The translations under genes and the position numbers were made by a program. From the IMG/VR virus record IMGVR_UViG_3300044652_000025, positions 64,001-128,000 of that record: 64,000 nt of DNA. One strand, given 5' to 3'. The notes below the pieces were generated by a model. The model made no database searches. It had not been told where the DNA came from and saw only the letters and a list, made by a program, of their open reading frames with translations. This DNA comes from a virus. Taxonomy: Duplodnaviria; Caudoviricetes. Every line of letters starts with the position of its first letter. Position 1 is the stretch's first letter. This document shows, piece after piece, positions 1-64,000 of this stretch.

Positions 1-142
1 CTTTCGAGCGGGGAAGAGAAGGAAACCCCGGGACGCTTCTGATCCGAGCAGGAACGGGCGGCTTGGCCCGCACTTCCCCGGAGCTTCCTTCTCCCCTCCG
101 ACACTTGACTTATACCCGCTCAGGGATCTTTGAAACACGCGT

Positions 143-182
143 CGGAGCCCTCCCCCGAGGAAGTTGAAGGGGGAGGGCTCCG
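143..182. terminator. GC-rich hairpin downstream of the ParB-like gene
   Basis: Inverted repeat cggagccctccccc ... gggggagggctccg. Confidence 0.55.
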
Positions 183-194
183 GGCGCCTGGCGG

Positions 195-1175
195 TTACTT
201 CTTCTTGCGGCTCTTCGGGATCGGGAGCTTCTTGACGTCGCTCCCGGCGATGATCCCGGCGTTGTAGTGCTTGGCCAGGGCGTCGGCGATGGCCCGCGGC
301 TTGCTGGTGTAGTGCTCCTTCGAGTTGCGGATCGGGTCGGCCAGCGCCGATGGCGGCCACTGCCGGAGCGTCACGATGAGGTGACCCTCGTCGAACAGCG
401 GGGTCTTGACCAGGCCGCCCTGCTCGTCGACCGACAGCTTGGTGTAGCGCCGGACGAACTCCCCGACGGACTGGAGCGTGAGGTACGCCCAGGCGTCCGG
501 ATACTGCTGCTGGACCCAGGACTTGTTGATGACCCGGAAGACCGTGGCCAGCCCGTCCTCGCCGATGGTGGCGTACATCTTGCGGAGCGCCTTGACGGCG
601 GTGATGCCACCGAGACCCACGGTCAGGCCGTTGTCGGAGGCGATCCGGTCGACGGCCACCGCCTCGGGGTCACCGGCCTTGAGGTCGGTCTTGTAGAGGT
701 CCGTCGGCGAGAAGCTCGTCCGGCCCCGGTGGATGGTGCCGGTCTGGTTGGCCTCGGCACCGACGCTCATACCCTTGTGGACCCAGCAGGGCACCTGCAT
801 GTCCGGGTTGATGATCTGGGCCACGATGGTCCGGTGCTGGCCCTCGGGCGACCAGAGGCTGGCGTCGGGACGCTCGTTGACGTCGATGGGCTCGAAGGCG
901 TAGGGGTCGAAGTTCCTGATCAGATCCTTGGCCTTCTTCAGGTTGATTCGCCGCTGGTAGCTCTTGTCGACGTTGATGTCCCCGGCCCGGACGTAGCGGA
1001 GTTCGCCGGTGAGCTTCATCTCCGCCAGTTCCTGGCGGCGCTCCTCGGGGATCTCCTTCTCGTACCAGTCGCGCAGGGCCTTGAGCTTGTCCTCCTCGGA
1101 CAGTTCGGTCCGGGGGCGCCTCGGGGTGGGAGTCTCCTCCTCGTCCGCGAGGTCGAGGTCGTCGTCTTCACTCAT
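195..1175 (-). CDS. ParB/Srx-like N-terminal domain protein (DUF6551-like)
   Basis: VDKSYQRRIN...FEPIDVNER...PEGQHR matches the ParB-like YQR/DGQHR motifs; AAAGGA SD upstream. Confidence 0.7.
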   Translation of the reverse strand: MSEDDDLDLADEEETPTPRRPRTELSEEDKLKALRDWYEKEIPEERRQELAEMKLTGELRYVRAGDINVDKSYQRRINLKKAKDLIRNFDPYAFEPIDVNERPDASLWSPEGQHRTIVAQIINPDMQVPCWVHKGMSVGAEANQTGTIHRGRTSFSPTDLYKTDLKAGDPEAVAVDRIASDNGLTVGLGGITAVKALRKMYATIGEDGLATVFRVINKSWVQQQYPDAWAYLTLQSVGEFVRRYTKLSVDEQGGLVKTPLFDEGHLIVTLRQWPPSALADPIRNSKEHYTSKPRAIADALAKHYNAGIIAGSDVKKLPIPKSRKKK

Positions 1176-1282
1176 TTTTCTATCCTTTGTTAGCGGTTGC
1201 TCTATCGATCAGATGACGGGTCGTCCCCTGGCGTGGAATCCACCGTCGGTCTGGGGCATCGGATGAACCGGTGCTGCAAAAC

Positions 1283-1312
1283 TTTATACGGCACGCGCCG
1301 CCGCGATTGCAA
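1283..1312 (-). promoter_or_regulatory. sigma-A-like promoter TTGCAA-18-TATAAA
   Basis: Near-consensus hexamers in AT-rich intergenic DNA upstream of 195..1175. Confidence 0.6.
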
Positions 1313-1479
1313 GCACTACGAGGCTCGTGGCGTTCAAAAATTTTTCTAGGCGTACACCGTAACGATCGTTTGAAGATTGGTGGCGGGGAAACAGCCTCTG
1401 ACCTGCACTTTTAGCAATCTGGATAACCGAGGAGGCCGAGATAATTTTATCTCGGGGCATGTCAGGGCACTCCCAGCGG

Positions 1480-1830
1480 TCAGTGATGGTGGTGATGTGT
1501 CTGTATCGCGGTGGTGTCAGTCGAGATTACACCAGCCTCACCAAGCTCAAGAACATCGTGGGTCGCCTCCCACACGGCCTTGTCCTGGTCGAATTCCCCG
1601 GCCAAGCGGTCGACGATGTCGATGTCGAAGGCGACGACGCCCTCCTGGTCGGTCTCGTAGGCCCGGACGGCCACCTTGAAGCCGATGGCCGCGAACCGGT
1701 CCATCGCCTCCTGGCGAAACCCTTCGAGGTTCACCCCGGCCTGGCCCTGACGTCGGCGCAATATCTCCAGGACTTTTTCGATGCCGATGATCTCGGAGTC
1801 ATGGATCTCGATGAGGGCTTCAGCCATAGG
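1480..1830 (-). CDS. hypothetical protein with C-terminal poly-His
   Basis: ORF probably starting MAEALIEIH and ending QTHHHHH; phage-like codon usage. Confidence 0.65.
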   Translation of the reverse strand, partial: PMAEALIEIHDSEIIGIEKVLEILRRRQGQAGVNLEGFRQEAMDRFAAIGFKVAVRAYETDQEGVVAFDIDIVDRLAGEFDQDKAVWEATHDVLELGEAGVISTDTTAIQTHHHHH

Positions 1831-1873
1831 TATGATCCTCGCCTTAGATGGGACGAACGATGAGGAGACGATC

Positions 1874-2239
1874 ATGAAGAAGATCTTGGTTGCCGTCGGG
1901 CTCTTCGTCCTGGGGACGGCCCCAGCCTACGGCACGGCGGCGATGTACCACCACGGCCACCGCCACCGCGGCGAGACCCCTCGCTGCTACCGCGACGACA
2001 ACGGCTGCAACGACAACGACGGCACCCAGGGCGGCGGCAACGGGAACAAGGGCCGGGACGGGGACGAGCAGCGGGGCGACAGGAACTGCCACTCGTTCTG
2101 CGGCAACACGATCATCGTCCCGACTCCGTTCGGATCGTCGACGACGACCACGACGCGCCCGAAGGGGGCCGAGGACGAGGAGGCGGATTCGATCGCCTGC
2201 CTCGTCCCGGTCCCCTACCACTGCGACCCCCGCCGCTAG
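1874..2239 (+). CDS. secreted Cys/His-rich low-complexity protein
   Basis: GAGGAG SD; signal peptide MKKILVAVGLFVLGTAPAYG; three Cys pairs; Thr linker. Confidence 0.7.
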   Translation: MKKILVAVGLFVLGTAPAYGTAAMYHHGHRHRGETPRCYRDDNGCNDNDGTQGGGNGNKGRDGDEQRGDRNCHSFCGNTIIVPTPFGSSTTTTTRPKGAEDEEADSIACLVPVPYHCDPRR

Positions 2240-2496
2240 GGCATCAACCCCCGGGCGAGGACGATCCCCGCCTCCTCCAACGCGGTGAGGACGAGATCGG
2301 CCATCTGCATGCCCATCGAGGTGAAGATCTGCGCCAACTCGATGGGCATCTGGAGGAACTGCTCGATCTGGGTGCCGAGCGAACCGGCCAGGCCACCCAG
2401 CGGATCAGTCGTCTGCCCCTGGATGGCGTGGCCGAGGTTCCCGAAGGTCTGGCCGAGGACGGCTCGGGCCTCGTCACGGACCCCTGAATCGCTCAT
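2236..2496 (-). CDS. small helical hypothetical protein
   Basis: ATGA overlap with the upstream gene. Confidence 0.65.
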   Translation of the reverse strand: MSDSGVRDEARAVLGQTFGNLGHAIQGQTTDPLGGLAGSLGTQIEQFLQMPIELAQIFTSMGMQMADLVLTALEEAGIVLARGLMP

Positions 2497-2699
2497 TGAC
2501 CGCCGCCGCCGCCGATCCGGTTCCGGAGGTCGTTGACCTTGGCGGCCAGCTGCTCCTCCAGGGAGCCCAGCCGCTCAACCTGCTCACCGGCCCAGCCGGT
2601 GCCGTCGCCGATGGCGTCGAGGACCATGGAGAGGGCCTGGAGAACCACGTCGGGTCCGGCCTCTGCCAGGTTGCCGAGTTCGCCGAGGACGTTCGTCAC
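2493..2699 (-). CDS. small helical hypothetical protein
   Basis: GTGA/ATGA coupling on both sides. Confidence 0.65.
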   Translation of the reverse strand: MTNVLGELGNLAEAGPDVVLQALSMVLDAIGDGTGWAGEQVERLGSLEEQLAAKVNDLRNRIGGGGGQ

Positions 2700-3004
2700 G
2701 GCGTACCTCCCGGAGCCGGAGCCGGGGCCGGTCCAGCGCCACCACCCGACTGGGCCTGGAGGATGTCCCGGATCTGGGTCAGGAGGTCGATCAGCTGCTG
2801 GAAGTCCTGGCGCATCTCGGCCTGCATCCCGCTGAAGTCGGGGAACATCCCGCCCCGGGCCGGGTCGTTGGGGTTCGCCGCACCCATGGCCGGGGCGTTG
2901 GGGGTCGTACCCTGCGGCTGGGCGTTGGGATCATTCGGATTCGGCTGCGGCTGACCGGCCTGATTGGCCTGCTGCTGAGCCTGAGCCTCCTGAGGATTGG
3001 CCAT
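2696..3004 (-). CDS. Gln/Pro-rich hypothetical protein (MANPQEAQ...)
   Basis: Strong AAGGAGG SD before ATG at 3004. Confidence 0.65.
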   Translation of the reverse strand: MANPQEAQAQQQANQAGQPQPNPNDPNAQPQGTTPNAPAMGAANPNDPARGGMFPDFSGMQAEMRQDFQQLIDLLTQIRDILQAQSGGGAGPAPAPAPGGTP

Positions 3005-3398
3005 CGTTGCCTCCTTGTCCGTCCTGATATCCATCTCGGTAACCGTCGCGGTAGCCCTGTCGGTAGTCGCCACCCTGGTCGGATACCGTGTCTCCGTCGC
3101 TCGGACTGGTCGTCGTCGTACTGCCTTCGTCGTATCTCGGGGAGGGGGCGGGGTAGTAGTAGTACCGGTCTCCGCCTTGGTAGGAGTGGTGACCACGGCT
3201 CTGACCACTATTCCCAGACCGACCAGACCCGCGACCACCGCTGCCAGACCGACCGTGATGGCCTGCGTTTGATCCGTCGTGGCCGCTATGAGCGCCGCTG
3301 TGACCGCCACTGTGGCCTCCTCCGCTCCGGCTGGCCGCCAGGGCCGGGGTGGGGGCCAGGACCATCAGGAAGGCCACCAGGGCCGCTCTACGCCTCAT
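2931..3398 (-). CDS. secreted Gly/Ser/His-rich disordered protein
   Basis: Signal peptide MRRRAALVAFLMVLAPTPALA; GYRDG repeats. Confidence 0.65.
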   Translation of the reverse strand: MRRRAALVAFLMVLAPTPALAASRSGGGHSGGHSGAHSGHDGSNAGHHGRSGSGGRGSGRSGNSGQSRGHHSYQGGDRYYYYPAPSPRYDEGSTTTTSPSDGDTVSDQGGDYRQGYRDGYRDGYQDGQGGNDGQSSGGSGSAAGQSGRSAAAESE

Positions 3399-3618
3399 CG
3401 GATTCGCCCTCCCTGATCATCACGTAGAGGTGGACGCCACGGCGCTTCTGGTGCAGCCGCTGGTACCGCACCATCGGGTGATGCGGTTCACCGGTGTTCG
3501 GATCGACGGTGGGGACCGGCATCACAGGGCGTTCGATCTGATCGGGCAGATCCCGGATGTCGATCTGTTCGCCGTCGAGGGCTCCGCCCCAAAGCTCGAC
3601 CTTCGGCATGACCATCAC
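3388..3618 (-). CDS. hypothetical protein
   Basis: GGALDG motif common in small actinophage proteins; GGAGG SD. Confidence 0.6.
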   Translation of the reverse strand: MMVMPKVELWGGALDGEQIDIRDLPDQIERPVMPVPTVDPNTGEPHHPMVRYQRLHQKRRGVHLYVMIREGESDEA

Positions 3619-3761
3619 CTCCCACCCCTTCGAGGTGCTCCGAGGGTCTGTGGCAGGGCCTTACCCGCAGGTCAGCGGCCTGATCCTTTGAAACGGTCTT
3701 CGTCCCTTTTGGGGCATTGTCTGGAGCGATGAGGTGGGAGTTCCTGGGGTAAGCCAGGACC

Positions 3762-3929
3762 ATGGTCATCGGACTGATTCCCCTGATCCTCATCATCCTG
3801 CTGGTCCTCTGGCTCACCGGCTACGCCCGGCCCTACGCCATTGGGCCGCTCGGGATCATCCTGGTGATCCTGATCATCCTGTGGCTGGCCGGGGCCTTCA
3901 GCGGCAGCTGTAGCGGTCCGAACTGCTAA
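3762..3929 (+). CDS. small two-TM membrane protein (55 aa)
   Basis: Read manually: MVIGLIPLILIILLVLWLTGYARPYAIGPLGIILVILIILWLAGAFSGSCSGPNC. Confidence 0.65.
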   Translation: MVIGLIPLILIILLVLWLTGYARPYAIGPLGIILVILIILWLAGAFSGSCSGPNC

Positions 3930-4063
3930 GGCCGGTAGCCCCGCAGCCAGTACCAGGCCCGGACGACGCGGTTCGGGCGGGGATGACGTCCCCAGACCCA
4001 GGGCGGCACCTTGAACGTCCGGGCCAGCCGGTCTGCTTCGCGCTGGCGCTGGTAGTCGTGCAT
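3926..4063 (-). CDS. small Arg/Trp-rich protein (45 aa)
   Basis: Read manually: MHDYQRQREADRLARTFKVPPWVWGRH...; GAGGGGG SD. Confidence 0.5.
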   Translation of the reverse strand: MHDYQRQREADRLARTFKVPPWVWGRHPRPNRVVRAWYWLRGYRP

Positions 4064-4136
4064 GGCCCCCTCAGGAACAGCCCCGGCCCGCTCGACCGGT
4101 GGCTGGGGACACCGGGAGCGGGCCGGGGGACTTGGG

Positions 4137-5162
4137 TTAGTTCAACCTCGACTGGCAGTGGGCGCAGCGGGTGGCGTGCTCGTGGATCAGCGATCCGCCC
4201 GTCTGCTCCAGGATCCGCCGCGCACCGGACCGGCGGACGGCGGGGTTGTTGGCCTCGTTGGTGATCAGGTTGGTGAGGTCGAACATGGTGGTCGTCCCGT
4301 CGTCGCCGGTGATCTCCGGCACCCGGCGGACCAGGCCCATGAGGATCCGGTCCGAGAGGCCCTGCTCCTGGCCCATCCGCAGGAGAGCCTGCTCGGGGTG
4401 TTCGACCCGCTCCTGGCGCATGGCGTAGAACGCCTCGATCTCGGCCTCGGCCCGAGCGAACATCCGGTCGGCGATCCCCTCGAACTCGGTGAGGATCTCG
4501 TCGACGGTCTGACCCCGGGCGTCGATCCGCTCGCCCTCGTTCAGCCGCTCGTAGCCGTTGGTGCAGGCCAGGCGGTAGAGGAGGAGGCTGGCTGAGGGGG
4601 CGTAGAACTGCGTCCCCTGCTTGAGATTCTGGGTGAAGCGCAGCCCGGCGCCGGTGAGGTCACCGACCTGACGGTCGCCACCCCAGCCGCGGTCGAAGTC
4701 CGTGGGGACCAGCACGTCGAGGCGGAACTCCCGGGACGGCTCGTTCCAGAAGTCGATGACCGGGGCCTCGGGGTCGATGACCCGGGCGGCGACGTCGACG
4801 AGGCGACGGGGGTCGATGTGGCGGGACTGCTGGCTCCGGATGTCGAGCAGCCCGGAGTCGGAGAGCTTGACGGCGTGGACGTCGGCCGCGTTGGTGGTCT
4901 GGAGCATCCGCTGGAGGATGGTCTCGGTGAGGTCGTCCGGGGTCCGCTCCAGGAACTTGGCCGGGATGTCGAGGCGGGCGGCCAGGGCGGCGATGCCGTC
5001 CTTGGTGGCGGGAACCTCGCGGTCCTTGACCCGGATGCTGGGGACGTCGGCGGTGAGGTTCACGGTGATCTCGGACGACCGGGCCGAGATGACCTCACCG
5101 CCGACGTCCAGCCGCTCCCTTACGTCAGGGAGAGTCAGTGTCGGGGGTTCACGAAGGAACAT
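4137..5162 (-). CDS. DUF932-like protein
   Basis: LLYRLACTNG motif; own promoter and GGAGG SD. Confidence 0.65.
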   Translation of the reverse strand: MFLREPPTLTLPDVRERLDVGGEVISARSSEITVNLTADVPSIRVKDREVPATKDGIAALAARLDIPAKFLERTPDDLTETILQRMLQTTNAADVHAVKLSDSGLLDIRSQQSRHIDPRRLVDVAARVIDPEAPVIDFWNEPSREFRLDVLVPTDFDRGWGGDRQVGDLTGAGLRFTQNLKQGTQFYAPSASLLLYRLACTNGYERLNEGERIDARGQTVDEILTEFEGIADRMFARAEAEIEAFYAMRQERVEHPEQALLRMGQEQGLSDRILMGLVRRVPEITGDDGTTTMFDLTNLITNEANNPAVRRSGARRILEQTGGSLIHEHATRCAHCQSRLN

Positions 5163-5206
5163 GCTGGCGGGTACCTCCTGGGTAGATGCTGCGGGCTACG
5201 AGTTGT

Positions 5207-5235
5207 ACCTTAGCAAGGTTCCTTGATGAAGGCAA
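5207..5235 (-). promoter_or_regulatory. sigma-A-like promoter TTGCCT-17-TAAGGT
   Basis: Spacing and position upstream of the DUF932-like gene. Confidence 0.55.
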
Positions 5236-5254
5236 GTAGTTTCACGAGATTTTT

Positions 5255-5536
5255 CTATGATCCTCTTCCTTGGCTCCAGAACCAGTCGTGAGCGCACTCG
5301 ATGAGGAGGATGGCGATCGAATGGTCGATGGCGAAGCGGAGCCGCTCGTCGTCAGGTCCGACGGCGACGTGCTCGCAGGCGAAGCTGCCGTCCTCGAAGA
5401 AGGACAGCTGGCCGGTGCAGGTCAGGGGATGGTGCGGGGCCGGGGTATGGGCGTCGTACCCGCCCGGCCCGTAGGACGACGCCGACAGCGTCGCCTGGAG
5501 GCTGATCTCGCTCCGGTTGTGAATGGGACCGTTCAC
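5255..5536 (-). CDS. hypothetical protein
   Basis: ORF in operon orientation. Confidence 0.5.
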   Translation of the reverse strand: MNGPIHNRSEISLQATLSASSYGPGGYDAHTPAPHHPLTCTGQLSFFEDGSFACEHVAVGPDDERLRFAIDHSIAILLIECAHDWFWSQGRGS

Positions 5537-5558
5537 GAAGCGATAGGGGCGCCGGGGA

Positions 5559-5744
5559 CTAGTGGTCGTGGGGCTCCAGCTTGTCGCTGGCGTCGGGGAG
5601 GGCCGACCTCGGCAGCGTCAGGATGCTCTTGCCGTGGAGGCAGACGTGGGGGAACCACCAGTTGTCGGCGTCCCACTCGCAGTAGAGGAAGTCCTTCTTG
5701 CAGAGCGGGCAGGTGGCCGTGCGCTCCCCGGGCTCAGATGTCAT
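5559..5744 (-). CDS. small Zn-binding hypothetical protein
   Basis: CPLC...HVC; start overlaps the end of the endolysin gene. Confidence 0.5.
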   Translation of the reverse strand: MTSEPGERTATCPLCKKDFLYCEWDADNWWFPHVCLHGKSILTLPRSALPDASDKLEPHDH

Positions 5745-6894
5745 ACGATTCGAGTTTGTTCGAGACCCAGGAGTACCTCCAAGAACTTGGGTCACTCGGG
5801 TTACCACGGAAGTAGGCCCCGGCGACGCGGTGGATCCCGGCCTTGTACTCGTCGGCGAACTTCGCGTACGTCCCGTTGAAGGGGGCGTCCCCGAAGGCGA
5901 ACACTCCGCCGTCCTCCCCGAAGAGCCAGTAGCCCTTGCCGGTCGGCGTCGGCAGGAAGGCGGCGATGGGAGCGTTGAGTTGGATCCCACCCAGGCTGCC
6001 GTAGAAGTTGGACGGCGCCTTGGTGTAGATGCCGCCGGACTTGGTGACCAGCCAGCCGCCGTCGGACGTCGGGTCGTCGATGAAGCCGATGGCGTCGGGG
6101 AGCGCGGTGGTGAGCACGACACCTCCATTGGGGCTGGGCTGGGGAGCGATAGGCGACGGGGCCGGGCTGTAACCCGCCGGAGGAGCCAGACCGGCCCGGA
6201 CCCAGTTACGGACGATGTCCCCGGGACAGGCCGTGGCGAACCAGTCGGAGTGGACGTGGGTCTCCTGGGTGGCCCCGGCGTGCTGGGTCATGAGCAGCCG
6301 GGCGTCGAGGAGCCCGGCCTTGGCGGCGTCGGAGAGCGGGTCGCCCACACCGGCGATGAAGCAGACGGCGTAGGACGAGCCGTTGGAGGCGTTGGTGCCG
6401 TTGGCCGCGGAGCGGTTCCAGTAGCCCCGGCCCTCGTAGATCGAGCCGTGGATGCAGACCAGCAGGTTGTAGGCGATGTCGATCCAGCCGTTGTGATCCA
6501 TGTGGTACGCCTGGATCCCCTGGACGATGCCGACGCACCTGGAATGGTCGTAGGCGCCCATCGTCGGCCCCTCGTAGTGGAAGGTGACCGAGCACCCCGC
6601 TGGCATCTTGAGGTAGGCCGAAGTCGGCTGGCGGGCACCCCACTGGGCTCGGGTGATGAAGGGCGATGCCCCGGCCACCTTCATCGGGCCGGTCAGCGCC
6701 AACCTCTGCTTGGCCTCCCGCTTGAGGCGGGTGACGTGGGGCATGACCTTGTGCAGCACCTCGCCGACGAGGCCCTCGCCCGCCGGGCTGTGGTCGTTCC
6801 CGGCGTCGACCGGTTCGGTGGGCATGGTAAAGACCGCCGGAGTGATGCCGTCGGCGGGCGGGTCCATGTTGGGGGTGAAGGTCTGGTCAGCCAT
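5734..6894 (-). CDS. endolysin, N-acetylmuramoyl-L-alanine amidase (Amidase_2/PGRP) with C-terminal GYWL-DGG repeats
   Basis: ITRAQWGA, HY, IQAYHM..GWIDIAYN, YEGRG, HSDWFATACPG; C-terminal GYWLFGEDGGVFAFGDAPF. Confidence 0.9.
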   Translation of the reverse strand: MADQTFTPNMDPPADGITPAVFTMPTEPVDAGNDHSPAGEGLVGEVLHKVMPHVTRLKREAKQRLALTGPMKVAGASPFITRAQWGARQPTSAYLKMPAGCSVTFHYEGPTMGAYDHSRCVGIVQGIQAYHMDHNGWIDIAYNLLVCIHGSIYEGRGYWNRSAANGTNASNGSSYAVCFIAGVGDPLSDAAKAGLLDARLLMTQHAGATQETHVHSDWFATACPGDIVRNWVRAGLAPPAGYSPAPSPIAPQPSPNGGVVLTTALPDAIGFIDDPTSDGGWLVTKSGGIYTKAPSNFYGSLGGIQLNAPIAAFLPTPTGKGYWLFGEDGGVFAFGDAPFNGTYAKFADEYKAGIHRVAGAYFRGNPSDPSSWRYSWVSNKLESYDI

Positions 6895-7567
6895 GGGCGG
6901 CCTCCTCGTCGACGTCGATGGCGCTGGCCTTCTGGAGGTAGCCCTTCACCACCGGGTTGGAGGAGATGAGGGCGCCGATCTCCTTGACCTGAGCGGGCGT
7001 ACAGACCTTGGCGACGGCCTGCATGTACGAGAGGAAGCCCCGGAGGACGACCTGGTGGTCGAGGTTGCCGCCGTCCCCGGCCAGTTCCTCGGCCTTCATG
7101 ATGAGCTTGGCGAACTCGATCCCATCCTTGATGTCGGGCTGGATCTCGCCGGTGGCGACGCGCTCCAGCACCCGCTGGAGGCCGATCCGGGCGAAGCCGA
7201 GGTAGTCGATGATGCTGGTCTCGGCCTCTTCGATGCTCTTGCCGACCTGACGGGCGTGCTCCTCCATGATCCCCCGTCGGACGGCGAGATCCATGGGGAG
7301 GTGCTGGTTGCGGACGTGCTCAGCGACGTTCTGGGTGGTGAGGCCCTCTTCCTCGCCGTAGTTGCGGGCTACCGGGGCGTAGCCGTAGCCCTTGAGGAGG
7401 GCCTCCTCGATCTGCGCCCGGTGCCGGGAATTGCACACCCGGCAGTGGGTCGCCATTCGCATGGGGTACTCCCTACCCCCGACGCGGTAGACGATGGTCG
7501 AGGTGGGGCTCGTCCCAGGCCGGGTGATCGAGACCACCTCGGCGACGCGGTCGTCGTCGTTAGGCAC
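6887..7567 (-). CDS. conserved phage protein with CxxC (possible small terminase-like)
   Basis: HCRVCNS...HVRNQHLP; function is inference only. Confidence 0.55.
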   Translation of the reverse strand: MPNDDDRVAEVVSITRPGTSPTSTIVYRVGGREYPMRMATHCRVCNSRHRAQIEEALLKGYGYAPVARNYGEEEGLTTQNVAEHVRNQHLPMDLAVRRGIMEEHARQVGKSIEEAETSIIDYLGFARIGLQRVLERVATGEIQPDIKDGIEFAKLIMKAEELAGDGGNLDHQVVLRGFLSYMQAVAKVCTPAQVKEIGALISSNPVVKGYLQKASAIDVDEEAAHG

Positions 7568-7888
7568 CTAGTCCTCGATCTCGCCGCCATGCTCGGCCAG
7601 GAAGCCCGACAGGCTCCCCATACCGTGGCGGGCTCGGGCGATCCCCTCGCGGCTGTTCAATTCCGGGCGGACGGGGTTGAGCGCCCGATGGAACATGCCC
7701 CGCCGCACCGCCGGGTCGGGGGAGCCGGACGCGGTGTAGACCTCGCGGCGATGCCGGTCGGCCTCTTTCCAGGGGGTCAGGATGTCAGCCTTGGCCGAGT
7801 GCTTGGTGACTCCCTGGAGTGACTCTCGGATCAGGCGGTTCGCTTCATCTTCAAGTGGCCGGTGGACTCCTCGTCGAATTGGCGGCAC
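7568..7888 (-). CDS. hypothetical protein
   Basis: ORF abutting its neighbours. Confidence 0.5.
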   Translation of the reverse strand: MPPIRRGVHRPLEDEANRLIRESLQGVTKHSAKADILTPWKEADRHRREVYTASGSPDPAVRRGMFHRALNPVRPELNSREGIARARHGMGSLSGFLAEHGGEIED

Positions 7889-8298
7889 GGCTGCTCCTCT
7901 GTCACATCCACCAGGTGAGGTTCGACGGTGACGTCGATCGTGATTTCCATTCCAGCTTCGTAATCGGGCCTGAATCGGGGAAACCGCCCGGCCTGGATCA
8001 TAGAGATCAATTTGGTCAAACCATTGTTGGCGTAGATGGAGACAGGATTGGTGAACGACACACCCATCGCCACAGCAGCCTCTGCCTCTTTCATATTTTG
8101 GACGAAGCAGAGTTCAATGGCCTGATGCTGGCGTATCGGTAAGAGCGGCAGTTGCTCGTACAGGTACTCCAGATCCCAGAGCGTCCACTCGACCCCGTCA
8201 GGGTCGGTGAGTGTATCGATGCCCTCGGTCTCGTAACAGGCCCGAAAGGCCTGGAGGTTCCTGAGGAGCGACCTCAGCGTCGCCACGTCGAGCGCCAC
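7831..8298 (-). CDS. sigma-70 region 4-like HTH protein
   Basis: LPIRQHQAIELCFVQNMKEAEAAVAMGVS; GTG start after GGAAGG. Confidence 0.7.
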   Translation of the reverse strand: MALDVATLRSLLRNLQAFRACYETEGIDTLTDPDGVEWTLWDLEYLYEQLPLLPIRQHQAIELCFVQNMKEAEAAVAMGVSFTNPVSIYANNGLTKLISMIQAGRFPRFRPDYEAGMEITIDVTVEPHLVDVTEEQPCRQFDEESTGHLKMKRTA

Positions 8299-8433
8299 GG
8301 ACCACCTTCCCGCTGGCCTCCGCATGGCGCCCTGTAACCGGACGGCCGGGAAGAAGCGGCCCGGCTCCGCAGGGTCATACCCTACATTGTCTCCACCGAA
8401 CCACTTGGAGTGATGGTCGTCAAGAGGATCGTG

Positions 8434-9120
8434 TCACTGGTACCCGGTGAGCGAGTCCTTCAGTCTCTGACCGAGCCTCTCCATGGCCTTCACGAGAGCG
8501 TCGGCACGGTGACTCAAGGCGCTGAGGTAGATGGCGAAGTAACGCTCTTCGCGAGCCTCCAGATTGCCAGCTGCCCTGCGGTCATCGACGGTGCCCGTCA
8601 CCGGGGCATCGAACCCGATGGCAAACTGCTCCTCGAATTGGCCCCGGGCCATGGTGGCTTCCATGCGGATGTCAGCGGCGCGCTGATCCCAGTCGAAGAG
8701 GCGGTGGGTGATCGCGAACAACAGGTGCTCGCGCTGGGTCCGGGACAGGCGCGTGAAGTCCTCGTCGAACTGGCCATTTGGCAATCTCTTCCAGATGACG
8801 AAGCCGTGCTGGTTCCGTTTGATCTCACCGGTGATCTCGTCGACCTCCGGCGTTCGGACGGCTTCGAGAATCTCGTTCATGACCTCAAAAGCGTCCGGGA
8901 ACTCCATCAGGATCTTGCCCTCGACCGCGGCCTTGGCCCGCTGGATGACCGGGCGATCCTCGGAACGCCAGTCGAGGCGCATTCGGGCGAATCCCGGCGA
9001 CCGCATGGGGTGTTCCGTGGGCACATCGGCGGGCTGATCGATGGTCTTGCTCTCCTCGTCGGCTACCGCGTCGGCGGCGGGTTCCTGGCCGTACTGATGG
9101 CCTTGCGGGATGCCCTTCAC
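8434..9120 (-). CDS. conserved hypothetical phage protein
   Basis: GTGA coupling with the RuvC-like gene; coiled-coil C-terminus. Confidence 0.6.
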   Translation of the reverse strand: MKGIPQGHQYGQEPAADAVADEESKTIDQPADVPTEHPMRSPGFARMRLDWRSEDRPVIQRAKAAVEGKILMEFPDAFEVMNEILEAVRTPEVDEITGEIKRNQHGFVIWKRLPNGQFDEDFTRLSRTQREHLLFAITHRLFDWDQRAADIRMEATMARGQFEEQFAIGFDAPVTGTVDDRRAAGNLEAREERYFAIYLSALSHRADALVKAMERLGQRLKDSLTGYQ

Positions 9121-9683
9121 GTCGCCTCCCTGGCGGCGACCCAGGCCAGGGCCACCGCGTCGATGATCGCCTCGTTGAGCGGTTTGAGCAGCGCCAGACC
9201 GGGGACGAGGTGGAGCAGGCACGTCTTGACGTCGTACTTCTTGGCGTTGCCGTTACCGGTGATGACCTTCTTGGCGTGCTGCGCCCCCACCATTTTGATC
9301 GGTATCTCCCGGGCGTGGGCCGCGGTCCGCAACGCCGTCGCCGAGACGAGCGACGACTCCGGCCGGGCCATGTGGTTCCCAACGGGCGGTAGCTCGTGGA
9401 CGATCACGTCGGGGCGGTACTCACCCAGCAGACGCATGTACTGCCGGAAACACTCGACGGCGCGCTGGAGGGTGTCCTCGTGGCCCTTGTCGATCGGATC
9501 GGTCTTGAGGTTGCCACCTGCCTCGACGCGGAAGGTGTCCCGGTCGCTCCAGACGTAGGCCCAGCCACTGTTGGCGATCGACTGGTCGACGGCCAGGATC
9601 CAGCCCTCGTAGCGGTACTCCTCCTCGATGTTGCGGAGGGGCTTCGGTTCCTCCCGGAACTGGGCCAGCGCATCGAGGCTCAC
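9117..9683 (-). CDS. ruvC: RuvC-like Holliday junction resolvase
   Basis: ILAVDQS...GWA, PDVIVHE, KKVITGNGNAKK, DAVALA. Confidence 0.85.
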   Translation of the reverse strand: MSLDALAQFREEPKPLRNIEEEYRYEGWILAVDQSIANSGWAYVWSDRDTFRVEAGGNLKTDPIDKGHEDTLQRAVECFRQYMRLLGEYRPDVIVHELPPVGNHMARPESSLVSATALRTAAHAREIPIKMVGAQHAKKVITGNGNAKKYDVKTCLLHLVPGLALLKPLNEAIIDAVALAWVAAREAT

Positions 9684-9922
9684 GGTTCGGAGACCAAGGG
9701 TCGCAGCAACAATCCGGTACCGGTGCAGGGACGACACGGCCACGGACCACAGGACGTGGACACGAAGGTGGGCTGGTCACCTGCAACTCCCGGCGGGCGG
9801 CTGACGAGGCCGGTGCCGTCGCAGATGGGGCACCGCTGCCAGAGCCCGTAGTCGGCTGTCACTTTCTCCCGGAACCACACCTTACCCTCACCGATGAGGA
9901 AGTCCTGCGGACGACCACTCAT
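9680..9922 (-). CDS. small protein with a DnaJ-type CxxCxGxG zinc finger
   Basis: CPICDGTG...CRPCTGTG. Confidence 0.6.
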   Translation of the reverse strand: MSGRPQDFLIGEGKVWFREKVTADYGLWQRCPICDGTGLVSRPPGVAGDQPTFVSTSCGPWPCRPCTGTGLLLRPLVSEP

Positions 9923-10152
9923 TTCTGGACCAGCATGTGGTAGCAGAACGCCGAGATGGTGCCGCCGATCAAGAAGGTCACGACCGCGGCCCAGGCCGGG
10001 GACCGGAGGGCCTCCCGGACCTCGGTGGTCAGGAACTCATGACCGTGGCGATCGAGCCATAGGTCCATCAGGATCCACTCCACGTTCGTCTGGACGATCA
10101 GGATGACCCAGAGCCAGATCCCGATGTTGGACTCGTCGGGCGGCTTGCTCAC
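9919..10152 (-). CDS. small membrane protein (holin candidate)
   Basis: Two hydrophobic segments; GTGA overlap. Confidence 0.55.
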   Translation of the reverse strand: MSKPPDESNIGIWLWVILIVQTNVEWILMDLWLDRHGHEFLTTEVREALRSPAWAAVVTFLIGGTISAFCYHMLVQK

Positions 10153-10226
10153 GGCCGGTGCCACCTCCACACCATCAGGCAACCCATGAGGAGCAGGACG
10201 AGGATCCAGAACAGCAGAGTCTTCAT
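10149..10226 (-). CDS. 25-aa single-TM peptide
   Basis: MKTLLFWILVLLLMGCLMVWRWHRP; coupled on both sides. Confidence 0.5.
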   Translation of the reverse strand: MKTLLFWILVLLLMGCLMVWRWHRP

Positions 10227-10987
10227 GCCGAAAGTCCCGCACCCATGGGACAGACCAGCCTGGCAGGGCAGGCCTGCGATTCCTTGGAGCCCGGACCGCA
10301 GCACGGCAGCGGCGGGACGAGGTCGGCGGCGGCCTGACGGACCCGGAGGTACTTCTCCCGGACAGCATGGGCGAAGTAGTCGTCGGCGTTGAGGACGATC
10401 TCCCGCATCTCGTAGGGCCAGTCGAGGGACAGCAGGAGCGTCCGGTGGCGCCGATAGCCCGAGAGTCGCATGTACTCCTGGGCCTGGGCGACGTAGACCG
10501 GCTGGAAGAGCCGGTACCACTCGGCCAACTCCGGATCCTCCGGAGAGAGCCGCGGCACCTTGGCCACCTTGGCGGGGCGCATCGTCTTGAACTCGAAGAC
10601 CTCGTCGGAGAGCGTGCCGTCCATGTGGCCGCGGGCGCCGGTCTCCTTGTCCTCGACGGCGACCTCGGTTCCGGTAAAGAGCCCACAGTCGGTGCCGACC
10701 TTCTCGATGAAGCTGTGCCAGAACTTCCCCTGGGTGACAGCCATGACGCCGTGGGGATCGAAGTCCTCGCCGACGAGACGCTCAGGCTCGGTGAGGTACC
10801 AGTAGAGCATCCGCTCTTCCCAGAGCGGGTGGGTGGAGGGGTGGAAGTAGCCGTCCGGCGGCCGGGCCTGGAAGCCCCCGACCTTGACCTGGAACGACTT
10901 GAAGCTGGGGTCGAAGAGAGCGGCCCGGATCACCGGGATGACGACCTCTCCTTTGTCGACCGCCGACAGCACCTTCCTGAAGTTCAC
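10223..10987 (-). CDS. Cas4-like PD-(D/E)xK exonuclease
   Basis: FHPS, G..WH, GHMDG...FEFKT, QAQEYM, C-terminal CC..C..C. Confidence 0.75.
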   Translation of the reverse strand: MNFRKVLSAVDKGEVVIPVIRAALFDPSFKSFQVKVGGFQARPPDGYFHPSTHPLWEERMLYWYLTEPERLVGEDFDPHGVMAVTQGKFWHSFIEKVGTDCGLFTGTEVAVEDKETGARGHMDGTLSDEVFEFKTMRPAKVAKVPRLSPEDPELAEWYRLFQPVYVAQAQEYMRLSGYRRHRTLLLSLDWPYEMREIVLNADDYFAHAVREKYLRVRQAAADLVPPLPCCGPGSKESQACPARLVCPMGAGLSA

Positions 10988-11442
10988 GGAATGCCGGGCT
11001 CTGGGAGACAGGGGGATCCACCTGGATCCTTTCCCTGGCCGTAGAACAACTCGTGGGCTCGCCTGTATGCGGCGAGTTCCTCGGTGAGGGTCTCGATCGT
11101 GTCGAGCATTTCCTGGAGGTCGGCCATCTCGATGACCACCAGATCGGGATCCACCTCGGTCAACCGGTCGTTGCGGTAGAAGCGGATCGGGATACAGGGG
11201 CGTTCGCCACCGGCCTGATGGACCGCCTTGGCCCACATCCGTCGGCCCACCCCGATGCTCTCGCCGCGGGTGGCCTTACAGTCCCAAGCAAATGCAATTG
11301 CGGTTGATTCGCAATAACGATCTTGGCGCCCATCCATGGGACCGTTCCACTGGTTGCCGGAGCCGCGACTCTGGCGGCCCCCGAGACGGTCGGTGACATC
11401 AGCCTCATGGTGCTTGCTCATAGCCCGGTTGAGGTCAGCCAT
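10984..11442 (-). CDS. PD-(D/E)xK nuclease / Hjc-like resolvase
   Basis: HE...GG..SRGSGN...DG...WDCKAT. Confidence 0.65.
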   Translation of the reverse strand: MADLNRAMSKHHEADVTDRLGGRQSRGSGNQWNGPMDGRQDRYCESTAIAFAWDCKATRGESIGVGRRMWAKAVHQAGGERPCIPIRFYRNDRLTEVDPDLVVIEMADLQEMLDTIETLTEELAAYRRAHELFYGQGKDPGGSPCLPEPGIP

Positions 11443-11683
11443 CGCACGCGGTCCCGTCGGACTGTCGCCACCAGTGGACCCGGTACATGCCGTCCCAGTA
11501 CATGAACTTCCAGTGCCAGCCAAGGATCTTGCCCTGGCGAACCCGGATCGTCGTTCGCACAGGATCGGCGTCCCGTAGCGGCTGGTCCGTCATTTGGCAC
11601 ACCCTTGCCGTAGGAACCAAGCTCGTAGGCCGCCCACCGTTTTGCGGCTCACGGATTTCCCGCATCGGCACATGCCGTACCAC
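11435..11683 (-). CDS. hypothetical protein
   Basis: ORF in operon orientation; start uncertain. Confidence 0.4.
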   Translation of the reverse strand: MVRHVPMREIREPQNGGRPTSLVPTARVCQMTDQPLRDADPVRTTIRVRQGKILGWHWKFMYWDGMYRVHWWRQSDGTACDG

Positions 11684-11737
11684 CCGGACTTGGGTCCGTA
11701 ATACGTCGCCCAGATGGCATGGTCGCCCGCGACAGTA

Positions 11738-11757
11738 TCGGCGACCTGTCGCTCAGG
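11738..11757. repeat. 20-bp intergenic repeat, copy 1 (tcggcgacctgtcgctcagg)
   Basis: Identical to 20337..20356; internal GCGAC-ct-GTCGC palindrome. Confidence 0.8.
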
Positions 11758-11769
11758 CATGGACGACCC

Positions 11770-12054
11770 TCATGTGCTCGAAGAGCCGTCGCTGGAGGAC
11801 GGCAAAGACGATGGGCTCCCGGCCTCGGAGGACGGCCGACCACTCGCACTGCTGACATCCGATGCGTGCGCCCCGAACGGGCGGCCCTCCAGGACGTCGC
11901 GCGCCGACATCAGATAGCCCTGGGCTTCCTGAAGCATGGACCGGGCGTGCTCCCCATCCATCAGCGTGGTCCGGTCGTGATCCCGTTTTGCCACCTCCAG
12001 CATGTTCGAGCAGGCCGACAGCACCTGCTCGGCCGTCGTAAGGATGCCGCTCAC
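11770..12054 (-). CDS. hypothetical protein
   Basis: GTGA overlap with recA. Confidence 0.55.
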   Translation of the reverse strand: MSGILTTAEQVLSACSNMLEVAKRDHDRTTLMDGEHARSMLQEAQGYLMSARDVLEGRPFGAHASDVSSASGRPSSEAGSPSSLPSSSDGSSST

Positions 12055-13148
12055 GCGATCTCTCCCTCCCGGCCGGTCCGGAACTGCGGTCCCTCCGGGT
12101 CGGGCCGCTCCTCGGCGTAGACCTCCGACGCCCGAGTGGCCAAGACGGCGGTCCGGACGGCGTCGACGGTGTCGGGCTGGGTCCGCATGGCCTCGACCAT
12201 CTTGTCCCGGCCGTTGAACCGCTCGCCGGTGCCCGGCACGGTGTACCAGGCGCCGTCCCGGGAGATGACGCCCAGCTTGAGGCCCAGTGTCACCGCTTCG
12301 TCGACCTTGTCGACCCCGAGCGGACCGTACTTCTCCGTCGACTGGTTGAACAGGGAGATGAAAGCGGCCCGTCCCGGCGGGGCCACGTTGTTGCGCTCCA
12401 GCTTGATGGCCAGTTCGTGGCCGACGAGCACCTTGTTCTCACCGGAGCCGAGCGTGAAGGGCTCCCGGCTGGTCCGCTTGAACTCCATCTTCATGGTGGT
12501 GACGTGCTTGAGGGCGAAGCCGCCGCCGGTGGTGGTGGCCTTGCCGTAGCCGGAGACATTGGCCCGGACCTGGTTGATGACGATGACCGCGGTCCGGGAC
12601 CGGTCGGCCGCCGGGGCGGCCATCTTCACCATGCGGGTGACCACCTTGGCCTGGGCGGCGACCACGGCCTCGTCGGCGTCCTTGTCGATCTCCTTCTGGG
12701 GGATCATCGCCCCGATGGAGTCCAGCACCACCATGGAGAATTGCGGCAGAAGCATGTCCTTCAAGATGTCGGCCGTCTCCTCGGCGACGTCGGGCTGGAT
12801 GATGTAGCACCGCGTCATGTCGACACCGTGGTCCCGGACCCAGGCCAGGTCGATCTTGTGTTCGACGTCGATGTAGCCGACGACCTTGTCGGGATGCTTC
12901 TTCTGGGCCTCGGCCAGCCCAAGGATCGCCATGGTCGACTTCCCGATCCCATCGGCGCCCCAGTACTCGTGGAGGCGGCCCTCCACCAGCCCGCCGACGC
13001 CAGTGGCGTAGTCCAGAGCCAGCGACCCGGTCGAGATCACTTTATAGGGGGTAATCTCCGGCGACTTGATCAGCGCGGCGGCGCCGTATTTCTTTTGAAA
13101 TTTTTCCTCAAACGCTTTGAGGGCTTTGACATCCGGTCGTTCGGCCAT
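12051..13148 (-). CDS. recA: RecA recombinase
   Basis: ISTGSLALD, G..GIGKST, IDVEH, VVLDSI, INQVR, TTTGGGFALK. Confidence 0.95.
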   Translation of the reverse strand: MAERPDVKALKAFEEKFQKKYGAAALIKSPEITPYKVISTGSLALDYATGVGGLVEGRLHEYWGADGIGKSTMAILGLAEAQKKHPDKVVGYIDVEHKIDLAWVRDHGVDMTRCYIIQPDVAEETADILKDMLLPQFSMVVLDSIGAMIPQKEIDKDADEAVVAAQAKVVTRMVKMAAPAADRSRTAVIVINQVRANVSGYGKATTTGGGFALKHVTTMKMEFKRTSREPFTLGSGENKVLVGHELAIKLERNNVAPPGRAAFISLFNQSTEKYGPLGVDKVDEAVTLGLKLGVISRDGAWYTVPGTGERFNGRDKMVEAMRTQPDTVDAVRTAVLATRASEVYAEERPDPEGPQFRTGREGEIA

Positions 13149-13166
13149 TGGCTCCCCTGGGATGAG

Positions 13167-16100
13167 TCAGCATGGCTGGTACTTCTTGAGTTGGCATCCT
13201 CGCTCGTTCTTGGCCAGTAAGGCGAGGGCCATCTCGTTCTGGCGGATATCCCGATGGTACTTCTCCCACGCCTCGTGGAACACGACCACGTCGATGTCGC
13301 CGTCGCGGGCGTAGAGCGTCATGAAGGCCATCTTGCGTCCGTACCTGTCCTGGGTAGGGCGCAGCCGTGACACCACCGCTAGGACGAGGTATTCCCCGTC
13401 GTCTCCGTTGCCGACTTCCTCGGCGGTGTGGCAGTCCTCCAGGATCGAGGGGTGGACGGTGTCGAACGGGGTCGACGAGAGGGCGATCCCGAGTAGCCGC
13501 TCTTCGATGGTCCGGATCTCGGCGTCGCTGTAGCGCGCTCCGACGGCCACACCCTCCCGGGGGGCGTACTGACGGCAGGCCCGAGAGCACTTGGCCGGGA
13601 GACCGGGCTGGTTCTTGAGGGGTCTGCCACTCTTGCCGAGCTTGGGCGGCTCCGTGAACCAGTCGAAGGTGCAGGGCAGCCCGGGGACATCGGCCCACCA
13701 CCGGCAGTCGGCCGAGGGGATCGGTTTGTTGGCCTGGAAGTCGAGATGGTCCACCAGAGCGCGGCGGTTCTCGATGAGCCGGTCGAAGGCTCCGACCTCG
13801 ACCAGGGTCCGGGTGACCCCGGAGTTGGCGGCGCGGCCTTTCCTGGCCAGGTAGTCGTCCCAGGAGGTATAGGGCTGCCCGGCGACGATGTCCTTGACCG
13901 CGGCGTCGCCGATGCCCTTGATCTGGTCGAGCCCGTAGCGGATGCCCCGGGGTGTGACCTTGAAGCCCACCCCGCTCTCGTTGATGTCCGGCGGCAGGAT
14001 CCGCAGCCCCATCCGCCGGGCCTCCTGGATCACCTCCGGGAGACGGCCCTTCTCCTCTGTGGACAATAGTGCGGTGAAGAATTGCAAGGGATAGTGGAAC
14101 TTTAAGTAGGCTGTCCAAACGCCCAAGATTGCATAGGCCCATGCGTGGCTTCTATTGAAACTATATTTTGCAAATTCGGCCAGCTGCTCCCAGAGCGCCG
14201 CCATGGCCTGACGGTCGTGACCGCGTGCGAGACAGCGGGTGATGAACCGCTGGCCCTCCTCGGGTATCCGGCTGGTCTTCTTCTTGCCGAGGATCCGGCG
14301 GACCTCGTCGGCCTCCTCCGAGGTGTAGCCGCCGAGGATCATGCAGGTCTGCATGACCTGCTCTTGGTACAAGATGCAGCCGAACGTGTCGCCGAGGTAG
14401 TGCTCCAGCGACGGATGGGGGTAGGTCACCGGCTCCAGCCCGGCCCGACGCTGGAGGTACATCTTCATCAGCCCGGAGTTCTTGGGGCCGGGTCGGCCGA
14501 TGGTGATGAGGTCGGCCAACTCCCGGAGTGACCGCGGTCTGAACTCCTTGGCGATCTTGGTGTTGGCCTTGGTCTCGATCTGGAAGATGCCGAGGGTGTG
14601 GCCCTTTCCGATCTCCTCCCACATCAACGGATCGTCGTACTCATTTTTCCATGAGTAGACGTCGATCTCGACGCCCTCCTGCTCCCGGATGAGATCGACG
14701 GTCTTCTGGATCGTGTCCAGATTCCGAAGATTCAAAAGATCGAACTTGACCAGACCCAGGGACTCCAGGGCCTCCATGTCGAACTCGGCCACCAGCTGGC
14801 CGTCCTTGGCGGCCCACAGCGGCAGCCGGTCGATGAGCGGCTCGTCGGGGGAGATCACGAACCCGGCGGCGTGACGTCCGTAGGACTTGAGACGGCCCAC
14901 CATCCGGTCGGCGTAGGCGAAGAGCGTGGGGTACTTCTCCCGGTAGGGGTTCAAGGTCTCGGCGTGGGCCTCCCACATCTCGTCCCATGGCATCCCGAGG
15001 CCCGCGGTGCTGGCCTCGATATCGTCGATGTGCTTCGCCACCAGGTCCATGTCGGGGTAGAGCCGGGGGTTGTCGATGGCCTTGTTGAGCACCCTGGTCA
15101 GATCCCGGATGACGCCCTTGTTCTTGAGCCGGAGGTGGGTGCCGACCCGGACGACGCGGTCGGCGCCCCAGCGCTCGACGGCGTAGGCGGCCATCCGGTC
15201 TTTCTCCGAGGACGGATAGTCGACGTCGAAGTCGGGCAGGGCGGCCCGGCCCTCGGTCAGAAAGCGCTCGAAGAGCAGGCCGGTATCGACGGGGTCGATC
15301 TCCGTGATGCCCATGAGGTAGGCGACCAGCGAACCCGACCCCGAGCCCCGGCCCGGCCCCACCAGGATCCGGTTGCGCTTGGCGTAGTCGACCTGGTCGT
15401 GGACCATCAGGTAGTAGCCGCAGAACCCCTTGTCGATGAGGAGCTTCATCTCCCGCTCGAAGCGGGCCTCGTAGACCTCCTGGCCGCTGCTCTTACCCAG
15501 CGTCTTGGCCCAGTTGCCGAGGCAGATCCGCAGCAGCCGGTCGACATCGGCCGCCGGACCACCACTGCGCGAGAACACCGGCGGGTCGGCCCGTCCGACC
15601 ATGGAGGCGGTGCAGCGCTCGGCCACGGCGACGGTATTGGCCATGGCCTCGTCGATCACCGCGGCCGGGAGGTAGCCGAGGGCTTTGGTGACTTCACCGG
15701 CGGTCATCAGGTGGTAGTCGTGACCGCCGGAGAACAATCCGGTGTCCTCGGCGATGCCGTCCTTCTTGGGGATCTGGACAGCCAGCCAGGTGGCGTGGGC
15801 GTCCTTGTCGTCGGGACAGGCATAGTGGCTGTCCACCGCGGCCACCAGGGGCAGAGAGTACTGGCGGGCCAGATCGACCAGGAGGTCGTTGACCTTGCGC
15901 TGCTCGTCAAGGGCGTTGGTGTGGATCTCCACATAGAGTCGGTCCCGGAAGATGTCGTTCAGCCGGGCGAGGTTGGCCACCGCCAGGTCGTAGGCTTCGT
16001 GCTTGAGCAAGGGGTGGGCCAGCGGGCCGCGGAGGCAGGCAGTGGAGGCAATGACGCCGTCGCTGAGCCGCGACAGGGTGTCCCAGTCCATCCGAGGCTT

Positions 16101-16727
16101 GCCGTAGAAGCCATCACGGTAAGCCTCGGTGCTCATGGCCCAGAGGTTGCGGAGTCCGGCGTCGGTCTCGGCCAGCAGGATCAGGTGGTAGTAGTCGAGG
16201 CTCTCCCGGTCGAAGCGGTCGTGGACGAGATAGGCCTCGATCCCGAAGAGGGGCTTGATCCCGGCCTTGGCCGCCTTGGCCGCCAGGTGAGGGTGAGCGG
16301 CGCAGGCACCGTGGTCGGTGACGGCCAGGGCGGGCTGTCCGTCGGCCACCACCGCGGCGATCATCTCGTCGATGGTCGAGTAGCCGTCCAGGGCCGAGTG
16401 TTCGCTGTGGGCGTGGAGGTGAACGAAGCCGGTCGTCCGTTCGGCCTTGGCCGCCCGGCGTAGCTGCCGGTAGGACGGCGTCGGATGCGGGCAGGGCCGG
16501 AGGTCAGGGATCTCCACCTCGGCCCCACCGAAACGCGACGGCGGGTCGCCGTCCACCAGCCAGTAGCTGTCGCCGACGATGACCGCGGCGATCGAGTGGT
16601 TCATGGCGTTGTCGTAGACCCAGGACGGGAACCGCGCCTCGGGGACGAGGAGCATCCGGATGCCGTCATCATCCTCGACGACCGTGACCCCCGGGAAGTA
16701 CTCCTCTGCTATTCGATATTGGCCCAC
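13167..16727 (-). CDS. dnaE: DNA polymerase III alpha subunit
   Basis: PHP domain HLHAHSEHSALDG, GPGRGS, PDFDVD, KFDLL, FNRSH, OB-fold end; GTG start at 16727 after GGGGAG. Confidence 0.95.
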   Translation of the reverse strand: MGQYRIAEEYFPGVTVVEDDDGIRMLLVPEARFPSWVYDNAMNHSIAAVIVGDSYWLVDGDPPSRFGGAEVEIPDLRPCPHPTPSYRQLRRAAKAERTTGFVHLHAHSEHSALDGYSTIDEMIAAVVADGQPALAVTDHGACAAHPHLAAKAAKAGIKPLFGIEAYLVHDRFDRESLDYYHLILLAETDAGLRNLWAMSTEAYRDGFYGKPRMDWDTLSRLSDGVIASTACLRGPLAHPLLKHEAYDLAVANLARLNDIFRDRLYVEIHTNALDEQRKVNDLLVDLARQYSLPLVAAVDSHYACPDDKDAHATWLAVQIPKKDGIAEDTGLFSGGHDYHLMTAGEVTKALGYLPAAVIDEAMANTVAVAERCTASMVGRADPPVFSRSGGPAADVDRLLRICLGNWAKTLGKSSGQEVYEARFEREMKLLIDKGFCGYYLMVHDQVDYAKRNRILVGPGRGSGSGSLVAYLMGITEIDPVDTGLLFERFLTEGRAALPDFDVDYPSSEKDRMAAYAVERWGADRVVRVGTHLRLKNKGVIRDLTRVLNKAIDNPRLYPDMDLVAKHIDDIEASTAGLGMPWDEMWEAHAETLNPYREKYPTLFAYADRMVGRLKSYGRHAAGFVISPDEPLIDRLPLWAAKDGQLVAEFDMEALESLGLVKFDLLNLRNLDTIQKTVDLIREQEGVEIDVYSWKNEYDDPLMWEEIGKGHTLGIFQIETKANTKIAKEFRPRSLRELADLITIGRPGPKNSGLMKMYLQRRAGLEPVTYPHPSLEHYLGDTFGCILYQEQVMQTCMILGGYTSEEADEVRRILGKKKTSRIPEEGQRFITRCLARGHDRQAMAALWEQLAEFAKYSFNRSHAWAYAILGVWTAYLKFHYPLQFFTALLSTEEKGRLPEVIQEARRMGLRILPPDINESGVGFKVTPRGIRYGLDQIKGIGDAAVKDIVAGQPYTSWDDYLARKGRAANSGVTRTLVEVGAFDRLIENRRALVDHLDFQANKPIPSADCRWWADVPGLPCTFDWFTEPPKLGKSGRPLKNQPGLPAKCSRACRQYAPREGVAVGARYSDAEIRTIEERLLGIALSSTPFDTVHPSILEDCHTAEEVGNGDDGEYLVLAVVSRLRPTQDRYGRKMAFMTLYARDGDIDVVVFHEAWEKYHRDIRQNEMALALLAKNERGCQLKKYQPC

Positions 16728-17002
16728 CGACGCTCCCCCGTCAGGATGTCCCGCGCCTGCTGCAACCGTCGCATGTCCTCCTCGATGGAGGCGATGCACT
16801 GCTTGATCTCCTCCGGCCCGGCCAACCGCCACCGGCTCACGTCGAGCGGTTGGGTGACCTCGTCGCACACCAGGCACTTCGTCAGCTGAAGGCCACCGGG
16901 GTCGGGGTCGGAGAGCACCTCATAGATATGCTCCCGACAAGCGAGACGGTGAGGAGCCAGCAATCGACTCCCCACCGTCCAGGTCCGCCGATTAACGGAC
17001 AT
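16709..17002 (-). CDS. hypothetical Zn-ribbon/coiled-coil protein
   Basis: CxxH...CxxC. Confidence 0.55.
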   Translation of the reverse strand: MSVNRRTWTVGSRLLAPHRLACREHIYEVLSDPDPGGLQLTKCLVCDEVTQPLDVSRWRLAGPEEIKQCIASIEEDMRRLQQARDILTGERRWANIE

Positions 17003-17007
17003 CGCTG

Positions 17008-17979
17008 TCAGTCGTAGTTTTTGATCCCTCCGGACGTTGCCTCATTGGCGTGCTCGCCCGGCGTCTCACCACCGGTGCTGTAGCTCCGGACGCGGCTGGC
17101 GAGATCCTTGAGGCGCTCTTCGTCGACGTCGTTCTGGGCCTTCGGCTCGGGAGCGGCGCCGGTCTCTTCGACCTTGCCCTCCTTGCCGACCTTGATCCGG
17201 GGATCGAAGAACAGGCCGTAGAACCGGTCCGACGCCTGGTCGGTGATGATTTCGGCGAGGTCGTAGACGCCGTCGTAGCGCTTCCCCCACTCGGTGAAGG
17301 AACCGTCCGGGGTGGTCACGGCCAGCTTCTCGTTGCTGCGGTCGTCTTTGATCGGGTCCAGCGGGATGATCCGGTACTCGGTGTCCGTCGTGGACCCCTT
17401 CCGAGTGATCTTGTAGTCCCGGTCGGTGATGGTGCCGTAGTGCCCGGCGAAGCCCTGGAGCGCGCCCCAGAAGTTCTTCCAGCCCTGGGAGACGACGACG
17501 ATGTCCTTCTCCTTGACGACCTCGGTCTGGTCCGAGTCCGGCCGCTTGCGCTCGACCTCACGGATCTTGTCGCGGATCCCCACGACCTTGCCGTCTTCGA
17601 TGACCTGCTCCCGGAGGCAGGCGAGCGCCCAGGTCCGGGGACTGGCCTTCTTCACCTGCTTGTCCTTGCCGACGAGGAACTCGCAGATGTAGCAGTCGGG
17701 AAACATCCGCTTGCCGGTGGGCTCGACGAAGGCGGGGTCGTTACGGCAGATGGCACCCATCCGCTCGGGCCAGTTACCAGTGTGACCGTCGGGCTTGCCC
17801 TTGGTCGGCACCTGGGTGTGCTGGTCGACAGTGATCCAGTCGGTCGCCTCGGTGATGAAGCGGAGGATGGCAGTCTCGCCATCCTTGATGCCGAACCACT
17901 GGGTGCGAGCGAAGTTGGGGGATGCCTTCTTGGCAGCCTCCTCCGCGACGTCGCCACCCTTACGGAATGCAGGACTCAT
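17008..17979 (-). CDS. single-stranded DNA-binding protein (gp32-like)
   Basis: KDGETAILRF, CYICE, TDRDYKITRKG..TEY; position in the replication module. Confidence 0.7.
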   Translation of the reverse strand: MSPAFRKGGDVAEEAAKKASPNFARTQWFGIKDGETAILRFITEATDWITVDQHTQVPTKGKPDGHTGNWPERMGAICRNDPAFVEPTGKRMFPDCYICEFLVGKDKQVKKASPRTWALACLREQVIEDGKVVGIRDKIREVERKRPDSDQTEVVKEKDIVVVSQGWKNFWGALQGFAGHYGTITDRDYKITRKGSTTDTEYRIIPLDPIKDDRSNEKLAVTTPDGSFTEWGKRYDGVYDLAEIITDQASDRFYGLFFDPRIKVGKEGKVEETGAAPEPKAQNDVDEERLKDLASRVRSYSTGGETPGEHANEATSGGIKNYD

Positions 17980-17997
17980 GGCTCTCTCCGTTCTCAG

Positions 17998-18855
17998 TCA
18001 TTGAAAAATGTTGGCGATCTGATCTGCTGTCAATGGGTTAGGGATGTTCAGCGGGTTCAGGAAAATGACGGTCCGGCGGCCGACGGACTTGACCATCCAC
18101 GGCTCAGGCTGGTTGTACCACCCGACGGCGAGCCGCCGCGTGATACCTCGGTCGGAGAAGGCCTTGGCCAGCAGGCCTCTCCATTCGTCGAGGCGGTACC
18201 GACCCGACACCGCGGTGCCCCATCGGTACCAACCCCAACGACCCTCGGGTAGGGTACGTCCATCCTCACCGCTACAAGATCTCTTGTCAAGAGAAAACTC
18301 TCGATTGATGAGGTGCGTCAGGTCGACCTCTACCAAAGGTTGAGCGTCATCCACCGCCGCCAGACGGGACTGGCGGACCTCCTCGGCGATCCGGCGGCGG
18401 ACCTCGGCCTCCACCTCGGCGTCGAAAAACACCGAGCCCACCGGCGTGGCGTCGTAGCGGGCGCGGATCTCGTCATTGAGCAGCTGCTTGAGGACGTAGG
18501 TCAGCCGCGGCGACTCCGGGCCACCTCGGGCAATGTAGGCCTCGCGCAGCTGGGCCTTCGTGGCCCAATGGTGGACCCCGAGATCACGGTAGTAACGGTT
18601 GACGTCCCACACGACAGGACGGTACGGCTCGACCGTGACAGAGGTCGTGAACTCCGGCCAGCTGGGATCGCCCTCCAGGCGCGGGTCGTTGGCCCTGGGC
18701 AGGAGGACATGCCAAGCCTCCCAGGAATCGCACCGGCTGCACGGCGCCTCCTGGTCGAGCGCGCCGACGTACCACCGCCGGTCGGTCTCGACCAGGCAGG
18801 CGTCACACAAACGGACGGAGTCGAGGTCAGTCCTCGGAGCCGTCTTCGTCGGCAT
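17998..18855 (-). CDS. degenerate J-domain protein with N-terminal CxxC pairs
   Basis: YYRDLGV..AT..QLREAY...RARYD; HPD motif absent. Confidence 0.65.
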   Translation of the reverse strand: MPTKTAPRTDLDSVRLCDACLVETDRRWYVGALDQEAPCSRCDSWEAWHVLLPRANDPRLEGDPSWPEFTTSVTVEPYRPVVWDVNRYYRDLGVHHWATKAQLREAYIARGGPESPRLTYVLKQLLNDEIRARYDATPVGSVFFDAEVEAEVRRRIAEEVRQSRLAAVDDAQPLVEVDLTHLINREFSLDKRSCSGEDGRTLPEGRWGWYRWGTAVSGRYRLDEWRGLLAKAFSDRGITRRLAVGWYNQPEPWMVKSVGRRTVIFLNPLNIPNPLTADQIANIFQ

Positions 18856-18964
18856 CGGACTGTTCGGCCGCCAGTTCGTCCTTGTCCTGGTCGGTCCACT
18901 CGCTGTCGGTCTTCTTGTCCCGCAGGATCCGGCCATCGCCGGAGCCATACTTAGTCAGTCCCAT
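18827..18964 (-). CDS. small acidic protein
   Basis: MGLTKYGSGDG...EDGSED. Confidence 0.55.
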   Translation of the reverse strand: MGLTKYGSGDGRILRDKKTDSEWTDQDKDELAAEQSDADEDGSED

Positions 18965-18965
18965 A

Positions 18966-19973
18966 TCAGGCTGCCCTCCAGATCTTGACCTGCTTCGGCC
19001 GTGACCACAGCGACCACGGTATTGCGGTGCGGACGAGTTCGGCGACCACCTCATCCGGTAGCCCGGCCACGTCCTCGTTCCAGGGGTTGTCGGCGACGCG
19101 CACATCGCAGTAGGCCTGGAGGGCCTCGCCGACCTTCTCGGTGGCCGTCCAGCCCGCCTCGTCGTTGTCGAAAAACAGGGTCACCCGGGGATGATGACTG
19201 AGGTAGCGGATCTGCTTGGGTGTCACCGCGTTCCCGAAGGTGGCCTCCAGCGGGAGGACATGAGACTTGGCCACCACGCTCATGGGGGACTCGACGATCA
19301 CGGCGTAGTCCCGGGCCGGGTCGTAGTCGAAGATGGTCGACTCCCGCGGCAGGTCCGGGCTGGCCTTGTACTTCGGGCTGCCGTCCTTGAGGAGCCGCCG
19401 GGTCTGCCAACCGACGAGGCTGCCCTTCCAGAAGTGGGGGATGACGATGCGGTTGGCGTCGGGATCCCAGCCGACGCGGTAGCGGACGACGTTGGCTTCG
19501 GGGATGCCGCGGATTTCGGTCAGGTAGGGATGGATGTACGCCCACCGGTCGAGGACCGCGACCGACATCTTGGGCATCGGCGGCGCGGTGCAGAGCTTCG
19601 GGCTGTAGATGGCGTCGAAGTAGGAGAGCAGTGCCGACAGGCTCATGCCGTCGGCCCCCATCCCGGTCTCGGAGTCGAGCCACTTCCGAGCTTCATTCCC
19701 CGACGTCCCACGGCAAAGCCCGATGAACCACAGGAGCCCGCCCCCGGCGTCACAGGAGCCCAAGCACTTGTAGACGAGCTTCTTCCAGTTGAGGCTGGCG
19801 GTCGGCTCGGCATCCTGGTGCTGGTGCTTCCCGAAGGGCAGGACGCAGCCGTGGATCAGTTCCTCGCCATCGCCGCCGACCCGGATCCGGGTGACTCCGA
19901 ACTCGGCCAGGAGCGACCGACACAGCCGCTCCTTGTCGGCGTCGGGCAGGAGGGCCGCTTCAAAGGCTGGCAT
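18966..19973 (-). CDS. dnaG: DNA primase (Zn finger + TOPRIM)
   Basis: C..H...YKC..C, RIVIPH, PKY, IVESP, FDNDEAG. Confidence 0.88.
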   Translation of the reverse strand: MPAFEAALLPDADKERLCRSLLAEFGVTRIRVGGDGEELIHGCVLPFGKHQHQDAEPTASLNWKKLVYKCLGSCDAGGGLLWFIGLCRGTSGNEARKWLDSETGMGADGMSLSALLSYFDAIYSPKLCTAPPMPKMSVAVLDRWAYIHPYLTEIRGIPEANVVRYRVGWDPDANRIVIPHFWKGSLVGWQTRRLLKDGSPKYKASPDLPRESTIFDYDPARDYAVIVESPMSVVAKSHVLPLEATFGNAVTPKQIRYLSHHPRVTLFFDNDEAGWTATEKVGEALQAYCDVRVADNPWNEDVAGLPDEVVAELVRTAIPWSLWSRPKQVKIWRAA

Positions 19974-20265
19974 CGCACACCCCGCCGTCGATCTGTATCG
20001 AGGCAAGTAGGGCGCTGTAGATCTGGAAGAGCTGGTCGGGGCTGAGGTGTCCTGGTGGCATGCTCTCTCGAAGAGCCGTCTCGGCAACCACCTGGACGGT
20101 CGTGCCCTTCAGGATTCCTTGATCGGCCAAGACCACTCTCCAGAGGGCATCTCTCAGCCGCGCGATCTCCTCATTCCGCTGCCAAATCTCGGAGCAGAGG
20201 AACTTCTCCTGCGCCTCCATGATCTTGAACACAACATCCGCCACCCTCAGCGTGTCAGCGTTCAC
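19960..20265 (-). CDS. hypothetical protein
   Basis: GAGGAGG SD before the GTG start. Confidence 0.5.
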   Translation of the reverse strand: MNADTLRVADVVFKIMEAQEKFLCSEIWQRNEEIARLRDALWRVVLADQGILKGTTVQVVAETALRESMPPGHLSPDQLFQIYSALLASIQIDGGVCDASL

Positions 20266-20336
20266 TCGTCCCTCCTCGAAGTGGTCCTCACCACCCATTA
20301 TCGAGACGGAAGCCGGAAACTGACACTTGGCCAGAT

Positions 20337-20356
20337 TCGGCGACCTGTCGCTCAGG
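20337..20356. repeat. 20-bp intergenic repeat, copy 2
   Basis: Identical to 11738..11757. Confidence 0.8.
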
Positions 20357-20410
20357 GTCAGCCATCGAGAGCATCCTGACGAGCCCACCATCCCAGGGCC
20401 TCCACGGTGT

Positions 20411-20917
20411 TCATGAGCGTCTCCTCGCCATCGCCGCCTCGAACGCCTCGTTATGGGCGTGCTTATCGAAGTCGGTCAGGGTGCCGTCGCGGTCCATGTA
20501 CTGCCACACCCGCTGGCGGCGGCCGACGAAGACCAGGGTCCAGGTCGGGGTTCGGTGGAGCCGCTCGATCCAGTGGAGGGCGTCCATCGGCATCCAGTTC
20601 AGGAACCGCACCCGGTGGCGGTAGGCATAGCCGATGATCTTCCGGTCGGCGTCCCACCACTCCTCGCTGATGTCGTGGGTACGGCGGCGCATCTCGTCGT
20701 AGCCGCCGCGCAGCACGATGCTCACAAAGGGCCAGGGATGATCGTGAAGCGTGTCCCTGGGGTCAGGCGTGCCCAGCTTGTGGAGGTAAACCCCGAAGAG
20801 CGGAGTCTGGACGATCCGCAGGCGCCAGAGGTAGGTGTCGTCGGAGTCGTAGTCCGGGACGGCGAACGGCTGCAAGAACGCCCAGTTGGGGGAGCGGTTC
20901 CCGGCCAGCTTCTTCAC
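20411..20917 (-). CDS. cupin-fold phage protein
   Basis: YLH...D..LHDHPWPFVSIVLRGGY.E...H...WTLVF. Confidence 0.7.
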   Translation of the reverse strand: MKKLAGNRSPNWAFLQPFAVPDYDSDDTYLWRLRIVQTPLFGVYLHKLGTPDPRDTLHDHPWPFVSIVLRGGYDEMRRRTHDISEEWWDADRKIIGYAYRHRVRFLNWMPMDALHWIERLHRTPTWTLVFVGRRQRVWQYMDRDGTLTDFDKHAHNEAFEAAMARRRS

Positions 20918-21228
20918 GTCCGCACCACCCCGTCGTGAGGGTTGCGGATGGCCTCACCGTCCCGCTTGAGCCACTCCCGGACCTCATGGGTCTCGATCCG
21001 GCTGAGGCGCCAGATCAGCCACTCCTCGATGGCCGTCTCGTCGGCGAAGGGCGGCAGCGGCGACTCGATCTGGAGGTCGGTCATCTCGCCCGGCCGGTAG
21101 GCGTTCTCCAGGCGGCAGCGGATGTGGAGATGGGTGCCCTCGTAGGGGGTCCAGACGACGACGAACTCCCACCCCGGCTTGTAGGTGAACCGGGCGAAGG
21201 CGTTGGCCACCTGGGCGTGGGTCAGCAC
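20914..21228 (-). CDS. hypothetical protein
   Basis: YKPGW...ETHEVREW...NPH. Confidence 0.65.
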   Translation of the reverse strand: MLTHAQVANAFARFTYKPGWEFVVVWTPYEGTHLHIRCRLENAYRPGEMTDLQIESPLPPFADETAIEEWLIWRLSRIETHEVREWLKRDGEAIRNPHDGVVRT

Positions 21229-21441
21229 TCAGCCCCCTCGCTCCCGGTCGTGGGTCAAGGCCGCCTGCATGGCATTGGCGAACCAGCTGATCATGAGACT
21301 CTGGTCGACCACACCCGCCGGGCCGTCATTCTCGTTGACCACGGTCCAGCCATCGAAAGTCCGACAGAACTCCTCAGCCCAGATCACGACGTCTGTCGTC
21401 GAATGGAGCTTGCGGGCGACCGAGTCGGGCTGGTCAGTCAT
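21229..21441 (-). CDS. hypothetical protein
   Basis: WAEEF...WFANAM; coupled to nrdJ. Confidence 0.6.
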   Translation of the reverse strand: MTDQPDSVARKLHSTTDVVIWAEEFCRTFDGWTVVNENDGPAGVVDQSLMISWFANAMQAALTHDRERGG

Positions 21442-23453
21442 CGGAGTTCCGTCGGCCGGGGCATCTCACACACATCGTTGCTACAGAAACGATCGCCCTC
21501 GGGATCGACTCCATTCTGGTAGATGGGAGCCCACTCGATGCGTCTTACACCCTGGGTCGCCACCTCGAAGGCATCGGCGGTGATGGCCTCGTAGGGCATC
21601 TGGGGATAGGCCCCACCGTCATGCATGGGCAGAAAGGACATCGTCTTCAGCTGGCCGTCGAAGGCGTGGAGCAGCGGCCCGATCTGGTCCTTCTCATGGG
21701 CCTGGAAAGTGAAGGTGGCGCTGACCATGTTGTCGGCCCAGTGGTTCTGGAGAGTGGCCGCCAGGGCCACCTTCTCCCAGACGACGACCTCGCGGGTCGA
21801 ACGCACCTGCGGACCCATGGTGGGGAAGCTGACGACCACGGAGTTGGTGTCGGCCACGTCGGGCTCGACCCAGTAGCCCGCCTCCTCGAAGACCTGGACC
21901 ATCGGGTCGGCCTGCCGGAAGCGCATCCGGCGGATGTACGTGTCGTGCTCCGGCCAGTGGGCGCCGGGGGTGACCCCGGCCAGCAGGCTCACCGTACCGG
22001 AGGGCTTGACCGACGTCTTCTTGATGGACTCCCGGACCCCGAGCCACTCGGAGTACTGCCGGTCGCGGCGAGTGATCTCGGCGTAGCCCATGTCCAGCCA
22101 GTCCCGGAGCTTCGTCCAGCCGTGGCGCTCCACGAACTGGGCGACCCCCGACACCGAGCAGCCGATGCGCCGGTTGCGGGTCATGACCTCATTGGACTCC
22201 GGCCAGTGGGTACTCATGAGGGTCACGGCCTTGCCGTAGAGGTAGGCGCACTTGAGCGTCCGCAGGAAGTCCTCGACGGTGTCGTGGTGGATCGGGTACG
22301 TCTCGACCAGGGTGCAGAGTTCGTTGTCCTCCAGGGTCTGCTCGGCGCATGGGTTGCAGCCCTTGGCCCGGTAGTCCCGGTTGTTGGGCGGGTCACCCAG
22401 ACGGCCGTGGGAGCGCATGAGGTCGAGGTACACCAGCCCCGGCTCGCCGTTGACGGCGATCTGCTCCACAAGGTCGTCGTAGTTACCGCCGACCTCGGCC
22501 TGGATGGAGTTGTTCGACATCCAGCCCCAGCCGTCGTGACCCATCCGGTCCGCGTTCACCGCCGGGTCCTTGAGGAGGAGGAACGCCTTGTCGTCGGGCT
22601 GGCCGAGAGCAAGCTCGGCGCTCCGGCGGACGTTCCCGGCCACCACGCAGCGGCCGATGAGGTTCATGATGTCCACGATGTCGGTCGACGTGATCGGCTG
22701 GCCGCCGCGGTCGGCCAGGAGACCCCGGAGGCTGCCGTGGAGCTTCCGGAGTGGACCTGGTCCGGCCGCGGTGCCCCCGAAGCGCTTGATGGGCTCCCCG
22801 GCCGGGCGGATCTCGTCATAGAGGAAACGGACGGAGCGCTGGCCGGGGAGGAGGTAGGACCGCAGCAGCCGATCGACGGAGTCGCACCAGCCCTCTCGGC
22901 TGTCGTGGATCATGACCTCATCGAAGGCGCTCTGGGGGTGGTGGATGGTCAGCCGTCCGGCGCCCAGGGTGTCGAAGCCGACGCCGACGCCCAGCATGGA
23001 CATCTCCATCAGCCGGGCGAAAGGCAGGGCGGGGTTACGCGGTCCCAGGCTCTCGGTGCTCAAAAAGGCGCAATTCTGAAGGGCAGCTGAACCTTCCTCC
23101 CAGACGAAGGGCACGCCCATCATCCAGATGCCTCGGCCGGGCGGGGTCCACTTGAAGGTGAACATCCGCTCGTACATCTCCTCGGCGGCCCGGTGGGCCT
23201 TGGGGTGGTACCACGGCGTCCGCTGGCGCTGGCAGTGGTCCTTGAGGATCGAGTAGGTCCCCTCGACGACGCGGCGGCAGGCTTCGTGCCAGCGCTCCTT
23301 GGTGCCGTCGGGCTTGACCCGGGAGTACTTGGTCAGGAACGTAAGCTCCCCGAGGGAGTTACCACCGCCGCAGTCGAAGCCCCAGGGGACGGGCCGGTCG
23401 ACGTAGGTCGCCACGAACTCGTCGGCCAGTCTGAAGCTCAGATGGTCAGTCAC
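21438..23453 (-). CDS. nrdJ: class II (adenosylcobalamin-dependent) ribonucleotide reductase, monomeric RTPR type
   Basis: PPGRG, QNCAF, GVGVGFD, GNVRRSA, NPCAEQ, KPSGTVS, C-terminal CSNDVC. Confidence 0.93.
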   Translation of the reverse strand: MTDHLSFRLADEFVATYVDRPVPWGFDCGGGNSLGELTFLTKYSRVKPDGTKERWHEACRRVVEGTYSILKDHCQRQRTPWYHPKAHRAAEEMYERMFTFKWTPPGRGIWMMGVPFVWEEGSAALQNCAFLSTESLGPRNPALPFARLMEMSMLGVGVGFDTLGAGRLTIHHPQSAFDEVMIHDSREGWCDSVDRLLRSYLLPGQRSVRFLYDEIRPAGEPIKRFGGTAAGPGPLRKLHGSLRGLLADRGGQPITSTDIVDIMNLIGRCVVAGNVRRSAELALGQPDDKAFLLLKDPAVNADRMGHDGWGWMSNNSIQAEVGGNYDDLVEQIAVNGEPGLVYLDLMRSHGRLGDPPNNRDYRAKGCNPCAEQTLEDNELCTLVETYPIHHDTVEDFLRTLKCAYLYGKAVTLMSTHWPESNEVMTRNRRIGCSVSGVAQFVERHGWTKLRDWLDMGYAEITRRDRQYSEWLGVRESIKKTSVKPSGTVSLLAGVTPGAHWPEHDTYIRRMRFRQADPMVQVFEEAGYWVEPDVADTNSVVVSFPTMGPQVRSTREVVVWEKVALAATLQNHWADNMVSATFTFQAHEKDQIGPLLHAFDGQLKTMSFLPMHDGGAYPQMPYEAITADAFEVATQGVRRIEWAPIYQNGVDPEGDRFCSNDVCEMPRPTELR

Positions 23454-25762
23454 GATCCTCCCAGTTGGGTCTCGCCCCGGACGATGAAGTGAGCACTCTC
23501 AACTTCCCAGATCATCGAAAAATGTTTGAAGTCTTCCCGGCGGGCGGCGAGGGTATGGAACAGCGCCTGCGGTGGTATGGCGGCGCGCTGATCCATCGAC
23601 TGGTAGAGACCGAACACCCAGTCAGCCCCTCGCTCCACTCCGGCGGAATCAGCCAGGTCGCTCATCTCGTAGTAGCCGCGTCGGAAGGCGGCTTTCACCC
23701 CTTCTCGGTTGATCTGGTGAGCGAGCAGGCAGGGTATGCGGCGACGGCCGGTGCCAATGAGGTCACTGAGCGTCCGGATCGAGTCCGAGATCTGGAGGTC
23801 GTAGCGCAGCTTCGGGTTCTCGTGGACGACGTGGCTCAGCTGGTCGATCAGCAGGCTCTCGGTGTCGCGGACCTGGGCGTCCCGGACGAGAGCGGCGACG
23901 CGGCGCTTCTCGATCGGAGGGTGCAACACATGGAATGGCGCCCCGGCACCCGGCAGATCATTGATCCATGACCTGACACGGTCGACCTCGACGTCGGAGC
24001 ACGTCCCGCACTGCCAGCCGCGGTAGGACACCCCAGTCGCCAGGCAGGCGATCCGGTCGAGGGTCATCTCGACCGAGTTCTCCAGGGTGTAGAGCGTCAC
24101 GCACTTGCCCCGCTCCCACTCCCGGAGGGCGACGAGGTCGAGGAAGAAGCTGTTGTGCGTGACAAGGAAGTCCTCTGTCACATAGAGGCCATCTGCCGCC
24201 GCGACTTGGATGCAGACGGTATCTCCCCGTCCTGCCGGAGTGACCTCCACGATGCGCCTAGAAGGACGGCGGGCACGCAAGCTCGGACGCTCGTCGTAAT
24301 CCCGGCGCTTTCGCGGAAGACGGAATGGGCACTCAGGCAATCTCAGTCTGATGATCCAGGCCGGACGCCCGGCGCCGCCTTGATGCGATGGCTCCGGCTT
24401 GTACTTGACCCGGGCCGTGCCCCCCAGAGAGAGCACAAGTTCCCTCACGGCCAAAGCCAACCGCTCCGAAGTGGAGCAGAAGGTGATGCCCTTGCCATCC
24501 ACACCGCCCTCGGTGTCCAGCAGGCCGGAAAGGAGTTGACGACGCTCGTTGATAGTGGCCCGCAGGTACCGATCAGGGATGAACTTCTCCCAGGACCGGC
24601 ATCCCATGAGGCCCATCTCCCGAAGTGCCGCCGTGGTCCGGCCTCCGACGATGGATGCCAATCCACGGCGCTCCTTGATCCAATGCCGCTCGTCACCCTG
24701 GGGAAGCAGCCGGTCGATCTCACCATGAAGCCATGGCTCCGGCTTACAAAAGGTCGGCGTACAGACCGTCAGCGAACCGTCTCCGAGCAACAGCCCGAGC
24801 AAGTAGGGATGGAGCGGGAGCGGACCGAGATCCTCATAGCGCACCGGGGCCACCATGGGCAGGTAGGCGAAGCGCCGATTGGTCTGGATCTTTCGGGCCA
24901 GCGTCTCGGTGTCCACCGTCTGCACCTTCCCGCCGTGACTGTGGGGATGCACCGTCCAATCATGAGCGACATCGACCACCACCGACCCGCCGTCGTCGGT
25001 CGTCACCCTCATGAGGGGACGATCCGACCATCTCCGCATGGCGATGACGGCCGTGGCGCGACCATCACTTCCGATCACCGCGTCCCCGGGCCGGAGCGAG
25101 CCGATCTGACGCCATCCTCCAGGCGTGAGTACCAGACTGGTCACCGCCTCGGCCTTCCCCACCTTCGGCCCGGCGGCCAGGACGGCAAGCTCCCCCGGCT
25201 TGATGCCGTTGGTGTAGGCGTCGATCGGGGTGAGCCCGAAGGTCATGCCCTCGATGACACCGCGGTTGGCGGCGCGGGCGTCGTAGCTCCGCATCCTGTC
25301 GGCCAGCGCTTCCCGGGCGTCGACGGCGTCATCCTTACGGGTGACCTTCATGGCCAGTGTGACCAGCTGGTCGGCGGCTTCGGAGACCACGGCCGGGCGC
25401 TCCTCGAACGTCGCCTCACGCACCGACATGGCGAACTGCCGGTTGAAGTGGTCGGCCTCCTTGATGAGGTAGGTGCCCTTCAGATCCTGGAGCGCCCACT
25501 CGATGGAGTCGTCGGGCTCCTCGTCGATGTCGATCTCGGCGTCGTTGAGGGCGTCGGCGTAGATCGGCTCGGCCAGGAAGGCGGCGACGGATGGGGCCTT
25601 GGTCTGGCCGCTCTGGTGCCAATAGTCGACCGCGAAGGCCACCAGGGGACGGAGGGCCTCGTCGGGGACGATCTCGGGCTCCAGCCCCTGACGGGCGATG
25701 ACCGCCACCGAGTCGGCGTCGGTCAGATGCTTGATGAGGCAGGCCAGCCCGGCGGCGCTCAT
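23450..25762 (-). CDS. dnaB: DnaB-like replicative helicase with intein
   Basis: AAGPKVGK|intein|S, TLEN, LLIDQL, HQINR, SAGVERGAD. Confidence 0.9.
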   Translation of the reverse strand: MSAAGLACLIKHLTDADSVAVIARQGLEPEIVPDEALRPLVAFAVDYWHQSGQTKAPSVAAFLAEPIYADALNDAEIDIDEEPDDSIEWALQDLKGTYLIKEADHFNRQFAMSVREATFEERPAVVSEAADQLVTLAMKVTRKDDAVDAREALADRMRSYDARAANRGVIEGMTFGLTPIDAYTNGIKPGELAVLAAGPKVGKAEAVTSLVLTPGGWRQIGSLRPGDAVIGSDGRATAVIAMRRWSDRPLMRVTTDDGGSVVVDVAHDWTVHPHSHGGKVQTVDTETLARKIQTNRRFAYLPMVAPVRYEDLGPLPLHPYLLGLLLGDGSLTVCTPTFCKPEPWLHGEIDRLLPQGDERHWIKERRGLASIVGGRTTAALREMGLMGCRSWEKFIPDRYLRATINERRQLLSGLLDTEGGVDGKGITFCSTSERLALAVRELVLSLGGTARVKYKPEPSHQGGAGRPAWIIRLRLPECPFRLPRKRRDYDERPSLRARRPSRRIVEVTPAGRGDTVCIQVAAADGLYVTEDFLVTHNSFFLDLVALREWERGKCVTLYTLENSVEMTLDRIACLATGVSYRGWQCGTCSDVEVDRVRSWINDLPGAGAPFHVLHPPIEKRRVAALVRDAQVRDTESLLIDQLSHVVHENPKLRYDLQISDSIRTLSDLIGTGRRRIPCLLAHQINREGVKAAFRRGYYEMSDLADSAGVERGADWVFGLYQSMDQRAAIPPQALFHTLAARREDFKHFSMIWEVESAHFIVRGETQLGGS
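24152..25153 (-). mobile_element. class 3 intein with LAGLIDADG homing endonuclease (334 aa)
   Basis: Ala1; block B HDW; block F VCIQV; block G VTHN|S; LLGLLLGDG and LLSGLLDTEG motifs. Confidence 0.9.
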
Positions 25763-26589
25763 CCGATCATCACCGGCCGCGTGAGTCCCAGATCCTCCTC
25801 CTCGTCGAGGCGGTCCTGGAGGCGGGCACGGAAGCTCTCGGCCACGAACTCGATGCCCCGGGACCGCTCGCCGAGCAGATCGAGGATGCTGTCGCCGTAG
25901 CTCTCCCTGGCCTCTGAGGGCATCAGGTTGGTGGTGACGATGGTCGGCTTCGCCGATGCCACCCGGTGTCGCAGGACGGCGTCGAAGGCCGCTCCGGCCA
26001 GCCCCGAGCCGCGGGCACCGCCGTGCTCCTTGCCGGGGTCGTCCAGGACGAGGAAGGTGACGTTTCTGATCCGGGCGTCGAACCAGGCCCGCTCCTCGTC
26101 GTCCCGCCAGGTCTGGGTGTAGACGGCGATGAGGTCGATGAAGGAGGTGAAGTAGCCGCTGTAGCCCTCGGCCAGGAGGGCCTTGAGCAGGAGGGCGGCC
26201 AGCATCGTCTTGCCGGTGCCCTTGTCGCCGTAGAGGATCAGCCCCCGGCCGTTGTGGACCTTGGCCGCCGCCCGCTCCAGGTACGTGGAGACGGCATCCC
26301 GGGTGGAGGGGGCGACGTTGGTGACGTCGTCCCAGCCGAGTTGCTGGTAGCCGATGGGGATCCCGGCGTTGAGCAGGTAGCGGTGGAGGATCCACTGGTC
26401 GCCGCAGTTGCACTTCCAGTCGGCGGGCTCGGTGCGGTCCTGGTTCCACCACCGGAAGGCGCCGGTACCGCCGCAGGTGATGCAGTCGGTCGGCGAGCGC
26501 GGCAGGTCGGGGTGCTTGGCCTGGAGCCGGATGACCTCGGGGTTGGTGAGCAGCCGGATACCCGGCGGCAGGGGTGGCATCTCGATCAT
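25759..26589 (-). CDS. DnaC/IstB-like AAA+ helicase loader
   Basis: CITCGG..CNC, GDKGTGKT, LVLDD, TIVTTN. Confidence 0.85.
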   Translation of the reverse strand: MIEMPPLPPGIRLLTNPEVIRLQAKHPDLPRSPTDCITCGGTGAFRWWNQDRTEPADWKCNCGDQWILHRYLLNAGIPIGYQQLGWDDVTNVAPSTRDAVSTYLERAAAKVHNGRGLILYGDKGTGKTMLAALLLKALLAEGYSGYFTSFIDLIAVYTQTWRDDEERAWFDARIRNVTFLVLDDPGKEHGGARGSGLAGAAFDAVLRHRVASAKPTIVTTNLMPSEARESYGDSILDLLGERSRGIEFVAESFRARLQDRLDEEEDLGLTRPVMIG

Positions 26590-26639
26590 CGGTATGTCCT
26601 GGGGCAGGGGTCGGCCGCTGGCGGGCGGCCCTTGGACGT

Positions 26640-27029
26640 CTAGACGAGCCGGTCGGCGATCGGCTGGGCGAACCAGGAGTCGCAACCGCGGCAGAAGCTC
26701 TCCACGGTCACCGGGCGACCGTGCCATTCCCCGCCACAGACCTCGAAGGCATGACGGGCGATGGCCGGACCCCGCGATCCCCAGCGGGACATGAAGGACT
26801 TGAAGATGCCGTACTCCTTGGTCACCGTGCGGGCGAACGATCCACGCTTCGATTCGATCTGATGGACGACGTAGTCCTGCAAGTCATTCCAGGACCATTC
26901 CTCGTCGGACTTCCCGACATAGGACATGCGCTGCGATCGAGGTGTCGGATGGGGAGTGACTGTGACCGTTTGTGTGATGACCAGGCGGCTCACGCCCGCC
27001 AGGTCGAGTTCGTCGTCGATGTTCCTCAC
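26640..27029 (-). CDS. hypothetical protein (possible replication initiator part)
   Basis: Directly upstream of the loader gene. Confidence 0.6.
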   Translation of the reverse strand: MRNIDDELDLAGVSRLVITQTVTVTPHPTPRSQRMSYVGKSDEEWSWNDLQDYVVHQIESKRGSFARTVTKEYGIFKSFMSRWGSRGPAIARHAFEVCGGEWHGRPVTVESFCRGCDSWFAQPIADRLV

Positions 27030-27379
27030 GCTGTTGCCCTTTCACTGCTGGCGGACGCGGGTCGCCGTCCGAAGTACGCCTCGGACACGAACCGCCGGAA
27101 AGGACCGATGACCTCCTCCATCTCGTCGCGGCGGGGCTCGGAGTCGTAGGAGTCCGTATCGGCCAGGGTGATGACGCTGGCGCTTCCTTTGTGGATCAGG
27201 TGTTTCTGGCAGTCGGCAGTGACGACCATCCAGTGGAAGTCGTCCATCCCGCACAGGTAGCCGGTGATGTCCTCGCCAGAGGGGAACCGGAAGGTGATGG
27301 CGCGGCCGTGCATCACGGTCCGGGCCAGTTGCTTGCTGCTCATGTCCGAACCGCGGGCTCGGTCGTCCCGTCGGGACAT
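27026..27379 (-). CDS. hypothetical protein (Sm/Hfq-like beta pattern)
   Basis: ITGYLCGMDDFHW...LIHK. Confidence 0.55.
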   Translation of the reverse strand: MSRRDDRARGSDMSSKQLARTVMHGRAITFRFPSGEDITGYLCGMDDFHWMVVTADCQKHLIHKGSASVITLADTDSYDSEPRRDEMEEVIGPFRRFVSEAYFGRRPASASSERATA

Positions 27380-27482
27380 GGATCGACCCCCTGTAGGCGA
27401 GGAAAGCCCCCGCCCGCTACTGGCCAGTAGGTAGCGGGACGGGGGTGACGGATCGTGTGAAGCGATCCAAAGGTTCACCAGG

Positions 27483-27511
27483 AGGGTACGCCGGGCACCT
27501 CACTGGGTCAA
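27483..27511 (-). promoter_or_regulatory. sigma-A-like promoter TTGACC-17-TACCCT
   Basis: Intergenic, at the head of the replication operon. Confidence 0.55.
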
Positions 27512-27551
27512 GTGATGAAACCCTTGCCATATATAGAGGGTTGGTATGGCT

Positions 27552-27953
27552 TCAGGCCCGCAACATGGCCCGGATCATGCTGAGGGCGCTGCGGGCCTCC
27601 AGCGCCGAGTCCGGGATCCCGTTCTCGATCTCGTCCAGAAGCAGACCGATCTCCGTCCTGGCCGACATCAACGCGTCGATCTGGTTCAGGGCGTCGGCCA
27701 GCGCCTGGCGGGCGTCGTGCAGGGTGTCGTTGGGGAGCGGAACCTTCAGGTCGACCTCGATCTCCCTCGGCGGGATCGTCAGCACGGTGGCTTCGGTCGC
27801 CGCCTGCGACGGATGCTGCGTCTCCTCCCATATCCGGCGCTGTCGGACGCTGGGGGCGTTCTCCTGGGCCATACAGGGGCCGTCGTGGCCCTTCTCAAGG
27901 GTGCAAGGGTAAACCACGAACGACTTGCCGACATGCGAGCCGCACTCGCCCAT
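27552..27953 (-). CDS. hypothetical protein
   Basis: C..CTLEKGHDGPC motif plus helical C-terminus. Confidence 0.6.
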   Translation of the reverse strand: MGECGSHVGKSFVVYPCTLEKGHDGPCMAQENAPSVRQRRIWEETQHPSQAATEATVLTIPPREIEVDLKVPLPNDTLHDARQALADALNQIDALMSARTEIGLLLDEIENGIPDSALEARSALSMIRAMLRA

Positions 27954-27954
27954 C

Positions 27955-28446
27955 TCAGGCGACCTGGGTCTTGCGGTGGCTGTGCTCGCCGATGAGGTGG
28001 GTCACCAGCGCGTCACTGGAACTGAAGACCTGGCGACAGTCGGGGCACTGGGCGCCGCTCTCTTCTTCGTAGACCTCGAACTCCGGCGCCAGGTGGCCGT
28101 AGATCCGGCCCTGGACCTGGACGATGCGAAGGGCGTTGAGTAGCTGCTCGCCGGTGATGCCGCCGTTCATAGCCAGAGCGTGGGCCATCCGCTCGACGTC
28201 GACCAGGGAGTAGGTCCTGGCGCCGGACTTGGACCGGGACGCCCCCACCGGCTCGCCATCGAGGATGAGCCTGCCCTTGCGCTCGTTCCACCGGATCCAA
28301 TGGCTCGACCGGCCGAAGAAGACCTTGGCCAGTTCGCCGACGGAGAAGCGCGGCTCTTCTTCGATGGCGGCGGGATCCACGTCGTCGAAGAGATAGCCGT
28401 CGGTAGGCAGATCGTCGCTGATCACGACGCGGGCGGGGGAGTCCAT
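27955..28446 (-). CDS. MerR-like HTH protein with C-terminal C2H2 zinc finger
   Basis: FSVGELAK..WIRWNE...GARTYSLVDVE; CPDC...F.....L..H....H. Confidence 0.7.
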   Translation of the reverse strand: MDSPARVVISDDLPTDGYLFDDVDPAAIEEEPRFSVGELAKVFFGRSSHWIRWNERKGRLILDGEPVGASRSKSGARTYSLVDVERMAHALAMNGGITGEQLLNALRIVQVQGRIYGHLAPEFEVYEEESGAQCPDCRQVFSSSDALVTHLIGEHSHRKTQVA

Positions 28447-28545
28447 GGGTGTCCTTTGCTCAGTGGTAGTGGTTGCGGAACAGGCCGCTGGCACCGGTCC
28501 AAACGAGACAGCCCCCCTGACGCTCTCCTCGACCCCAGAGCCGAT

Positions 28546-29286
28546 TCACCGGTTGTACGCGTTCCGGAGGTAGAGCGCGGCCGACGGTTCGGAGCGCTCG
28601 GTCGCTTCTCGGATGGCGTTGATCAGGGAGGGCTTGCGCTTGAGGGCCAGCATGACCTTGTGTTCGTCCACCACGCGGGTCTGGGTCGTCATCTCCAGGT
28701 AGTCCTCGTTGGTGAAGTCCAGGTCGGGCCGGTCGATCAGACTCTTGAGGGTGTCGGCGTTGAGGGTGCAGCTACCCTCCCGGACCTCCCGGGTGAACTT
28801 CTTGCCGGTGCCCGGTGCCCCGAGGCATTCGCCCCGCACGATGAAGTGACCGCGCTTGTCGAGGTGGGCGGTAGCCGTCAGCCCGGCCTCTTCGGCCTCG
28901 ATGTCGAGGTGGGTGAAGATCGTGGTCCGCATCCCCTCGTGGCGGTCCTCCACGAGCTTCTTCAGCTGATCGAGGACCTGCTTCTCCTCGACGAGCGCGG
29001 TCACCTCGACCGGCTGGAGCTTGCGCCGCTCGGTCGGCACCACCTTGCCGAACACCTCGGGCAGACGCTCGATGGCCTGGCGCTGGGCGTGGGTGATGAC
29101 CGCCACCGACGGCTCCGGCCGGGGCTGGTCGAGCGGCACCGGCTCCTGCGGGGTGATGGTGCGGAGCAGGTCAGTGAAGGCGATGGCGCCGGTGTTGATC
29201 TTGCCGACGACGAGCCGGACGATCTCGTCGAGGGCGGCGGGCTGCTGGTCCTGTGCCGGGTCTTCCCGAGTCAGGTCTTCAGTCAT
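28546..29286 (-). CDS. conserved hypothetical phage protein
   Basis: Strong coding pattern; ATG at 29286. Confidence 0.65.
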   Translation of the reverse strand: MTEDLTREDPAQDQQPAALDEIVRLVVGKINTGAIAFTDLLRTITPQEPVPLDQPRPEPSVAVITHAQRQAIERLPEVFGKVVPTERRKLQPVEVTALVEEKQVLDQLKKLVEDRHEGMRTTIFTHLDIEAEEAGLTATAHLDKRGHFIVRGECLGAPGTGKKFTREVREGSCTLNADTLKSLIDRPDLDFTNEDYLEMTTQTRVVDEHKVMLALKRKPSLINAIREATERSEPSAALYLRNAYNR

Positions 29287-29340
29287 TTTTCGATCTATCC
29301 CCCGGGTGCGTGTGTCAACAATTCTTGAGACAGAATAGCA

Positions 29341-29374
29341 GAGGCCCCCAGGCCTTGGGAACCCTGGGGGCCTC
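29341..29374. terminator. hairpin after DinG
   Basis: gaggcccccagg...cctgggggcctc. Confidence 0.55.
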
Positions 29375-29398
29375 GCCTCCACCCGGTGCATGACGCCA

Positions 29399-31378
29399 TC
29401 ACGGCCGGGCGAAGAACTCCTCGACGTCGTCGAGGTTGCTGGTCAGCGGCGCCGGGGGCAGCGACCGGACGATCGCCTTCCCGTAGCCCTTGGTCTTGAC
29501 CCGGGGGTCGAGCAGGGCGAACACCCCGGTGTCGTTACGGTGGCGGATCAGCCGCCCGAAGCCCTGCTTGAGCACCAGGCTCATCTCCGGGATGGTGTAC
29601 TCGGCGAAATCGTTCCGGCCCGCCCGCTTGATGGCGTCGGTCCGGGCCTCCACGATCGGGTCGCTCGGCACCGGGAAGGGCAGCTTGTCGATCACCACCA
29701 GGGAGCAGGTCTCGCCCTGGAAGTCCACCCCGGTGAAGAACGACGCCGTGGCGAAGAGCACGCTGTGGACGTCGGCCTTGAACTCCTCCATGAGGGCCTT
29801 GTTGGGACGCTCGCCCTGGATCATCGTCCGGTGGGGGATCCGGTCGGCGATGGCCTCGTAGCACGCCTTCATCTCCCGGTTGGAGGTGAAGAGCAACAGC
29901 GCCCGGCCGTCGGAGTGCGTCACCAGTTCCAGCGCCCGAGCCGCCATCAGGGAGGACCAGGCCGCCCGGTTGGCCGGAGTCGGCTCCGGCAGGTCGGTCG
30001 GGACGTAGAACCGGGCCTGCGAGGCGTAGTCGAACGGGGTGCCCACGTCGATCGAGTCGAAGGCGTCGATGCCCAGCCGACCGGCGATGTAGTCGAACTT
30101 CCCGCCCACCGCCAGGGTGGCCGAGACCAGGACCGCCGTGACCCCCGCCTCGAAGAGATTCTCCCGCAGGTACGGGGCCACCGTCACCGGGGCGGTCTTG
30201 AGGACCAGGTTGCCGCGGTTGTCACGCTCGATCCAGCGGACCAGGTCGTCGAAGCTGGCCAGGATCATGGCCTTGAAACGGGCCACGGTGGAGGCCGTCC
30301 GCCGGGAGAGCCGCGTCCGGCGCTTGGCCACGTCGCCGTAGGAGTCGACCGGCACGCTCTGGAGGAGCGTGACGTCGGCCACCGCGGCGTGGAGGTCGTC
30401 GAGAGCGTTGGCCATGCCGACGAAGGCGTCGCCGTGCTCCAGGAGCACCGCCTCCCGGATCCGTAGCTTGTCGGTACGGGCGGCCTCGAAGGTCCGCTCC
30501 AGGTCCGAGAAGAGAACCGTCATCGCCGTGAGCACCGCGTTCCCGGCGGCCTCCAGGTCGTCGGCCCGAGCCGGGACGTGACGGCGACCGAAGTTGCGGA
30601 CCTCGCTCACCAGGTGGCTCACGCCACCGGTCTTGAACTCCGACCCGAGCGTCGAGGAGGCGTACTTCTCCACCTCGTGAGCTTCGTCGAAGATCACCAC
30701 GGAGTACTCGTCCAGCATGCTGGCGGCCCCGCCGGTGACCTCCCGGACGACCAGGTCGGTCAGCAGGAGGGCGTGGTTGACGACCACGACCTGCGCCGCC
30801 TTGGCCCGGACCCGAGCCCGCTGGGCGAAGCACAGGCCGACCTTGGAGCACTCAGCCGCCGTGCAGTCCTCGGAGTCGGCCGCCACCCGGCGCCACTCGG
30901 CGTCGGTGAGGGAGAACGGGAAGGACTCCCGGTCGCCGATGAACTCGGGATCGGTGGCCAGGTCAGTGGCCCGAGCGATGAACCCGGCGATCCCGGGGAA
31001 GTCCGCCGGGTCGACCGTCGCCGCCCGGTTGAGGCAGGCGTAGTTCGAGCGGCCCTTGAGGAGGGCGAAGGCGAAGGGGACGCCCAGGTGGTCCTGGAGG
31101 AACGGGACGTCAAAATTGGCCACCTGGTCCTGGAGGGCCTTGGTGGCCGTCGAGACGACGACCCGCTTGCCAGCCAGGATGGCGGGGATGAGGTAGCCGA
31201 GGCTCTTGCCGGTGCCACAGCCAGCCTCACCGAGGAGGTGACGGCCGGAGAGCACGGCGGCCTCGACGGCCGCGGCGAGCGCCTGCTGGGGCGGACGGCT
31301 CTCGTAGCCGGGGAGCGTCGCGGCGAGGACGGCCTCGGCCTCCGCGAACGTCCTGGGTCGTACTGCCGAGTCGGGCAA
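29399..31378 (-). CDS. dinG: DinG/YoaA-family Fe-S helicase
   Basis: EAGCGTGKS, LKGRSNYAC, DEAH, SATL, FFTGVD, DKLPF, QGFGRLIR. Confidence 0.93.
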   Translation of the reverse strand: MPDSAVRPRTFAEAEAVLAATLPGYESRPPQQALAAAVEAAVLSGRHLLGEAGCGTGKSLGYLIPAILAGKRVVVSTATKALQDQVANFDVPFLQDHLGVPFAFALLKGRSNYACLNRAATVDPADFPGIAGFIARATDLATDPEFIGDRESFPFSLTDAEWRRVAADSEDCTAAECSKVGLCFAQRARVRAKAAQVVVVNHALLLTDLVVREVTGGAASMLDEYSVVIFDEAHEVEKYASSTLGSEFKTGGVSHLVSEVRNFGRRHVPARADDLEAAGNAVLTAMTVLFSDLERTFEAARTDKLRIREAVLLEHGDAFVGMANALDDLHAAVADVTLLQSVPVDSYGDVAKRRTRLSRRTASTVARFKAMILASFDDLVRWIERDNRGNLVLKTAPVTVAPYLRENLFEAGVTAVLVSATLAVGGKFDYIAGRLGIDAFDSIDVGTPFDYASQARFYVPTDLPEPTPANRAAWSSLMAARALELVTHSDGRALLLFTSNREMKACYEAIADRIPHRTMIQGERPNKALMEEFKADVHSVLFATASFFTGVDFQGETCSLVVIDKLPFPVPSDPIVEARTDAIKRAGRNDFAEYTIPEMSLVLKQGFGRLIRHRNDTGVFALLDPRVKTKGYGKAIVRSLPPAPLTSNLDDVEEFFARP

Positions 31379-31464
31379 AGGATCCTCCTGGTCGGGAGAG
31401 AGATGGAGCGGCGGGACGGGGGACTGGGGATCCCCCGCCCGCCACTTATAGCTTACCCTATCTC

Positions 31465-31569
31465 TTAGAAAGTATTACAGTCCATCTGGGCAAATCTGTC
31501 AAGGTAAGCGATAGCCCCTCGAAGCCGTTCGGGATCATCACGGCACTGCCGACAGGCGATCTGCTTCAC
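31465..31569 (-). pseudogene. endonuclease VII remnant
   Basis: CRQC-RDDPERLRGAIAYL is the EndoVII C-terminal signature without the catalytic part. Confidence 0.55.
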
Positions 31570-31877
31570 CCAGTCTTCTCCCAGAGGACGTAGGGGCTCG
31601 CACCCCGCATCTGCCGGAGGCGATTCTTCTCGTCCAGCCAGTGCCGCGGCTCGCGCTCGTGGTAGCCCGGATCGGTCTGCACGATGGTGATGACCACCCG
31701 GTCCCTGGCGTGAGCCCGCACGATGATCCCGCCGCGGCGGTAGCAGTCCATCCCGTCCTTCTGGGTCCACGTCGCCTCGGGATCCTCCAGGGCCTCGACG
31801 ACCGCGGCCCGGGTCAGACCCATCTCCAGCATCCGGAGGTAGGCGTGCCGGTGAATGAACCAGGGGGCCTCACCCAT
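31566..31877 (-). CDS. DUF4258-like protein
   Basis: HAYLRMLEMGL...VVITIV. Confidence 0.6.
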   Translation of the reverse strand: MGEAPWFIHRHAYLRMLEMGLTRAAVVEALEDPEATWTQKDGMDCYRRGGIIVRAHARDRVVITIVQTDPGYHEREPRHWLDEKNRLRQMRGASPYVLWEKTG

Positions 31878-32295
31878 CGAGCGCCCCCTCCCGCATCAGC
31901 TTCTCGGCCAGAGCCGCCCCGGCAGCCGTGAAACGCTGCTGGGTGATGTCGATCCGGTAGCGAGCGATGGCCTCCCTGGCCAGCATGGTGCCGATGCCCT
32001 TGCCGCGGTGATTGGGGTCCACCCAGATGTTGGCGTTGCCCGCCTTCTCGCCGCCCATGCGGAAGGTCACGCCGCGGTGGGTGATCCGCTCGCCGGGCAC
32101 GTCGTCCGGGTAGTAGTTGAGGATCCCGCGCAGGAGGCCGTCCTGGTCCCGCCACAGCAGGCAGTGGACCGTGGCCCCGTTGAGGGGATGCACCTCCTCG
32201 GTGAAGCCGGGCTCGCCCCGGCGGTCGTACTGGCAGACCTGGGAGGCCCAGTCGAACACCTCCCGGCCGATGGTGGCCTTCGGCTTCCAGGTCAT
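31870..32295 (-). CDS. GNAT acetyltransferase
   Basis: WVDPNHRGKGIGT acetyl-CoA binding motif A. Confidence 0.8.
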   Translation of the reverse strand: MTWKPKATIGREVFDWASQVCQYDRRGEPGFTEEVHPLNGATVHCLLWRDQDGLLRGILNYYPDDVPGERITHRGVTFRMGGEKAGNANIWVDPNHRGKGIGTMLAREAIARYRIDITQQRFTAAGAALAEKLMREGALDG

Positions 32296-32462
32296 GAGGC
32301 CACCCACCGCTTGGCGAAAGGGTCGATGCCCCGCTCCATCAGTTCCGCGTCCCGTTCCATCTGCTCGGCCATGGCGATCGTCGACGCGGCCAGCGCCCGA
32401 TGTTCGGCCGCCATCCGCCGACTGATGACGGCCCGTTCGGCGAGGGTTAGTTTGCGCTTCAT
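32292..32462 (-). CDS. small hypothetical protein
   Basis: ATGA coupling; flanked by a 16-bp direct repeat. Confidence 0.55.
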   Translation of the reverse strand: MKRKLTLAERAVISRRMAAEHRALAASTIAMAEQMERDAELMERGIDPFAKRWVAS

Positions 32463-32878
32463 GAGGCCACCCACTGGCGTTCGGCGCAGGCGGCGCAGTA
32501 GCGGGTGCCCGACATGAAGAACTGCGGGGTGTCACCCCGGTACTCGACGTAGGTGTCGCCAGGATGGATGACGCCCAGACAGTCGGGGTGGTACTCGGGG
32601 TTGGGGACCGGGACGATCTCGAAGGTCGGCGGGGCCGTCTCGGGAAACCGGGGGTGGCAGGTGCCCCGGCGCTGGCGTTCGATCCCGGCTTCGGCCTGCT
32701 CCATGGTCTTGTAGCGGTAGGAGCCCTCCATGTCGGCGGTCGACCCGTCGGGCATCCGGTGGTGGCAGTGTCGGACGGCCTCGTAGCTCCGGACCGGCTC
32801 GGCGCCGATGCAGCGGTACTCCTTGCGGGCCGTGCGGACGATGCAGTTCTCGGCGAGGGTGACGGCTCGGAGGTTCAC
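32459..32878 (-). CDS. hypothetical Zn-binding protein
   Basis: ARKEYRC...I.PGDTY...YCAAC. Confidence 0.6.
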   Translation of the reverse strand: MNLRAVTLAENCIVRTARKEYRCIGAEPVRSYEAVRHCHHRMPDGSTADMEGSYRYKTMEQAEAGIERQRRGTCHPRFPETAPPTFEIVPVPNPEYHPDCLGVIHPGDTYVEYRGDTPQFFMSGTRYCAACAERQWVAS

Positions 32879-33147
32879 CGGCGGCGCTCCCTCCGCTCGC
32901 CGCCGCGGGTTTGGGCGACCCGGCGGATCCGGTCGGGACGGACGGCGTGGAACTGGAGCCGACCGCGCTTGCCGCCGAAGACCTCGACGTGGCGGACCTC
33001 GCCGGTGGCGTCGTCGACCTCGATGGCCTTGACCACCGCCTCGAACGAGGCGCCCTTGAGGTCCGGGGCGGGCAGCACCTTGACGATGTCACCCACCCTG
33101 ATGAAGTTCCTGGCGCCCTCGGGGCGCCACTCCTGTAGTCGCATCAT
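32875..33147 (-). CDS. SH3-like small protein
   Basis: IRVGDIVKV...VEVFGG...VRPDRI; AGGAG SD. Confidence 0.6.
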   Translation of the reverse strand: MMRLQEWRPEGARNFIRVGDIVKVLPAPDLKGASFEAVVKAIEVDDATGEVRHVEVFGGKRGRLQFHAVRPDRIRRVAQTRGGERRERRR

Positions 33148-33257
33148 TGATCTATCTCCTGGAGCATCGGTACCCGGCTGGCGGACCGGGCGGCGGGCAG
33201 ACCGCCCACCATCTCAATTATACGCAGCCTGTCAAGTATCCCTTGTGGGGAAGGCCT

Positions 33258-33294
33258 GTCGGCCACCTGAGTTATATCGTCTCAGGTGGCCGAC
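33258..33294. terminator. 14-bp-stem hairpin
   Basis: gtcggccacctgag-N9-ctcaggtggccgac. Confidence 0.55.
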
Positions 33295-33303
33295 GAGAGG
33301 CCT

Positions 33304-33486
33304 CTACGGCAAGAGGTCGGGGTCGAAGCGGCCCGGGGCCTTACCCGATCCCTCGCACCGGACGGTCCGGTGGTCGTTGACCAGAACGGCGTAGGCCGTC
33401 ACGAGGCGCCGGTGGACGGCGAGCTTGCCGTCGGCGACGGTGACATCGCCGCCGCACCAGGGGCACTCACCGACCGGCCGTGTCAC
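33304..33486 (-). CDS. small Zn-ribbon protein
   Basis: CPWC...H...CEGSG. Confidence 0.6.
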   Translation of the reverse strand: MTRPVGECPWCGGDVTVADGKLAVHRRLVTAYAVLVNDHRTVRCEGSGKAPGRFDPDLLP

Positions 33487-33800
33487 CGCATCTCCCGCAG
33501 CTTGCGCTGGATGGTCTCCAGCGCCCGGATGTTGGAGCGGATGATGCCGTGCTCCTCCCACTCCGAGGGCAGGCCGTCCTTGATGTTGCCGAGGATGACG
33601 ATGGCGTCGTCGATCTCCTCGATGAAGTCGGCGAGGAGTTTGGTCGGGACGACAAGGTGGTGGTCGCCGGTGAGCGACACCCCCATTGTCTCCCAGTCGG
33701 CCAGGCCTTCTCCGTCGATCTCCTCGGGGACCGGCTTGCCGAGCATCCACTCCGCGGCGTCGATCTGGCGGATGCCGCGCAGCTTGAGCGCGATCTGCAT
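33483..33800 (-). CDS. hypothetical protein
   Basis: AAAGGAG SD; first gene after the 33902 promoter. Confidence 0.65.
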   Translation of the reverse strand: MQIALKLRGIRQIDAAEWMLGKPVPEEIDGEGLADWETMGVSLTGDHHLVVPTKLLADFIEEIDDAIVILGNIKDGLPSEWEEHGIIRSNIRALETIQRKLREMR

Positions 33801-33901
33801 GAGCAGATCTCCTTTCCTGGGGCTATGTCGTTGTCAATGAGCAGGTGCCGGGCTGGCGGACCCGGCGGTCAGGGGGCGAGCCGTTCCCGCCCCGCACTCT
33901 A

Positions 33902-33929
33902 AGTATACCCGCTCACCGATAAGTTGCAA
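33902..33929 (-). promoter_or_regulatory. sigma-A-like promoter TTGCAA-16-TATACT
   Basis: Near-consensus; shares a 12-mer with 111..122. Confidence 0.55.
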
Positions 33930-34270
33930 CATGCCCTCTTCTGGTATGATGCATCAATAGTCACACCAGAGCACAGATATTGACAGGAGATACGCAACAG
34001 TAGTTAACAACAAGAAATCTGATCGACTGATCTGTATTTTCTGAGCAGGGATTGACAGCATCATCGTGAGTGCTGCGGTCATCAGGTCTGTTGCTGTTGA
34101 GGCTGGTGTGATCCACCCGCCCTATAGGGCCTTGTAACCACTTGCAATGGTTACTAGACTCTTCAAACGCGCACAGGCGAAGCAGGAGGAAGGCGGCCCG
34201 AAGGGCCGCCGAACTACTCGTGGGGGTCTGGGACTCCCGGTTACTGACGAGTATTTGTTCCCCGAACAGC
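33930..34270. other. AT-rich structured non-coding region, candidate replication origin
   Basis: Low GC, GATC/TGAT repeats, hairpins at 34134-34154 and 34192-34210. Confidence 0.45.
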
Positions 34271-34278
34271 GTGTAATA

Positions 34279-34292
34279 CGAACGACCGTTCG
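34279..34292. promoter_or_regulatory. LexA (SOS) box CGAAC-gacc-GTTCG
   Basis: Matches the Gram-positive GAAC-N4-GTTC consensus; lies between a leftward TTGACC and TATTAC. Confidence 0.65.
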
Positions 34293-34307
34293 GTCCTGGT
34301 CAACCCC

Positions 34308-34649
34308 CTACGAGACCGCCCAGCCCGCCCGGCCCGGCCCTGGCCCGCCCGGTACCTCCAGGCGCTGGCCGTTCAGCTGCTTGGAGCGCTCCTCCCGTAG
34401 GCCGTTGAGGAGGGCCTGGACCAGCCGGTCGACAGCCTCGGCGTCAGCCACCGCCGGTCCCTGGACCAGTGCCTGGTTGTGGACCATCGTGTCGAGCACC
34501 GCGCCCTTCATCGACGTCACGACCACCACCACCGGCCCCTGGGTGGTCACCGCCGGGATCGCGTCCCAGTAGACCTCGTCCCCCGCCGCGTGCCGCTCGA
34601 CCGACTCCGAGACCCAGGACGCGATCATCTCGCTGATCCTCCGGCTCAT
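34308..34649 (-). CDS. hypothetical protein
   Basis: GGAGG SD; starts MSRRISEM. Confidence 0.6.
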   Translation of the reverse strand: MSRRISEMIASWVSESVERHAAGDEVYWDAIPAVTTQGPVVVVVTSMKGAVLDTMVHNQALVQGPAVADAEAVDRLVQALLNGLREERSKQLNGQRLEVPGGPGPGRAGWAVS

Positions 34650-34959
34650 CTTCTGGCCTCCATCTCTGCGCGTAGGGCCGCTTCGTCCACAGGTCACCGC
34701 AGTTGTCCCACCAGACGTCGCCCAGGGACTCCCAGTCTTCCTCGTCCATCACAGCTTGAGCCGGTGCGCCCTCTACATCGACAGGGCCTCGCCGTCACAC
34801 TAGATCGAGAAAGCCTGCACATTTCCCGGACGTCCCTGCACATATACAGAATGACGGTGGACATTCCAGGAAGTGAGGGGTTAACACCGGCCCCTGAGCA
34901 CGACATCTAACAGATAGACCCGTCGCCAGACGGATCAGCCCCAGGAAAGGACATCAATC

Positions 34960-35115
34960 ATGCGTAAGCTCACGATCACGCTTGTCGGTTCCGCTTCGGA
35001 TATCGATTGGCTGAAGGATCGGATCATGCCGATGGTCGAAGAGACGATCATCGAAGAGGAAGGCCGCCTCGACGGCCTCGTGAAGGTCGACTACGACTGG
35101 AACGACATGCGGTAA
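34960..35115 (+). CDS. small acidic protein (51 aa)
   Basis: Read manually: MRKLTITLVGSASDIDWLKDRIMPMVEETIIEEEGRLDGLVKVDYDWNDMR; AAAGGA SD. Confidence 0.65.
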   Translation: MRKLTITLVGSASDIDWLKDRIMPMVEETIIEEEGRLDGLVKVDYDWNDMR

Positions 35116-35118
35116 AAC

Positions 35119-35159
35119 GCGATGAGGCCCCGGGTTCCGCCGCCCGGGGCCTCATGCGC
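35119..35159. terminator. bidirectional hairpin terminator
   Basis: atgaggccccggg...cccggggcctcat between convergent genes; near-identical hairpin at 35457..35489. Confidence 0.65.
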
Positions 35160-35179
35160 GTACTGCTCCCCAGCAGGGC

Positions 35180-35365
35180 CTAGAAACCGCCGAAGCCGTT
35201 CCCAATGTTCCAGAACGACCAGCCGTTGCCGGATCCGTTGAGCGTGATGAGGCAGACGTTCTTGCGGATCGAGACCGATCCGAAGTGGCAGCGCCGCCGC
35301 AGCTGGGCCGTGTCAGCCAGCGACGGCAGGACGGTTACGTCGTCGGTGATGGTCAGTTCGTGCAT
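35180..35365 (-). CDS. small hypothetical protein
   Basis: AGGGG SD; ends WNIGNGFGGF. Confidence 0.5.
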   Translation of the reverse strand: MHELTITDDVTVLPSLADTAQLRRRCHFGSVSIRKNVCLITLNGSGNGWSFWNIGNGFGGF

Positions 35366-35576
35366 GGTGATTCCCCCTAGCTAGTGGGTGGTTGCCAGAG
35401 GGATTCGACACCGTTTGACCCGGTTCCTGCTCGTATGACCGATTCGTCCCGAAAGTGAGAGGCCCCGGGATCGCCGCCCGGGGCCTCTCGGTGATGTTCG
35501 AGTCTCACCGATCTCCATAGTGGCATGAAGGGGACGAAAGGGACACTCGGTGCCGGTTACGATCCGGTGACGTCTC

Positions 35577-35627
35577 TTGCTCAGATCGAAGATAGAGCGT
35601 ATGGTGCTCTCTAACTCAGATCGAAGA
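35577..35627 (+). promoter_or_regulatory. promoter TTGCTC-17-TATGGT overlapped by a 13-bp direct repeat
   Basis: ctcagatcgaaga at 35580 and 35615. Confidence 0.55.
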
Positions 35628-35641
35628 AAGAGAGAGCGTTC

Positions 35642-35995
35642 ATGGTCATCACCGAAGGCGACCTCCTCCGGCTCCAGGCGAGCGTCAACGACCTCGCCCA
35701 TCAGATTCACCATCTCGTAGAACGTCACCGGGAGAACACCGATCCCCGCGACTGGGAAGCCCGCCGCTTCGCCCAGCTGCTCGACTATGTCTACGCCCAC
35801 CAGCCGGTGGAGCTTTACGGCGAGTTGACGGCCAAGGCCAAGGAGTTCGGCTACACCCGCTTCCCCAACCGGAGCTTCGCCTCCGAGCAGGTTCCCAACG
35901 GCGTGTTCCGCAAGGTCACCGTCGGCGGCACGGTGATGGTCGAGTTGACCGACTCCGGGATCGCCACTCACCAGGCTCTGCTTCGTTACCTCTGA
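35642..35995 (+). CDS. hypothetical protein (possible winged helix)
   Basis: Own promoter; VELTDSG resembles a wHTH wing end. Confidence 0.6.
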   Translation: MVITEGDLLRLQASVNDLAHQIHHLVERHRENTDPRDWEARRFAQLLDYVYAHQPVELYGELTAKAKEFGYTRFPNRSFASEQVPNGVFRKVTVGGTVMVELTDSGIATHQALLRYL

Positions 35996-36048
35996 ACGCG
36001 GCGGGGGCCGGGATGATTGTCCCCGTCACCCCGGCCCCCCACCGCGAT

Positions 36049-37590
36049 CTAGGACCGGGCCAGCCTCAGGATCTCCCGCCGGTGTGCCGCCGACACGAAC
36101 CCCTCCTCGTCGGCGTCGGCGTCGAGGAGCGCATCGGACCACTGGTTTCGCTTGAGGATGAGCCCGGCGATGGCTTCCTCGACGGTGCCCCGGGCGATGA
36201 AGCTCATCACCGTCACCGACGGGTGGGTGGAGTCGATCCGGTGGATCCGGTCCGAGCGCTGCACGTAGGCGGCGTAGGTCAGCGGCAACTCGTAGTGGAT
36301 CGCGTAGCTCGCCTCGGGGAGGTTGATGCCCCGCTGCCCGGCGTCGGAGGTCAGGAAGATCTGGGCCTGCCCGGCCCGGAAGGTGGCCTGAGCGGCGTCG
36401 CGGGCGTGCTGGGACAGCTGGCCGTGGTTGACGGCCACGGAGTACCCGCACTCCTCCAGCCGCTCCTGGATCAACGGCAGGACACTCTGGCCGAAGAAGG
36501 TGAAGATCACCGCCTGGGCACCCTGACCCTCTACGAGAGGTTGAAGGTACTCGACGAGGCGATCGAGCTTGGTCGAGCCCAGCGCCCGGAGCCCGGCCTC
36601 GCCGACCTCCCGGACAATGGTCCTGGAGATCTCCGACTCGGAGCGCACGAGGCTGGCCGGATGCCCGGCGATCTGACGCAGGATGGTGAAGACGGACGCG
36701 TCGTCGGCGCCCCGGAAGAGCCCATCGACCGTGTCGTAGAACTCCAGGTGGCGCCGGTCGAGATCAACGTAGGTGACCTCCTCCACCCGCCGCGGAAACT
36801 GCTCGATGACGTCGGGATCGGTCTTGCGCTTACGGAGCATGACCGGAGCGAGCTTCTGAGCCAGCGCCGGGATGTTCTTCCACTTGACGACGTTGCCGTA
36901 GATGTCCCGAGCCTCGACGTGGTCGTGCTCGAAGGAGTCGACAGTGCCGACAGTCGCCGGAGTGAGAATCCGACCGAGGTTGTAAAGGTTCTCCGGGCCG
37001 TTCTCGACCGGCGTCGCCGTCAGACCCATCACGCGGGTCACGGCGCACGACCTCAAGTGATTGATCAATGTGGCGTGGTGCTTGTGATTCTGACTGGAGC
37101 GATTACCGAGCTTCGTCATTTCGTCGAAGATCATCAGCACGCGCTGACCAGCGAATGCCTCAGCCAGGAAGTGCGGAGCCAGCCGTTTGGTCTTCCGACC
37201 GTTCACCGCCACCGGATGCGCGGCGTCGTTTCTCACGGTTTCGTATGTTCCGATCAGCACCTGAGGGAGATCATCGAGGATCCGCCGCCGAGTAGTCGGG
37301 GCGCCCTTGTAGACGCGGTGCGTCAACCGGGTGAAGCGCTCCAGGTCGGCGTCCCACTCGGTGAGTTTGTTCCGCTCACACACCACGAGACATAGATCGA
37401 TGAGTCCGTCCTCGAAGAGCATGGCGGCGGTAGCCATACCGATGTGCGTCTTGCCGATCCCAGTGTCGTAAACGACAAGGTTGTCATTCCGGAGGAGGGC
37501 GTAGGCGACCGCCTCGGCCTGAAAGGGCAGCAGACCCCAGGGTGAGGAATAGAGCGGCTGGGCCGGTGCCTCAGGGTTGGCGAGACTCAT
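36049..37590 (-). CDS. SNF2-family helicase
   Basis: DTGIGKT, FDE, GLTATPVEN, DAGQRGINL, QRSDRIHRI. Confidence 0.9.
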   Translation of the reverse strand: MSLANPEAPAQPLYSSPWGLLPFQAEAVAYALLRNDNLVVYDTGIGKTHIGMATAAMLFEDGLIDLCLVVCERNKLTEWDADLERFTRLTHRVYKGAPTTRRRILDDLPQVLIGTYETVRNDAAHPVAVNGRKTKRLAPHFLAEAFAGQRVLMIFDEMTKLGNRSSQNHKHHATLINHLRSCAVTRVMGLTATPVENGPENLYNLGRILTPATVGTVDSFEHDHVEARDIYGNVVKWKNIPALAQKLAPVMLRKRKTDPDVIEQFPRRVEEVTYVDLDRRHLEFYDTVDGLFRGADDASVFTILRQIAGHPASLVRSESEISRTIVREVGEAGLRALGSTKLDRLVEYLQPLVEGQGAQAVIFTFFGQSVLPLIQERLEECGYSVAVNHGQLSQHARDAAQATFRAGQAQIFLTSDAGQRGINLPEASYAIHYELPLTYAAYVQRSDRIHRIDSTHPSVTVMSFIARGTVEEAIAGLILKRNQWSDALLDADADEEGFVSAAHRREILRLARS

Positions 37591-37909
37591 CGACCACCGC
37601 GGCCCGGATGGCCCACGTCACGGTGAAGCCGCTGAGGGATCCGTCGGCGGAGAAGACCGCGACGGGCTCGTCCCGCAGGTAGAGGGTGCAGCGCCCCTGA
37701 GGCAGCGGGATCCCCGGCAGGCCCGGCACGCCGATGAACTCGGCGCTCAGCACCACACCGTCATCGAGGAGGCGCTTGGTCGCCGGAGCATTGACCAGGA
37801 CGGAACCCGGGATGCAGAACTCCATGCTCCAGGGACCGTCGTCGTGGAGAGCGCGTTCGAGCAGCCGGGCACGGTAGGCGATCTGGGAGACCAGTACGTC
37901 GAGAGCCAT
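37571..37909 (-). CDS. hypothetical protein
   Basis: AAGGAG SD. Confidence 0.55.
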   Translation of the reverse strand: MALDVLVSQIAYRARLLERALHDDGPWSMEFCIPGSVLVNAPATKRLLDDGVVLSAEFIGVPGLPGIPLPQGRCTLYLRDEPVAVFSADGSLSGFTVTWAIRAAVVDESRQP

Positions 37910-37965
37910 GGCAAGTTCTCCTTGCCAAGAGAGTACCTGGATCACCCCGGTTTTAACACCGAAAT

Positions 37966-38211
37966 CTACCGCGCAGGGATCGGCACCCACTGAGCCGCAT
38001 CGGGATCCCACATCTTCGCCACGACCGTGGACCCGATCCCAGTACGAATCTTCGTCGGGAACAAGATCGAGGGCGGCCAGTCTCTGGAGTATCGGACGAC
38101 CGTCGGCGTGTAGATCCCGGTAAAGGTCGTCACTCCCCCGGGGTTACTCCGCGGCGCGCTCCTGGTGAACTGTGACCCGTCCCGGATCGAGGTGAAGGTG
38201 AACGTCGCCAC
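37966..38211 (-). CDS. small virion-associated protein
   Basis: End of the tail operon; KMWDPDAAQWV motif. Confidence 0.55.
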   Translation of the reverse strand: MATFTFTSIRDGSQFTRSAPRSNPGGVTTFTGIYTPTVVRYSRDWPPSILFPTKIRTGIGSTVVAKMWDPDAAQWVPIPAR

Positions 38212-39185
38212 TAGATGTCCGAGTCCTGTTTGACCCAGAAGCCCATCCCGAAGGCCGACTGCCCGGCGAACTTGACGTAGTTCACGCCGCCGAGTTGGGC
38301 GACATCACCCGGCGGGCGGATGTCGGCGATGGTGTTGGTGTACGGCTCGTTGAAGAGGACCACGTCGTCGAGGTTGGCCCGCCACCCCATGCCCGACGCG
38401 GTGGGGATGTTGCTCTGGGCAAAGCCGTCGGGGCCGACGATGATGCAGGGGACTCCGACGGTCGCCCCGGTGACAGGGTCCGGGATCACCGAGCCGATCC
38501 GGACGAGACCCTCCTTAGCCGGGGTGGCGGGAAGGAAGGCGATCTTGTCGGAGTATTGAACGTACTGAATTCCCCTCGACGCCACGCTGTAGCCACCCGA
38601 CCCGCCGTAGGCATTGACCTCGTAAGGGTTGTGGTTCCTGGCCACGAAGAGGCACATCGGGTACCCGGCCCGAGCCGTGGCCAGCCCAACGATCGTCCCG
38701 GTCATCGACCAGGCGTTGGACCCCGCAGCGGTCGTGTACCACGACGACAGATACAACCGGCTCTTGGTCACCATGACGTTCCAGTTGACCGGCCAGGTGA
38801 TGCCGCTGCCCCATGATCCCTGCCAGGCGCTGACCCCGAGGGCGTTGTTCATGACGAGGGTGTTCATGGGCTGGGTGTAGTTGCGCGTCCCGTCAGGGTT
38901 CTGGGGGGCGTTCTGATCCCAAGCCACGAACTTGCCGATGGTGTGGGTCGAGATGTCGTAGGTCTCCCCGGCGTAGATGTAGAGCCAGGGATCGTTGACC
39001 GAGAAACCGACGTAGAAGTCTGTCGACGCGAGGTTCTGGGAGCCGAGGCACTTCCAGATGTACTGACTGCCGAGCGTCTCGACGAAGTCCCAGCCCGGAT
39101 GGGTGGTCATCAGGTCAGCCAAGTTGGTGTAGATCGTCGACGCCGCGGTGAGGCCGCCGCCGCTGATGGTGCCCGTTGCGTACAT
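38211..39185 (-). CDS. putative minor tail / virion protein
   Basis: Starts MYATGT; beta-rich; in the tail operon. Confidence 0.65.
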   Translation of the reverse strand: MYATGTISGGGLTAASTIYTNLADLMTTHPGWDFVETLGSQYIWKCLGSQNLASTDFYVGFSVNDPWLYIYAGETYDISTHTIGKFVAWDQNAPQNPDGTRNYTQPMNTLVMNNALGVSAWQGSWGSGITWPVNWNVMVTKSRLYLSSWYTTAAGSNAWSMTGTIVGLATARAGYPMCLFVARNHNPYEVNAYGGSGGYSVASRGIQYVQYSDKIAFLPATPAKEGLVRIGSVIPDPVTGATVGVPCIIVGPDGFAQSNIPTASGMGWRANLDDVVLFNEPYTNTIADIRPPGDVAQLGGVNYVKFAGQSAFGMGFWVKQDSDI

Positions 39186-39187
39186 GG

Positions 39188-39385
39188 TCAGCCTCCGGCG
39201 GTGTCGATCCAGACGAGGTTCACGCCGGGACTCGATGGTGGGGTGTCGCTGATGTAGATGGCCACGGCGATGGTCCCGAAGGCCGTGTCGATCTTGTCCA
39301 TGTTCTCGGCGATGTCGAGGGTGACGTCGACGTGGTCGGTCTCGTCCGGCCGCCGGAGATTGAGGTTGGGAGTCAGGGTGGCCAT
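39188..39385 (-). CDS. short tail-fibre adaptor protein
   Basis: TPNLNLRRP...NMDKID followed by SDTPP..VWIDT. Confidence 0.65.
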   Translation of the reverse strand: MATLTPNLNLRRPDETDHVDVTLDIAENMDKIDTAFGTIAVAIYISDTPPSSPGVNLVWIDTAGG

Positions 39386-39394
39386 GGGGTCCTT

Positions 39395-40060
39395 TCAGCC
39401 GTAGAGCGACGCCTCGCCGATGAGAGCCGAGAAGTGAAGGCCATAAAAGCCGTCGACGGTGACCTCGACCCATGACTTGGCTGGCGGCCCACTGTCGGAC
39501 TGGTAGACGAACGGCCCGAAGTCGGGATCGTGGGCGTTGTCGAGGAGGTCCCAGAAGCTCGCCCCGTCCCACGACTGGGCTCCGAAAGCAGACATCGTCC
39601 AGGGGTCAGGTATCCCGCCGCTGGGGATGGCACCGGTGGCGTCGGCCATCAGCGCGATGGCGAAGCTGATCTGATTGAGTTCGTAGGATCCGGCGATGTT
39701 GCTGGCGTAGGGCCACCCGGGGCCGGGATTGGGGGTCCAGAGCCCGAACGAGGCCGAGACGTAGGTCCCGGCCTTGAGAACCGTGGTGACCGTCGTGGTG
39801 AACCCGGTCGACGCCGTCAAGGCGATTGGGACCATCCTGCGCCCCGGTCCGTTATTGATGTAGTTCCCGCCCGGGGAGTACCAGAGGTCGAAGCTGCCGT
39901 CGACCACCTTGGCCCCGACATGGTTCAAGGTGGCATGCTGCCCGGCCGTAAGGACCTGGCTGTCGATCAGGTCCATGTTGTGGGCGATGTCGGCGGTGAC
40001 GTCGACGAAGTCGGTGGTGTCGGGCTTGCGGAGGCCCAGGTTCGGCGTCGTACTGCTCAA
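39395..40060 (-). CDS. tail fibre / receptor-binding protein
   Basis: TPNLGLRKP...NMDLID N-terminal anchor. Confidence 0.65.
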   Translation of the reverse strand: MSSTTPNLGLRKPDTTDFVDVTADIAHNMDLIDSQVLTAGQHATLNHVGAKVVDGSFDLWYSPGGNYINNGPGRRMVPIALTASTGFTTTVTTVLKAGTYVSASFGLWTPNPGPGWPYASNIAGSYELNQISFAIALMADATGAIPSGGIPDPWTMSAFGAQSWDGASFWDLLDNAHDPDFGPFVYQSDSGPPAKSWVEVTVDGFYGLHFSALIGEASLYG

Positions 40061-43000
40061 GGGATCACCTCGCCGTCGGCATGGTCATGGACACCACCGC
40101 TGACGCCGAGTTCGCCCCAGGTCTCATCCGAGACACCGCCCCAGGCGTCTCCGGCGATCGCACCCCAGGTCTCGGCACCGGCGTGGCCCGAGAGGTCATC
40201 GTCAGCGGTGCGGATGTAGACCTGACGGTAGGGCGTGACGTCGGGAAGGCCCTCCACCGGCAGCGACTGGTAGCGCCGGTTGGCGTACCACCAGCTGCGG
40301 GGGATGGGGATCGTCCAGGAGGTGAACTCCGGATCCTGGCTGATCGGCGGATCGTGGTCGTAGGTGGAGACGTTGGGGCCGCGCATCGTCCCGCTCTGAC
40401 GGCTGTTCTTGGCGCCCAGATACCACGGCCGGATCTTGAGGGAGTTGATGGCGACGTTGGGTCGCATCCCCCGCGCCCGCCACACCAGCTGGTTACCGGG
40501 ACCGGGGAAGACGAGGACGCCGTACTGGTTGTTGCGGATGCCGCGACCCGGCAGCCAGTCGTTGCCGCCGTCGACGCTGAACTCCCAGATGATCCCCTCA
40601 TCGAACAATGACAGGTTGTCGAGGCGCCAGGCGTCGTTGCTCTTGCCCCGTTGGATGAGCCGGACCCGGACCGTGGTGTCGTCCGGCGGCAGCGGCGGCG
40701 GCCCCGATGTGAGGACTTGAGCCGGATCCCCGAGCGGCGGCTCGACCGGCGGGGAGATGAGTGAGCGGTACTGGTAATGGACCGGCGGCGGAGGTGGGAC
40801 GTAGACAATGCCGACGTCGTGGCCGACGTACCACTCCAGCATCTCACCCTTGTGGCCAGTGATCTCCTTCTCGACGAGGACGGTGTCGTCATTGCCCGCC
40901 AGGATCTGGAGGACCAATGGGCTGGTCAGGTCGGTGTCGAGGATGACCCGGGCCGCGGCCCAGATGCGGACCTCCGGCGAGGGGGTGACGACCGGCGAGA
41001 CGATCCCGCCGTTGGTGGCGAGTTCGGCAGTGGTGTCCTCGACGGTGCGGTCCCGATAGGAGAACACCGGCTCGATCAGGCTCATGAACGGCCCGGGATC
41101 GGCGCTTTCGGTACGGTCGATCCGGGCCACCGACCGGGAGATGGAGACCGAGTTGTCGGTGCCGACCCAGGCCAACCGGGCGTCACCGACACGTTGCCAG
41201 CTGCTCGGGTCGTCCCAGCTGTAGGTGGCCAGCGCCGGGTTGACGAAGTCGGGGTCGGGGAGGATCTGGACGGCTTCGGTCTGCTGGGTGGCGAACTGGA
41301 GGGCGTAGATGTTGTTGCGGGACCCGAAGACGACACTGGTGGCCTGAACTGGTGCCGTCCCGGAGTAGAGCGTGTTGGGGAAGAACGTCCAGGTCCACCC
41401 GTCAGCGAGGTTGTGGGTGTCCCAGAAATGGTCCACATAGACCTGGGTGTCGTCGTCGGCCTCGAAGTCGAGCCGGTAGGCCTGGATGGAGTTGAGCCCC
41501 ACGAAGAAGGACAGCTTGGTGGTGTGGCGCACCTCAACGATCTCGTAGGTGTGACGGCTGGTGGTGGTGAAGCGCGGCGCGTCGTTCTCCTGGTGCCACG
41601 TCGTCAGCCCGAAGTGGAAGTCGAGATCGCGGAGCCGGTCGGTGGACGCCGGATCGGTGGCGTAGAGGGCCTCGGTGGGGTACACGCTGGTCGGCCGGTC
41701 GAGGATCGGCCGGAAGATCGAGTCCCGGAACTTGCCCGGGGCCATGACATCGACGGCGGCGGCGAGGCCTTCGGGCATGGCCTCGGCGGCGATACCGGTC
41801 TGCTTGGCCCGGTAGGACTCGACGATCCAGCGCGGGAAGAGCTTGGTCCGGCGGATGATCGGCACGAAGGACTCGTAGGCCTGGGCCGTGAGGTTGGTGA
41901 ACTCGAACTTGAACCACCGGGCCGCCGTCGGTGGGATGTGGATGAAGCCCTTCTGGAGGACGTAGTCCCGCGGTAGTGGCGTCCACACCACATCATCGAA
42001 AAATGAGTCGTCGGTAGGCTCGCCTTCGTCGTTCGACCAGTAGATCGTGATGTGGGCGCCCGAGTTGACCGGGTCGACCAGGAACCGGTCGATAGTCTGG
42101 CCGTTCCCGTACTCGTCCCGGCAGTCGAGATGGAGATTGACCACGGCGTAATTGACCGGCTGCGGCTCGGAGCGCCAGACCTTCGTCCCGCCGGAGAGAA
42201 GCACGTTGGAGGCGGGCTCCTCGTAGAGCCGGAACTCGACGAGGGATCCGAGGATGTCGGTCGTGGTGGCGATGGCCACGTTGGCTTCGGCGACGTCGGA
42301 GCGCTCGGTGATGCGGTAGCCGATGTCGAGGTTGCGAATGGCCAGCGAGTAGGGCACGAAGTGGGGGTTGAGGACGGTGCTGTAGCCCGCCAGCTGCGGT
42401 CCCTGGGCGTTGATGCGACGCAGGAGCACCCGGACCCTGGAGGTCGTGACCGGATCGATCCGGAAGCTGTACTTCTGCCAGTGACCCGGGGCGCTGTGAA
42501 GCGGGTCACCGACCTTCGGGTCCAGTGCCGTGGGGTTGACGAAGGAGGGCAGGGAGTCCGAGAGGGTCTCGTAGTGGACTTCCTGCCAGCCCTGGCCCTC
42601 GACGTAGACCTCGGTAGAGATGCCCTGGGGATAGTGGGCCGCCTCGAAGGTGATGTAGTTGACGATCCGGGGCGAGGAGATCCGGACCTCGATGACGTCG
42701 GCGGTGTTGTCGGCGGCGTCCCGGACCGGTGTGGTCCAGTAGCGCTGGGCCAACGACTCCTTGAAGACGGCGAACTGCGTCTGGCCGAGCGACATCACCA
42801 GCTGATCGAGCGGGACGCGGTCGACGTAGACCGGCGCCATGGTCTCGCGCGCCAGCACCAGCGCATTGGTCGTCGGTGCCTGGGCTCTCGGTATGGAGTA
42901 CGGCGCCGCGGTGACAATGGCATCGGACGCCGAGCGCCCGGCCAGGACGTAGCGCTGGGGCATCACCGCGGCTGAGGCGGGATAGTCGTAGTAGCTCCCA

Positions 43001-44058
43001 TCGGGGAAAACGACCCGCTGGGTCGGCATGAGCAGCGACCCGAACTGGTCGATGCTGTAGGCCGACGCTCCGGCCAGGACGCCGTTGTAGCTCCACGCCT
43101 CGCCCTGGTAGCCGGTGAAAGGGGGGCGGGGCTGCTCGGTCGGATCGGGGGACGACACCAGGTAGGGGTCGACCGCTGTGATCGGCCGGGCGGCGACGTA
43201 GGAGATGACCTCCCAGTAGGTGCTGTCGGCGTAGGCGCCCCGCAACGCCACCGGCTCGTGGACCTCGATGCCCTCGTACTCGATGGTGTAGCGGCTGTCA
43301 GCGGGCTTGATGCGGTCCAGGATCCGGGAGAGGTTGTAGGACTCCTCCAGGGTGATGGGACGGTGGGGACGGACCACGAACACCCGCCGGGGGGAGTCGA
43401 GCCGCGGCAGTGGACTGCCCTCCAGGTCGCCGTAGGAGACGCCCTCCATGTCGGTGTAGGTGTGACCCGACGTCGGGCCGTACTCGGCCTCAAGCTCGGC
43501 GTAGGTCCGGTACCCGGCGTCGGCCTGGTAGTAGCTCTCCAGGACATCGCAGTCGACGGAGAGGACCGCTTCAGCGGCGAGTTCGATGCCGGTGGGGGTC
43601 GGGCCGTAGGAGATTGCCCGACCGACCTGCTGGATCCGGGAGCGGTAGGAGGTGTCCTTGGTGTGAGTGTCGGTCCACTCGGCGAGCGTGGCCGTGCCCT
43701 GGTACGGATCGGTGAGATAGCGCTCCAGGCTGTTGCGGCGCATCCCGAACAGCGAGCCGTAGAAGCGGTCGAGGTCGAAGAAGTGGGTGCCCTGGAGGGC
43801 CTGCTGGAGCCGCGAGAGTGTGAGCCGTTTCTTGATCTGGCCCACCCCGGCGTCGCCGAGGAGGACTTTCATAAATCTGACGACGTGGCTTTCGGCCGAG
43901 AGGTCGTAGACCTCCTCCACGAAGTGCCGGAGCCGCTCGCTGAGGTTCTCCGGCGGCAGGACGAGGTCGGTCGCCCGGTCGGCGCCCTGGGGTCTGGGGG
44001 CGCCTTCGACCGTCTGCTGCTGGAGGATGGCCGCCGTGGGTTGCGAGGTCAGAGTCAC
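40057..44058 (-). CDS. large baseplate wedge / tail protein
   Basis: Follows baseplate J; DLDRFYG..FG..R...YRSRI wedge (gpI-like) motif. Confidence 0.7.
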   Translation of the reverse strand: MTLTSQPTAAILQQQTVEGAPRPQGADRATDLVLPPENLSERLRHFVEEVYDLSAESHVVRFMKVLLGDAGVGQIKKRLTLSRLQQALQGTHFFDLDRFYGSLFGMRRNSLERYLTDPYQGTATLAEWTDTHTKDTSYRSRIQQVGRAISYGPTPTGIELAAEAVLSVDCDVLESYYQADAGYRTYAELEAEYGPTSGHTYTDMEGVSYGDLEGSPLPRLDSPRRVFVVRPHRPITLEESYNLSRILDRIKPADSRYTIEYEGIEVHEPVALRGAYADSTYWEVISYVAARPITAVDPYLVSSPDPTEQPRPPFTGYQGEAWSYNGVLAGASAYSIDQFGSLLMPTQRVVFPDGSYYDYPASAAVMPQRYVLAGRSASDAIVTAAPYSIPRAQAPTTNALVLARETMAPVYVDRVPLDQLVMSLGQTQFAVFKESLAQRYWTTPVRDAADNTADVIEVRISSPRIVNYITFEAAHYPQGISTEVYVEGQGWQEVHYETLSDSLPSFVNPTALDPKVGDPLHSAPGHWQKYSFRIDPVTTSRVRVLLRRINAQGPQLAGYSTVLNPHFVPYSLAIRNLDIGYRITERSDVAEANVAIATTTDILGSLVEFRLYEEPASNVLLSGGTKVWRSEPQPVNYAVVNLHLDCRDEYGNGQTIDRFLVDPVNSGAHITIYWSNDEGEPTDDSFFDDVVWTPLPRDYVLQKGFIHIPPTAARWFKFEFTNLTAQAYESFVPIIRRTKLFPRWIVESYRAKQTGIAAEAMPEGLAAAVDVMAPGKFRDSIFRPILDRPTSVYPTEALYATDPASTDRLRDLDFHFGLTTWHQENDAPRFTTTSRHTYEIVEVRHTTKLSFFVGLNSIQAYRLDFEADDDTQVYVDHFWDTHNLADGWTWTFFPNTLYSGTAPVQATSVVFGSRNNIYALQFATQQTEAVQILPDPDFVNPALATYSWDDPSSWQRVGDARLAWVGTDNSVSISRSVARIDRTESADPGPFMSLIEPVFSYRDRTVEDTTAELATNGGIVSPVVTPSPEVRIWAAARVILDTDLTSPLVLQILAGNDDTVLVEKEITGHKGEMLEWYVGHDVGIVYVPPPPPVHYQYRSLISPPVEPPLGDPAQVLTSGPPPLPPDDTTVRVRLIQRGKSNDAWRLDNLSLFDEGIIWEFSVDGGNDWLPGRGIRNNQYGVLVFPGPGNQLVWRARGMRPNVAINSLKIRPWYLGAKNSRQSGTMRGPNVSTYDHDPPISQDPEFTSWTIPIPRSWWYANRRYQSLPVEGLPDVTPYRQVYIRTADDDLSGHAGAETWGAIAGDAWGGVSDETWGELGVSGGVHDHADGEVIP

Positions 44059-45848
44059 GGCAGATAGCTGAAGAACGTATTTTGGGCCTTGACTACGAGT
44101 GTGACGGCGTTGAAGACCGGTAGGACGTCGTCGCCGATGATCACGTCGATGGCAGACCCATCCCGCTCGTAGCGCTCGATGAACGTTCCTGCCCGGCTCA
44201 TCCGTTCGATGGCCCAGTGCTGGGCCGCGCTGAGGTCGTGGTAGTTGTCGGCCTGGGTGATGAAACGCACCGCGTCGATCCCCGGTACCTGCTGGACGAC
44301 GCCGAGGAGGTCGGAGACCTGGACGACGTCGTTGAAGCCGATTCGACTGATGAGGTTGCTGAGAGCGGCCTCGATCGTGGGCTGGACAGCGCCGACGCTG
44401 AAGCCCGACGAGAGCATGACGGCCAGATAGAGGTTGAGGTAAAGGATCTTGGCCGCGTGGACCTGGACGTCGGTGGTGATCAGCCGCCAGACGCGGATGT
44501 CCGTGTCGACGTCCTGCGGCACGGAGTTGAAGACGTAGTCCACGGTGAAGACGCTCTGATCCGGCGGGATGGTCCCCGGCGGGCTCCCCGCCAGGGTCGA
44601 GAACTCAATCCCCGAGTAGGAGTGGACGGTGCCGCCGCTGTTGGTGATGTCATTGACGGCCCAGTAGTCCGTGCCCTCGTGGTAGGTGATCCCGTTGATC
44701 ACGAGTTCGTCGTCGACCGAGGCGTCGTCCACCGGCCCGATCGGATAGGGCACGAAGTAGTTGCCCGTCACCGGGCTCGTCCCGTCGAAGCGGACGAAGT
44801 TGAACCGGTTGAACTTGTCGCCGGGCGTGGTGTTGAAGGTCCGGGTCGTCCGGAACAGCAGCGTCGCTGTGGCCTTGGTCGGGTTGTCGCCGTTGACGTA
44901 GAGATCGACGCGGTTGGTCACGCCGTTGGCTGGGTCGTTGCGGGACGCGACGGGCAGATACTCGAACTCCAGGTCGTAGACGCCGTCGGTGACCTTGCTG
45001 GGATTGAGTACCGTCACGGTGTTGGTCGAGGGGTCGAAGCTGTAGTCGATGCCGGGCACGAAGATGCCGCCAGCGTCAATATTGGTCCCGAACACCGCCG
45101 ACCCGTCGTAGACGTAGGCGGCGTCATTGATCGATGAAGTGCCGGTCCCGCCGACGATCTCCAGCTGCTCCCGGTGCCGTTTGGACGCCCCGATGACGTT
45201 GGCCTGGGTGACGTGGGGGTTGTTGAGGGCCACGCCGAGGAACATCTGCTCGGTCCCGGCCAGGTTGCGGAAGACCGTCTTCTTGAAGCGGTCCCGTAGC
45301 TGGGCGTCGCTCTCCTGGTCGGCCCCGCCGGACATCGCCGTCGGGTTGGAGATCGACGCGATACCCGCCACCGAGGTGATCATCCGCTGGACGGAGTTGG
45401 CCGCCACGTTGCCGCTGGCACCGCCGAGGAGAGCCTGGACCGGCACCGAGACGCTGGTGTCACCGGCCAGGAGGATGGCCGGGGTCATCGTCTGGAATAC
45501 CACCGGGGTGGCGTCGCCGGTCGCCACTTGGGTGCCGAAGGCGATGGCGAAGTTGGTACCGACGGCGGCGCTGGTGCGCTCGAAGGTGACCGCCCCTGTC
45601 GCCCTCTTGGCCGCCAGCCGGGCGAACCCGAAGATCCCCACGAAGTCGTCGAGGTCGGTCCCGGTCTTGGAGTCGATGTCGTACTGGTAGTCGAGGAGGT
45701 AGGTGTCGACGCTCGACTCGGCCACCACCTCGGCGACGGCGTCAAGGATCTTGCGGACCGGCGTGCCGATCGAGGTGTCGAGGTCGGGCTCGGAGACGGT
45801 CAGGGCCTGACGCATCTTGGCCACCACGTCGTTAACGGTGACGGGCAT
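44055..45848 (-). CDS. baseplate J-like protein
   Basis: G.DLDD, ATGAVTF, GGADQESDAQLRDRF. Confidence 0.9.
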   Translation of the reverse strand: MPVTVNDVVAKMRQALTVSEPDLDTSIGTPVRKILDAVAEVVAESSVDTYLLDYQYDIDSKTGTDLDDFVGIFGFARLAAKRATGAVTFERTSAAVGTNFAIAFGTQVATGDATPVVFQTMTPAILLAGDTSVSVPVQALLGGASGNVAANSVQRMITSVAGIASISNPTAMSGGADQESDAQLRDRFKKTVFRNLAGTEQMFLGVALNNPHVTQANVIGASKRHREQLEIVGGTGTSSINDAAYVYDGSAVFGTNIDAGGIFVPGIDYSFDPSTNTVTVLNPSKVTDGVYDLEFEYLPVASRNDPANGVTNRVDLYVNGDNPTKATATLLFRTTRTFNTTPGDKFNRFNFVRFDGTSPVTGNYFVPYPIGPVDDASVDDELVINGITYHEGTDYWAVNDITNSGGTVHSYSGIEFSTLAGSPPGTIPPDQSVFTVDYVFNSVPQDVDTDIRVWRLITTDVQVHAAKILYLNLYLAVMLSSGFSVGAVQPTIEAALSNLISRIGFNDVVQVSDLLGVVQQVPGIDAVRFITQADNYHDLSAAQHWAIERMSRAGTFIERYERDGSAIDVIIGDDVLPVFNAVTLVVKAQNTFFSYLP

Positions 45849-46274
45849 CTAGCTCACCGCCCGCACGAGCGTGACCGGCGTGTTGTTGAGGGTGGTGACC
45901 GTCACCCGCACCGCGTAGGAGTCGTAGCTCTGCTGGATGTCGATGGCCTGGATGGTGTTGACCAATTCCCCGGCCGAGAAGCGGCTCCGATTCCCGAGCA
46001 TGGTGTCCCGCTGGAGCATCTGCCCCTGGACGAACTGGTAGTTCTGGATGAGGCGGGTGACCTCGGCCTGGATCCGCATGGACGCCTCATCCATGGCTGG
46101 CATCCCGACGTACTCATGGAGGAGCGACCCCCACCGGGGATGGAACCGGTCGGAGCCGTAGGGCTCGCGGACCGCGACGCCGAGATCCTGCTTGACTTTG
46201 GCTGGGCCGTCGATGGTGGCGTAGCCACCCGGCCCGATCACAAAGTCCCCATTGACGATCTGGAGTGTCTTCAC
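45849..46274 (-). CDS. baseplate wedge protein (gp25/GPW-like)
   Basis: EPYGSDRFHPRWGS. Confidence 0.8.
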   Translation of the reverse strand: MKTLQIVNGDFVIGPGGYATIDGPAKVKQDLGVAVREPYGSDRFHPRWGSLLHEYVGMPAMDEASMRIQAEVTRLIQNYQFVQGQMLQRDTMLGNRSRFSAGELVNTIQAIDIQQSYDSYAVRVTVTTLNNTPVTLVRAVS

Positions 46275-46301
46275 CGGCTCACCTCACCCCTTCAGGTGGA
46301 C

Positions 46302-46559
46302 TCATGGGCTCATCCCTATGGCCCCGACGACCCAGACTCCCCCCGTCGTCACCTGAGCGGAGACGACTGCCTCGACATAGAAGTTGGCCACCCTCGATCG
46401 GATCTCAGGCTGGACGACCGCTTCGACGTACTCGTTGGCGACCCGCGACCGGATCTGAGGCTGAGTGGCGGCCTCGACGTACTCGTTGGCCACTCGGGCC
46501 GAGATGCCGCTCTGGGTTACGGCTTCGACGTACTCGTTGGCGACGCGGGCGGTGGTCAT
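46302..46559 (-). CDS. small protein of four 17-aa repeats (ARVANEYVEA)
   Basis: 51-nt tandem repeats; ATGA-coupled to the upstream gene. Confidence 0.75.
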   Translation of the reverse strand: MTTARVANEYVEAVTQSGISARVANEYVEAATQPQIRSRVANEYVEAVVQPEIRSRVANFYVEAVVSAQVTTGGVWVVGAIGMSP

Positions 46560-47635
46560 GTCGACGCTTGCATCCCAAACTCGGCGTTGTTGACGTCGGC
46601 CACGGTCCACGATCCGCCGCCGGGCTTGGTCTCGAAGACGCCGCGGGTGGCCCGGTAGGAGCCGTTGTTGAGTGCCGCCGCCGGGGCGGTGGTCTCGACG
46701 CCGCTGAGGCGAGCCACGTTGGTCAGCGTCCGGACCCCGGCATCGGTCTTCTGGGCGTTGGGGTAGGCGACGACGCCGTAGACCTGATTGGTCGTCGGGA
46801 GACCGCTGATGTCAACCATGTTGTACGTGTCCTTGTCACCGGTGTTGACGAAGTCCACATACGTCGTGGTATTGACATTGCTGTTAGTCGGCTGATGCTC
46901 CTGCACCAATGCCGAGTTATTGACCGAATCGCCGTCCGAACCGACGCCCATGATCGTGGTGCCATCCGAGGTGGGCCAGAGGCCGAAGATGCGGGGGCAG
47001 TTGAGGAAGTTGCCGTTGTTCACGGATCCGGCGCCGTTGCAGAGATAGAGATCGCAGAGGTACATCAACGCGACGCCGCTGCCGAGCTTCCACGACATGG
47101 AGTCGAGGGTCGACTTGGTACCGCCGTTCTTGGTGTCGACGCCGGTCAGGCTCAGAAGAGTGGTGCCGTCGATCGACACCGTCACCACCCCGACGGTATC
47201 GCTCAGCGTGCATTTCGCTTCGAGGTAGTACCACGTACCGGCGAGAGGGAGGACGGTCCCGGCATAGGATCCGAGCAGAGTCCCCGACGAGCCACCGCGG
47301 TAGGCGTAGATGCCCGCCCCCGCCGCCGAGCCGGGAGCGATCTGGATCGTGACATGCAGCGTCGCCATGGAGTCGGACAAGAAGCCGAAGACGTCGAACG
47401 GCGTGGCGGTGCTGACAGTGCCCTGCTTGATGGCGAATCCAGCCACGAATGTGACGTGCTCGTCAGAGGCGTCCACCTGTTTGATGATCGAGGCGGGCGT
47501 AGCACCGTTGCTGTAGGCGTCGACCCCGTTCGTCCGGGCGGTGGCATCACCCTGCACCAGCACGTTGTTGATGGCTGACCACTTGCCAGCGCTGAAGTCG
47601 GCTCCGACGAAGCTCTCGGTGAAGATCAGGCTCAT
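46556..47635 (-). CDS. beta-sandwich virion protein, paralog of 53300..54958
   Basis: MSLIFTESF...DLYLCNGAGSVNN...WTVADVNNAEFG. Confidence 0.7.
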   Translation of the reverse strand: MSLIFTESFVGADFSAGKWSAINNVLVQGDATARTNGVDAYSNGATPASIIKQVDASDEHVTFVAGFAIKQGTVSTATPFDVFGFLSDSMATLHVTIQIAPGSAAGAGIYAYRGGSSGTLLGSYAGTVLPLAGTWYYLEAKCTLSDTVGVVTVSIDGTTLLSLTGVDTKNGGTKSTLDSMSWKLGSGVALMYLCDLYLCNGAGSVNNGNFLNCPRIFGLWPTSDGTTIMGVGSDGDSVNNSALVQEHQPTNSNVNTTTYVDFVNTGDKDTYNMVDISGLPTTNQVYGVVAYPNAQKTDAGVRTLTNVARLSGVETTAPAAALNNGSYRATRGVFETKPGGGSWTVADVNNAEFGMQAST

Positions 47636-47642
47636 GCCACCC

Positions 47643-49496
47643 CTACGAGAAGTAGACCTGCACGGACAAATCCTTGGCGCCGGTCCCGGCGGTGGCCACC
47701 CGCACCTGGAGGTAGTCGCCGGGCGCGACGACGACCCCACTTGTACTGTTGGTGTAGACCCCGGCTGCCAGGGTCAGCGAGATCATGTCGGCCCCGTTCT
47801 TCATGAGGTAGACCACAGTCCCGGTCGACCCCGCCGTACCGAGCGAGGCCACGAAGTGGTTAAGGGTCACCGACTGGTAGGCGTACCAACGGCCCGAGGT
47901 CGCCACCGCCACCGCGCCGGGCATCGAGAAGACGGCGGGGAGCGGGAGGACGAGCACCCCGCCGACGGTGAGGTCGCCCGGCGAGGGCACCACGACGTGC
48001 TGGCCGTTGCCGAGCATGATCTGCTGGGCTGCCGTCGTGGCCGCACTCTGGCCGAGCGCCACCGAGCCGGTGTGCGACAGTCCGGTGGTGGCATTCAGAC
48101 CGAGGGCGACGCTGGCCTGGCCGATGGCGCTGGCGCCGCTCCCCAGAGCGATGCTGTCCTGACCTGAGGCGGTGGTGTTGTACCCAAGCGCGGTGGCGTA
48201 GTAGTTGTTCGCCCTCGCGCCGTGGGAGCCGCGGTTGGCGTCGCCGCTGCCGATGGCCACAGTGCAGTCGGAATACGCCTGGGGTCCTACCACTCCCGCC
48301 GGGGAACTGCCGATGGCGATCGACCCCTGGTGGTTGGCTTCGGCCCCGATCGAGGTGAGCGTGCCGGAGCCGATGGCGATGTTGTTGGACCCAGACCCGG
48401 CGCGGGCGTTGATACCGATGGCGACACCGAGATTGCCGTCAGCGAAGACGTCGCAGCCGATCCCGATGGAGTTGTACGCCGCGTATCCGCCGTACCCGAT
48501 GATGGTGGCGTTGTCAGTGGCATAGGCGCCGATGCCGATCGCCACACACTGTGGGCCACGGCCCTGGGCGCCAGACCCGATGGCCGTCGAGTAATCACTC
48601 ACGGCCTGGGCGCCGTAACCGAGGGCGGTGGTGCTGACACCCTGACCGAGCGAGAGCGCACCGATGGCGATGGCGTCCTGACCTGACGCCGCCGCGTTCT
48701 GCCCGATGGCGATCGTCCCGGACCCGCTGGCCGTGGAAGTGTCGCCGGAGTGATGGATCGCGATGCTGTTCGGTCCGGTCCCGTCGACGGAAAATGGGGT
48801 GACCGGTGGTGCGCCGGACGTATCTGGATGCCAGTTGAGGAAGACCGTACCGACCTCGCTGTCGCTGTAGCCGGTCACTCGGAAGTAGTAGGTCGTCCCT
48901 CGAATAGCCGTCAACGTGACGGCGCTGTTAACGGTGCTGAGCGGTGACGCCGTGTCGTCGTCGCTCGTCACCGCCGTGAGAGCGGTGAGCGCCGACCCGG
49001 TAAAGACCTCCAGGACGGTGTCCATCGTCGTGTAGTCGACCAGGTGACTACCGAGGGTGTCGAAGGACATGGATCCCGAACCGGTCGCCGTCCACTTGAA
49101 CCACAGCGAGTGGAGCCCCGGCCCTTCGTCGTCGATCAGGTAACCGGGATCACCCCACCGAGCGGGCTCGGTGGGCTCGACAGTGGCCGTCGAGTTGTCG
49201 ACCTGGACCGTCCCGTAGGCCCCTTCCAGCACCATGGCGTCGGCGAAGTTGTCAGGGACGGGAGCCTCTGCTGTACCCGATGGCGTCCCCACAAAGGCGG
49301 CGAACGACCAGTAGCCGTAGGGCCGGTCGATGATCCACGTCTCGCCGACTTCGGGGGCGGCGGCCTTGCCCGGCAGGACGTCGGTCCTGACCGTGTACTG
49401 CTGACCGAAACGGTCGTGGACGATGGCCTGGCTCCCGGTGACATCGGTGATCGTGCCGACGAAGCTGCGCGTCAGCTGGGCGGCAGGATGGTTCAC
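47643..49496 (-). CDS. baseplate spike-like protein with PPC-like domain and YadA head repeats
   Basis: N-terminal PEVGETW OB-like segment; DNFADA..WFKWTA..GTTYYFRV; many SIAIG/ALG repeats. Confidence 0.7.
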   Translation of the reverse strand: MNHPAAQLTRSFVGTITDVTGSQAIVHDRFGQQYTVRTDVLPGKAAAPEVGETWIIDRPYGYWSFAAFVGTPSGTAEAPVPDNFADAMVLEGAYGTVQVDNSTATVEPTEPARWGDPGYLIDDEGPGLHSLWFKWTATGSGSMSFDTLGSHLVDYTTMDTVLEVFTGSALTALTAVTSDDDTASPLSTVNSAVTLTAIRGTTYYFRVTGYSDSEVGTVFLNWHPDTSGAPPVTPFSVDGTGPNSIAIHHSGDTSTASGSGTIAIGQNAAASGQDAIAIGALSLGQGVSTTALGYGAQAVSDYSTAIGSGAQGRGPQCVAIGIGAYATDNATIIGYGGYAAYNSIGIGCDVFADGNLGVAIGINARAGSGSNNIAIGSGTLTSIGAEANHQGSIAIGSSPAGVVGPQAYSDCTVAIGSGDANRGSHGARANNYYATALGYNTTASGQDSIALGSGASAIGQASVALGLNATTGLSHTGSVALGQSAATTAAQQIMLGNGQHVVVPSPGDLTVGGVLVLPLPAVFSMPGAVAVATSGRWYAYQSVTLNHFVASLGTAGSTGTVVYLMKNGADMISLTLAAGVYTNSTSGVVVAPGDYLQVRVATAGTGAKDLSVQVYFS

Positions 49497-51928
49497 TTGG
49501 ACCCTCCCAGAGGCAGGGCGTAGAGCCCGCTGCTGTCGGTGGCCGAGATCGCGGTGACTGTCACCGAGGTGGTGAACCCCGAGCCGCGGAAGTCAAAGCT
49601 GTGGTTCACGCCCTTGACGTACATCTGGACCTTATAGGCGGGGATCTCCAGGATCATGCCGGGATATACCTCGGGCATGAAGGTGAGATTGACCTGGGAC
49701 GAGAACTGTTGCGCCCACGACTGCATCAGCAGGTAAATCGCGTACCAGAACTCAGTCAGCCCGGCGGGGATGAATGGCAGCTGCTGGATGTCGACCCTCG
49801 CTCCGTATCGCTTCAGGATCTTCTGGGGGTCGAGGAACAGATCGGCCCGCTTATCGGTGTTCGACTGGATGTTGAAAAGGGCGGCGAGAATCTGGGGGAA
49901 CTCCACCGAGGCGATGCCCTGCGAGGAGTAGATATCGGTCGGCAGAGAGGTTCCCGCCGCAATACCGGCCCCACCACCCGTCGGCGGGATATCGGTCCCG
50001 ACGACGAACTGGTGGGTGACGAGATACTCATCGGACCACTCGACCGTGAACCCGTCGCCGAGTAGTTCGATGGTCTCGACGGTCATCCGTCCGGCGGTGC
50101 CGTAGAAGCCGAAGTAATCGGGAAACCAGGCGATGAAGTCGCCGTTGGGGGCGGCCATGAACGACCGCATGGAGATGTTGGCGTACTGCTGGATGGTGCT
50201 GAGCAGGGGGGTGTCGTTCAGCAACATCCGGGCGCCGACGAGTGCTGTGCTTTCCGGATCAGCCTGCGGTGTCCAGCTGCTGGTGTCGGTCACCACCGGC
50301 ATCGCCCCGCTACCCGCGATGCCGATCGTGCCTGACGCTCCCTGCGTCACCGGCGCCGTCGCCCCGCCGTAATCCATCCCGGGGATCGTCCCGGCGTTGG
50401 CGAAGCGGTTCCCGATGCTGCCCTCGACGACGCCGTACTGGGTGCCCATGGCCTCGATGGTGTGAAGCCCGTCACCGACCGAGATCACCACATGGCTGGC
50501 GTCGGCCGGGAACATCAGTGCCCCCTGGGTCTTCGACGCCTGATCGACGGTCAGCGTCGTCTTCGCCGCCTGAATGGCCGCCCACTGCTCTTCTGACGTC
50601 CGGGGCAACGAGACCCCGACCCGTCCAGCCGCCCACTGCACCAGGGCTGAGCAGTCGAAGGCGCCCGGGTTCGGGTCCGAGACCTTGGGCTGAGCGCCCC
50701 AGACATAGCTGTCGCCGACCTGAGCCGCGGCGATGGTGATGAAGTCCTCTCTGCTCTTGCTGCCGGTACTGGCCGCCTGACCGGCGGCCTGTTGACTGTC
50801 GGTCGCTGGCGGCAGGGTGTACGGCCCCAGCTGGGCGCCGTCGGGGGCGAAGCGGATGTCGACCTGGACGTCGGTGGCTCCTGCGAGCGCGGTCTCCAGG
50901 GCGTACTGGCTCATGTCGATGACCCGGCCGGTACTGGTCGCCGGACCCCAGTCGGCGGCCCGGAGGACGACGGCCTTCTGGTTCACGGTGTTGATCACCA
51001 GGACGCGACGGCCGTTCCACCACTGTTTCGCCTTGTCGACGAGGTTGGACGGTACGGCAAGTGTGATCTCCCCGGCGGTGTTCATGACCGCGTAAGGCCA
51101 GCGCATGGCGCAGTACCACAGCCCCTGCGGATCCTCCGGCGTCCCGGGATGGAGCCCCGCCTCCTTGCTGAGTCCCATCGTGAATGGCGCCCCTCCGGAC
51201 GGACCGCCGAACCACGACGCCGTCCCGGAATAGGCCGGGAGCGCGCCGGTGGCGGTCCGGAGAGCAGGATCGGAGTCCGGCGCCACCGTGGTCGCCCCAG
51301 CCGAAGTGGGGGTGGCGCCGCCGATGGAGGCTCCGGTCCCGGTACTCGTCGCCTCGGGTGGTGTGGCGGGTGCCAGAACGGTCTGGAGCGACTGGTAGAG
51401 ATCGGAGATCTGCTTGGTCCAGACGGCCGGGATCCGGCCGATGTGGATGTTGGTCTGAGGCCAGTTGCCGACGTTGATGAGGAGCGACTGGAGCCGCGTC
51501 CGGAGCCCACCGTCGTCGTCGGCCTTCAGCTGGTCGGTCGTGGGAAGACCGACTCCCGGATGCATCAGCTGCACGGCGGCCTCCGAGCCCGGATCCCACA
51601 TGGTGTAGCGCAGCCGTTTGAGTGTGCATTGGCCGGAGAGGACGACAGTCCGGGGATAGACCGAGAAGTAAGGGGCTTGACTGATGTAGCCAGAGAAGGT
51701 CTGCATCCACTTGATGCGCTTCATCTGGACTGAGATGCGGTCGTCGGGAGAGAACACCCCGTCGTACTTGCGGCGGTGGTTGGCGAGGGAGAACGAGAAG
51801 CTGCCCAAGGCATTCTCGGCCATCCCGATGTTGCCGCCCACCAGGTCATCCGAGACGTCGATGATCTCGTCGAGACGCGTCGAATGGATGTGGACCCGGA
51901 CCGCGGGAGAGTAGATGAAGGTCGGCAC
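49493..51928 (-). CDS. baseplate hub with RlpA-like DPBB and NlpC/P60 peptidoglycan hydrolase domains
   Basis: GTASWFG...DWGP..RVIDMS; YVWGA..FDCS..HV..IEA; hub C-terminus FMPEVYPGM. Confidence 0.8.
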   Translation of the reverse strand: MPTFIYSPAVRVHIHSTRLDEIIDVSDDLVGGNIGMAENALGSFSFSLANHRRKYDGVFSPDDRISVQMKRIKWMQTFSGYISQAPYFSVYPRTVVLSGQCTLKRLRYTMWDPGSEAAVQLMHPGVGLPTTDQLKADDDGGLRTRLQSLLINVGNWPQTNIHIGRIPAVWTKQISDLYQSLQTVLAPATPPEATSTGTGASIGGATPTSAGATTVAPDSDPALRTATGALPAYSGTASWFGGPSGGAPFTMGLSKEAGLHPGTPEDPQGLWYCAMRWPYAVMNTAGEITLAVPSNLVDKAKQWWNGRRVLVINTVNQKAVVLRAADWGPATSTGRVIDMSQYALETALAGATDVQVDIRFAPDGAQLGPYTLPPATDSQQAAGQAASTGSKSREDFITIAAAQVGDSYVWGAQPKVSDPNPGAFDCSALVQWAAGRVGVSLPRTSEEQWAAIQAAKTTLTVDQASKTQGALMFPADASHVVISVGDGLHTIEAMGTQYGVVEGSIGNRFANAGTIPGMDYGGATAPVTQGASGTIGIAGSGAMPVVTDTSSWTPQADPESTALVGARMLLNDTPLLSTIQQYANISMRSFMAAPNGDFIAWFPDYFGFYGTAGRMTVETIELLGDGFTVEWSDEYLVTHQFVVGTDIPPTGGGAGIAAGTSLPTDIYSSQGIASVEFPQILAALFNIQSNTDKRADLFLDPQKILKRYGARVDIQQLPFIPAGLTEFWYAIYLLMQSWAQQFSSQVNLTFMPEVYPGMILEIPAYKVQMYVKGVNHSFDFRGSGFTTSVTVTAISATDSSGLYALPLGGSK

Positions 51929-52503
51929 TAGAACCCGGTGAAGTCGAGCGACCCAGCGTCGTAGAGCAGGTCATCGCCCATGTCGACGCCGCTCAATTGG
52001 GTGCCGCCCGGATAGAAGTAGGGCAACGTGTGGGTCGGGTCATCCGGAATGGAGAACTGGGAGATCGCCGTCGGCGCCTTGATGTTGCCGGTCCCGAAGC
52101 TGCCGATGGGATCGGCGGTACCGACGAAGGTCAGCGTCATCCGGTGGACAGTGGTGGTGCGGTTGTCGCCGAAGGTGACCCCGGATGAAGGAACGCCCAT
52201 CTTGTCGAAGCCGCGGCTGGGAACCGTCACCCGCATGGAGCCCACCTGGGGTGTGCCTGCCGCGGCGCGGTTGCCGTAGCCCTGGAGCCAGTTGCCGAGC
52301 GCCGTGTACTCCTCGTGGGTGGCGCAGGCGATGTGGATGGTGAAGGGGGTCGCCACTACCTGCTTGGCATAGAAGGCGGTGTCCATCCTGGTGTTGTCGG
52401 TGTCGTTGGTGAACTGGATGCCCCACTCGATCCGTTCGACGGACACCTGGACTGAGCCGTAGTTGGCCACGGCGAGCGTCCCGTTGAGGCGGCTGATGCT
52501 CAT
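51928..52503 (-). CDS. tail/baseplate protein
   Basis: Position; ATGA coupling. Confidence 0.6.
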   Translation of the reverse strand: MSISRLNGTLAVANYGSVQVSVERIEWGIQFTNDTDNTRMDTAFYAKQVVATPFTIHIACATHEEYTALGNWLQGYGNRAAAGTPQVGSMRVTVPSRGFDKMGVPSSGVTFGDNRTTTVHRMTLTFVGTADPIGSFGTGNIKAPTAISQFSIPDDPTHTLPYFYPGGTQLSGVDMGDDLLYDAGSLDFTGF

Positions 52504-53297
52504 GGTGCGGCCTCCGGGGCGTACCAGGGGGCGTAGACCGCTTCGAGGTCGGCGTCGGCGAGGTTGACGGCGATGCCGCCGGTGGTGAACCCGAAGCCCC
52601 CGAAGTCGACGAGGACGGGCTGGGCGTGGTCGTAGGGCACCGGCTGGCTCACTGGCACGTCCGAGGACCACACACGGATCGGCGATGTCGCTGCCCGCGC
52701 CTCGTTGGGGCGGATCGTGCGAAGTGTCGGCAGCGTCCCGCCTGGTTGGGCCTGGACCGCCAGACGGGTGTACCGGACGACGTGATCGGCCGGTGCCGGG
52801 AGGATCTCGACCCCGAAGCGCACGAAGAGTCGCTGGAGCGTGCCGGTGGCGGTGTCGGTCGGCGGCGGGACGCTCTCGGAGCCGGAACGGGGCGCCCTGA
52901 CGTAGGAGGTCGGAACGTCAGTGCCGGAGACCCCGTCGGTACCGGTCCGGGAGTAGGCGCCGACAATCGACGCGGTATCGCCCGGCGGATCGGTGCTGTC
53001 CGCCGTGGCCCGGATGGCGTAGAGGAGATCGAAAGAGACGGTGTCGGTGGTACCAGCGACCGAATCGGCCGTGCTGACGTTGTAGACATTGACCGGGTGG
53101 AGCAGAACCTCAACGGACTCGCGTGCCGTTCTGGCCTTCGGAGTTCCCTGGCCGAGCGCCTCGACTGAACCACGCGCCGTCCGGGCCTTCGGGCTCCCTT
53201 GCCCCAGGGACTCAACCGATTCCCGCGCCGTACGCGCCTTCGCCGTACCCTGCCCCAGGGCCTCGACGGACTCGCGGGCATCACGGCTGGTCGTCAC
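52500..53297 (-). CDS. virion protein with four N-terminal 17-aa repeats (ARTARESVEA)
   Basis: 51-nt repeats at about 53100-53290. Confidence 0.7.
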   Translation of the reverse strand: MTTSRDARESVEALGQGTAKARTARESVESLGQGSPKARTARGSVEALGQGTPKARTARESVEVLLHPVNVYNVSTADSVAGTTDTVSFDLLYAIRATADSTDPPGDTASIVGAYSRTGTDGVSGTDVPTSYVRAPRSGSESVPPPTDTATGTLQRLFVRFGVEILPAPADHVVRYTRLAVQAQPGGTLPTLRTIRPNEARAATSPIRVWSSDVPVSQPVPYDHAQPVLVDFGGFGFTTGGIAVNLADADLEAVYAPWYAPEAAP

Positions 53298-53299
53298 CC

Positions 53300-54958
53300 C
53301 TACGCACTCTTGAAAGCCGCGGTGACGGTCGAGTCCTGGGAGGCGGTGGTGGTCATCGTCTCAGTGGCCGACGCTCCGGCCGATGCCTGCACCACATCGG
53401 TGAACCCGGCCCAGACCCTGGCCCCAGGTCCCGCCAGCTGCGTCCGTGCCGCGGCAGAAGCCCCTGACAAGGTCGGGTTGCCGGGGTTGGGGTTGGCCCA
53501 GTGAGCGAAGCCGTAGACGACCAGATCATTGGCCAGGGTCGTGGTGACCGAGGCAGCGTTGATGTTGCCGCCACCACTCGATCCGCTGGAGACGTCGACG
53601 GGGCTGGACTGCACCACGCCGGAGTAGGCGGCGAAAGCAATGGCGAAGTCATTACCGCCGACGTTGCTCCAAGTGAGAGTGGCGCCGAGATCCCCGGCGG
53701 CGGCGATCTTGTACCACATCCCGGAGTTCAGGTTGGCGGTATTCACCTGCTGAATCGATGTCCAGCCGCTGGGCACTGTCCAGGTCGGCGTCCCGGCAAA
53801 GGACGACGCGACCATGGCCACCATGAGGTCACCGGTCTGGACGGCGGCCGGGACGGTGATGCTGGCGGTGTTGGCCGTACCGCCGCCGTTGGTGGCGCTG
53901 GAGGCCCGATAGGTGGGCGGTCCCGTCGAGGTGCGGTTCTCGACCCCGAACTCGGCCCCGTTGACTTCGGCGATCAACCACGCCGCAGCCGTCGCCGGAG
54001 ACTGGTCAAAGTACCGTGAGACCAACCCGAAGCTCGTACCGAGTGCTACATCCGAGCCCGGGTAGTTGGTGCCGCCGATGCGGGCCACCTGCCGGAAGTT
54101 CTGGGCGCCAGTGTCGGTCTTCTCGATATACGAGCGGTGAGCGACTCCCCGGACGAGTGATGTCGTAGCGACGAGATCGGCGTAGGCATAGGTGTCGATG
54201 TTGCCGAGTGTCCCGGTCTCAACGTATGTGGTGGTGACCGGCGATCCGGCTTCGTTGACCAGCTGGTAGTTGTTCACCGAGTCACCGTCGGAACCGACCC
54301 ACTGGCTGTAGTTGCCGTTGCCGTTCGGATAGAGGGTCTGGACGGAGCAATCGCCGAGGAAGTCGTTGTTGACCGACCCGGCGCCGTTGCAGATGTAGAG
54401 GTCGTCGATGTAGATCCCGTTGGCCATGAAGTCGTCCCAGAAGGCGATGCCTTCAAAGACGGTGTTGGTCCCGCCGTTCTTGGTGTTCTGGCCGGTGAGG
54501 TTCAGGACGTCGCCGCCGTTGAGACGAATGTTGACGACGCCGACAGTGGCCGAGAGAGTGACCTTGACCTCGACGTACTGCCACGATCCGGGGACGATGA
54601 TGTTGTTCGAGGTCTGGCCCAAGATCGTGTTGGTGGCGTAGACGGAGCCCCGCCGGGCGGTCAGCCGGTTGTTGGTGTCGAGGTAGATGGTGTCGTGGAT
54701 CGTGCCCCAGTTGTCGCTGTAAAAGCGCAGCAGTTCAGTGGCCGTGGCCCCGGCGGGTTTCATGGCGAAGCCGACGATGAAGGTGACGTGGGTGTCGGGC
54801 GTGTTGGCCAACCAACGGGAGAGATGCTGGTTGCCGGTCGGCATCAGCCCACAGGTCGTCCCGGTGCGCTGGTTGGCCGTATTCAGGGACATGGAGAACT
54901 GGTTCCACTTCGATCCCTGGAGGCCGTCGTCGAAGCCTTCGATGAACAGGAGACTCAT
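53300..54958 (-). CDS. beta-sandwich virion protein with an extra C-terminal domain
   Basis: MSLLFIEGFD...DDLYICNGAGSVNN...NGAEFG; then VQTGDLMVA..PSGWT domain. Confidence 0.7.
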   Translation of the reverse strand: MSLLFIEGFDDGLQGSKWNQFSMSLNTANQRTGTTCGLMPTGNQHLSRWLANTPDTHVTFIVGFAMKPAGATATELLRFYSDNWGTIHDTIYLDTNNRLTARRGSVYATNTILGQTSNNIIVPGSWQYVEVKVTLSATVGVVNIRLNGGDVLNLTGQNTKNGGTNTVFEGIAFWDDFMANGIYIDDLYICNGAGSVNNDFLGDCSVQTLYPNGNGNYSQWVGSDGDSVNNYQLVNEAGSPVTTTYVETGTLGNIDTYAYADLVATTSLVRGVAHRSYIEKTDTGAQNFRQVARIGGTNYPGSDVALGTSFGLVSRYFDQSPATAAAWLIAEVNGAEFGVENRTSTGPPTYRASSATNGGGTANTASITVPAAVQTGDLMVAMVASSFAGTPTWTVPSGWTSIQQVNTANLNSGMWYKIAAAGDLGATLTWSNVGGNDFAIAFAAYSGVVQSSPVDVSSGSSGGGNINAASVTTTLANDLVVYGFAHWANPNPGNPTLSGASAAARTQLAGPGARVWAGFTDVVQASAGASATETMTTTASQDSTVTAAFKSA

Positions 54959-55737
54959 GCAGTCCTCCCGAAGATGGCGGCCCGGCTGGCCGTGTTGTTC
55001 CATTCCGCCCGTAGCTCCTGCGGGCTGGGGATAGGCCCACCACCCAGGGCCAGCGAGGCGCCGTTGACGTTGACCCACCATTGCCTCAGCTGCTCATCCG
55101 TCGGAGGTGGCGGTGGAGCCGGTGGGGGATCACCGGTGGTACCGACGGCCGCCCCTCCGACCGTACCCGCCGGGGCGTTGCTGCCCGGCGTCTCCTGGAG
55201 TTGGAGGGCGTTGAGGGGCTGCTGGATCGTCGAAGCGAAGGAGGCGTCAACCGCACCACCGTTGTAGGCCGTCTCCTGCCATCCCATCCCGTCGGAGAGG
55301 CGAGTGATGAAGGCGTCCATCGCCACGGAATTGAGACGACCCTCGGTAGCGTCAGCGATCTGAAGGGTGAGTTCCCACCTCGGGCCGAAGTTGGCGTTGT
55401 CGAAGACGACGGAGGATCCTCCGGCGACGTCAGTGAAGGTCTTCAGGAAGACAAGGAAGTTCCAGCCCTTCGTCGGGTAGACGAACGAGACCGGATCGGT
55501 GGCAGGGTTGGTGACCTGGGTCGTACCGATCCGCTGGAGGAACGAGAGGAAGTCGACCTGCTCTTTCCATCCCCCGGCGAAGGCCCCGGTGATCGTGAGA
55601 TCACTCACCGAGGCTCCGTAGACCTGGACGACCTTGCCGCCGACCGTCTGGAGGTCGGCGACAAGCACGCTGTAGTTCCATTCGACCGCGGTCGGGTCGA
55701 CGTTGAAAACGCGCCCCGCCAGGCTAGCGATCCCCAT
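54955..55737 (-). CDS. tail tube initiator-like protein
   Basis: Directly after the tape measure; TVGGKVVQVYG motif. Confidence 0.6.
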   Translation of the reverse strand: MGIASLAGRVFNVDPTAVEWNYSVLVADLQTVGGKVVQVYGASVSDLTITGAFAGGWKEQVDFLSFLQRIGTTQVTNPATDPVSFVYPTKGWNFLVFLKTFTDVAGGSSVVFDNANFGPRWELTLQIADATEGRLNSVAMDAFITRLSDGMGWQETAYNGGAVDASFASTIQQPLNALQLQETPGSNAPAGTVGGAAVGTTGDPPPAPPPPPTDEQLRQWWVNVNGASLALGGGPIPSPQELRAEWNNTASRAAIFGRTA

Positions 55738-58409
55738 CAGCCGCCGACTCCGGGACTGCGGTTACCGGTGGCCAGATTGGCGATCGGAGGGTTGCTGCTG
55801 TTGGGGCCGAAGTTCGTCGATACCCCGGGTCCATAGATCCGGAGGAGGTTCGCCAGCGGCGGTGCCGCGTCGACCATGATCGTCGTCTTCGGCTTCGGCT
55901 TGGCCTGATCCTCGTTCTTCTTGATCAGTGCATTGACAGCATCCTGATCCTTGAGGCCACGCCCAATCCCAGCAAGCGACTTGTCGGACGCGCTCTTCGA
56001 CGGAATGTTCTCGCCCTTCATGCCGGTGATCTCCGCAACCGACTGGCCGATCTCGGACTTCGTCTGCTCGTTATGGCCCTTGACCAGCTGCGCGGTTCCA
56101 TTGGCCAATTGATCCGGGAAATGCTGGAGCGCTTCGGTGAAGTTGACCTGTCGAGGCCCGCTGGAGGTCTGGACGACGAACAAGTCCTTGCCGGTGATGC
56201 CTTGATCCCTGACCAGGGCGTCGATGACCGCGGACGAACCGCCGCGTCCCTGTGCATAGCTGAAATACGCCTGCTGCCAGGTGTCAGGCTGCGGCAGGGC
56301 CACATTGGGTTGCAGATCGGACGGGCTCTTACCGAGGACACTACGCGTCCACGCTCGTACATTGGCGGTCGACGAGAAGTTCACCGGCGCTGGGTTCTTG
56401 GCCGCGAATCCTCCCCCGGCAGCCATGGCCACCGTCGCTCCGATATTGCCCGGGGTCACGTTCTCCAAGCCGGTCTGGGCCATGAAGGCCTGGGCGGTGT
56501 CGGGATTGATGACGTTCTGGGCCAACAGGTCGGCGCCGATGCGCTGGATCACGCTGCTGCTGACCCGCTGGCTGGCGATGTCCTGGGGAGAGACGCCGTA
56601 CCGTGCGGCGATCTGGACGAAGCGGTTGTAGCCCGACGAGCCCGGAGCCAGTCCCATGAGCCCGAGGCTTCGCTGGATCAGGCCGTTGACGCCGCTGTTC
56701 AGCAGATTGCCGCCGCCGGGCTCTTGAATCTGGCCCAGTAGCTGCCCGTAGCTCTGCCCGGTCATCGGGGCAATCATCCGCAGCTGGGTGTCAGAGAGGT
56801 TGAAACCCAGACCGGACGCCGCCTGGCCGAACCCGGCGAAGTTCTGGGCCATCGACCCGGCGAGGCGGTTGGCGGCGGCGGTTCCGACCAGCGGGGTCAG
56901 ACCCTGTACCTGGGTGATGAACTGCTGGCGGGCCTGGTCGGTGTTGATCCCCGCCGCCCGAGCGGAAGCCGTCACGTTATCGAGGGAGTTCTGAAGGTCT
57001 CTGAAGCTCAGGTTGCTGTCCTTCAACTTCAGGTTGATCAGCGTCAGGGAGTCGCTGATGTCCATGCCGTACTTCTTGAACTGGGACACGGCGAAGTCCA
57101 GGGCTTCCTGACGTTCTCCGCCGCGTGTCGTCATCGACGAGACGCCCTCGAAGAGCCGGGCGGCGTCTTCACCGCTCAGGACCCCCATCTGGCCGAATTG
57201 GAAGGCCCGCTCCCTGGCCCGCTGCCCGAAGGCCTCGATCTGACTGCCGCCGTAGATGCGCTGCCAGGGGGCGTTGGCGGCCCGCTGCGAGGTCTCGAAG
57301 TTGAGGCCCGCCCGGACGAGGCCGTACCCGGCCAGGACCGGACCGGCGAATTCCCCGATAGCCGTGGCCGCTTCAGGGGCGACCGCGCTGAGGATGTCCC
57401 CGAAGCCACCGCCACCGGCGACCGCCTGACCGAGGTTGCCGACCATGCCCCGGCGCTTCTTCGACTGCTGGTAGGCATCGACTTCTTCCTTCGGTACCGG
57501 CACCCGCGGCTCGTTGGGATCGGCGATCCCCATGGCCTCGGCCTGGGTCCGTGACATCGGCCCCATGGCGGTGTCGATCATGTCCGGCCGCCGGTAGACC
57601 CATCGCGGCATCGGCCCCAGGGCGGTGTCCTCGGTGATCTGCTCGATGTCCGAACCCTGCCGGGGCGTATTGGCCCACTGAGTGAGCCGCTGACCGAACC
57701 GCTGGCGAAGAGTGCCGACCGTGGGGACCGGCTGACCCGGCTGCCACATCGGCGGCAGATCGCCCGCCGCTTCGTCAGGAGCAATGTCCTCGGTCCGCCG
57801 GACGCGTCCGCTGCTGGCCGGTGAGACCGTGAAGCCACCCTGGGGAACCGGATGCCGAACGCGGCTACTCGGCGCAGGCGTGGGCGCCTGGGTGATCGGC
57901 TGACCCGTCGGGTCGACGATCTCGACCTTCTGGACGTTGCCGCTGCTGAAGGCCGATCCGGTAGTGCGGATGGTACCGAAGCCCAGCGGCGTCGCCGGAG
58001 TCGGCGCCGGGGCATTGACGGGGGCTACCGGCCCGGTCGGTGTCCCGGCCACTGGGACGCTCACCGTGCCCGGACCCGTCGCGACCGGGGCTCCGGCTCC
58101 GGTCACTGCGGCGATCGTCGATTGCTGGGCGTCCTTGAGGGCCTGGTTGATCTGGTCGAGCCCGCCCTTGAGGATCGCCTGGAAGCCGTTCGGACCGGGA
58201 TCGCCGAACATGGCCAGAGCGTCGGCCGCCCGCGACAGGTCCGTCTGCATCGCCACCAGGGTCTGCACCGCGCCCTGGGTCGTCTGGAGCGAGACGTCGT
58301 AGCCCGGCGCCAGGGCGGGCTGGGACCGCGCCTGACGGAGTAGGGGATCGGCCGAGAACCCCGGCTGGGGTGTACTCGGCAGCGGCGGAAGGGGGACCTT
58401 GTCGGGCAT
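55737..58409 (-). CDS. tape measure protein
   Basis: Ala/Gly/Gln-rich helical protein following the tail chaperones. Confidence 0.75.
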   Translation of the reverse strand: MPDKVPLPPLPSTPQPGFSADPLLRQARSQPALAPGYDVSLQTTQGAVQTLVAMQTDLSRAADALAMFGDPGPNGFQAILKGGLDQINQALKDAQQSTIAAVTGAGAPVATGPGTVSVPVAGTPTGPVAPVNAPAPTPATPLGFGTIRTTGSAFSSGNVQKVEIVDPTGQPITQAPTPAPSSRVRHPVPQGGFTVSPASSGRVRRTEDIAPDEAAGDLPPMWQPGQPVPTVGTLRQRFGQRLTQWANTPRQGSDIEQITEDTALGPMPRWVYRRPDMIDTAMGPMSRTQAEAMGIADPNEPRVPVPKEEVDAYQQSKKRRGMVGNLGQAVAGGGGFGDILSAVAPEAATAIGEFAGPVLAGYGLVRAGLNFETSQRAANAPWQRIYGGSQIEAFGQRARERAFQFGQMGVLSGEDAARLFEGVSSMTTRGGERQEALDFAVSQFKKYGMDISDSLTLINLKLKDSNLSFRDLQNSLDNVTASARAAGINTDQARQQFITQVQGLTPLVGTAAANRLAGSMAQNFAGFGQAASGLGFNLSDTQLRMIAPMTGQSYGQLLGQIQEPGGGNLLNSGVNGLIQRSLGLMGLAPGSSGYNRFVQIAARYGVSPQDIASQRVSSSVIQRIGADLLAQNVINPDTAQAFMAQTGLENVTPGNIGATVAMAAGGGFAAKNPAPVNFSSTANVRAWTRSVLGKSPSDLQPNVALPQPDTWQQAYFSYAQGRGGSSAVIDALVRDQGITGKDLFVVQTSSGPRQVNFTEALQHFPDQLANGTAQLVKGHNEQTKSEIGQSVAEITGMKGENIPSKSASDKSLAGIGRGLKDQDAVNALIKKNEDQAKPKPKTTIMVDAAPPLANLLRIYGPGVSTNFGPNSSNPPIANLATGNRSPGVGG

Positions 58410-59362
58410 CTACTCGCGGATGGTCCCGGTAGGGTTGGCGAGCATCTCCGCCAGCACCCGATCGCGTTCCTCGGCGTCGATCGGCTCGAAGTCGTAGACG
58501 ACCCCGGCGGTCGGATCCTCGATGCGCTTCATCTCCGCTTCGGTCATTTCGTCGTCTTCCTTCGCCCAGTCGTAGAGCTTGGTCATGAGATCGGGGTCAT
58601 GGGTCACGAGCGCCAGCCGGAACCGTTCCAGGGCCTCCTCGGTCCGCTCTCTGGTCTCGGCGACCATGAGCACCTTGAGGGCGTACTCCTGGATGTGCGA
58701 GAGGTGTCGGCCACTGAAGAGGCCCCGCCGGTCGGCCAGCCGGATGTGGGCTTCTAGCCAGGGGTCGATGCCATAGGGCTCGACCCGGTGGCTTTTCCCA
58801 TCGCCGCCAGCACCTCCAGCACCCGACGCTCCAGGAGCATGTACTGCTCGTAGATGACGTCGAGAGTGGTGGGATACCAGCGTCGGACGAGATCGAAGCG
58901 GTTCCGGACCGGTGAGTCTCCTGGGTCGGAGCTAATCGGTTGGGGCAGCTTCTTGCCGTCGACCGAGATCGTGCAGGCCGCCACGATGGTCGTGGTGTAG
59001 GCCCGCATCTCCCCGAGTGAGCCCTGCCAGTCCTTGACGAGCAGGCCGACTTCCAGGAGTTCGTCGGTGGAGAGGGTCTTGATGACGAACTTGTGACCCA
59101 TCCACTCGAACTCGTGGGTGAGGGCTCCCAGATACAGCAGGCCCTCGAAATCGTCGCGCACCCGGGGATCGAACTCGGGTAGCTGTTCCTCGCTCGCAGC
59201 CTCGGTGGGAGGCGCCTCGGCGGTCACCCGATGTGGCTCCGTGTCGTCCTCCGGAGCGGGGCTCGACGGAGGTGGGCCTGAGACGTGGGCGCCGACGTTC
59301 GCGAGGTCAGACGGCTGTGGTACCTCCTCGCGTTCGTACCATTCCTCTTCGATCAACGGCAA
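58410..59362 (-). CDS. tail assembly chaperone, G (58754..59362) and G-T fusion via -1 frameshift
   Basis: Slippery G GGA AAA at 58793..58799; the -1 frame is open to 58410. Confidence 0.85.
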
Positions 59363-59382
59363 GGTGCCTTCCCTTCATTGAT

Positions 59383-59883
59383 TTATGTGTCCCAGGTCTT
59401 GTGGGTGTAGACGGCCGAGATGTTCCGGCCGACGCTCATGGCGTCGATGGTGATGACCTCGGTGTCGTCGATGTCGTAGATCAGGACGTTGTGGTAGGTC
59501 CGCGACCGCCACTGGTTCTGCTGACCCGGCACCTTGATGATCATCTGGCAGGTGATCGGGCTGGTCTCGGCGGCGATGGATTCCAGCACGCCGTTGTCAC
59601 GGATCGGGTCGATAATGCCGACGGCGTTTTCCAGGCCGACCAGCTGCTGCCAGACCGGGCCGTTCCATAGCTCGGTGATGGTGAAGGTGATCGTCCCCAT
59701 GCCGAGATAGCGCGGCGTGACGATGGCCTGGGGGTACTTGGCGTCGAGCGGGGTGATGGCCTCAGGTGCCGCGCCGGGTCGCTGGCCCTGGTCGGTGAAG
59801 TTGGTGAGCCAGGCGATGGGCTGGCCGCGGTAGTTGAACGAGGTGAACCCGCTCCCTCGGACCCGGACCTGTGTGACTGGCAT
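59383..59883 (-). CDS. tail tube protein
   Basis: Follows the sheath; GTITFTITELW. Confidence 0.8.
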   Translation of the reverse strand: MPVTQVRVRGSGFTSFNYRGQPIAWLTNFTDQGQRPGAAPEAITPLDAKYPQAIVTPRYLGMGTITFTITELWNGPVWQQLVGLENAVGIIDPIRDNGVLESIAAETSPITCQMIIKVPGQQNQWRSRTYHNVLIYDIDDTEVITIDAMSVGRNISAVYTHKTWDT

Positions 59884-59893
59884 CTACACGCTC

Positions 59894-61321
59894 CTATGCG
59901 GCGGGGTTCAACGTGGTGGCGCCGGTCACCGTGTTGATGGAGAAGGAGATGAGGATGTAGTTCAACGGATAGGCGGGCTGGTACTGGAACTTCGCTTCGA
60001 TGACCGACGGGTCGACGGACTGCTGACGGACCGAGAGCCCGTTGTAGGCCACGATCATGTCGGCGTTCACCGCCGCTTCCAGGCAGCCGGAGATGACCCC
60101 CTGGATCCTGATCGGGGTCTCGGCGTCGATAGCGGCACCGATGAGTCCTCCGGCGTCGATCGTGCCGTAGATCAGATCGATCAGGGCGTCTTTGGCCCGC
60201 ACCAGCGATAGCTCCCGGGTGAGCACCGACGTCGGATCGGTGGTCACGCCGTGGCGGACGACCATCTGGCCGTTGCGGTTGATCTCGGCCACTGCCACAC
60301 CGGAGGAACTCCAAGTGTTCTTGTTGGCCGTCGTCATGGTCGCCGCCATGCTGGCCGGGAACCCGGCGAAACTCCGGACGAGCTTCTTGGTCAGCGGCAG
60401 CTGCACGGACTGGTTGGCCAGGATCCCGGCGTAGGCCGCGGCCAGGTACTCGCCTCCGACCTCGATCATCGAGTTGGTGTAGCCGTTGTAGTACGAGAGC
60501 CGGTTGGGATAGGCCATCATGACCCGCGACGACGGAAAAGCCGCCGCCAGGGTGTCCGGCGCCGTGGTCGCTCCGGGCTCGAAGCCGACGAGGCCGACGC
60601 GGTAGAGGTTGTCGCCGACGAGCCGTTCGACGTGGTTCTTGAGATCCCCACCGACTCCCTGGATGTCGGACTGGACGGTCAGGCCGACCGGGAGGACGAC
60701 CACGACGTTGACGTCCGAGTAGGCCTCCAACTGTGTGAGGGCGGCGGCGAGATGCGCTTGGGTGGTGGAGGATCCGTCCGAGTCGGGGGTGGCGACGATG
60801 ACCAGCTGCCGGGCACCGTTCTCGAAGGCCACCTTGGCCGCCAGCGACAGCGGCGAGGTCACCGCCCCAGTGAGGAGATCGATCGGCTCGCCGTAGGCGT
60901 CCTTGACGTCCTCGTAGTTCTGGAACCGCTGGGGCTGGGCGTAGTCGGCGTCGGTGTAGTGGTAGGTCACGTAGACCGTCGCGCCATCGGTGATCCCACC
61001 GCCGTTGACCCGGGCAATCGTGGTGGTGTTGTTCGGTGCCGTGCCCGTCTGGTTGCGGGTGAAGTCAGTGGTGAGGGCGTAGACCGTGCCGTCAGCCCCG
61101 GAGACCTGGAAGCCGGACGCGGTGATGATGCCGTCCTTGGCCAGGGCCACCCCGGTGGTGCCGGTCAGGGTGACGGCCTCGGTGTTGACGCGGTAGCCGA
61201 TACCGGGTCCGGCGATAGCGACGACCGTTGGGGCGATCGTCTGAACAGTGACGAGAGACGTCGCCTGTTCCTCGACGTAGACGCCCGGAGGAAGATACTG
61301 ACCGCTTGTGAACGAGGGCAT
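59894..61321 (-). CDS. tail sheath protein
   Basis: YLPPGVYVEE, VRHGVTT, ELSLVRAKD, PAYPLNYI. Confidence 0.92.
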   Translation of the reverse strand: MPSFTSGQYLPPGVYVEEQATSLVTVQTIAPTVVAIAGPGIGYRVNTEAVTLTGTTGVALAKDGIITASGFQVSGADGTVYALTTDFTRNQTGTAPNNTTTIARVNGGGITDGATVYVTYHYTDADYAQPQRFQNYEDVKDAYGEPIDLLTGAVTSPLSLAAKVAFENGARQLVIVATPDSDGSSTTQAHLAAALTQLEAYSDVNVVVVLPVGLTVQSDIQGVGGDLKNHVERLVGDNLYRVGLVGFEPGATTAPDTLAAAFPSSRVMMAYPNRLSYYNGYTNSMIEVGGEYLAAAYAGILANQSVQLPLTKKLVRSFAGFPASMAATMTTANKNTWSSSGVAVAEINRNGQMVVRHGVTTDPTSVLTRELSLVRAKDALIDLIYGTIDAGGLIGAAIDAETPIRIQGVISGCLEAAVNADMIVAYNGLSVRQQSVDPSVIEAKFQYQPAYPLNYILISFSINTVTGATTLNPAA

Positions 61322-61384
61322 GTCACTCCCCGGGATGCCTGGGCCTTCGTCCCTTCATGGGCTGCCGCTGGAGGTCGGACAGGC

Positions 61385-62043
61385 TTAGGGCAGCCACCCC
61401 GGTCCGGGCAGCGGATCGGGCTCCAGATTGGAGTACGGGTAGACGATGACCTTCGACAGCGGAACGAGCGTGCCGGTCAGGAGATCCGACACGAACTCCC
61501 CGATGGCGTTCATCTGAATGGTCGCCTCGTACATGACCTCGTCGGTCTGCCACGGCGTGCCCGGTGTCGCCGCGAAGCCCGCCACCCCGACCTGGTCGAA
61601 GTTGAAGTTGATGGCGATGAACTCGTTGTCCTCGATGTAGGCCCGGAACTGGGAGGTCGGGATGCTCTCCTGGCCGAAGGCCATGATCCGCACCAACTCA
61701 TCGAACAATCTGTCCCGCTCCAGGGACGTCAAGGCGATGGCCGTGTAGCTGGCGGTCCCCTGGAAGCGCCAGCGGGTGTACTGGCGCATGCCGTCGTCGC
61801 CCTCGGCGATCTCGATGTGGGAGATTCCGGCCCGCTCCAGCTGGGCCGTGGGGGTGAAGTCCACCCAGACGGCCGGGTAGTCCTCCCGCTCTACCGGGAA
61901 GTCGATGCCGACCTTGGTGTTGCGAAAGTCAGCCTCGATGTACTCGTTGTCGAGGGTCTGGCGCATGGCGTCGGTCAGGACCGTCTTGACATAGGTCAGG
62001 AAAATGGTGACGGCACCCCCTTGCGCTCATCAGTCAGGAACAT
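61385..62043 (-). CDS. tail terminator/completion protein with an anomalous start (ATG at 62043 out of frame, or ATT at 62005)
   Basis: FPVEREDYPAVWV, ALTSLERDRLFD; the N-terminal FLTYVKT segment lacks an in-frame ATG. Confidence 0.7.
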
Positions 62044-62735
62044 CAGGCCGCCCTCCTGCGCCGGTAGGTGTCGTCCACGGCGAAGACCGTCTGCGGCGGG
62101 ATCCGGTGCCGGGCGATCGCGTCGATCAGGGACTGCTGGAGGAAGCCCCGACCGATGAGCCCGGGATGACGCCAGCGGACACCGACATTGCCCCGGGCCA
62201 CGGCTCCACCGACACGTCCGGGGGTGGTCTCGGGGGCTGCGGCCTCGCGGCGGGCGATCCGGCCCGGGGCGCCGGGGTAGGCCCTCGGTACCCAGATGAG
62301 CGTCCCGAACCGGCCGCGGATCTGCTTGCGGGATCCGATCGGGGCGGCCTTACGGAAGATGAGCACCTGCGTCTTGCCCGAAGCTGTGACTCGCGTCCTG
62401 GCCCGAGGGTTACGTTGCCGCTCAATACCGGTCGGATCGTCGATCCACATGGGGATCGTCTTGCCCGCCAGGGAGCGCATGGTGAAGGCTCTGATGCCCT
62501 GCTCCTGGTACCAGACGTAGTCGTCCCGCCAGCCGATCCCGAAGTAGCCCGTCCCGGCCAGGACGTAGAGTCGGGCGGTCGAGGCGCCGGAGAGCTTCGG
62601 GGACCGGAGCCGGGCCAGGTCGAGGGCGTCCTGACCGATGACCCTCGCCGTCGGCGCCGCCAGGCCAGGGATCTCCATGACCACCCCGGTGGGGATGCCG
62701 GTGGGCTGCGGCGGCGGAGACTGGACGAAGGTCAT
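62043..62735 (-). CDS. neck/morphogenesis protein
   Basis: P..SG, YQEQG, WRHPG...FL (HK97 gp10-like pattern). Confidence 0.6.
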   Translation of the reverse strand: MTFVQSPPPQPTGIPTGVVMEIPGLAAPTARVIGQDALDLARLRSPKLSGASTARLYVLAGTGYFGIGWRDDYVWYQEQGIRAFTMRSLAGKTIPMWIDDPTGIERQRNPRARTRVTASGKTQVLIFRKAAPIGSRKQIRGRFGTLIWVPRAYPGAPGRIARREAAAPETTPGRVGGAVARGNVGVRWRHPGLIGRGFLQQSLIDAIARHRIPPQTVFAVDDTYRRRRAA

Positions 62736-63394
62736 ACCGGCATGAGCGGTCCGTGGATCTCTTCGATGGCGGAGAAGTCGACCGGATACCGCGTGCCCTT
62801 GACGTCGAGGACATTGATCAATGTGTCGGTATCGGGCGGGATGATATAGGCCACCGAGGACTCGTCCTCGCGGTTGACGTTGGCGTACTCGTAGCCGGTG
62901 GCCGTGCGGGTGTCGTCAGACTCCCAGAAGCCGGTGAGCACGTTGGCGGTCGTCATGGTCCGGACCCGCCAGCGTGTCCCGTCGGCCCGGAAGACGTAGT
63001 CGCCGGTACGGAGGAGGAAGTTGCTCGGCGTCTGGATGGTGGCGTTCTGGATCGTGTCCTCACCCCGGCTGCCCATCCGCTTCTCCTCCTCGCTGGGCAC
63101 CCAGAGAGACTGGCGGACGATCTTGGCCTTGTAGCCGCCCTCGAAGGTCGTGCCGTAGCAGTCGGGGCAGCGCTCCTGAGCCGCCTGGCCGTAGACATCG
63201 GCGATCTTGCCGTAGGCCGTGTAGCAGGTCCGGCAGCGCTGGACGCGGCCCGCGTCGAGATCGTCGAGATCCCAGAGGAGCACGAACATTGCGTACTCGC
63301 CGAAGGTGTTGATGGCCTGGTCGTGCCGGTAGCGCTCCTGCTCGACGGCGTAGTACTGCGGGTCGGGGAGCCACTGCGGATACGGGTTGCTCAT
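62732..63394 (-). CDS. head-tail connector/closure protein
   Basis: RCRTC...CPDCYGTTFEGGY; position upstream of the sheath. Confidence 0.65.
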   Translation of the reverse strand: MSNPYPQWLPDPQYYAVEQERYRHDQAINTFGEYAMFVLLWDLDDLDAGRVQRCRTCYTAYGKIADVYGQAAQERCPDCYGTTFEGGYKAKIVRQSLWVPSEEEKRMGSRGEDTIQNATIQTPSNFLLRTGDYVFRADGTRWRVRTMTTANVLTGFWESDDTRTATGYEYANVNREDESSVAYIIPPDTDTLINVLDVKGTRYPVDFSAIEEIHGPLMPV

Positions 63395-63398
63395 CAGG

Positions 63399-63998
63399 TC
63401 AGAACAGCTTCGACAGCGACAGGATGACCTCGAAGGCCACCGAGCCCGCGCCGCCGCTGTCGTTCTCGAACAGGTCGACTTTGACGCCGTCACCTGCCGC
63501 CAGGTAGCCCACGACGAACACCGTGTTGAAGCACGAGCCGCTGGTGGTGTCGGCGGCGCTGCATTCGTCGCTGGCCTGGCTGATGAACGGTGCCGAGCCG
63601 TTGTCGGTGCCCGCCACCACGCCGACGATCATCGACCGGCGGTAGCCGTCCTGGTTGGCCCGGTGGTTCCAGATCGTCTTCAGGAAGCAGGCGTAGATGC
63701 CGTCCGACGTGACGTTGAGCGTCTGGTTGTCGGCGTTCATCGTCACGTTCGGGTCGGTGATCAGGTTGGCGTCCCAGGTGACGTGGAGCGTGCCGGTGAC
63801 CGTCTTGTTCACCGCCTCGGCCAGGGCTCCGTTCTTGTTCGGCGTGGCCCCGCCTCCTCCGGCCGGAGCCGGAGTGACGTCGATGACCTCATCTCCAAGA
63901 GCGGTGGGGGAGATCTCGGCGAACTGGTCGTCGGTGAGGGTGACCTCGTCCCCGGCGTTGTAGTGGCCGCCGTCCGGTAGCTCGACGTTGTGCTTGCC
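63399..63998 (-). CDS. partial virion protein with C-terminal C1q-like domain
   Basis: Open to the window end; W...D...LNVTSDGIY...YLAAGDGV. Confidence 0.55.
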   Translation of the reverse strand, partial: GKHNVELPDGGHYNAGDEVTLTDDQFAEISPTALGDEVIDVTPAPAGGGGATPNKNGALAEAVNKTVTGTLHVTWDANLITDPNVTMNADNQTLNVTSDGIYACFLKTIWNHRANQDGYRRSMIVGVVAGTDNGSAPFISQASDECSAADTTSGSCFNTVFVVGYLAAGDGVKVDLFENDSGGAGSVAFEVILSLSKLF

Positions 63999-64000
63999 GT

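Follow-up and report, generated by a model that had tools for sequence, protein, structure and literature searches.

For inteins and introns alike, the homing-cycle model requires that empty sites turn immune, and the T-even phages offer the familiar setting, with intronless homing, marker exclusion, target-site polymorphism and co-conversion tracts (SegG on gene 32, mobE on nrdA). To our knowledge, clear natural examples of immune sites in phages are few and come mostly from the T-even group. The junction ...Y-(C/S)FN(K/R)SH (here and below a hyphen marks the point of insertion) is that of the cyanobacterial split DnaE intein. In the WHO elements of Torulaspora, FBA1 alleles resist a LAGLIDADG homing enzyme via substitutions in a 28-bp site, where a third of the synonymous changes are sufficient for resistance and positive selection was detected on that site (bioRxiv 10.64898/2026.08.13.744650). 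A different sequence-directed weapon is VIPR (Vipr with vrRNA), an RNA-guided, wobble-skipping silencing system in which the third base is skipped and extruded (bioRxiv 10.64898/2026.04.26.720920, 10.64898/2026.04.26.720927 and 10.64898/2026.10.15.759431).

The window analysed here, a whole stretch of 64,000 nucleotides, is part of the 151-kb genome of an uncultured soil phage, and its dnaE gene contains a short recoded tract in which two intein insertion sites known from sibling phages are found:

13167-16727, minus strand: dnaE-type DNA polymerase III alpha gene, 1186 aa; the open reading frame continues upstream to 16877.
14058-14177, minus strand: main recoded patch, 40 codons (120 nt), EFAKYSFNRSH...FFTALLST, delimited by codon usage.
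14160-14165, minus strand: intein insertion site d, junction TAT (Tyr855) / AGT (Ser856), inside the patch, placed from sibling inteins.
14112-14117, minus strand: intein insertion site e, junction TGG (Trp871) / ACA (Thr872), inside the patch, placed from a sibling intein.

The 1186-aa start is common to the related contig L005, and an identical protein (P0002/P0126) has Pfam PHP, DNA_pol3_alpha, finger and HHH_6 domains on record. The patch, which comprises codons 901-940 of the long reading frame and 851-890 of the 1186-aa DnaE, reads GAA TTT GCA AAA TAT AGT TTC AAT AGA onward and leaves the protein motif intact. A or T occupies 20/40 of its third positions, against 13% genome-wide (GC3 0.87), and its rare codons include TTR for four of five leucines, AGA for arginine and AGT for serine; one leucine is TTA, a codon that makes up 1% of leucine codons in the genome. 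The flanks (15 codons before, 20 after) are nearly all G/C-ending, which gives the patch sharp edges, and about 30 silent changes are found within these 120 nt, all against strong GC3 pressure. The maximal-segment log-odds score is 36.3 bits, whereas 50 rounds of resampling the genome's synonymous codons gave at most 18.5, so that the abrupt AT-rich synonymous switch claimed for dnaE by an earlier, sequence-only reading is borne out and is sharper than was described. It is the strongest in-frame patch of the 151-kb genome; the segments that outscore it are wrong-frame N-terminal extensions of reading frames, with a single exception:

Genome positions about 137128-137478, outside the window: higher-scoring segment inside a 1655-aa gene, by maximal-segment score.

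An assembly artefact is ruled out by the identical block in L005, an independent JGI contig from another metagenome (99.6% nucleotide identity), and by the identical patch peptide in six cluster members. Same-strain pieces from four soil or rhizosphere runs, too fragmentary to carry weight as evidence, show no differences over 14058-14117, the sole part of the patch that they cover. Strand-coordinated deaminase clusters were ruled out by inspection, as there are transitions on both strands as well as transversions. The recoded block is absent in five siblings with 49-68% amino-acid identity (L002, L003, L033, L034 and L004), where the region is GC-rich (12650-12769 in L003, 12647-12766 in L033), and the motif EFAKYSFNRSH...WTAWLKFHYP has a near-uniform spelling across sibling phages. 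Nucleotide identity among the siblings is 75-86% within the block and falls to 53-75% in its flanks, but between the window and the siblings it reaches only 59-68% within the block. Judging from these alignments, the window has lost a local maximum of DNA conservation, one that could have served a sequence-specific enzyme as a target. Amino-acid changes in the block are few, its divergence from the nearest relatives being only 1.1-1.3 SD above expectation (z = -1.1 to -1.3).

Site d (Y-SFN) is occupied in the sibling proteins P0014, P0069, P0082 and P0118 by inteins of 280-330 aa that end in ...(Q/A/H)N-SF(N/G), and at site e, 16 codons downstream of the Y-S junction, P0029 carries an intein between ...LGYW and TAWLKFH. 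The sequence-only reading had named Y-(C/S)FN(K/R)SH of dnaE as an intein site, and we find sibling inteins exactly there, plus the additional site at W-T. Around the site d junction, 8/9 codons differ from the sibling consensus and the recoding is densest at Y-S, while site e is flanked by two rare residues, V870 (found in 3% of the family) and Y874 (1%; tryptophan in 96%). The patch overlaps the intein insertion points, and its DNA differs from the consensus of empty sites at many places in what is plausibly the recognition footprint. The three other dnaE intein sites (a, b and c: HSEH-S, VDY-A and TFG-C) are not recoded.

Homing elements appear to be active in this clade, because weak, sub-threshold HNH-endonuclease matches (E 0.001-0.004) are found in the site-d inteins of P0069 and P0082, because sibling L034 has a LAGLIDADG intein in its ribonucleotide reductase (RNR), and because the window itself has a resident element in DnaB:

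24152-25153, minus strand: LAGLIDADG intein in DnaB, after the P-loop lysine (Pfam LAGLIDADG_3).

No endonuclease family match was obtained for the inteins of P0014, P0029 and P0118. The DnaB intein corresponds to codons 204-537 of the gene at 23450-25762 (...GPKVGK-AEAV...VTHN-SFF) and has a GC3 of about 0.72, and the extein codons at both of its junctions are almost all G/C-ending. In the reciprocal test, the intein-less siblings L003 and L033 showed no recoding at the DnaB P-loop site, which suggests that recoding is no regular response to inteins in the clade; it was likewise not seen to recur at dnaE sites a, b and c. The sole free-standing HNH gene is about 35 kb from dnaE, and no endonuclease gene adjoins dnaE.

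The locus resembles the T-even systems in that a short divergent tract, presumably uncuttable here, marks the place in a conserved essential gene that a selfish endonuclease attacks, and the protein remains intact. It differs from them in having no endonuclease gene beside dnaE, no intein at the site and no known donor. It shares junction and motif with the cyanobacterial DnaE intein site, and contiguous inteins are present there in four sibling proteins; unlike the cyanobacterial gene, that of the window has an empty, re-spelled site and a second family site (W-T, as in P0029) in the same tract. As at FBA1, nucleotide substitutions are found at a homing site of an essential gene, where they may confer resistance, but WHO is eukaryotic, and there the element supplies a replacement for half of the gene and remains next to it, whereas in the phage there is only a re-spelled patch. 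VIPR, finally, is carried by this very genome. Its guides reproduce motifs conserved in rival phages, and one of them nearly matches the phage's own terL; the dnaE patch, unlike VIPR targets, has no matching guide, and most of its changes are at third positions, which VIPR ignores.

The sequence-only reading had listed further AT-rich patches and proposed that they sit on the most conserved motifs of essential genes:

14721-14756, minus strand: second, small dnaE rare-codon cluster, FDLLNLRN (GLVKFDLLNLRN), A/T at 6/12 third positions.
23064-23096, minus strand: nrdJ patch, EGSAALQNCAF, A/T at 7/11 third positions.
11278-11343, minus strand: patch in a RuvC-like gene (10984-11523), GPMDGRQDRYCESTAIAFAWDC, A/T at 14/22 third positions.
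8062-8142, minus strand: diffuse A/T third-position enrichment in sigma-70 region 4 (Pfam Sigma70_r4_2), 12/27.
37050-37490: SNF2 region, A/T at only 22% of third positions, with 37050-37121 the one part that stands out.

The FDLLNLRN, nrdJ and RuvC-like patches are real, while the sigma (12/27) and SNF2 (22%) regions proved diffuse; the sigma patch is weak because the whole gene has a GC3 of only 0.76. Conservation is 0.79 in the FDLLNLRN cluster, against a gene mean of 0.56, and 0.59 in the RuvC-like patch, against 0.47; for nrdJ there is only one alignable sibling. The RuvC-like gene of the window has no Pfam match, and its orthologue in L033 has a faint RuvC match. We could not tie these additional patches to intein sites: no intein-bearing homologue was seen at the FDLLNLRN site, and the nrdJ patch is ruled out as the sibling RNR intein site, since the one such intein seen, that of L034, is inserted at a different motif. 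Alignments of 20 replication-block genes with their counterparts in 1-6 sibling phages gave 3,881 codons covered by at least three siblings. Third positions are A or T at 14.1% of fully conserved and 15.7% of unconserved residues (Spearman -0.03), and in 11-codon windows the correlation between conservation and A/T third positions is -0.12 (Spearman). A/T-rich windows are more frequent in the top conservation bin (9.2%) than in the middle bins (3.1-3.5%), the least conserved bins are raised too, and several in-frame runs fall in poorly conserved parts. The proposed placement on the most conserved motifs is thus true of some patches and visible in the top bin, with no overall rise across the 3,881 codons.

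For the main dnaE patch, escape from homing endonucleases is the best-supported reading, because both sibling intein sites lie inside it. We suggest, tentatively and at somewhat less than an even chance, that the patch is a short replacement tract kept for destroying homing-endonuclease targets. The native GC-rich spelling of the motif would have been overwritten, within the native dnaE, by another spelling of that motif, most economically in one gene-conversion or double-strand-break-repair event with a lower-GC homologue as template. So many silent changes in 120 nt would be much more easily explained by a single import than by mutation step by step. What probably preserved the tract is the loss of the recognition sequences of the endonucleases of two inteins circulating in the clade, and a phage with the patch spelling would then escape cutting or invasion in mixed infection. 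A recombination tract from a lower-GC relative is the likeliest origin of the patch, whatever may have kept it, and as such is no real competitor to escape. Of the features expected of gene conversion, atypical codon usage and sharp boundaries are present; a donor lineage and clear phylogenetic discordance were not found.

Several observations count against homing-endonuclease escape, among them the failure to find a donor, the slight amino-acid divergence of the block, the three dnaE intein sites left in their usual spelling and the unrecoded DnaB P-loop site of L003 and L033. The block, moreover, continues 19 codons beyond the second intein site (W-T), past the typical endonuclease footprint of 20-40 bp. 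Inteins and tolerated conversion tracts also both favour conserved motifs, and the probability of a chance overlap is roughly 15-40%.

The same import could have been neutral. Conversion tracts from diverged, lower-GC homologues would land anywhere and survive at near-identical protein motifs, with the intein overlap as a by-product, which we consider rather unlikely. The foreign-looking codons, the sharp edges and the scarcity of amino-acid changes in the block are all as such mosaicism would leave them, the FDLLNL, nrdJ and RuvC-like patches are without a demonstrated intein site, three dnaE intein sites are untouched, and the phage has genes of its own for RecA and for a RuvC-like resolvase. 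Yet siblings with the same recombination genes have no comparable in-motif patches (6-24 kb scanned in each); apart from reading-frame extension artefacts, they have only three small A/T-rich runs, all in weakly conserved stretches of minor genes and two of them C-terminal, with none in DnaE, DnaB, RecA or RNR motifs. Neutral landing also has to contend with recoding that peaks exactly at the Y-S junction, with A/T-rich runs that are not generally enriched at conserved positions, and with the missing donor: neither megablast nor blastn found a DNA match to the block among 50,697 phage records, a set of 5.8 billion proteins held no donor or near-identical peptide (best 79% amino-acid identity), and scans of IMG/VR with the back-translated peptide found none either (best 48-59%). 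It is extremely unlikely that the A/T-rich spelling is itself functional, whether by slowing translation at rare codons, by starting transcription within the gene or by acting as an element in RNA or DNA. The rare-codon cluster with its one TTA would suit a pause, but no sibling has the patch, which is hence not a conserved requirement of the enzyme, and the searches came back empty: we found no sigma-70-like promoter on either strand, no terminator and no Rfam match in the patch, and its RNA folds no better than shuffled sequences (z = +1.1). Internal promoters, the outcome that the sequence-only reading had held out against itself, are therefore not seen at the dnaE patch.

Guides could have been the selective agent, the patch then being an escape from host CRISPR or from rival phages' VIPR guides aimed at the DNA-invariant motif. 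This is conceivable because the genome has a VIPR system of its own, whose guide units (about 31) target conserved genes in relatives, and a wobble-skipping guide would feel the changes at codon positions 1 and 2 (leucine TTR at 4/5, AGA, AGT, V870, Y874); in terL, moreover, one of the phage's own guides has a footprint that takes in a 7-codon A/T-rich patch. We nevertheless judge guide escape improbable. The published skipping and extrusion of the third base would render about 20 wobble changes pointless against VIPR, and against CRISPR one or two changes suffice. The 31 own guide units did not match the patch at the nucleotide or amino-acid level in either orientation, nor did about 700 guide windows from 25 related loci (4 from IMG/VR and 21 metagenome Vipr loci) match the motif in the phage or its siblings, and gapped patterns for FAKYSFN as vrRNA, sense and antisense, gave 0 matches in two IMG/VR scans. 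The sole strong foreign-guide match, 18/18 between an L026 guide and dnaE 15149-15175, does not follow the wobble register and is about what chance would produce. The check for CRISPR spacers against the GC-rich spelling, advised by the sequence-only reading, revealed none in two genome scans: in exact-match searches of 185,579 genomes (one per species), a sibling-consensus 26-mer had 0 matches, and a 23-mer had 5, of which the three checked lie inside cellular dnaE reading frames of 590-1000 aa. Over 23 nt, cellular dnaE genes spell WLKFHYP exactly as the siblings do. That reading had seen the patches as scars of escape from homing endonucleases or from guide-directed, CRISPR-like attack; homing-endonuclease escape is the better supported of the two at the dnaE patch, guide or CRISPR escape has found no support in these searches, and the generalisation to other patches is borne out only for some of them. 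A broader proposal, that the lineage systematically re-spelled its most DNA-invariant motifs (dnaE, nrdJ, RuvC-like, terL, thyX) and so evades all sequence-directed weapons of sibling soil phages, is very improbable. Unless it is a coincidence, the terL patch would imply that VIPR binding depends on the identity of the skip base or on how stable the duplex is locally, against the published rule that wobble is ignored. The VIPR arsenal of about 31 guide units is unusually large.

If homing-endonuclease escape is true, the window would provide a clean phage example of an immune site, namely an empty, re-spelled double intein site in the essential polymerase of an uncultured soil phage. The sibling dnaE alleles are either occupied or empty and unchanged, so that natural substrates and candidate enzymes are both identified. 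More generally, near-saturated GC3 in a genome turns conserved protein motifs into conserved DNA that is unusually exposed to sequence-specific attackers.

The window, bases 64001-128000 of a single virus record of 151,490 bp, has a GC content of 66%, and the minus strand carries nearly all of its genes; genome-wide GC3 is 0.87 (about 44,800 codons). Words of its sequence were found in soil and rhizosphere metagenome runs from some 15 studies. The top DnaE match among 50,697 deposited phage genomes has 33% amino acid identity (Gordonia and Mycobacterium phages), but siblings of about 150 kb, forming a large clade with DnaE proteins 45-69% identical, are present in metagenomes. At window 8437-9252 the true gene is in the minus-strand frame, as matches in the siblings L033 and L034 (50-56% aa) show; the plus-strand ORF at 8410-9558, though longer, is a high-GC shadow ORF. 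The features considered here are the following, a caret marking each insertion point.

Features in and near dnaE, with intein sites and guide arrays
Window 13167-16727, minus: dnaE, 1186 aa, with the start common to near-identical metagenome copies
Window 14058-14177, minus: the re-spelled patch, DnaE codons 851-890, EFAKYSFNRSH...FFTALLST
Intein site a of sibling DnaE: HSE(H/Y)^(S/C)
Intein site b: VDY^, with one variant at GFC^
Intein site c: TFG^C
Intein site d: AKY^SFN, in P0014, P0069, P0082 and P0118, the intein ending in QN, AN or HN before SF
Intein site e: LGYW^TAWLKFH, in P0029
Window 24152-25153, minus: DnaB intein, 334 aa, LAGLIDADG, after the P-loop lysine, GPKVGK^AEAV...VTHN^SFF
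Genome 60775-61345 and 61895-62945, minus: two VIPR arrays of GGY-NN pentamers, just upstream of the window

Twenty of the 40 patch codons end in A or T. Its leucines are spelled TTG, TTA, TTG, CTA and TTG (TTR makes up 10% of leucine codons genome-wide), arginine is AGA and serine AGT, and almost all of the 15 codons before and 20 after end in G or C. Scored per codon as log2(uniform/genome usage), the patch reaches 36.3 bits as a maximal segment; when synonymous codons were resampled to make 50 genomes, the top segment scored 18.5. This bears out the patch that a sequence-only reading had placed at EFAKYSFN. Nearly all segments scoring higher in the genome are out-of-frame N-terminal ORF extensions; one sits inside a 1655-aa gene outside the window. 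Since the block is identical in L005, a JGI contig from a different sample (15 differences in 3,561 nt), and six proteins of a 90% cluster share the patch peptide, it is genuine and has become fixed in the species-level lineage of this phage.

Sibling DNA was compared from five relatives with the site intact, namely L002 (68% aa), L003 (65%), L033 (53%), L034 (49%) and the intein-bearing L004 (55%). In all five the motif is G/C-ending, with a patch GC3 of 0.86-1.00 versus 0.55 in this phage. Within the 120-nt block, identity among the siblings themselves is 75-86%, versus 53-75% in the flanking 120-nt segments, whereas this phage matches them at 59-68% in the block, no higher than in the flanks; the motif is therefore a DNA-conservation peak across the clade, which this lineage has lost while keeping the protein. 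A 23-nt sibling spelling of AWLKFHYP is matched exactly in five bacterial genome contigs (L046, L047, L048, L049 and L050, from Acidimicrobiaceae, Dehalococcoidaceae, Limnocylindria, Planctomycetaceae and Albitalea), and in the three of these that were checked it falls within 590-1000-aa ORFs, which are cellular dnaE genes. In GC3-saturated genomes, protein-motif conservation places the same DNA in different genomes.

Pairwise BLASTP and junction inspection of 14 long DnaE homologues (1,460-1,790 aa) located five insertion places, of which d and e both lie within the patch, 16 codons apart. The intein site claimed at the patch is thus occupied in siblings, and a second lies inside it. Around site d, eight of nine codons differ from the sibling consensus, and a 12-codon window centred there ranks within the top 0.3% of dnaE by rarity score, one centred on site e within the top 2%; recoding is absent and scores are ordinary at sites a, b and c. 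Two very rare family residues, V870 (3%) and Y874 (1%; Trp in 96%), stand beside site e. In each of the five proteins with an intein at site d or e, Pfam detects an intein splicing domain; an endonuclease signal appears only as sub-threshold HNH matches in P0069 and P0082. Homing elements are clearly present in the clade: DnaB of this phage carries a LAGLIDADG intein, and L034 has one in its RNR. The DnaB intein has a GC3 of about 0.72 and begins with Ala, not Cys or Ser; extein codons at its junctions are G/C-ending in almost all cases on both sides, and A/T-rich flanks are absent at both. Only one free-standing gene for a homing-type endonuclease was found (L044, genome 42637-43047, plus strand, outside the window; Pfam HNH_3, E 3e-9). 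The genes next to it are on the opposite strand, and its distance from dnaE is about 35 kb; GIY-YIG or plain HNH matches were not found elsewhere in the genome.

The broader proposal, that A/T-rich patches mark the most conserved motifs of essential genes, fared less well. In an alignment of 20 genes with their sibling counterparts, the share of A/T third positions does not rise with conservation, being 14.1% at invariant and 15.7% at unconserved residues (Spearman -0.03 per codon, -0.12 for 11-codon windows); AT3-rich windows amount to 9.2% in the top conservation bin versus about 3% in the middle bins, and several AT3 runs fall in weakly conserved parts. Among the secondary patches, the small dnaE FDLLNL, nrdJ and RuvC-like ones were recovered, and those in the sigma and SNF2 genes proved diffuse. 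The single sibling RNR intein sits at the NxC catalytic loop instead of the nrdJ patch. Siblings have no comparable patches in DnaE, DnaB, RecA or RNR, which makes such re-spelling a peculiarity of this lineage. Outside the window, A/T-wobble patches also occur on the ThyX RHR motif (DVSRVLTHELIRHR; L007, genome about 37157-37231, the wider scored segment reaching 23 bits) and adjoining the DGHHR motif of a ParB-like region (L006, genome about 54940-55149).

Drift is excluded as the source of the patch, because about 30 silent changes lie within 120 nt beside flanks at GC3 saturation. A/T-richness alone says little, as any foreign spelling appears A/T-rich at GC3 0.87-0.97. We infer that the patch would have been created at one stroke, by a short conversion event that brought in the sequence of a homologue whose GC3 was near 0.5, because this jointly accounts for the altered wobble bases, the switches of codon family at Leu, Arg and Ser, and the few odd residues; otherwise about 30 mutations would be required, each selected separately. 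The search for a donor gave no DNA match among the 50,697 phage genomes, and best peptide matches of 79% (48-59% in IMG/VR). In a 104-protein alignment, family regression predicts that the patch should be about 87% identical to the two nearest relatives; the observed value is 78%, an excess divergence (z = -1.1 to -1.3) that is suggestive at most.

Why the tract was kept is a separate matter. Escape from guide-directed attack, by VIPR (wobble-skipping RNA-guided silencing) or by CRISPR, is improbable. The phage has its own VIPR arrays, one on either side of a 166-aa gene that lies downstream of a gene for a Vipr-like protein of 212 aa, and under the published 1-nt-skip rule their guides match its own vipr, vap and terL genes and vipr genes of relatives; against the patch, in its own or sibling spelling, they gave no match at the nucleotide or amino acid level in either orientation. 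The 25 related Vipr loci supply about 700 further guide windows, none of which falls at the patch, and two gapped-pattern scans of IMG/VR found no vrRNA spelling FAKYSFN. When one genome per species was scanned for exact matches to the sibling spelling, no CRISPR spacer turned up. The CRISPR-like attack that had been proposed gains no support from these searches. Moreover, VIPR is stated, and seen in structures, to extrude the third base without reading it (bioRxiv 10.64898/2026.04.26.720920,.720927, 2026.10.15.759431), so that about 20 changes at wobble positions would give no protection from it. We keep some weight on such attack because the reach of the guide and spacer searches is limited. 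Guide matches elsewhere include the following two. The last unit of array 2 matches 21 of 26 read bases of terL (L006:5539-5577, genome 59538-59576, outside the window), where seven central codons (TTA GAA GCT GCC AAT CCT GAA) form an A/T-wobble patch, all 22 codons before and the next 11 after ending in G/C; published rules, by which wobble bases go unread, would not predict the coincidence. The other match is in dnaE at window 15149-15175, minus (ERWGADRVV), a site that is not recoded: 18 of 18 read bases agree with a guide at position about 4792 of L026, an unrelated Vipr locus from a metagenome. The register of this match leaves out the first codon position instead of the wobble, and about 0.1-2 such matches would be expected by chance in the search.

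That the spelling has a local function of its own is very improbable: neither strand of the patch has a sigma-70-like promoter, Rfam gives no match to it, its RNA folding does not surpass that of shuffled sequences (z = +1.1), and its A/T-rich spelling is absent from all siblings compared. A short A/T-rich motif recurs in both orientations, as GAAAAATGA at several start codons and as its complement CATTTTTCGATGA inside genes or at gene ends, such as the dnaB C-terminus and the end of gene 17998-18855 (window 23481-23541, 17970-18045, 1149-1218, 5196-5289, 29259-29300 and others); it may be a translation-initiation context or binding site.

Selection for a site that intein endonucleases cannot cut would be the favoured reason for retention, because the patch overlaps two homing sites and recoding is densest at one junction. 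Mutagenesis of the target of one LAGLIDADG enzyme found resistance from a third of single synonymous changes, and such sites evolve under positive selection (bioRxiv 10.64898/2026.08.13.744650). Against this reading, sites a, b and c in the same dnaE are left unrecoded, the intein-less L003 and L033 lack recoding at the DnaB site occupied in this phage, and the tract extends 19 codons past site e. Some overlap is also expected anyway, inteins and tolerated conversion tracts sharing a preference for conserved motifs; neutral mosaicism, in which a conversion tract is tolerated in a conserved motif and the intein overlap is incidental, is less likely but carries real weight. On the comparisons made here, the patch is a candidate immune, empty double intein site, derived from a short conversion event and retained for homing resistance, a reading we hold tentatively, at somewhat short of an even chance. 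Sequences for its direct test are already in hand. The patch is best read as a new instance of the already known conflict between phages and homing elements.

Follow-up and report, generated by a model that had tools for sequence, protein, structure and literature searches.

Lectin-like proteins paired with short tandem-repeat proteins among tail genes: a candidate modular tail decoration of phages

Introduction

In the window (the whole stretch of DNA that was analyzed, 64,000 nt), two related genes, here called A1 and A2, are each followed directly by a gene, B1 or B2, whose product begins with short tandem repeats. This arrangement raises the question of whether the repeats are docking sites that recruit the neighboring A proteins to the phage tail, as the preliminary description of this locus proposed, or whether the genes are adjacent for some other reason.

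Genome setting of the two gene pairs

The pairs belong to a 151-kb high-GC myophage, uncultured, and both are encoded on the minus strand:

A1: 53300-54958, minus strand; 552 aa; defined by its ORF and translation and by paralogy to A2
B1: 52500-53297, minus strand; 265 aa; directly after A1
A2: 46556-47635, minus strand; 359 aa; A module only
B2: 46302-46559, minus strand; 85 aa; directly after A2

The start codon of B1 is a GTG located 2 nt past the TAG of A1. The ATG of B2 overlaps the A2 stop codon as ATGA, and the limits and length given for B2 assume this ATG as the start. Only two copies of each gene were present in the whole 151-kb genome. A1 and A2 shared 36% identity (E 2e-50) in an alignment spanning A2 end to end. 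The motifs from which their paralogy had been proposed fell inside this alignment, and the paralogy was confirmed. Both pairs were located among tail and baseplate genes:

260-aa protein (phrog_2786): 54955-55737, minus strand; follows the tape measure gene; conserved neighbor of the gene slot to which the B1 anchor corresponds
191-aa protein: 51928-52503, minus strand; after B1; conserved neighbor of the same slot
811-aa baseplate hub-type protein: 49493-51928, minus strand; NlpC/P60 domain
617-aa fiber-like protein: 47643-49496, minus strand; YadA-head repeats; directly upstream of A2
gp25/W-like wedge gene: 45849-46274, minus strand; directly after B2
Baseplate-J wedge gene: 44055-45848, minus strand; follows the gp25/W-like gene downstream of B2

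The A proteins

Both A1 (E 6e-35, profile positions 39-334 of 335) and A2 (E 8.5e-25, profile positions 19-333) matched the HMM of phrog_2448, a family listed as 'unknown function', and A2 had more than 400 homologs. Neither protein matched a Pfam family at E 0.01, including ConA-clan models such as Laminin_G_3, and the sole sequence-level PDB match of A was a weak one to a CBM6 (E 0.006). The A module was comprised of an N-terminal ConA/LamG-like jelly roll and a conserved C-terminal beta-sandwich. It occupied residues 1-343 of A1, followed by an additional beta-rich domain (residues 345-552, nt 53303-53926) resembling stand-alone viral proteins of ~190-240 aa. At locus L010, the protein encoded downstream of A has an N-domain with weak similarity to this additional domain (26% identity, E 6e-4); a shared domain with the N-domain of repeat protein P0186 found no support.

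The AF2 model of A2 (pLDDT 90, pTM 0.90) was divided into a ConA-like jelly roll at residues 1-204 (N-domain; Foldseek probability 1.0) and a C-domain at residues 205-359, the matches of which were confined to unannotated viral clusters. The jelly roll (residues 1-216) superposed on lectins, CBMs, and lyases with VIA Z scores of 12-16. Phage proteins among the fold matches were: the CBM of BppU gp23 from mycobacteriophage Douge (PDB 8ZDO; Z 14.7 over 181 residues), the TM4 gp23 receptor-binding domain, and the phage J-1 Dit CBM2. The lectin-like beta domain proposed for the subunit was thus borne out as a lectin/CBM-type fold. Across the A family the C-domain was more conserved than the N-domain, and five jelly-roll residues (E139, K141, R113, D195, and Y197) were invariant or nearly so.

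These residues could also suit an enzyme, with K141 and Y197 as possible counterparts of the Lys/Tyr (or Arg/Gln/His/Tyr) residues that serve catalysis in the cleft of PL7/14/20/36 lyases. A beta-jelly-roll polysaccharide lyase or depolymerase in place of a lectin would be compatible with every attachment model. The best fold matches were alginate and glucuronan lyases, with Aly36B (6kcw/6kcv) at E 1.8e-8; PL20, PL14, and Chlorella virus vAL-1 matched with Z about 15, 2zzj, 3a0n, and 5gmt were among the top, and the Pam4 homolog carries its depositors' annotation as a polysaccharide lyase. However, many non-catalytic lectins and CBMs have the same fold and equal scores, and the single sequence-level match was to a binding module. 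An enzymatic A is somewhat unlikely.

LC-MS/MS of virions of Achromobacter phage AchV4 identified gp25 and gp26 (PMC7996906), and both belong to the A family (HMM E about 1e-20). The virion setting suggested for A agrees with these detections and with the position of the pairs among tail and baseplate genes.

The B proteins and their repeats

B1 and B2 both start with MTT[AS]R and carry four in-register 17-aa units, the fourth of which departs from the pattern after ~11 residues:

B1 repeats: residues 4-71, nt 53085-53288, minus strand; four 17-aa units, unit ARTARESVEALGQGTPK
B2 repeats: residues 4-71, nt 46347-46550, minus strand; four 17-aa units, unit ARVANEYVEAVTQSGIS

Tandem Repeats Finder reported 51-nt arrays at 53108-53264 and 46362-46550, and the two blocks were 39% identical (E 1e-9). 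Past the repeats, B1 contained a Ser/Thr/Asp-rich linker and then a ~55-aa C-terminal anchor domain (nt 52509-52685), and B2 contained a 14-aa hydrophobic tail with Gly/Trp. Tiny partners with GW-type tails like that of B2 were found at loci L007, L038, L030, L024, and L031.

Pfam, NCBIfam, and PDB sequence searches gave nothing meaningful for B1 or B2, including no match to TIGR02218 (NCBIfam, phage/GTA baseplate hub), and zero matches were returned by tblastn of B1 against cultured phages and by megablast of the module region. Both proteins matched the repeat HMM built here; neither matched, at E 0.01, phrog_13560, which consists of small repeat-only phage proteins and is listed as 'unknown function'. 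Related repeat blocks (L010, L033, L039, P0153) did match phrog_13560, with E 1e-6 to 1e-10.

The repeat core reads: small residue, R, x, S/T/A, Q/E, x, x, hydrophobic, E, hydrophobic, hydrophobic. Family-wide, the conserved positions were polar or charged (R, S/T, Q, E), and the last unit was regularly more hydrophobic than the others. The period and count had been described as conserved. B1 and B2 indeed have four 17-aa units each, and the B1 orthologs (266-272 aa) retained the number four; the family as a whole ranged from 2 to ~7 units with periods of 17 to ~22 aa. The number of units cannot be related to the symmetry of the baseplate in any simple way, an observation that counts against a docking scaffold.

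Pairing of A and B in other phages

An iterated HMM of the repeat unit was run on 7031 ORFs from the window and 80 related loci. At least two matches were found in just 63 ORFs, all on the same strand as A; within the window these were B1 and B2 only, which speaks against a chance pattern. Among 76 IMG/VR viral loci, the last A gene was directly followed by a repeat gene in 50 by the strict HMM and in ~60 when judged by eye. Repeat genes also followed A in 8 of 19 MAG loci from several phyla, in Mesorhizobium phage Cp1R7A-A1, and in AchV4. The docking proposal presupposed that the two families co-occur elsewhere, and in these phages they do so strongly. Far from being confined to this phage, the module is widespread and unannotated (phrog_2448, and phrog_13560 for B relatives).

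A genes lacking a repeat partner occurred in Brevundimonas phage Leszy, at four loci of a Pirellulales MAG, and in about one quarter of the viral loci. The AchV4 repeat protein, gp28, was absent from the virion proteins detected by MS (PMC7996906). Natural A-B fusions were not found among the longer homologs (630-2000 aa), which is weak evidence. A LamG-type domain was covalently joined just ahead of the repeats in S20, L025, and P0165, and in L025 it was the LamG half of A that was joined directly to them; in such proteins the repeats are thus present although one jelly roll or more would not have to dock. These fusions, the A genes without a partner, and the non-detection of gp28 weigh against a docking scaffold. 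Literature searches covering the baseplates of Douge and other mycobacteriophages, Casjensviridae, Chi-like phages, and Pam4 found no structure or function for the module.

Age and constraint of the repeats

Synonymous differences were found in 40 of 66 same-residue codon pairs of B1 and in 50% of such pairs family-wide. Repeat identity was 62% within one protein versus 35% between proteins. The repeats are old, with synonymous sites near saturation, yet alike inside each protein, and each unit therefore appears to be under the same lineage-specific constraint. The synonymous divergence ruled out that this likeness stems from a recent duplication or from gene conversion. Intra-protein repeat identity was 0.64 with one A gene upstream versus 0.51 with two or more (one-sided Mann-Whitney p 0.02, phylogeny ignored). 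Two A paralogs accompanied two repeat classes in L055, and three A-like genes accompanied two repeat classes in AchV4.

The resemblance of the two cassettes might be trivial, reflecting a recent local duplication and low-complexity repeats in neighbors that are functionally unlinked. Their location on the same strand within 9 kb would suit such an origin, but the paralogs are merely 36-39% identical, the repeat units have the near-saturated synonymous sites noted above, and the pairing recurs in dozens of unrelated phage contigs and across several host phyla. A trivial origin is extremely improbable.

Portability and anchoring of the repeat block

The repeat block was N-terminal in proteins of four kinds: tiny proteins, long fiber-like proteins, a TIGR02218 baseplate hub (S20), and an Asp-box domain protein. 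Repeat-dominated partners were 53-70 aa long, and many others were long and fiber-like (300-900 aa). Only the repeat-bearing protein of S20 matched TIGR02218, the GTA-type baseplate hub, at residues 232-497 (E 7e-53).

The C-terminal 55 aa of B1 matched many stand-alone proteins of 60-70 aa that occupy the slot of B1, flanked by counterparts of the 260-aa and 191-aa genes, and relatives exist in the absence of A or repeats. The gene order around one stand-alone relative was 198-aa, 63-aa, 197-aa, hub, and the gene following this 63-aa homolog was 32% identical to the 191-aa protein after B1. The B1 C-terminus has its counterpart in a free-standing 63-aa protein whose gene order is conserved, and so it looks as if the A1 gene together with the repeat arm had been grafted onto a core component of the baseplate. 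Sequence and gene order established that the B1 C-terminus is anchored in a slot that is conserved among the baseplate genes. In B1 and in the S20 hub fusion alike, the repeat arm is attached to baseplate components, consistent with a scaffold.

The polarity of the assembly could also be the reverse, with A as a baseplate-bound socket and the N-terminal repeats as a plug fastening B-type fibers or connectors to the virion. Fiber N-termini usually bind the tail, the repeats begin at residues 2-5 in nearly all partners, many partners are fiber-like, and the conserved half of A is its C-domain. Yet the B1 C-terminus represents a baseplate component that is conserved in its own right and is present in relatives without A or repeats, the S20 repeats belong to a hub protein, and a socket should not require two to seven plugs per chain. 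The variable ConA-like domain of A, moreover, looks outward-facing and ligand-binding. A reversed polarity is quite improbable.

Structural model of an A-B chain

A single-chain AF2 model was built from locus L015 as a natural read-through comprising A, a 9-residue linker, and B, with the TGA as Gly. The first repeat was ordered beside A (strands 345-349 and 352-357, pLDDT 66-78), and repeats 2-4, for which no A was available, had pLDDT below 40. The ordered repeat in this model may be a proximity artifact because the tether is short and artificial and the B alignment shallow. As a prediction, the ordering of one repeat next to A is suggestive of docking.

Disorder of repeats 2-4 in a monomer model would likewise be expected if partner chains were required, as when the repeats of several B chains, or of one chain folded back, self-assemble into a beta shaft or stalk. 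A would then be separate or bind the shaft, at a ratio unrelated to repeat number. Strand-plus-loop units with Gly/Pro-rich loops are generally similar to fiber-shaft repeats, their N-terminal position in long fiber-like proteins is the usual site of fiber oligomerization and attachment, and the more hydrophobic last unit is cap-like. However, the polar and charged conserved positions (R, S/T, Q, E) are not a hydrophobic-core pattern, and non-structural positions are likewise identical within a protein. Further points against a shaft are the increase in repeat classes with the number of A paralogs, the one repeat ordered beside A, and the partners of 53-70 aa, which consist of little but repeats and could hardly be shafts. 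Self-assembly of the repeats is unlikely.

Discussion

A docking scaffold is a plausible reading of the gene pairs, and the chance that A and B form a conserved modular tail decoration in which B repeats dock cognate A proteins is judged to be about even. We infer physical binding of A to the repeats, its stoichiometry, and ligand binding by A. In the preliminary proposal each repeat would capture one subunit, giving a ratio of about 4:1, perhaps as a donor strand, and A would act as an adhesin. A would be the displayed unit: glycans would most likely be bound or cleaved at its variable N-terminal ConA/LamG jelly roll, and its better-conserved C-terminal beta-sandwich is most likely the attachment end. 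B would be the carrier, with short strand-plus-loop repeats serving as docking sites that recruit cognate A, and the non-repeat remainder of B would fasten the arm to the tail. For B1 the putative anchor is a conserved small protein of the baseplate, close to the hub; for B2 it is a short hydrophobic tail encoded beside wedge genes. Since the A-B pairs have diverged, each A should recognize its own B, and the outcome would be two separately addressed lectin-like sets on one baseplate.

Likenesses to several known systems were found. As in BppU/BppL-type devices (TP901-1 type; Douge gp23), the module would include an accessory baseplate protein with carbohydrate-binding jelly rolls at the tail tip. 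The Douge BppU domains bind mycobacterial glycans (PMC13033339). A sequence relation is absent, however, and the CBM of those devices is part of, or bound via, globular carrier domains, whereas B offers tandem 17-aa peptides and A has its own conserved C-domain without a solved relative. In CBA120/G7C-type branched tailspike adaptors, one tail protein carries several docking modules for receptor-binding proteins of neighboring genes, as proposed for B, but those modules are folded domains on trimeric tailspikes and are unrelated to B in both sequence and fold.

Donor-strand complementation in chaperone-usher pili illustrates that a short amphipathic strand may complete or extend the beta-sandwich of another protein, and the modeled B repeat is a strand pair; pilins, however, have one donor strand per subunit, unlike the tandem arrays of B. 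Triple beta-spiral shafts (adenovirus fiber, reovirus sigma1) likewise belong to a viral organelle of attachment and are built of short strand-turn units in tandem, about as long as the putative strand-turn units of B. Their repeats are ~15-16 aa, with alternating hydrophobic positions and a Gly/Pro turn in a homotrimer, versus 17-22 aa in B, where the conserved positions are polar or charged.

By analogy, the cellulosome scaffoldin would share with the proposed B the logic of tandem docking units recruiting several carbohydrate-active modules, and paralogous pairs would under that logic give orthogonal addressing. The cohesins of scaffoldin are ~150-aa domains, in contrast to the 17-22-aa peptide units of B. 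A tentative and rather doubtful extension is that the array of 17-22-aa units is a miniature scaffoldin in all three tailed morphotypes, with units and the cognate C-domains of lectin-like or lyase-like proteins binding 1:1 in orthogonal pairs and the array graftable onto any tail component, be it a hub, a fiber, or a small baseplate protein. A single virion could then bear several sets of glycan-binding heads, each addressed separately.

The A homologs and the two PHROG families have no assigned function, Pfam family, or solved structure, and the module occupies part of the host-recognition region in phages whose hosts are Actinomycetota, Alpha-, Beta-, and Gammaproteobacteria, cyanobacteria, Saccharibacteria, and others. 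Should docking fail, the strict gene pairing and the selection for repeat likeness within each protein would still have to be explained. If docking is true, the module would constitute a new, simple, and modular attachment principle for receptor-binding proteins. Many 'hypothetical' tail genes would then be explained and host-range annotation improved, and the pair would provide a compact peptide tag and domain for the display of binding modules on phage tails.

Two gene pairs in the contractile-tail module

The 151,490-base IMG/VR virus record was rated complete, and the window (its bases 64001-128000) had a GC content of about 66%. A contractile-tail module occupied 40-62 kb of the window on the minus strand.

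Genes of the contractile-tail module, in order
59894-61321, minus strand: sheath
minus strand: assembly chaperone
55737-58409, minus strand: tape measure
minus strand: 260-aa protein, phrog_2786
53300-54958, minus strand: A1, tail protein
52500-53297, minus strand: B1, repeat partner of A1
minus strand: 191-aa protein
49493-51928, minus strand: 811-aa hub-type protein with NlpC/P60
47643-49496, minus strand: 617-aa fiber-like protein with YadA-head repeats, directly upstream of A2
46556-47635, minus strand: A2, tail protein paralogous to A1
46302-46559, minus strand: B2, repeat partner of A2
minus strand: gp25/W-like protein, then baseplate J, then a 1333-aa protein

This gene order placed A1/B1 within the inner-baseplate and hub region and A2/B2 among the wedge genes. 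The NlpC/P60 peptidase domain of the 811-aa protein was internal (residues ~405-496) and the C-terminus matched baseplate-hub PHROGs; this protein is likely a cell-wall-degrading tail hub. The YadA-head repeats of the 617-aa protein are those of trimeric autotransporter adhesins; it is an adhesin-type fiber in this high-GC, actinobacteria-like myophage.

A1 (552 aa) and A2 (359 aa) aligned across all of A2 with 36% identity (E 2e-50), which bore out their proposed paralogy. The preliminary description had also placed four 17-aa repeats in the gene directly after each A gene, with period and number shared despite divergence, and this held for both pairs. B1 started 2 nt past the A1 stop codon and the B2 start overlapped the A2 stop codon as ATGA; both partners opened with MTT[AS]R and contained four 17-aa units, seen in the DNA as 51-nt arrays, and their repeat blocks were 39% identical (E 1e-9). 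The whole genome contained two copies of each gene and no others.

Fold and family of the A proteins

No Pfam or NCBIfam model matched A1 or A2; both belonged to phrog_2448, whose listed function is unknown. A search of 5.8 billion proteins returned more than 400 A homologs, most of them 335-360 aa. Among cultured or deposited phages, A1 was matched best (31.5% identity) in LR756511.1, the unannotated record of a 595-kb uncultured "huge phage" with three A-like places.

In the AlphaFold2 model of A2 (pLDDT 90, pTM 0.90), residues 1-204 formed a ConA/LamG-type jelly roll that matched jelly-roll lyases and lectins at Z ~15 (VIA-align). Matching phage structures were the carbohydrate-binding module (CBM) of mycobacteriophage Douge BppU gp23 (Z 14.7), CBM2 of the phage J-1 Dit (Z 12.8), and the receptor-binding domain of TM4 gp23 (Z 12.6). 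In Douge, BppU domains bind mycobacterial glycans (PMC13033339). Residues 205-359 formed a second beta-sandwich, the matches to which were limited to unannotated, mostly viral clusters, some of them stand-alone 140-160-aa proteins. Conservation was higher in this C-domain (mean top-residue frequency 0.58) than in the N-domain (0.45). A1 had an extra C-terminal beta domain of ~208 aa resembling stand-alone viral proteins.

Five residues (R113, E139, K141, D195, and Y197) were invariant or nearly so in the A family. These residues, and the presence of lyases among the best structural matches, leave room for an enzymatic role of A. That A is a lyase and not a lectin, a question on a separate axis from how A is attached, is a somewhat unlikely alternative.

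The two-domain fold was found in cultured phages at TM 0.7-0.8, including Sphingomonas phage Kharn, Vibrio phage VpV262, Roseovarius phage 1, and many Casjensviridae. By sequence, gp25 and gp26 of Achromobacter phage AchV4 belonged to the A family (E ~1e-20), and both were detected by LC-MS/MS of purified AchV4 virions (PMC7996906).

Occurrence of the A-B pairing

Eighty IMG/VR loci were taken from an A-homolog alignment, 76 of them with downstream DNA. Repeats were sought in ORFs of at least 40 aa on both strands with an HMM built iteratively on the 13-residue core of the unit, a match requiring at least two hits. Sixty-three of 7031 ORFs matched, and all 63 were on the strand of the A gene. 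In 50 of the 76 loci a matching gene came immediately behind the last A, so that the two families do co-occur in other genomes, one of the points on which the earlier proposal had been staked. By eye the count was nearer 60 of 76, since divergent units escaped the HMM. Tandem sets of two or three A genes often preceded a single repeat protein.

The same pairing was present in eight of 19 MAG contigs (Actinomycetes, Acidimicrobiales, Saccharibacteria, Limnocylindria, and others). Mesorhizobium phage Cp1R7A-A1 had two A genes followed by a 103-aa repeat protein. In AchV4, the A-like gp25-27 were followed by gp28 (L110:18255-19991), with two repeat classes at its N-terminus: five units of the A-Q-F-A-Q-V-L type, then six of the T-R-V-T-x-T-S type, with a period of ~22. 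A DUF2793-like tail fiber also lay upstream of gp28 with the three A-like genes, and the fiber-then-A order was common to AchV4 and Cp1R7A-A1.

No repeat partner followed A in Brevundimonas phage Leszy, in a Pirellulales MAG, or in roughly one in four viral loci. One 7.4-Mb Pirellulales MAG contig (loci L103-L106) carried four separate A-like genes of ~310-410 aa, none of the four with a repeat gene after it; these may belong to several prophages, or the fold may here serve the cell and not a phage.

Architecture of the repeat partners

The repeat block usually began at partner residues 2-5, while the remainder varied widely. In some partners, 53-100 aa in length, the repeats were followed by no more than a short tail, and several of these proteins closed with a Gly-Trp motif resembling that of B2; others were long fiber-like proteins (300-900 aa). 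In "Tetraselmis viridis virus S20" the partner was a phage/GTA baseplate hub (TIGR02218) with a LamG-like domain ahead of the repeats; elsewhere an Asp-box-containing domain was attached to the repeats, and in a 1766-aa protein the jelly-roll half of A alone was fused directly to them. Unit number ranged from 2 to about 7 across the family, and B1 orthologs (36-42% identity) all had four.

Several partners carried tandem W-[DN]-G-[ST]-A-[FWI] motifs at the C-terminus (among loci L042, L049, L066, L012, and L023 and the homologous protein P0233). A distinct module, the conserved motif L-E-F-E-G-V-x-[IL]-x-G, closed many long partners. S20 (NC_020840) is catalogued with the algal viruses, but its tape measure, GTA-type hub (TIGR02218), and A gene form the tail module of an alphaproteobacterial-type siphophage, and the recorded host looks doubtful.

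The last 55 residues of B1 (52509-52685, minus strand) matched dozens of stand-alone 60-70-aa proteins and no Pfam family (DUF7397 at E 0.06). Contigs with a stand-alone homolog had the order 198-aa, 63-aa, and 197-aa protein, then hub, and the neighbors of the 63-aa gene were homologs of the 260-aa, 191-aa, and 811-aa genes of the window (32-36% identity, E 1e-25 to 5e-73). The family appears to be a small baseplate protein that is conserved in this myophage lineage. Judging from the shared gene slot, this core protein seems to have gained a repeat-plus-linker arm together with the A1 gene. An arm grafted in this way would leave the non-repeat end of B in the baseplate and the repeats free. 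The reversed polarity, with A as the socket and B as the cargo, is quite improbable, being disfavored both by the B1 anchor and by the S20 hub fusion.

Divergence and apparent constraint among repeat units

Between units, synonymous differences were found in 40 of 66 same-residue codon pairs in B1, in 26 of 67 in B2, and in a fraction of 0.50 across 43 distinct repeat proteins, indicating that the units are not recent copies. Identity over the 13-aa core was nevertheless 62% within a protein vs 35% between proteins, and the likeness extended to family-variable positions (T-A-R-E-S in B1 vs V-A-N-E-Y in B2). Because identity is kept despite synonymous divergence, all units of one protein seem to be under the same lineage-specific constraint, as would be expected if all met the same partner surface. 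An alternative that we regard as unlikely is that units join one another to build an oligomeric beta shaft.

Unit identity within a protein was 0.51 with at least two A paralogs upstream vs 0.64 with one (one-sided Mann-Whitney p 0.02, n = 7 vs 31, phylogeny ignored). At locus L055, two A paralogs preceded a 142-aa partner (L055:7679-8107) whose units fell into two classes, four of the 21-aa class followed by three of the 17-aa class.

A proposed carrier-and-cargo model

The reading that we favor, with roughly even confidence, is that a tail-anchored B recruits its cognate A through the repeats. B would be attached to the tail through the region outside the repeats, and A would dock most likely via its conserved C-domain; the jelly roll would face outward, where it would bind glycans of the cell envelope or perhaps cleave them. 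The simplest reading would be one A per unit, from which the putative 4:1 ratio of the preliminary description would follow. Three points fit this model poorly: covalent LamG-repeat fusions exist, some A genes have no repeat partner, and the AchV4 repeat protein is missing from the published virion proteome (PMC7996906).

At locus L015, B lies in frame 24 nt past A, and with the two intervening TGA codons read as glycine a single chain of A, a 9-residue linker, and B was folded from the A-homolog alignment plus five B rows. The A part stayed at high confidence, the first repeat formed two strands (345-349 and 352-357; block pLDDT 66-78), and repeats 2-4 fell below pLDDT 40. One ordered repeat is what docking predicts for a 1:1 chain; this is weak evidence, given the short tether, the shallow B alignment, and a run with no control and no coordinates or PAE returned.

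The proposed A-B system would work like BppU/BppL, evolved Dits, and branched tailspike adaptors, all of them peripheral adhesion devices whose co-encoded adaptor attaches glycan-binding modules to the tail, but it is a member of none of these by sequence or fold. Literature searches found no described phage counterpart to an adaptor of tandem 17-22-aa peptide units. Cellulosome scaffoldin and the donor strands of pili come nearest, as purely conceptual analogies, and the mechanism of attachment has a substantial chance of being new in itself. In this virus, the two diverged pairs would provide two independently addressed sets of A on one baseplate.

Follow-up and report, generated by a model that had tools for sequence, protein, structure and literature searches.

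The window, a stretch of 64,000 nucleotides corresponding to bases 64001-128000 of a 151,490-bp IMG/VR virus record (G+C 65.8%), carries a myovirus tail module on its minus strand at 63.5-58.7 kb. The module consists, in order, of two unnamed genes, the tail-terminator gene, the genes for the tail sheath (phrog_2839) and the tube (phrog_2756), and a tail assembly chaperone gene (features around the terminator start are collected in Table 1). Homologues of the 230-aa gene lying upstream of the terminator gene likewise precede it in relatives. A tblastn search revealed the terminator to be about 30% identical to unnamed genes at the same position in Mycobacterium cluster C phages and in the Rhodococcus phages Finch and E3. 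A DNA search of GenBank phages with the terminator-start region gave no match, a Pfam search with five neighbouring proteins gave no families, and a single-protein scan of viral contigs gave no relatives. Alignment-based scans of metagenome and viral contigs yielded about 150 loci with homologous terminators, and a search of 5.8 billion proteins returned 120 terminator relatives.

The gene product was modelled with AlphaFold2 from 69 homologs (pLDDT 88.9), with an N-terminal helix of residues 2-17 predicted confidently. Foldseek comparison of the model with the PDB returned the tail terminators 8kef_a, 9c39_F, 9mt4_F, 3fz2_C and 8bcu_A (probability 1.0, at modest TM-scores of 0.35-0.47), the matches including cyanophage A-1(L) gp7, Sf14, Bas63, PhiTE, lambda gpU and T5 p142. 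The predicted fold, through these matches, therefore supports the name "tail terminator" that the gene had been given from its sequence, as does its place beside the sheath and tube genes.

Layout of the terminator start

Table 1. Features at the tail-terminator gene, with positions in the window.
Feature	Position	Strand	Basis
Upstream virion/neck-region gene, 230 aa	62043..62735	(-)	ORF list; residues 25-103 match phrog_2819
Ancestral Shine-Dalgarno AGGAGGG, 7 nt before ATG 62043	62051..62057	(-)	Sequence; now serves leader ORF
Leader mini-ORF MFLTDERKGVPSPFS with stop, 15 codons	61996..62043	(-)	Translation from ATG 62043-62041
5' copy ATGTTCCTGAC, original terminator start captured as endonuclease ORF start	62033..62043	(-)	Identical to uninterrupted allele up to ATGTTCCT
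Unique relic core, 27 nt (TGATGAGCGCAAGGGGGTGCCGTCACC)	62006..62032	(-)	Nested deletion series; L006 Endonuclease_7 match
Second Shine-Dalgarno AAGGGGGT, ends 9 nt before ATT	62015..62022	(-)	Sequence
ATT, proposed initiation codon of tail-terminator gene	62003..62005	(-)	Same column as Met1 in the homologs
Population-level replaced segment, 46 nt versus 8 nt (CAAAGAAC) in uninterrupted allele	61990..62035	(-)	
Tail-terminator gene, 206 codons from ATT plus stop	61385..62005	(-)	Translation; phrog_2748
Internal ATG, codon 14, gene callers' start (193-aa product)	61964..61966	(-)	ORF list
Tail sheath gene	61321-59894	(-)	Directly downstream of tail-terminator gene

A preliminary description of this DNA had drawn attention to a frame-breaking insert at the beginning of the terminator gene, and its reading of the letters proved accurate in every detail. 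The TGA of the upstream 230-aa gene (62045-62043) overlaps an ATG (62043-62041) in the arrangement TGATG, and the frame opened by this ATG ends after MFLTDERKGVPSPFS at a TGA (61998-61996) that sits within terminator codons 3-4. The body frame, which reads AQGGAVTIFLTYVKTVLTDAM, is open from the TGA TGA at 62032-62027 and contains no ATG, GTG or TTG before the ATG at 61966 (codon 14). The Shine-Dalgarno sequence AAGGGGGT reported 9 nt before an in-frame ATT is likewise present, and its duplex with the anti-Shine-Dalgarno was calculated at -13.9 kcal/mol, compared with a median of -8.1 in ATG-start relatives. The insert-free relatives L012 and L013 have the same layout around the first start as the window, with GGAGG followed by cTGATG. 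The leader ORF is the old terminator start joined to the relic of an endonuclease ORF.

The duplicated 8-mer TTCCTGAC was found at both 62040-62033 and 62002-61995, 38 nt apart as described, and extends in fact to an 11-nt repeat with one mismatch (ATGTTCCTGAC and ATTTTCCTGAC). An 8-mer repeated within 50 nt is in itself a common chance event in 64 kb. This copy is marked as non-chance by its position on the start codon, by the restoration of the frame to the family N-terminus MFLTYVKT when 38 nt are removed, as originally described, and by the recurrence of the 11-nt duplication in three relatives (L058, L061 and L064).

The closest relatives of the terminator are 205-206 aa long, and their N-termini (MFLTHLKT, MFLTELKT or MYLTYVKT) align with the ATT, which agrees with the MxxTxxKT that had been expected of homolog N-termini. 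Across about 110 relatives the motif M[F/Y]L..[L/V]KT begins precisely at the ATT position, and K7 is conserved in at least 90% of homologs.

Insert alleles and their Endonuclease VII origin

It had been proposed to check the insert for an assembly error, and the 38-nt form was recovered from the independent JGI contig L007, from a 15.6-kb Logan contig that crosses the site, and from short unitigs of other soil runs (X5 among them). Further contigs encode the identical 193-aa terminator product, and the ATT at 62005 is invariant in four contigs and in the Logan unitigs. Three JGI contigs from other samples carry inserts of 38 nt (L007, equal to the window), 89 nt (L008) and 188 nt (L006); when these were aligned with the window, the flanks were identical and the shorter inserts were internal deletions of the longer. 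The leader ORF, which runs from the old ATG to a shared TGA, is kept in frame in the 38-, 89- and 188-nt alleles (15, 32-33 and 65 codons, respectively), and L014 carries an analogous leader ORF, MYLRQHKGVPPST followed by a stop.

Logan contigs from four soil runs were then aligned to the region. In two of the runs (X5 and X9) the assembly graph is interrupted at 61989 and at 62036, and unitigs of both contain the joint 61989->62036 with 8 letters between, so that 46 nt are replaced by 8. Rebuilt from window coordinates, this uninterrupted allele reads ATG TTC CTC AAA GAA CTC AAG... (MFLKELKTVLTDAM), is 38 nt shorter than the window form, and encodes MFLKELKT from an ATG that overlaps the upstream TGA. 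The 5' copy of the window is identical to its start up to ATGTTCCT, and codons 4-6 are rewritten with the insert (TYV versus KEL in the uninterrupted allele). Since both the window form and the 8-letter form are present among the Logan unitigs, the insert is real and the site is polymorphic. The uninterrupted allele was found in the same soil runs as the insert form at comparable depth, and in run X3 the insert form alone was assembled (depth 17); these allele frequencies are only rough, because the runs were compared as contigs. No joint corresponding to a precise 38-nt excision (ATG-MFLTYVKT) was seen among the Logan contigs, in which rare variants escape view.

The insert derives from an Endonuclease VII gene. 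The 188-nt allele of L006 contains an ORF of 65 codons that matches positions 52-80 of the 82 in Pfam Endonuclease_7 (E 4e-5; 23.8 bits, just above the curated cut-off of 23.6) and shares 50% identity with the C-terminal end of the full-length L058 enzyme across 36 residues. In L058, L061 and L064, whose terminators are 42-44% identical to that of the window, the terminator is immediately preceded by a full 152-aa Endonuclease_7 gene (E ~1e-23), and L040 has a 180-aa Endonuclease_7 gene at the same site (E 1e-22 to 1e-23 for the full genes of these four loci). At the 3' junction in these relatives an ATT or ATC aligned with the terminator Met1 is followed after 10 nt by the end of the nuclease ORF, whose last codons contain a GGAGGT. 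The nuclease ORFs of L058, L061 and L064 open with ATG/GTG TTC ATG AC, the 11 nt with which their own terminator gene begins, and this stretch recurs at the 3' junction as ATT/ATC TTC ATG AC; in both architecture and insertion point (after nt 11) these loci therefore agree exactly with the window. The site is accordingly a fixed one, insertion after nt 11 being found even where the terminators are only 42% identical.

The 15-codon relic of the window is itself too short to be scored against Endonuclease_7. Neither the relic protein nor Endonuclease_7 was found elsewhere when the phage's own genome was searched. The window keeps 27 nt of the element and L006 is without profile positions 1-51, so that the catalytic core is gone from both and the insert is a pseudogene relic and no working endonuclease.

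Start codons across the terminator family

The codon aligned to residue 1 was read at every locus. The non-redundant set in which the N-terminal motif of the family is in register comprises 110 loci. ATG occupies the start position at 61 of them, GTG at 15, TTG at 2, ATC at 10 and ATT at 7, and the rest have short N-terminal extensions; ATT or ATC (ATH) is thus found in 17 of the 110, or about 15%. ATG starts commonly take the form cTGATG, in which they overlap the upstream stop, as does the 5' copy of the window. Shine-Dalgarno pairing is stronger at ATH than at ATG sites (median -12.7 versus -8.1 kcal/mol), with a one-sided Mann-Whitney p of 5e-6 that is inflated because the compared loci are related.

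The ATH loci take in all lineages bearing a relic or a nuclease except L015 and L078. These two have an Endo VII gene upstream and a terminator whose GTG start overlaps the nuclease stop, and ATH is therefore not obligatory for such cassettes. Nuclease-free loci also have ATH, among others L011, L010, L045, L049, L050, L060, L092, L116 and L117; the sister lineage L011 has an endonuclease-free ATC allele that may be a scar of complete endonuclease loss. At L049, L045 and L050 no canonical start lies in frame upstream and the next downstream is at codon 73, 34 and 38, respectively, so that ATH would be the only route to the full protein there. Mapped on a FastTree phylogeny of the terminator proteins, ATH requires 10 changes, of which well-supported branches enforce at least 5, and it is concentrated in a 20-row clade containing the window and most of the nuclease-bearing loci.

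Some individual assignments call for comment. At L058, L061 and L064 an ATG at codon 3 could replace the ATT or ATC as start. Two relatives have Ile at the Met position: P0025 (L010) is a candidate for a further ATT start, and P0082 (L009) was rejected as an ATH start, as an ordinary in-frame GTG lies three codons upstream.

Translation of the interrupted gene and comparison with known systems

On these data the insert is a decayed Endonuclease VII homing-endonuclease relic, and we consider it probable that the terminator starts at the ATT at 62005, probably in a manner coupled to the leader ORF. An Endonuclease VII-type homing endonuclease gene inserted 11 nt into the tail-terminator gene of this soil phage, its ORF taking over the ribosome-binding site, the ATG and the first 3 2/3 codons of the terminator, while the 3' end of the cassette supplied a putative replacement start composed of a strong Shine-Dalgarno, ATT or ATC, and rewritten first codons. 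The endonuclease then decayed through in-frame deletions (188 to 89 to 38 nt), with the 15-codon leader ORF as the end product. Near-cognate start codons are read by the initiator tRNA, and an AUU start would therefore yield Met-Phe-Leu-Thr-Tyr-Val..., so that translation from 62005 is predicted to give MFLTYVKT... at the native length of the family. AUU is reportedly a weak start in E. coli (Hecht et al., 10.1101/063800), a species that may not resemble the host of this phage. We infer AUU to be the codon used, and an AUU start behind a homing-endonuclease relic appears well supported by the comparison of sequences.

The leader may also take part in this initiation. The ancestral AGGAGGG and the TGATG overlap are kept at its ATG, and ribosomes should therefore load there; they would translate the 15 leader codons, a stretch that includes the second Shine-Dalgarno and the AUU, and terminate at the UGA that lies 7-9 nt beyond the AUU, which would help initiation there. 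All four relic forms (the three alleles and L014) keep the ORF open from the old ATG to a UGA within codons 3-4, and the leader frame would be kept by chance over 3-4 independent deletions with a probability of about 1-4%. Termination-reinitiation coupling to the leader is suggested by this pattern. Of the recoding switch originally envisaged, (re)initiation at AUU after a leader peptide is the part favoured by the ATH starts of relatives and their stronger Shine-Dalgarno pairing, and the hop and the -1 slip are the parts disfavoured by what follows.

A hop like that of T4 gene 60 would start at the ATG at 62043, take off at CUG/ACU (codons 3-4) and land at CUG/ACC 38 nt on, giving MFLTYVKT. 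Take-off and landing sequences match over 8 nt (TTC CTG AC), a Shine-Dalgarno-like element lies within the gap, ACU after CUG is rare in this phage (6.6% of Thr codons) though wobble-readable, and the bypass cassettes of T4 gene 60 are tied to a mobile endonuclease (10.1101/2022.08.31.505936). Sister alleles and relatives, however, have the same duplication on either side of 89, 188 and ~450 nt, and a hop over such inserts is implausible. Moreover, no in-frame stop follows the take-off codon, the folding energy (MFE -26.2 kcal/mol versus a shuffle mean of -31.6, z +1.5) gives no take-off hairpin or structured gap, and the nascent peptide would be only 3-4 residues long at take-off. ATH with its Shine-Dalgarno accounts for all loci. 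We therefore regard the bypass reading as very unlikely. It is just as doubtful that the 38-nt gap is gene-60-like in size by chance and that some ribosomes hop alongside AUU initiation to the same MFLTYVKT, although a partial hop, if real, would mean that the decay of a homing endonuclease had given rise to a bypass. A -1 frameshift (CCA UUU UCC UGA; described earlier as a slip at ATTTTCC-TGA) or re-initiation at the CUG of CUGA (61999-61996) would give a product with a 14-residue extension or with two residues missing, respectively, and draws on the overlap of the leader stop with the body frame and on the resemblance of CUGA to AUGA/GUGA coupling overlaps. Neither tRNA-Phe (UUU to AUU) nor tRNA-Ser (UCC to UUC) would re-pair after the slip, codon 3 is no potential start in most ATH relatives, and it is the ATH codon that is positionally conserved, all of which makes these routes quite improbable.

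The ATG at 61966, chosen by gene callers, is the sole in-frame ATG, GTG or TTG, and the databases carry the product of this phage only in the resulting 193-aa form (P0001). That start would omit 13 N-terminal residues that are conserved (K7 included) and with them most of the confident helix 2-17, in a family whose homologs have 205-206 aa; no Shine-Dalgarno precedes it (GTCCTGACCGACGCC ATG), and in the ATH relative L049 the next canonical start comes only at codon 73. Initiation at Met 61966 is for these reasons unlikely. We also think it improbable that the insert-bearing allele is defective and kept by complementation from co-infecting phages with the uninterrupted allele, for which the co-occurrence of both alleles in the same soil runs at comparable depth would speak: four contigs carry the same intact terminator ORF, each deletion spared the Shine-Dalgarno, the ATT and the leader frame, run X3 assembled the insert form only, and insert-free relatives use ATT or ATC as well. 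An assembly or sequencing artefact might be suspected from the metagenomic nature of the record and from the graph breaks in two runs, but the identical form appears across independent samples and assemblers and the breaks are accounted for by true allelic variants, which leaves this explanation hardly credible.

Initiation at the AUU behind the relic would explain, with no need for special recoding, how a seemingly broken essential gene is expressed, and it would mean that gene callers misannotate the terminator, 13 residues short here and too short or wrongly extended in relatives. In natural populations of soil phages, a single site displays every stage in the life cycle of a homing endonuclease, from the empty site through full genes (in distant relatives) to relics of 188, 89 and 38 nt. 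A literature search for homing endonucleases together with ATT/AUU starts in phages found no paper, and the cassette design, in which the nuclease captures a start and repays it with a Shine-Dalgarno and ATT or ATC, was without description in that search. Any reason for the cassette to carry ATH rather than ATG we can only infer; one idea is that the third base of the start codon may belong to the nuclease target, and that ATH starts could be scars of immunity that persist once the nuclease is gone.

Like T4 gene 60 and MobA (reviewed in PMC5009743), the feature combines a short non-coding insert in an essential phage gene with a mobile endonuclease association, and it shares with gene 60 a pair of matched codons, one at each edge, and a gap that contains a Shine-Dalgarno-like element. 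The conserved signals of gene 60 comprise RNA structures, a stop or hungry codon at take-off, residues of the nascent peptide and an AU-rich gap with a Shine-Dalgarno (10.1101/2022.08.31.505936). Here, in contrast, there is no take-off stop, hairpin or nascent-peptide signal, the length ranges from 38 to 450 nt, and expression would be explained by a new start codon.

AUU starts have precedents, since infC and pcnB of E. coli both start at AUU. Enterococcus faecalis ebpA is a further ATT-initiated gene (PMC4447247). As in these three genes, a near-cognate AUU would be read here behind a Shine-Dalgarno for a protein needed in small amounts; unlike in them, ATT or ATC is tied to a mobile element and turns up repeatedly within one phage gene family. 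Autoregulation of the IF3 type, as for infC, is not implied for the terminator.

As to the element itself, F-CphI of cyanophage S-PM2 is a free-standing homing endonuclease with an Endo VII catalytic motif (PMC6083498), and the two cases have in common a phage nuclease gene of the Endonuclease_7 fold beside a conserved gene, presence/absence polymorphism, and decay. They differ in that the window retains a 27-nt relic only, without catalytic residues, and in that the element lies within the first codons of its target, uses the start of the target and supplies a replacement ATT or ATC. A similar strategy is known from the WHO elements of Torulaspora and Lachancea yeasts, intein-like LAGLIDADG proteins that replace the 3' end of FBA1 (PMC7282813). 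In both systems there is no splicing; the element integrates in a host gene and brings a replacement gene end, the old end being left as a relic, which in the window is the old ATGTTCCT(GAC) upstream, with the new Shine-Dalgarno, ATT and rewritten codons 4-6 downstream. Unlike in the WHO elements, the 5' end of a phage gene (start codon and ~6 codons) is replaced here and one 11-nt relic is left, and the nuclease is of the Endonuclease_7 type rather than a WHO/HO intein-like protein, so that the likeness is one of strategy only.

Alleles at the cassette insertion site

Two alleles of the tail-terminator gene co-occur, one carrying the 38-nt cassette and one uninterrupted, the latter seen in soil sequencing runs X5 and X9. 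The N-terminus reads MFLKELKT in the uninterrupted allele versus (M)FLTYVKT in the cassette allele. Comparing the two revealed a 12-nt patch at the insertion site in which 8 of the nucleotides are mismatched, between identical flanks. This divergent patch looks like the result of co-conversion, or of endonuclease-driven divergence of the target site.

Nuclease genes and start codons in related terminators

Coordinates of features at the terminator start and in related loci
Feature	Sequence	Coordinates	Strand	Remarks
Region compared between alleles	window	61989-62036
Gene upstream of terminator	window	62043-62735	minus
Region with Endonuclease_7 gene	L015	972-1600		nuclease gene between upstream gene and terminator; different layout, also in L078
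Region with Endo VII gene	L040	105-660		gene of 180 aa; additional Cys-rich N-terminal motifs; start reads ...VLKTETH
Region of terminator homolog P0025	L010	2001-2100

In L015 and L078, two loci with homologous terminators, ACG occupies the usual Met position. Translation of the terminator apparently begins three codons upstream of it, with a GTG that overlaps the stop codon of the nuclease gene (GTGA). The terminator of L040 restarts as ATC TTC CTC CTA GAA ACG AAG; the nuclease there may have been inserted after codon 8 (LKT) with replacement of eight codons, although the contig ends a short way upstream. The called start of P0025 adds a 19-residue N-terminal extension overlapping the upstream gene, and for P0008, the homolog in L011, gene callers picked an internal GTG. 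At both loci, ATT or ATC at the family start position, behind GAGGAGGA or GGGAGGT, fits better as the start than the called ones.

Homologs and the upstream gene

Two terminator homologs with ~40% identity, P0096 and P0112, are carried by 151-157-kb contigs in NCBI Streptomyces assemblies, a hint that Streptomyces-like actinobacteria are hosts of this phage group and that certain "genome" contigs are entire phage genomes. Another homolog, P0116 (299 aa), contains a Pfam PF05345 (He_PIG, Ig-like) domain and may therefore represent a terminator to which a display domain has been joined.

The product of the upstream gene has 230 aa, of which the PHROG profile (152 positions) covers only residues 25-103. 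Its additional C-terminal part (...GNVGVRWRHPG...) is conserved across the soil relatives; the corresponding proteins of cluster C phages and of phages Finch and E3 have ~145-158 aa.
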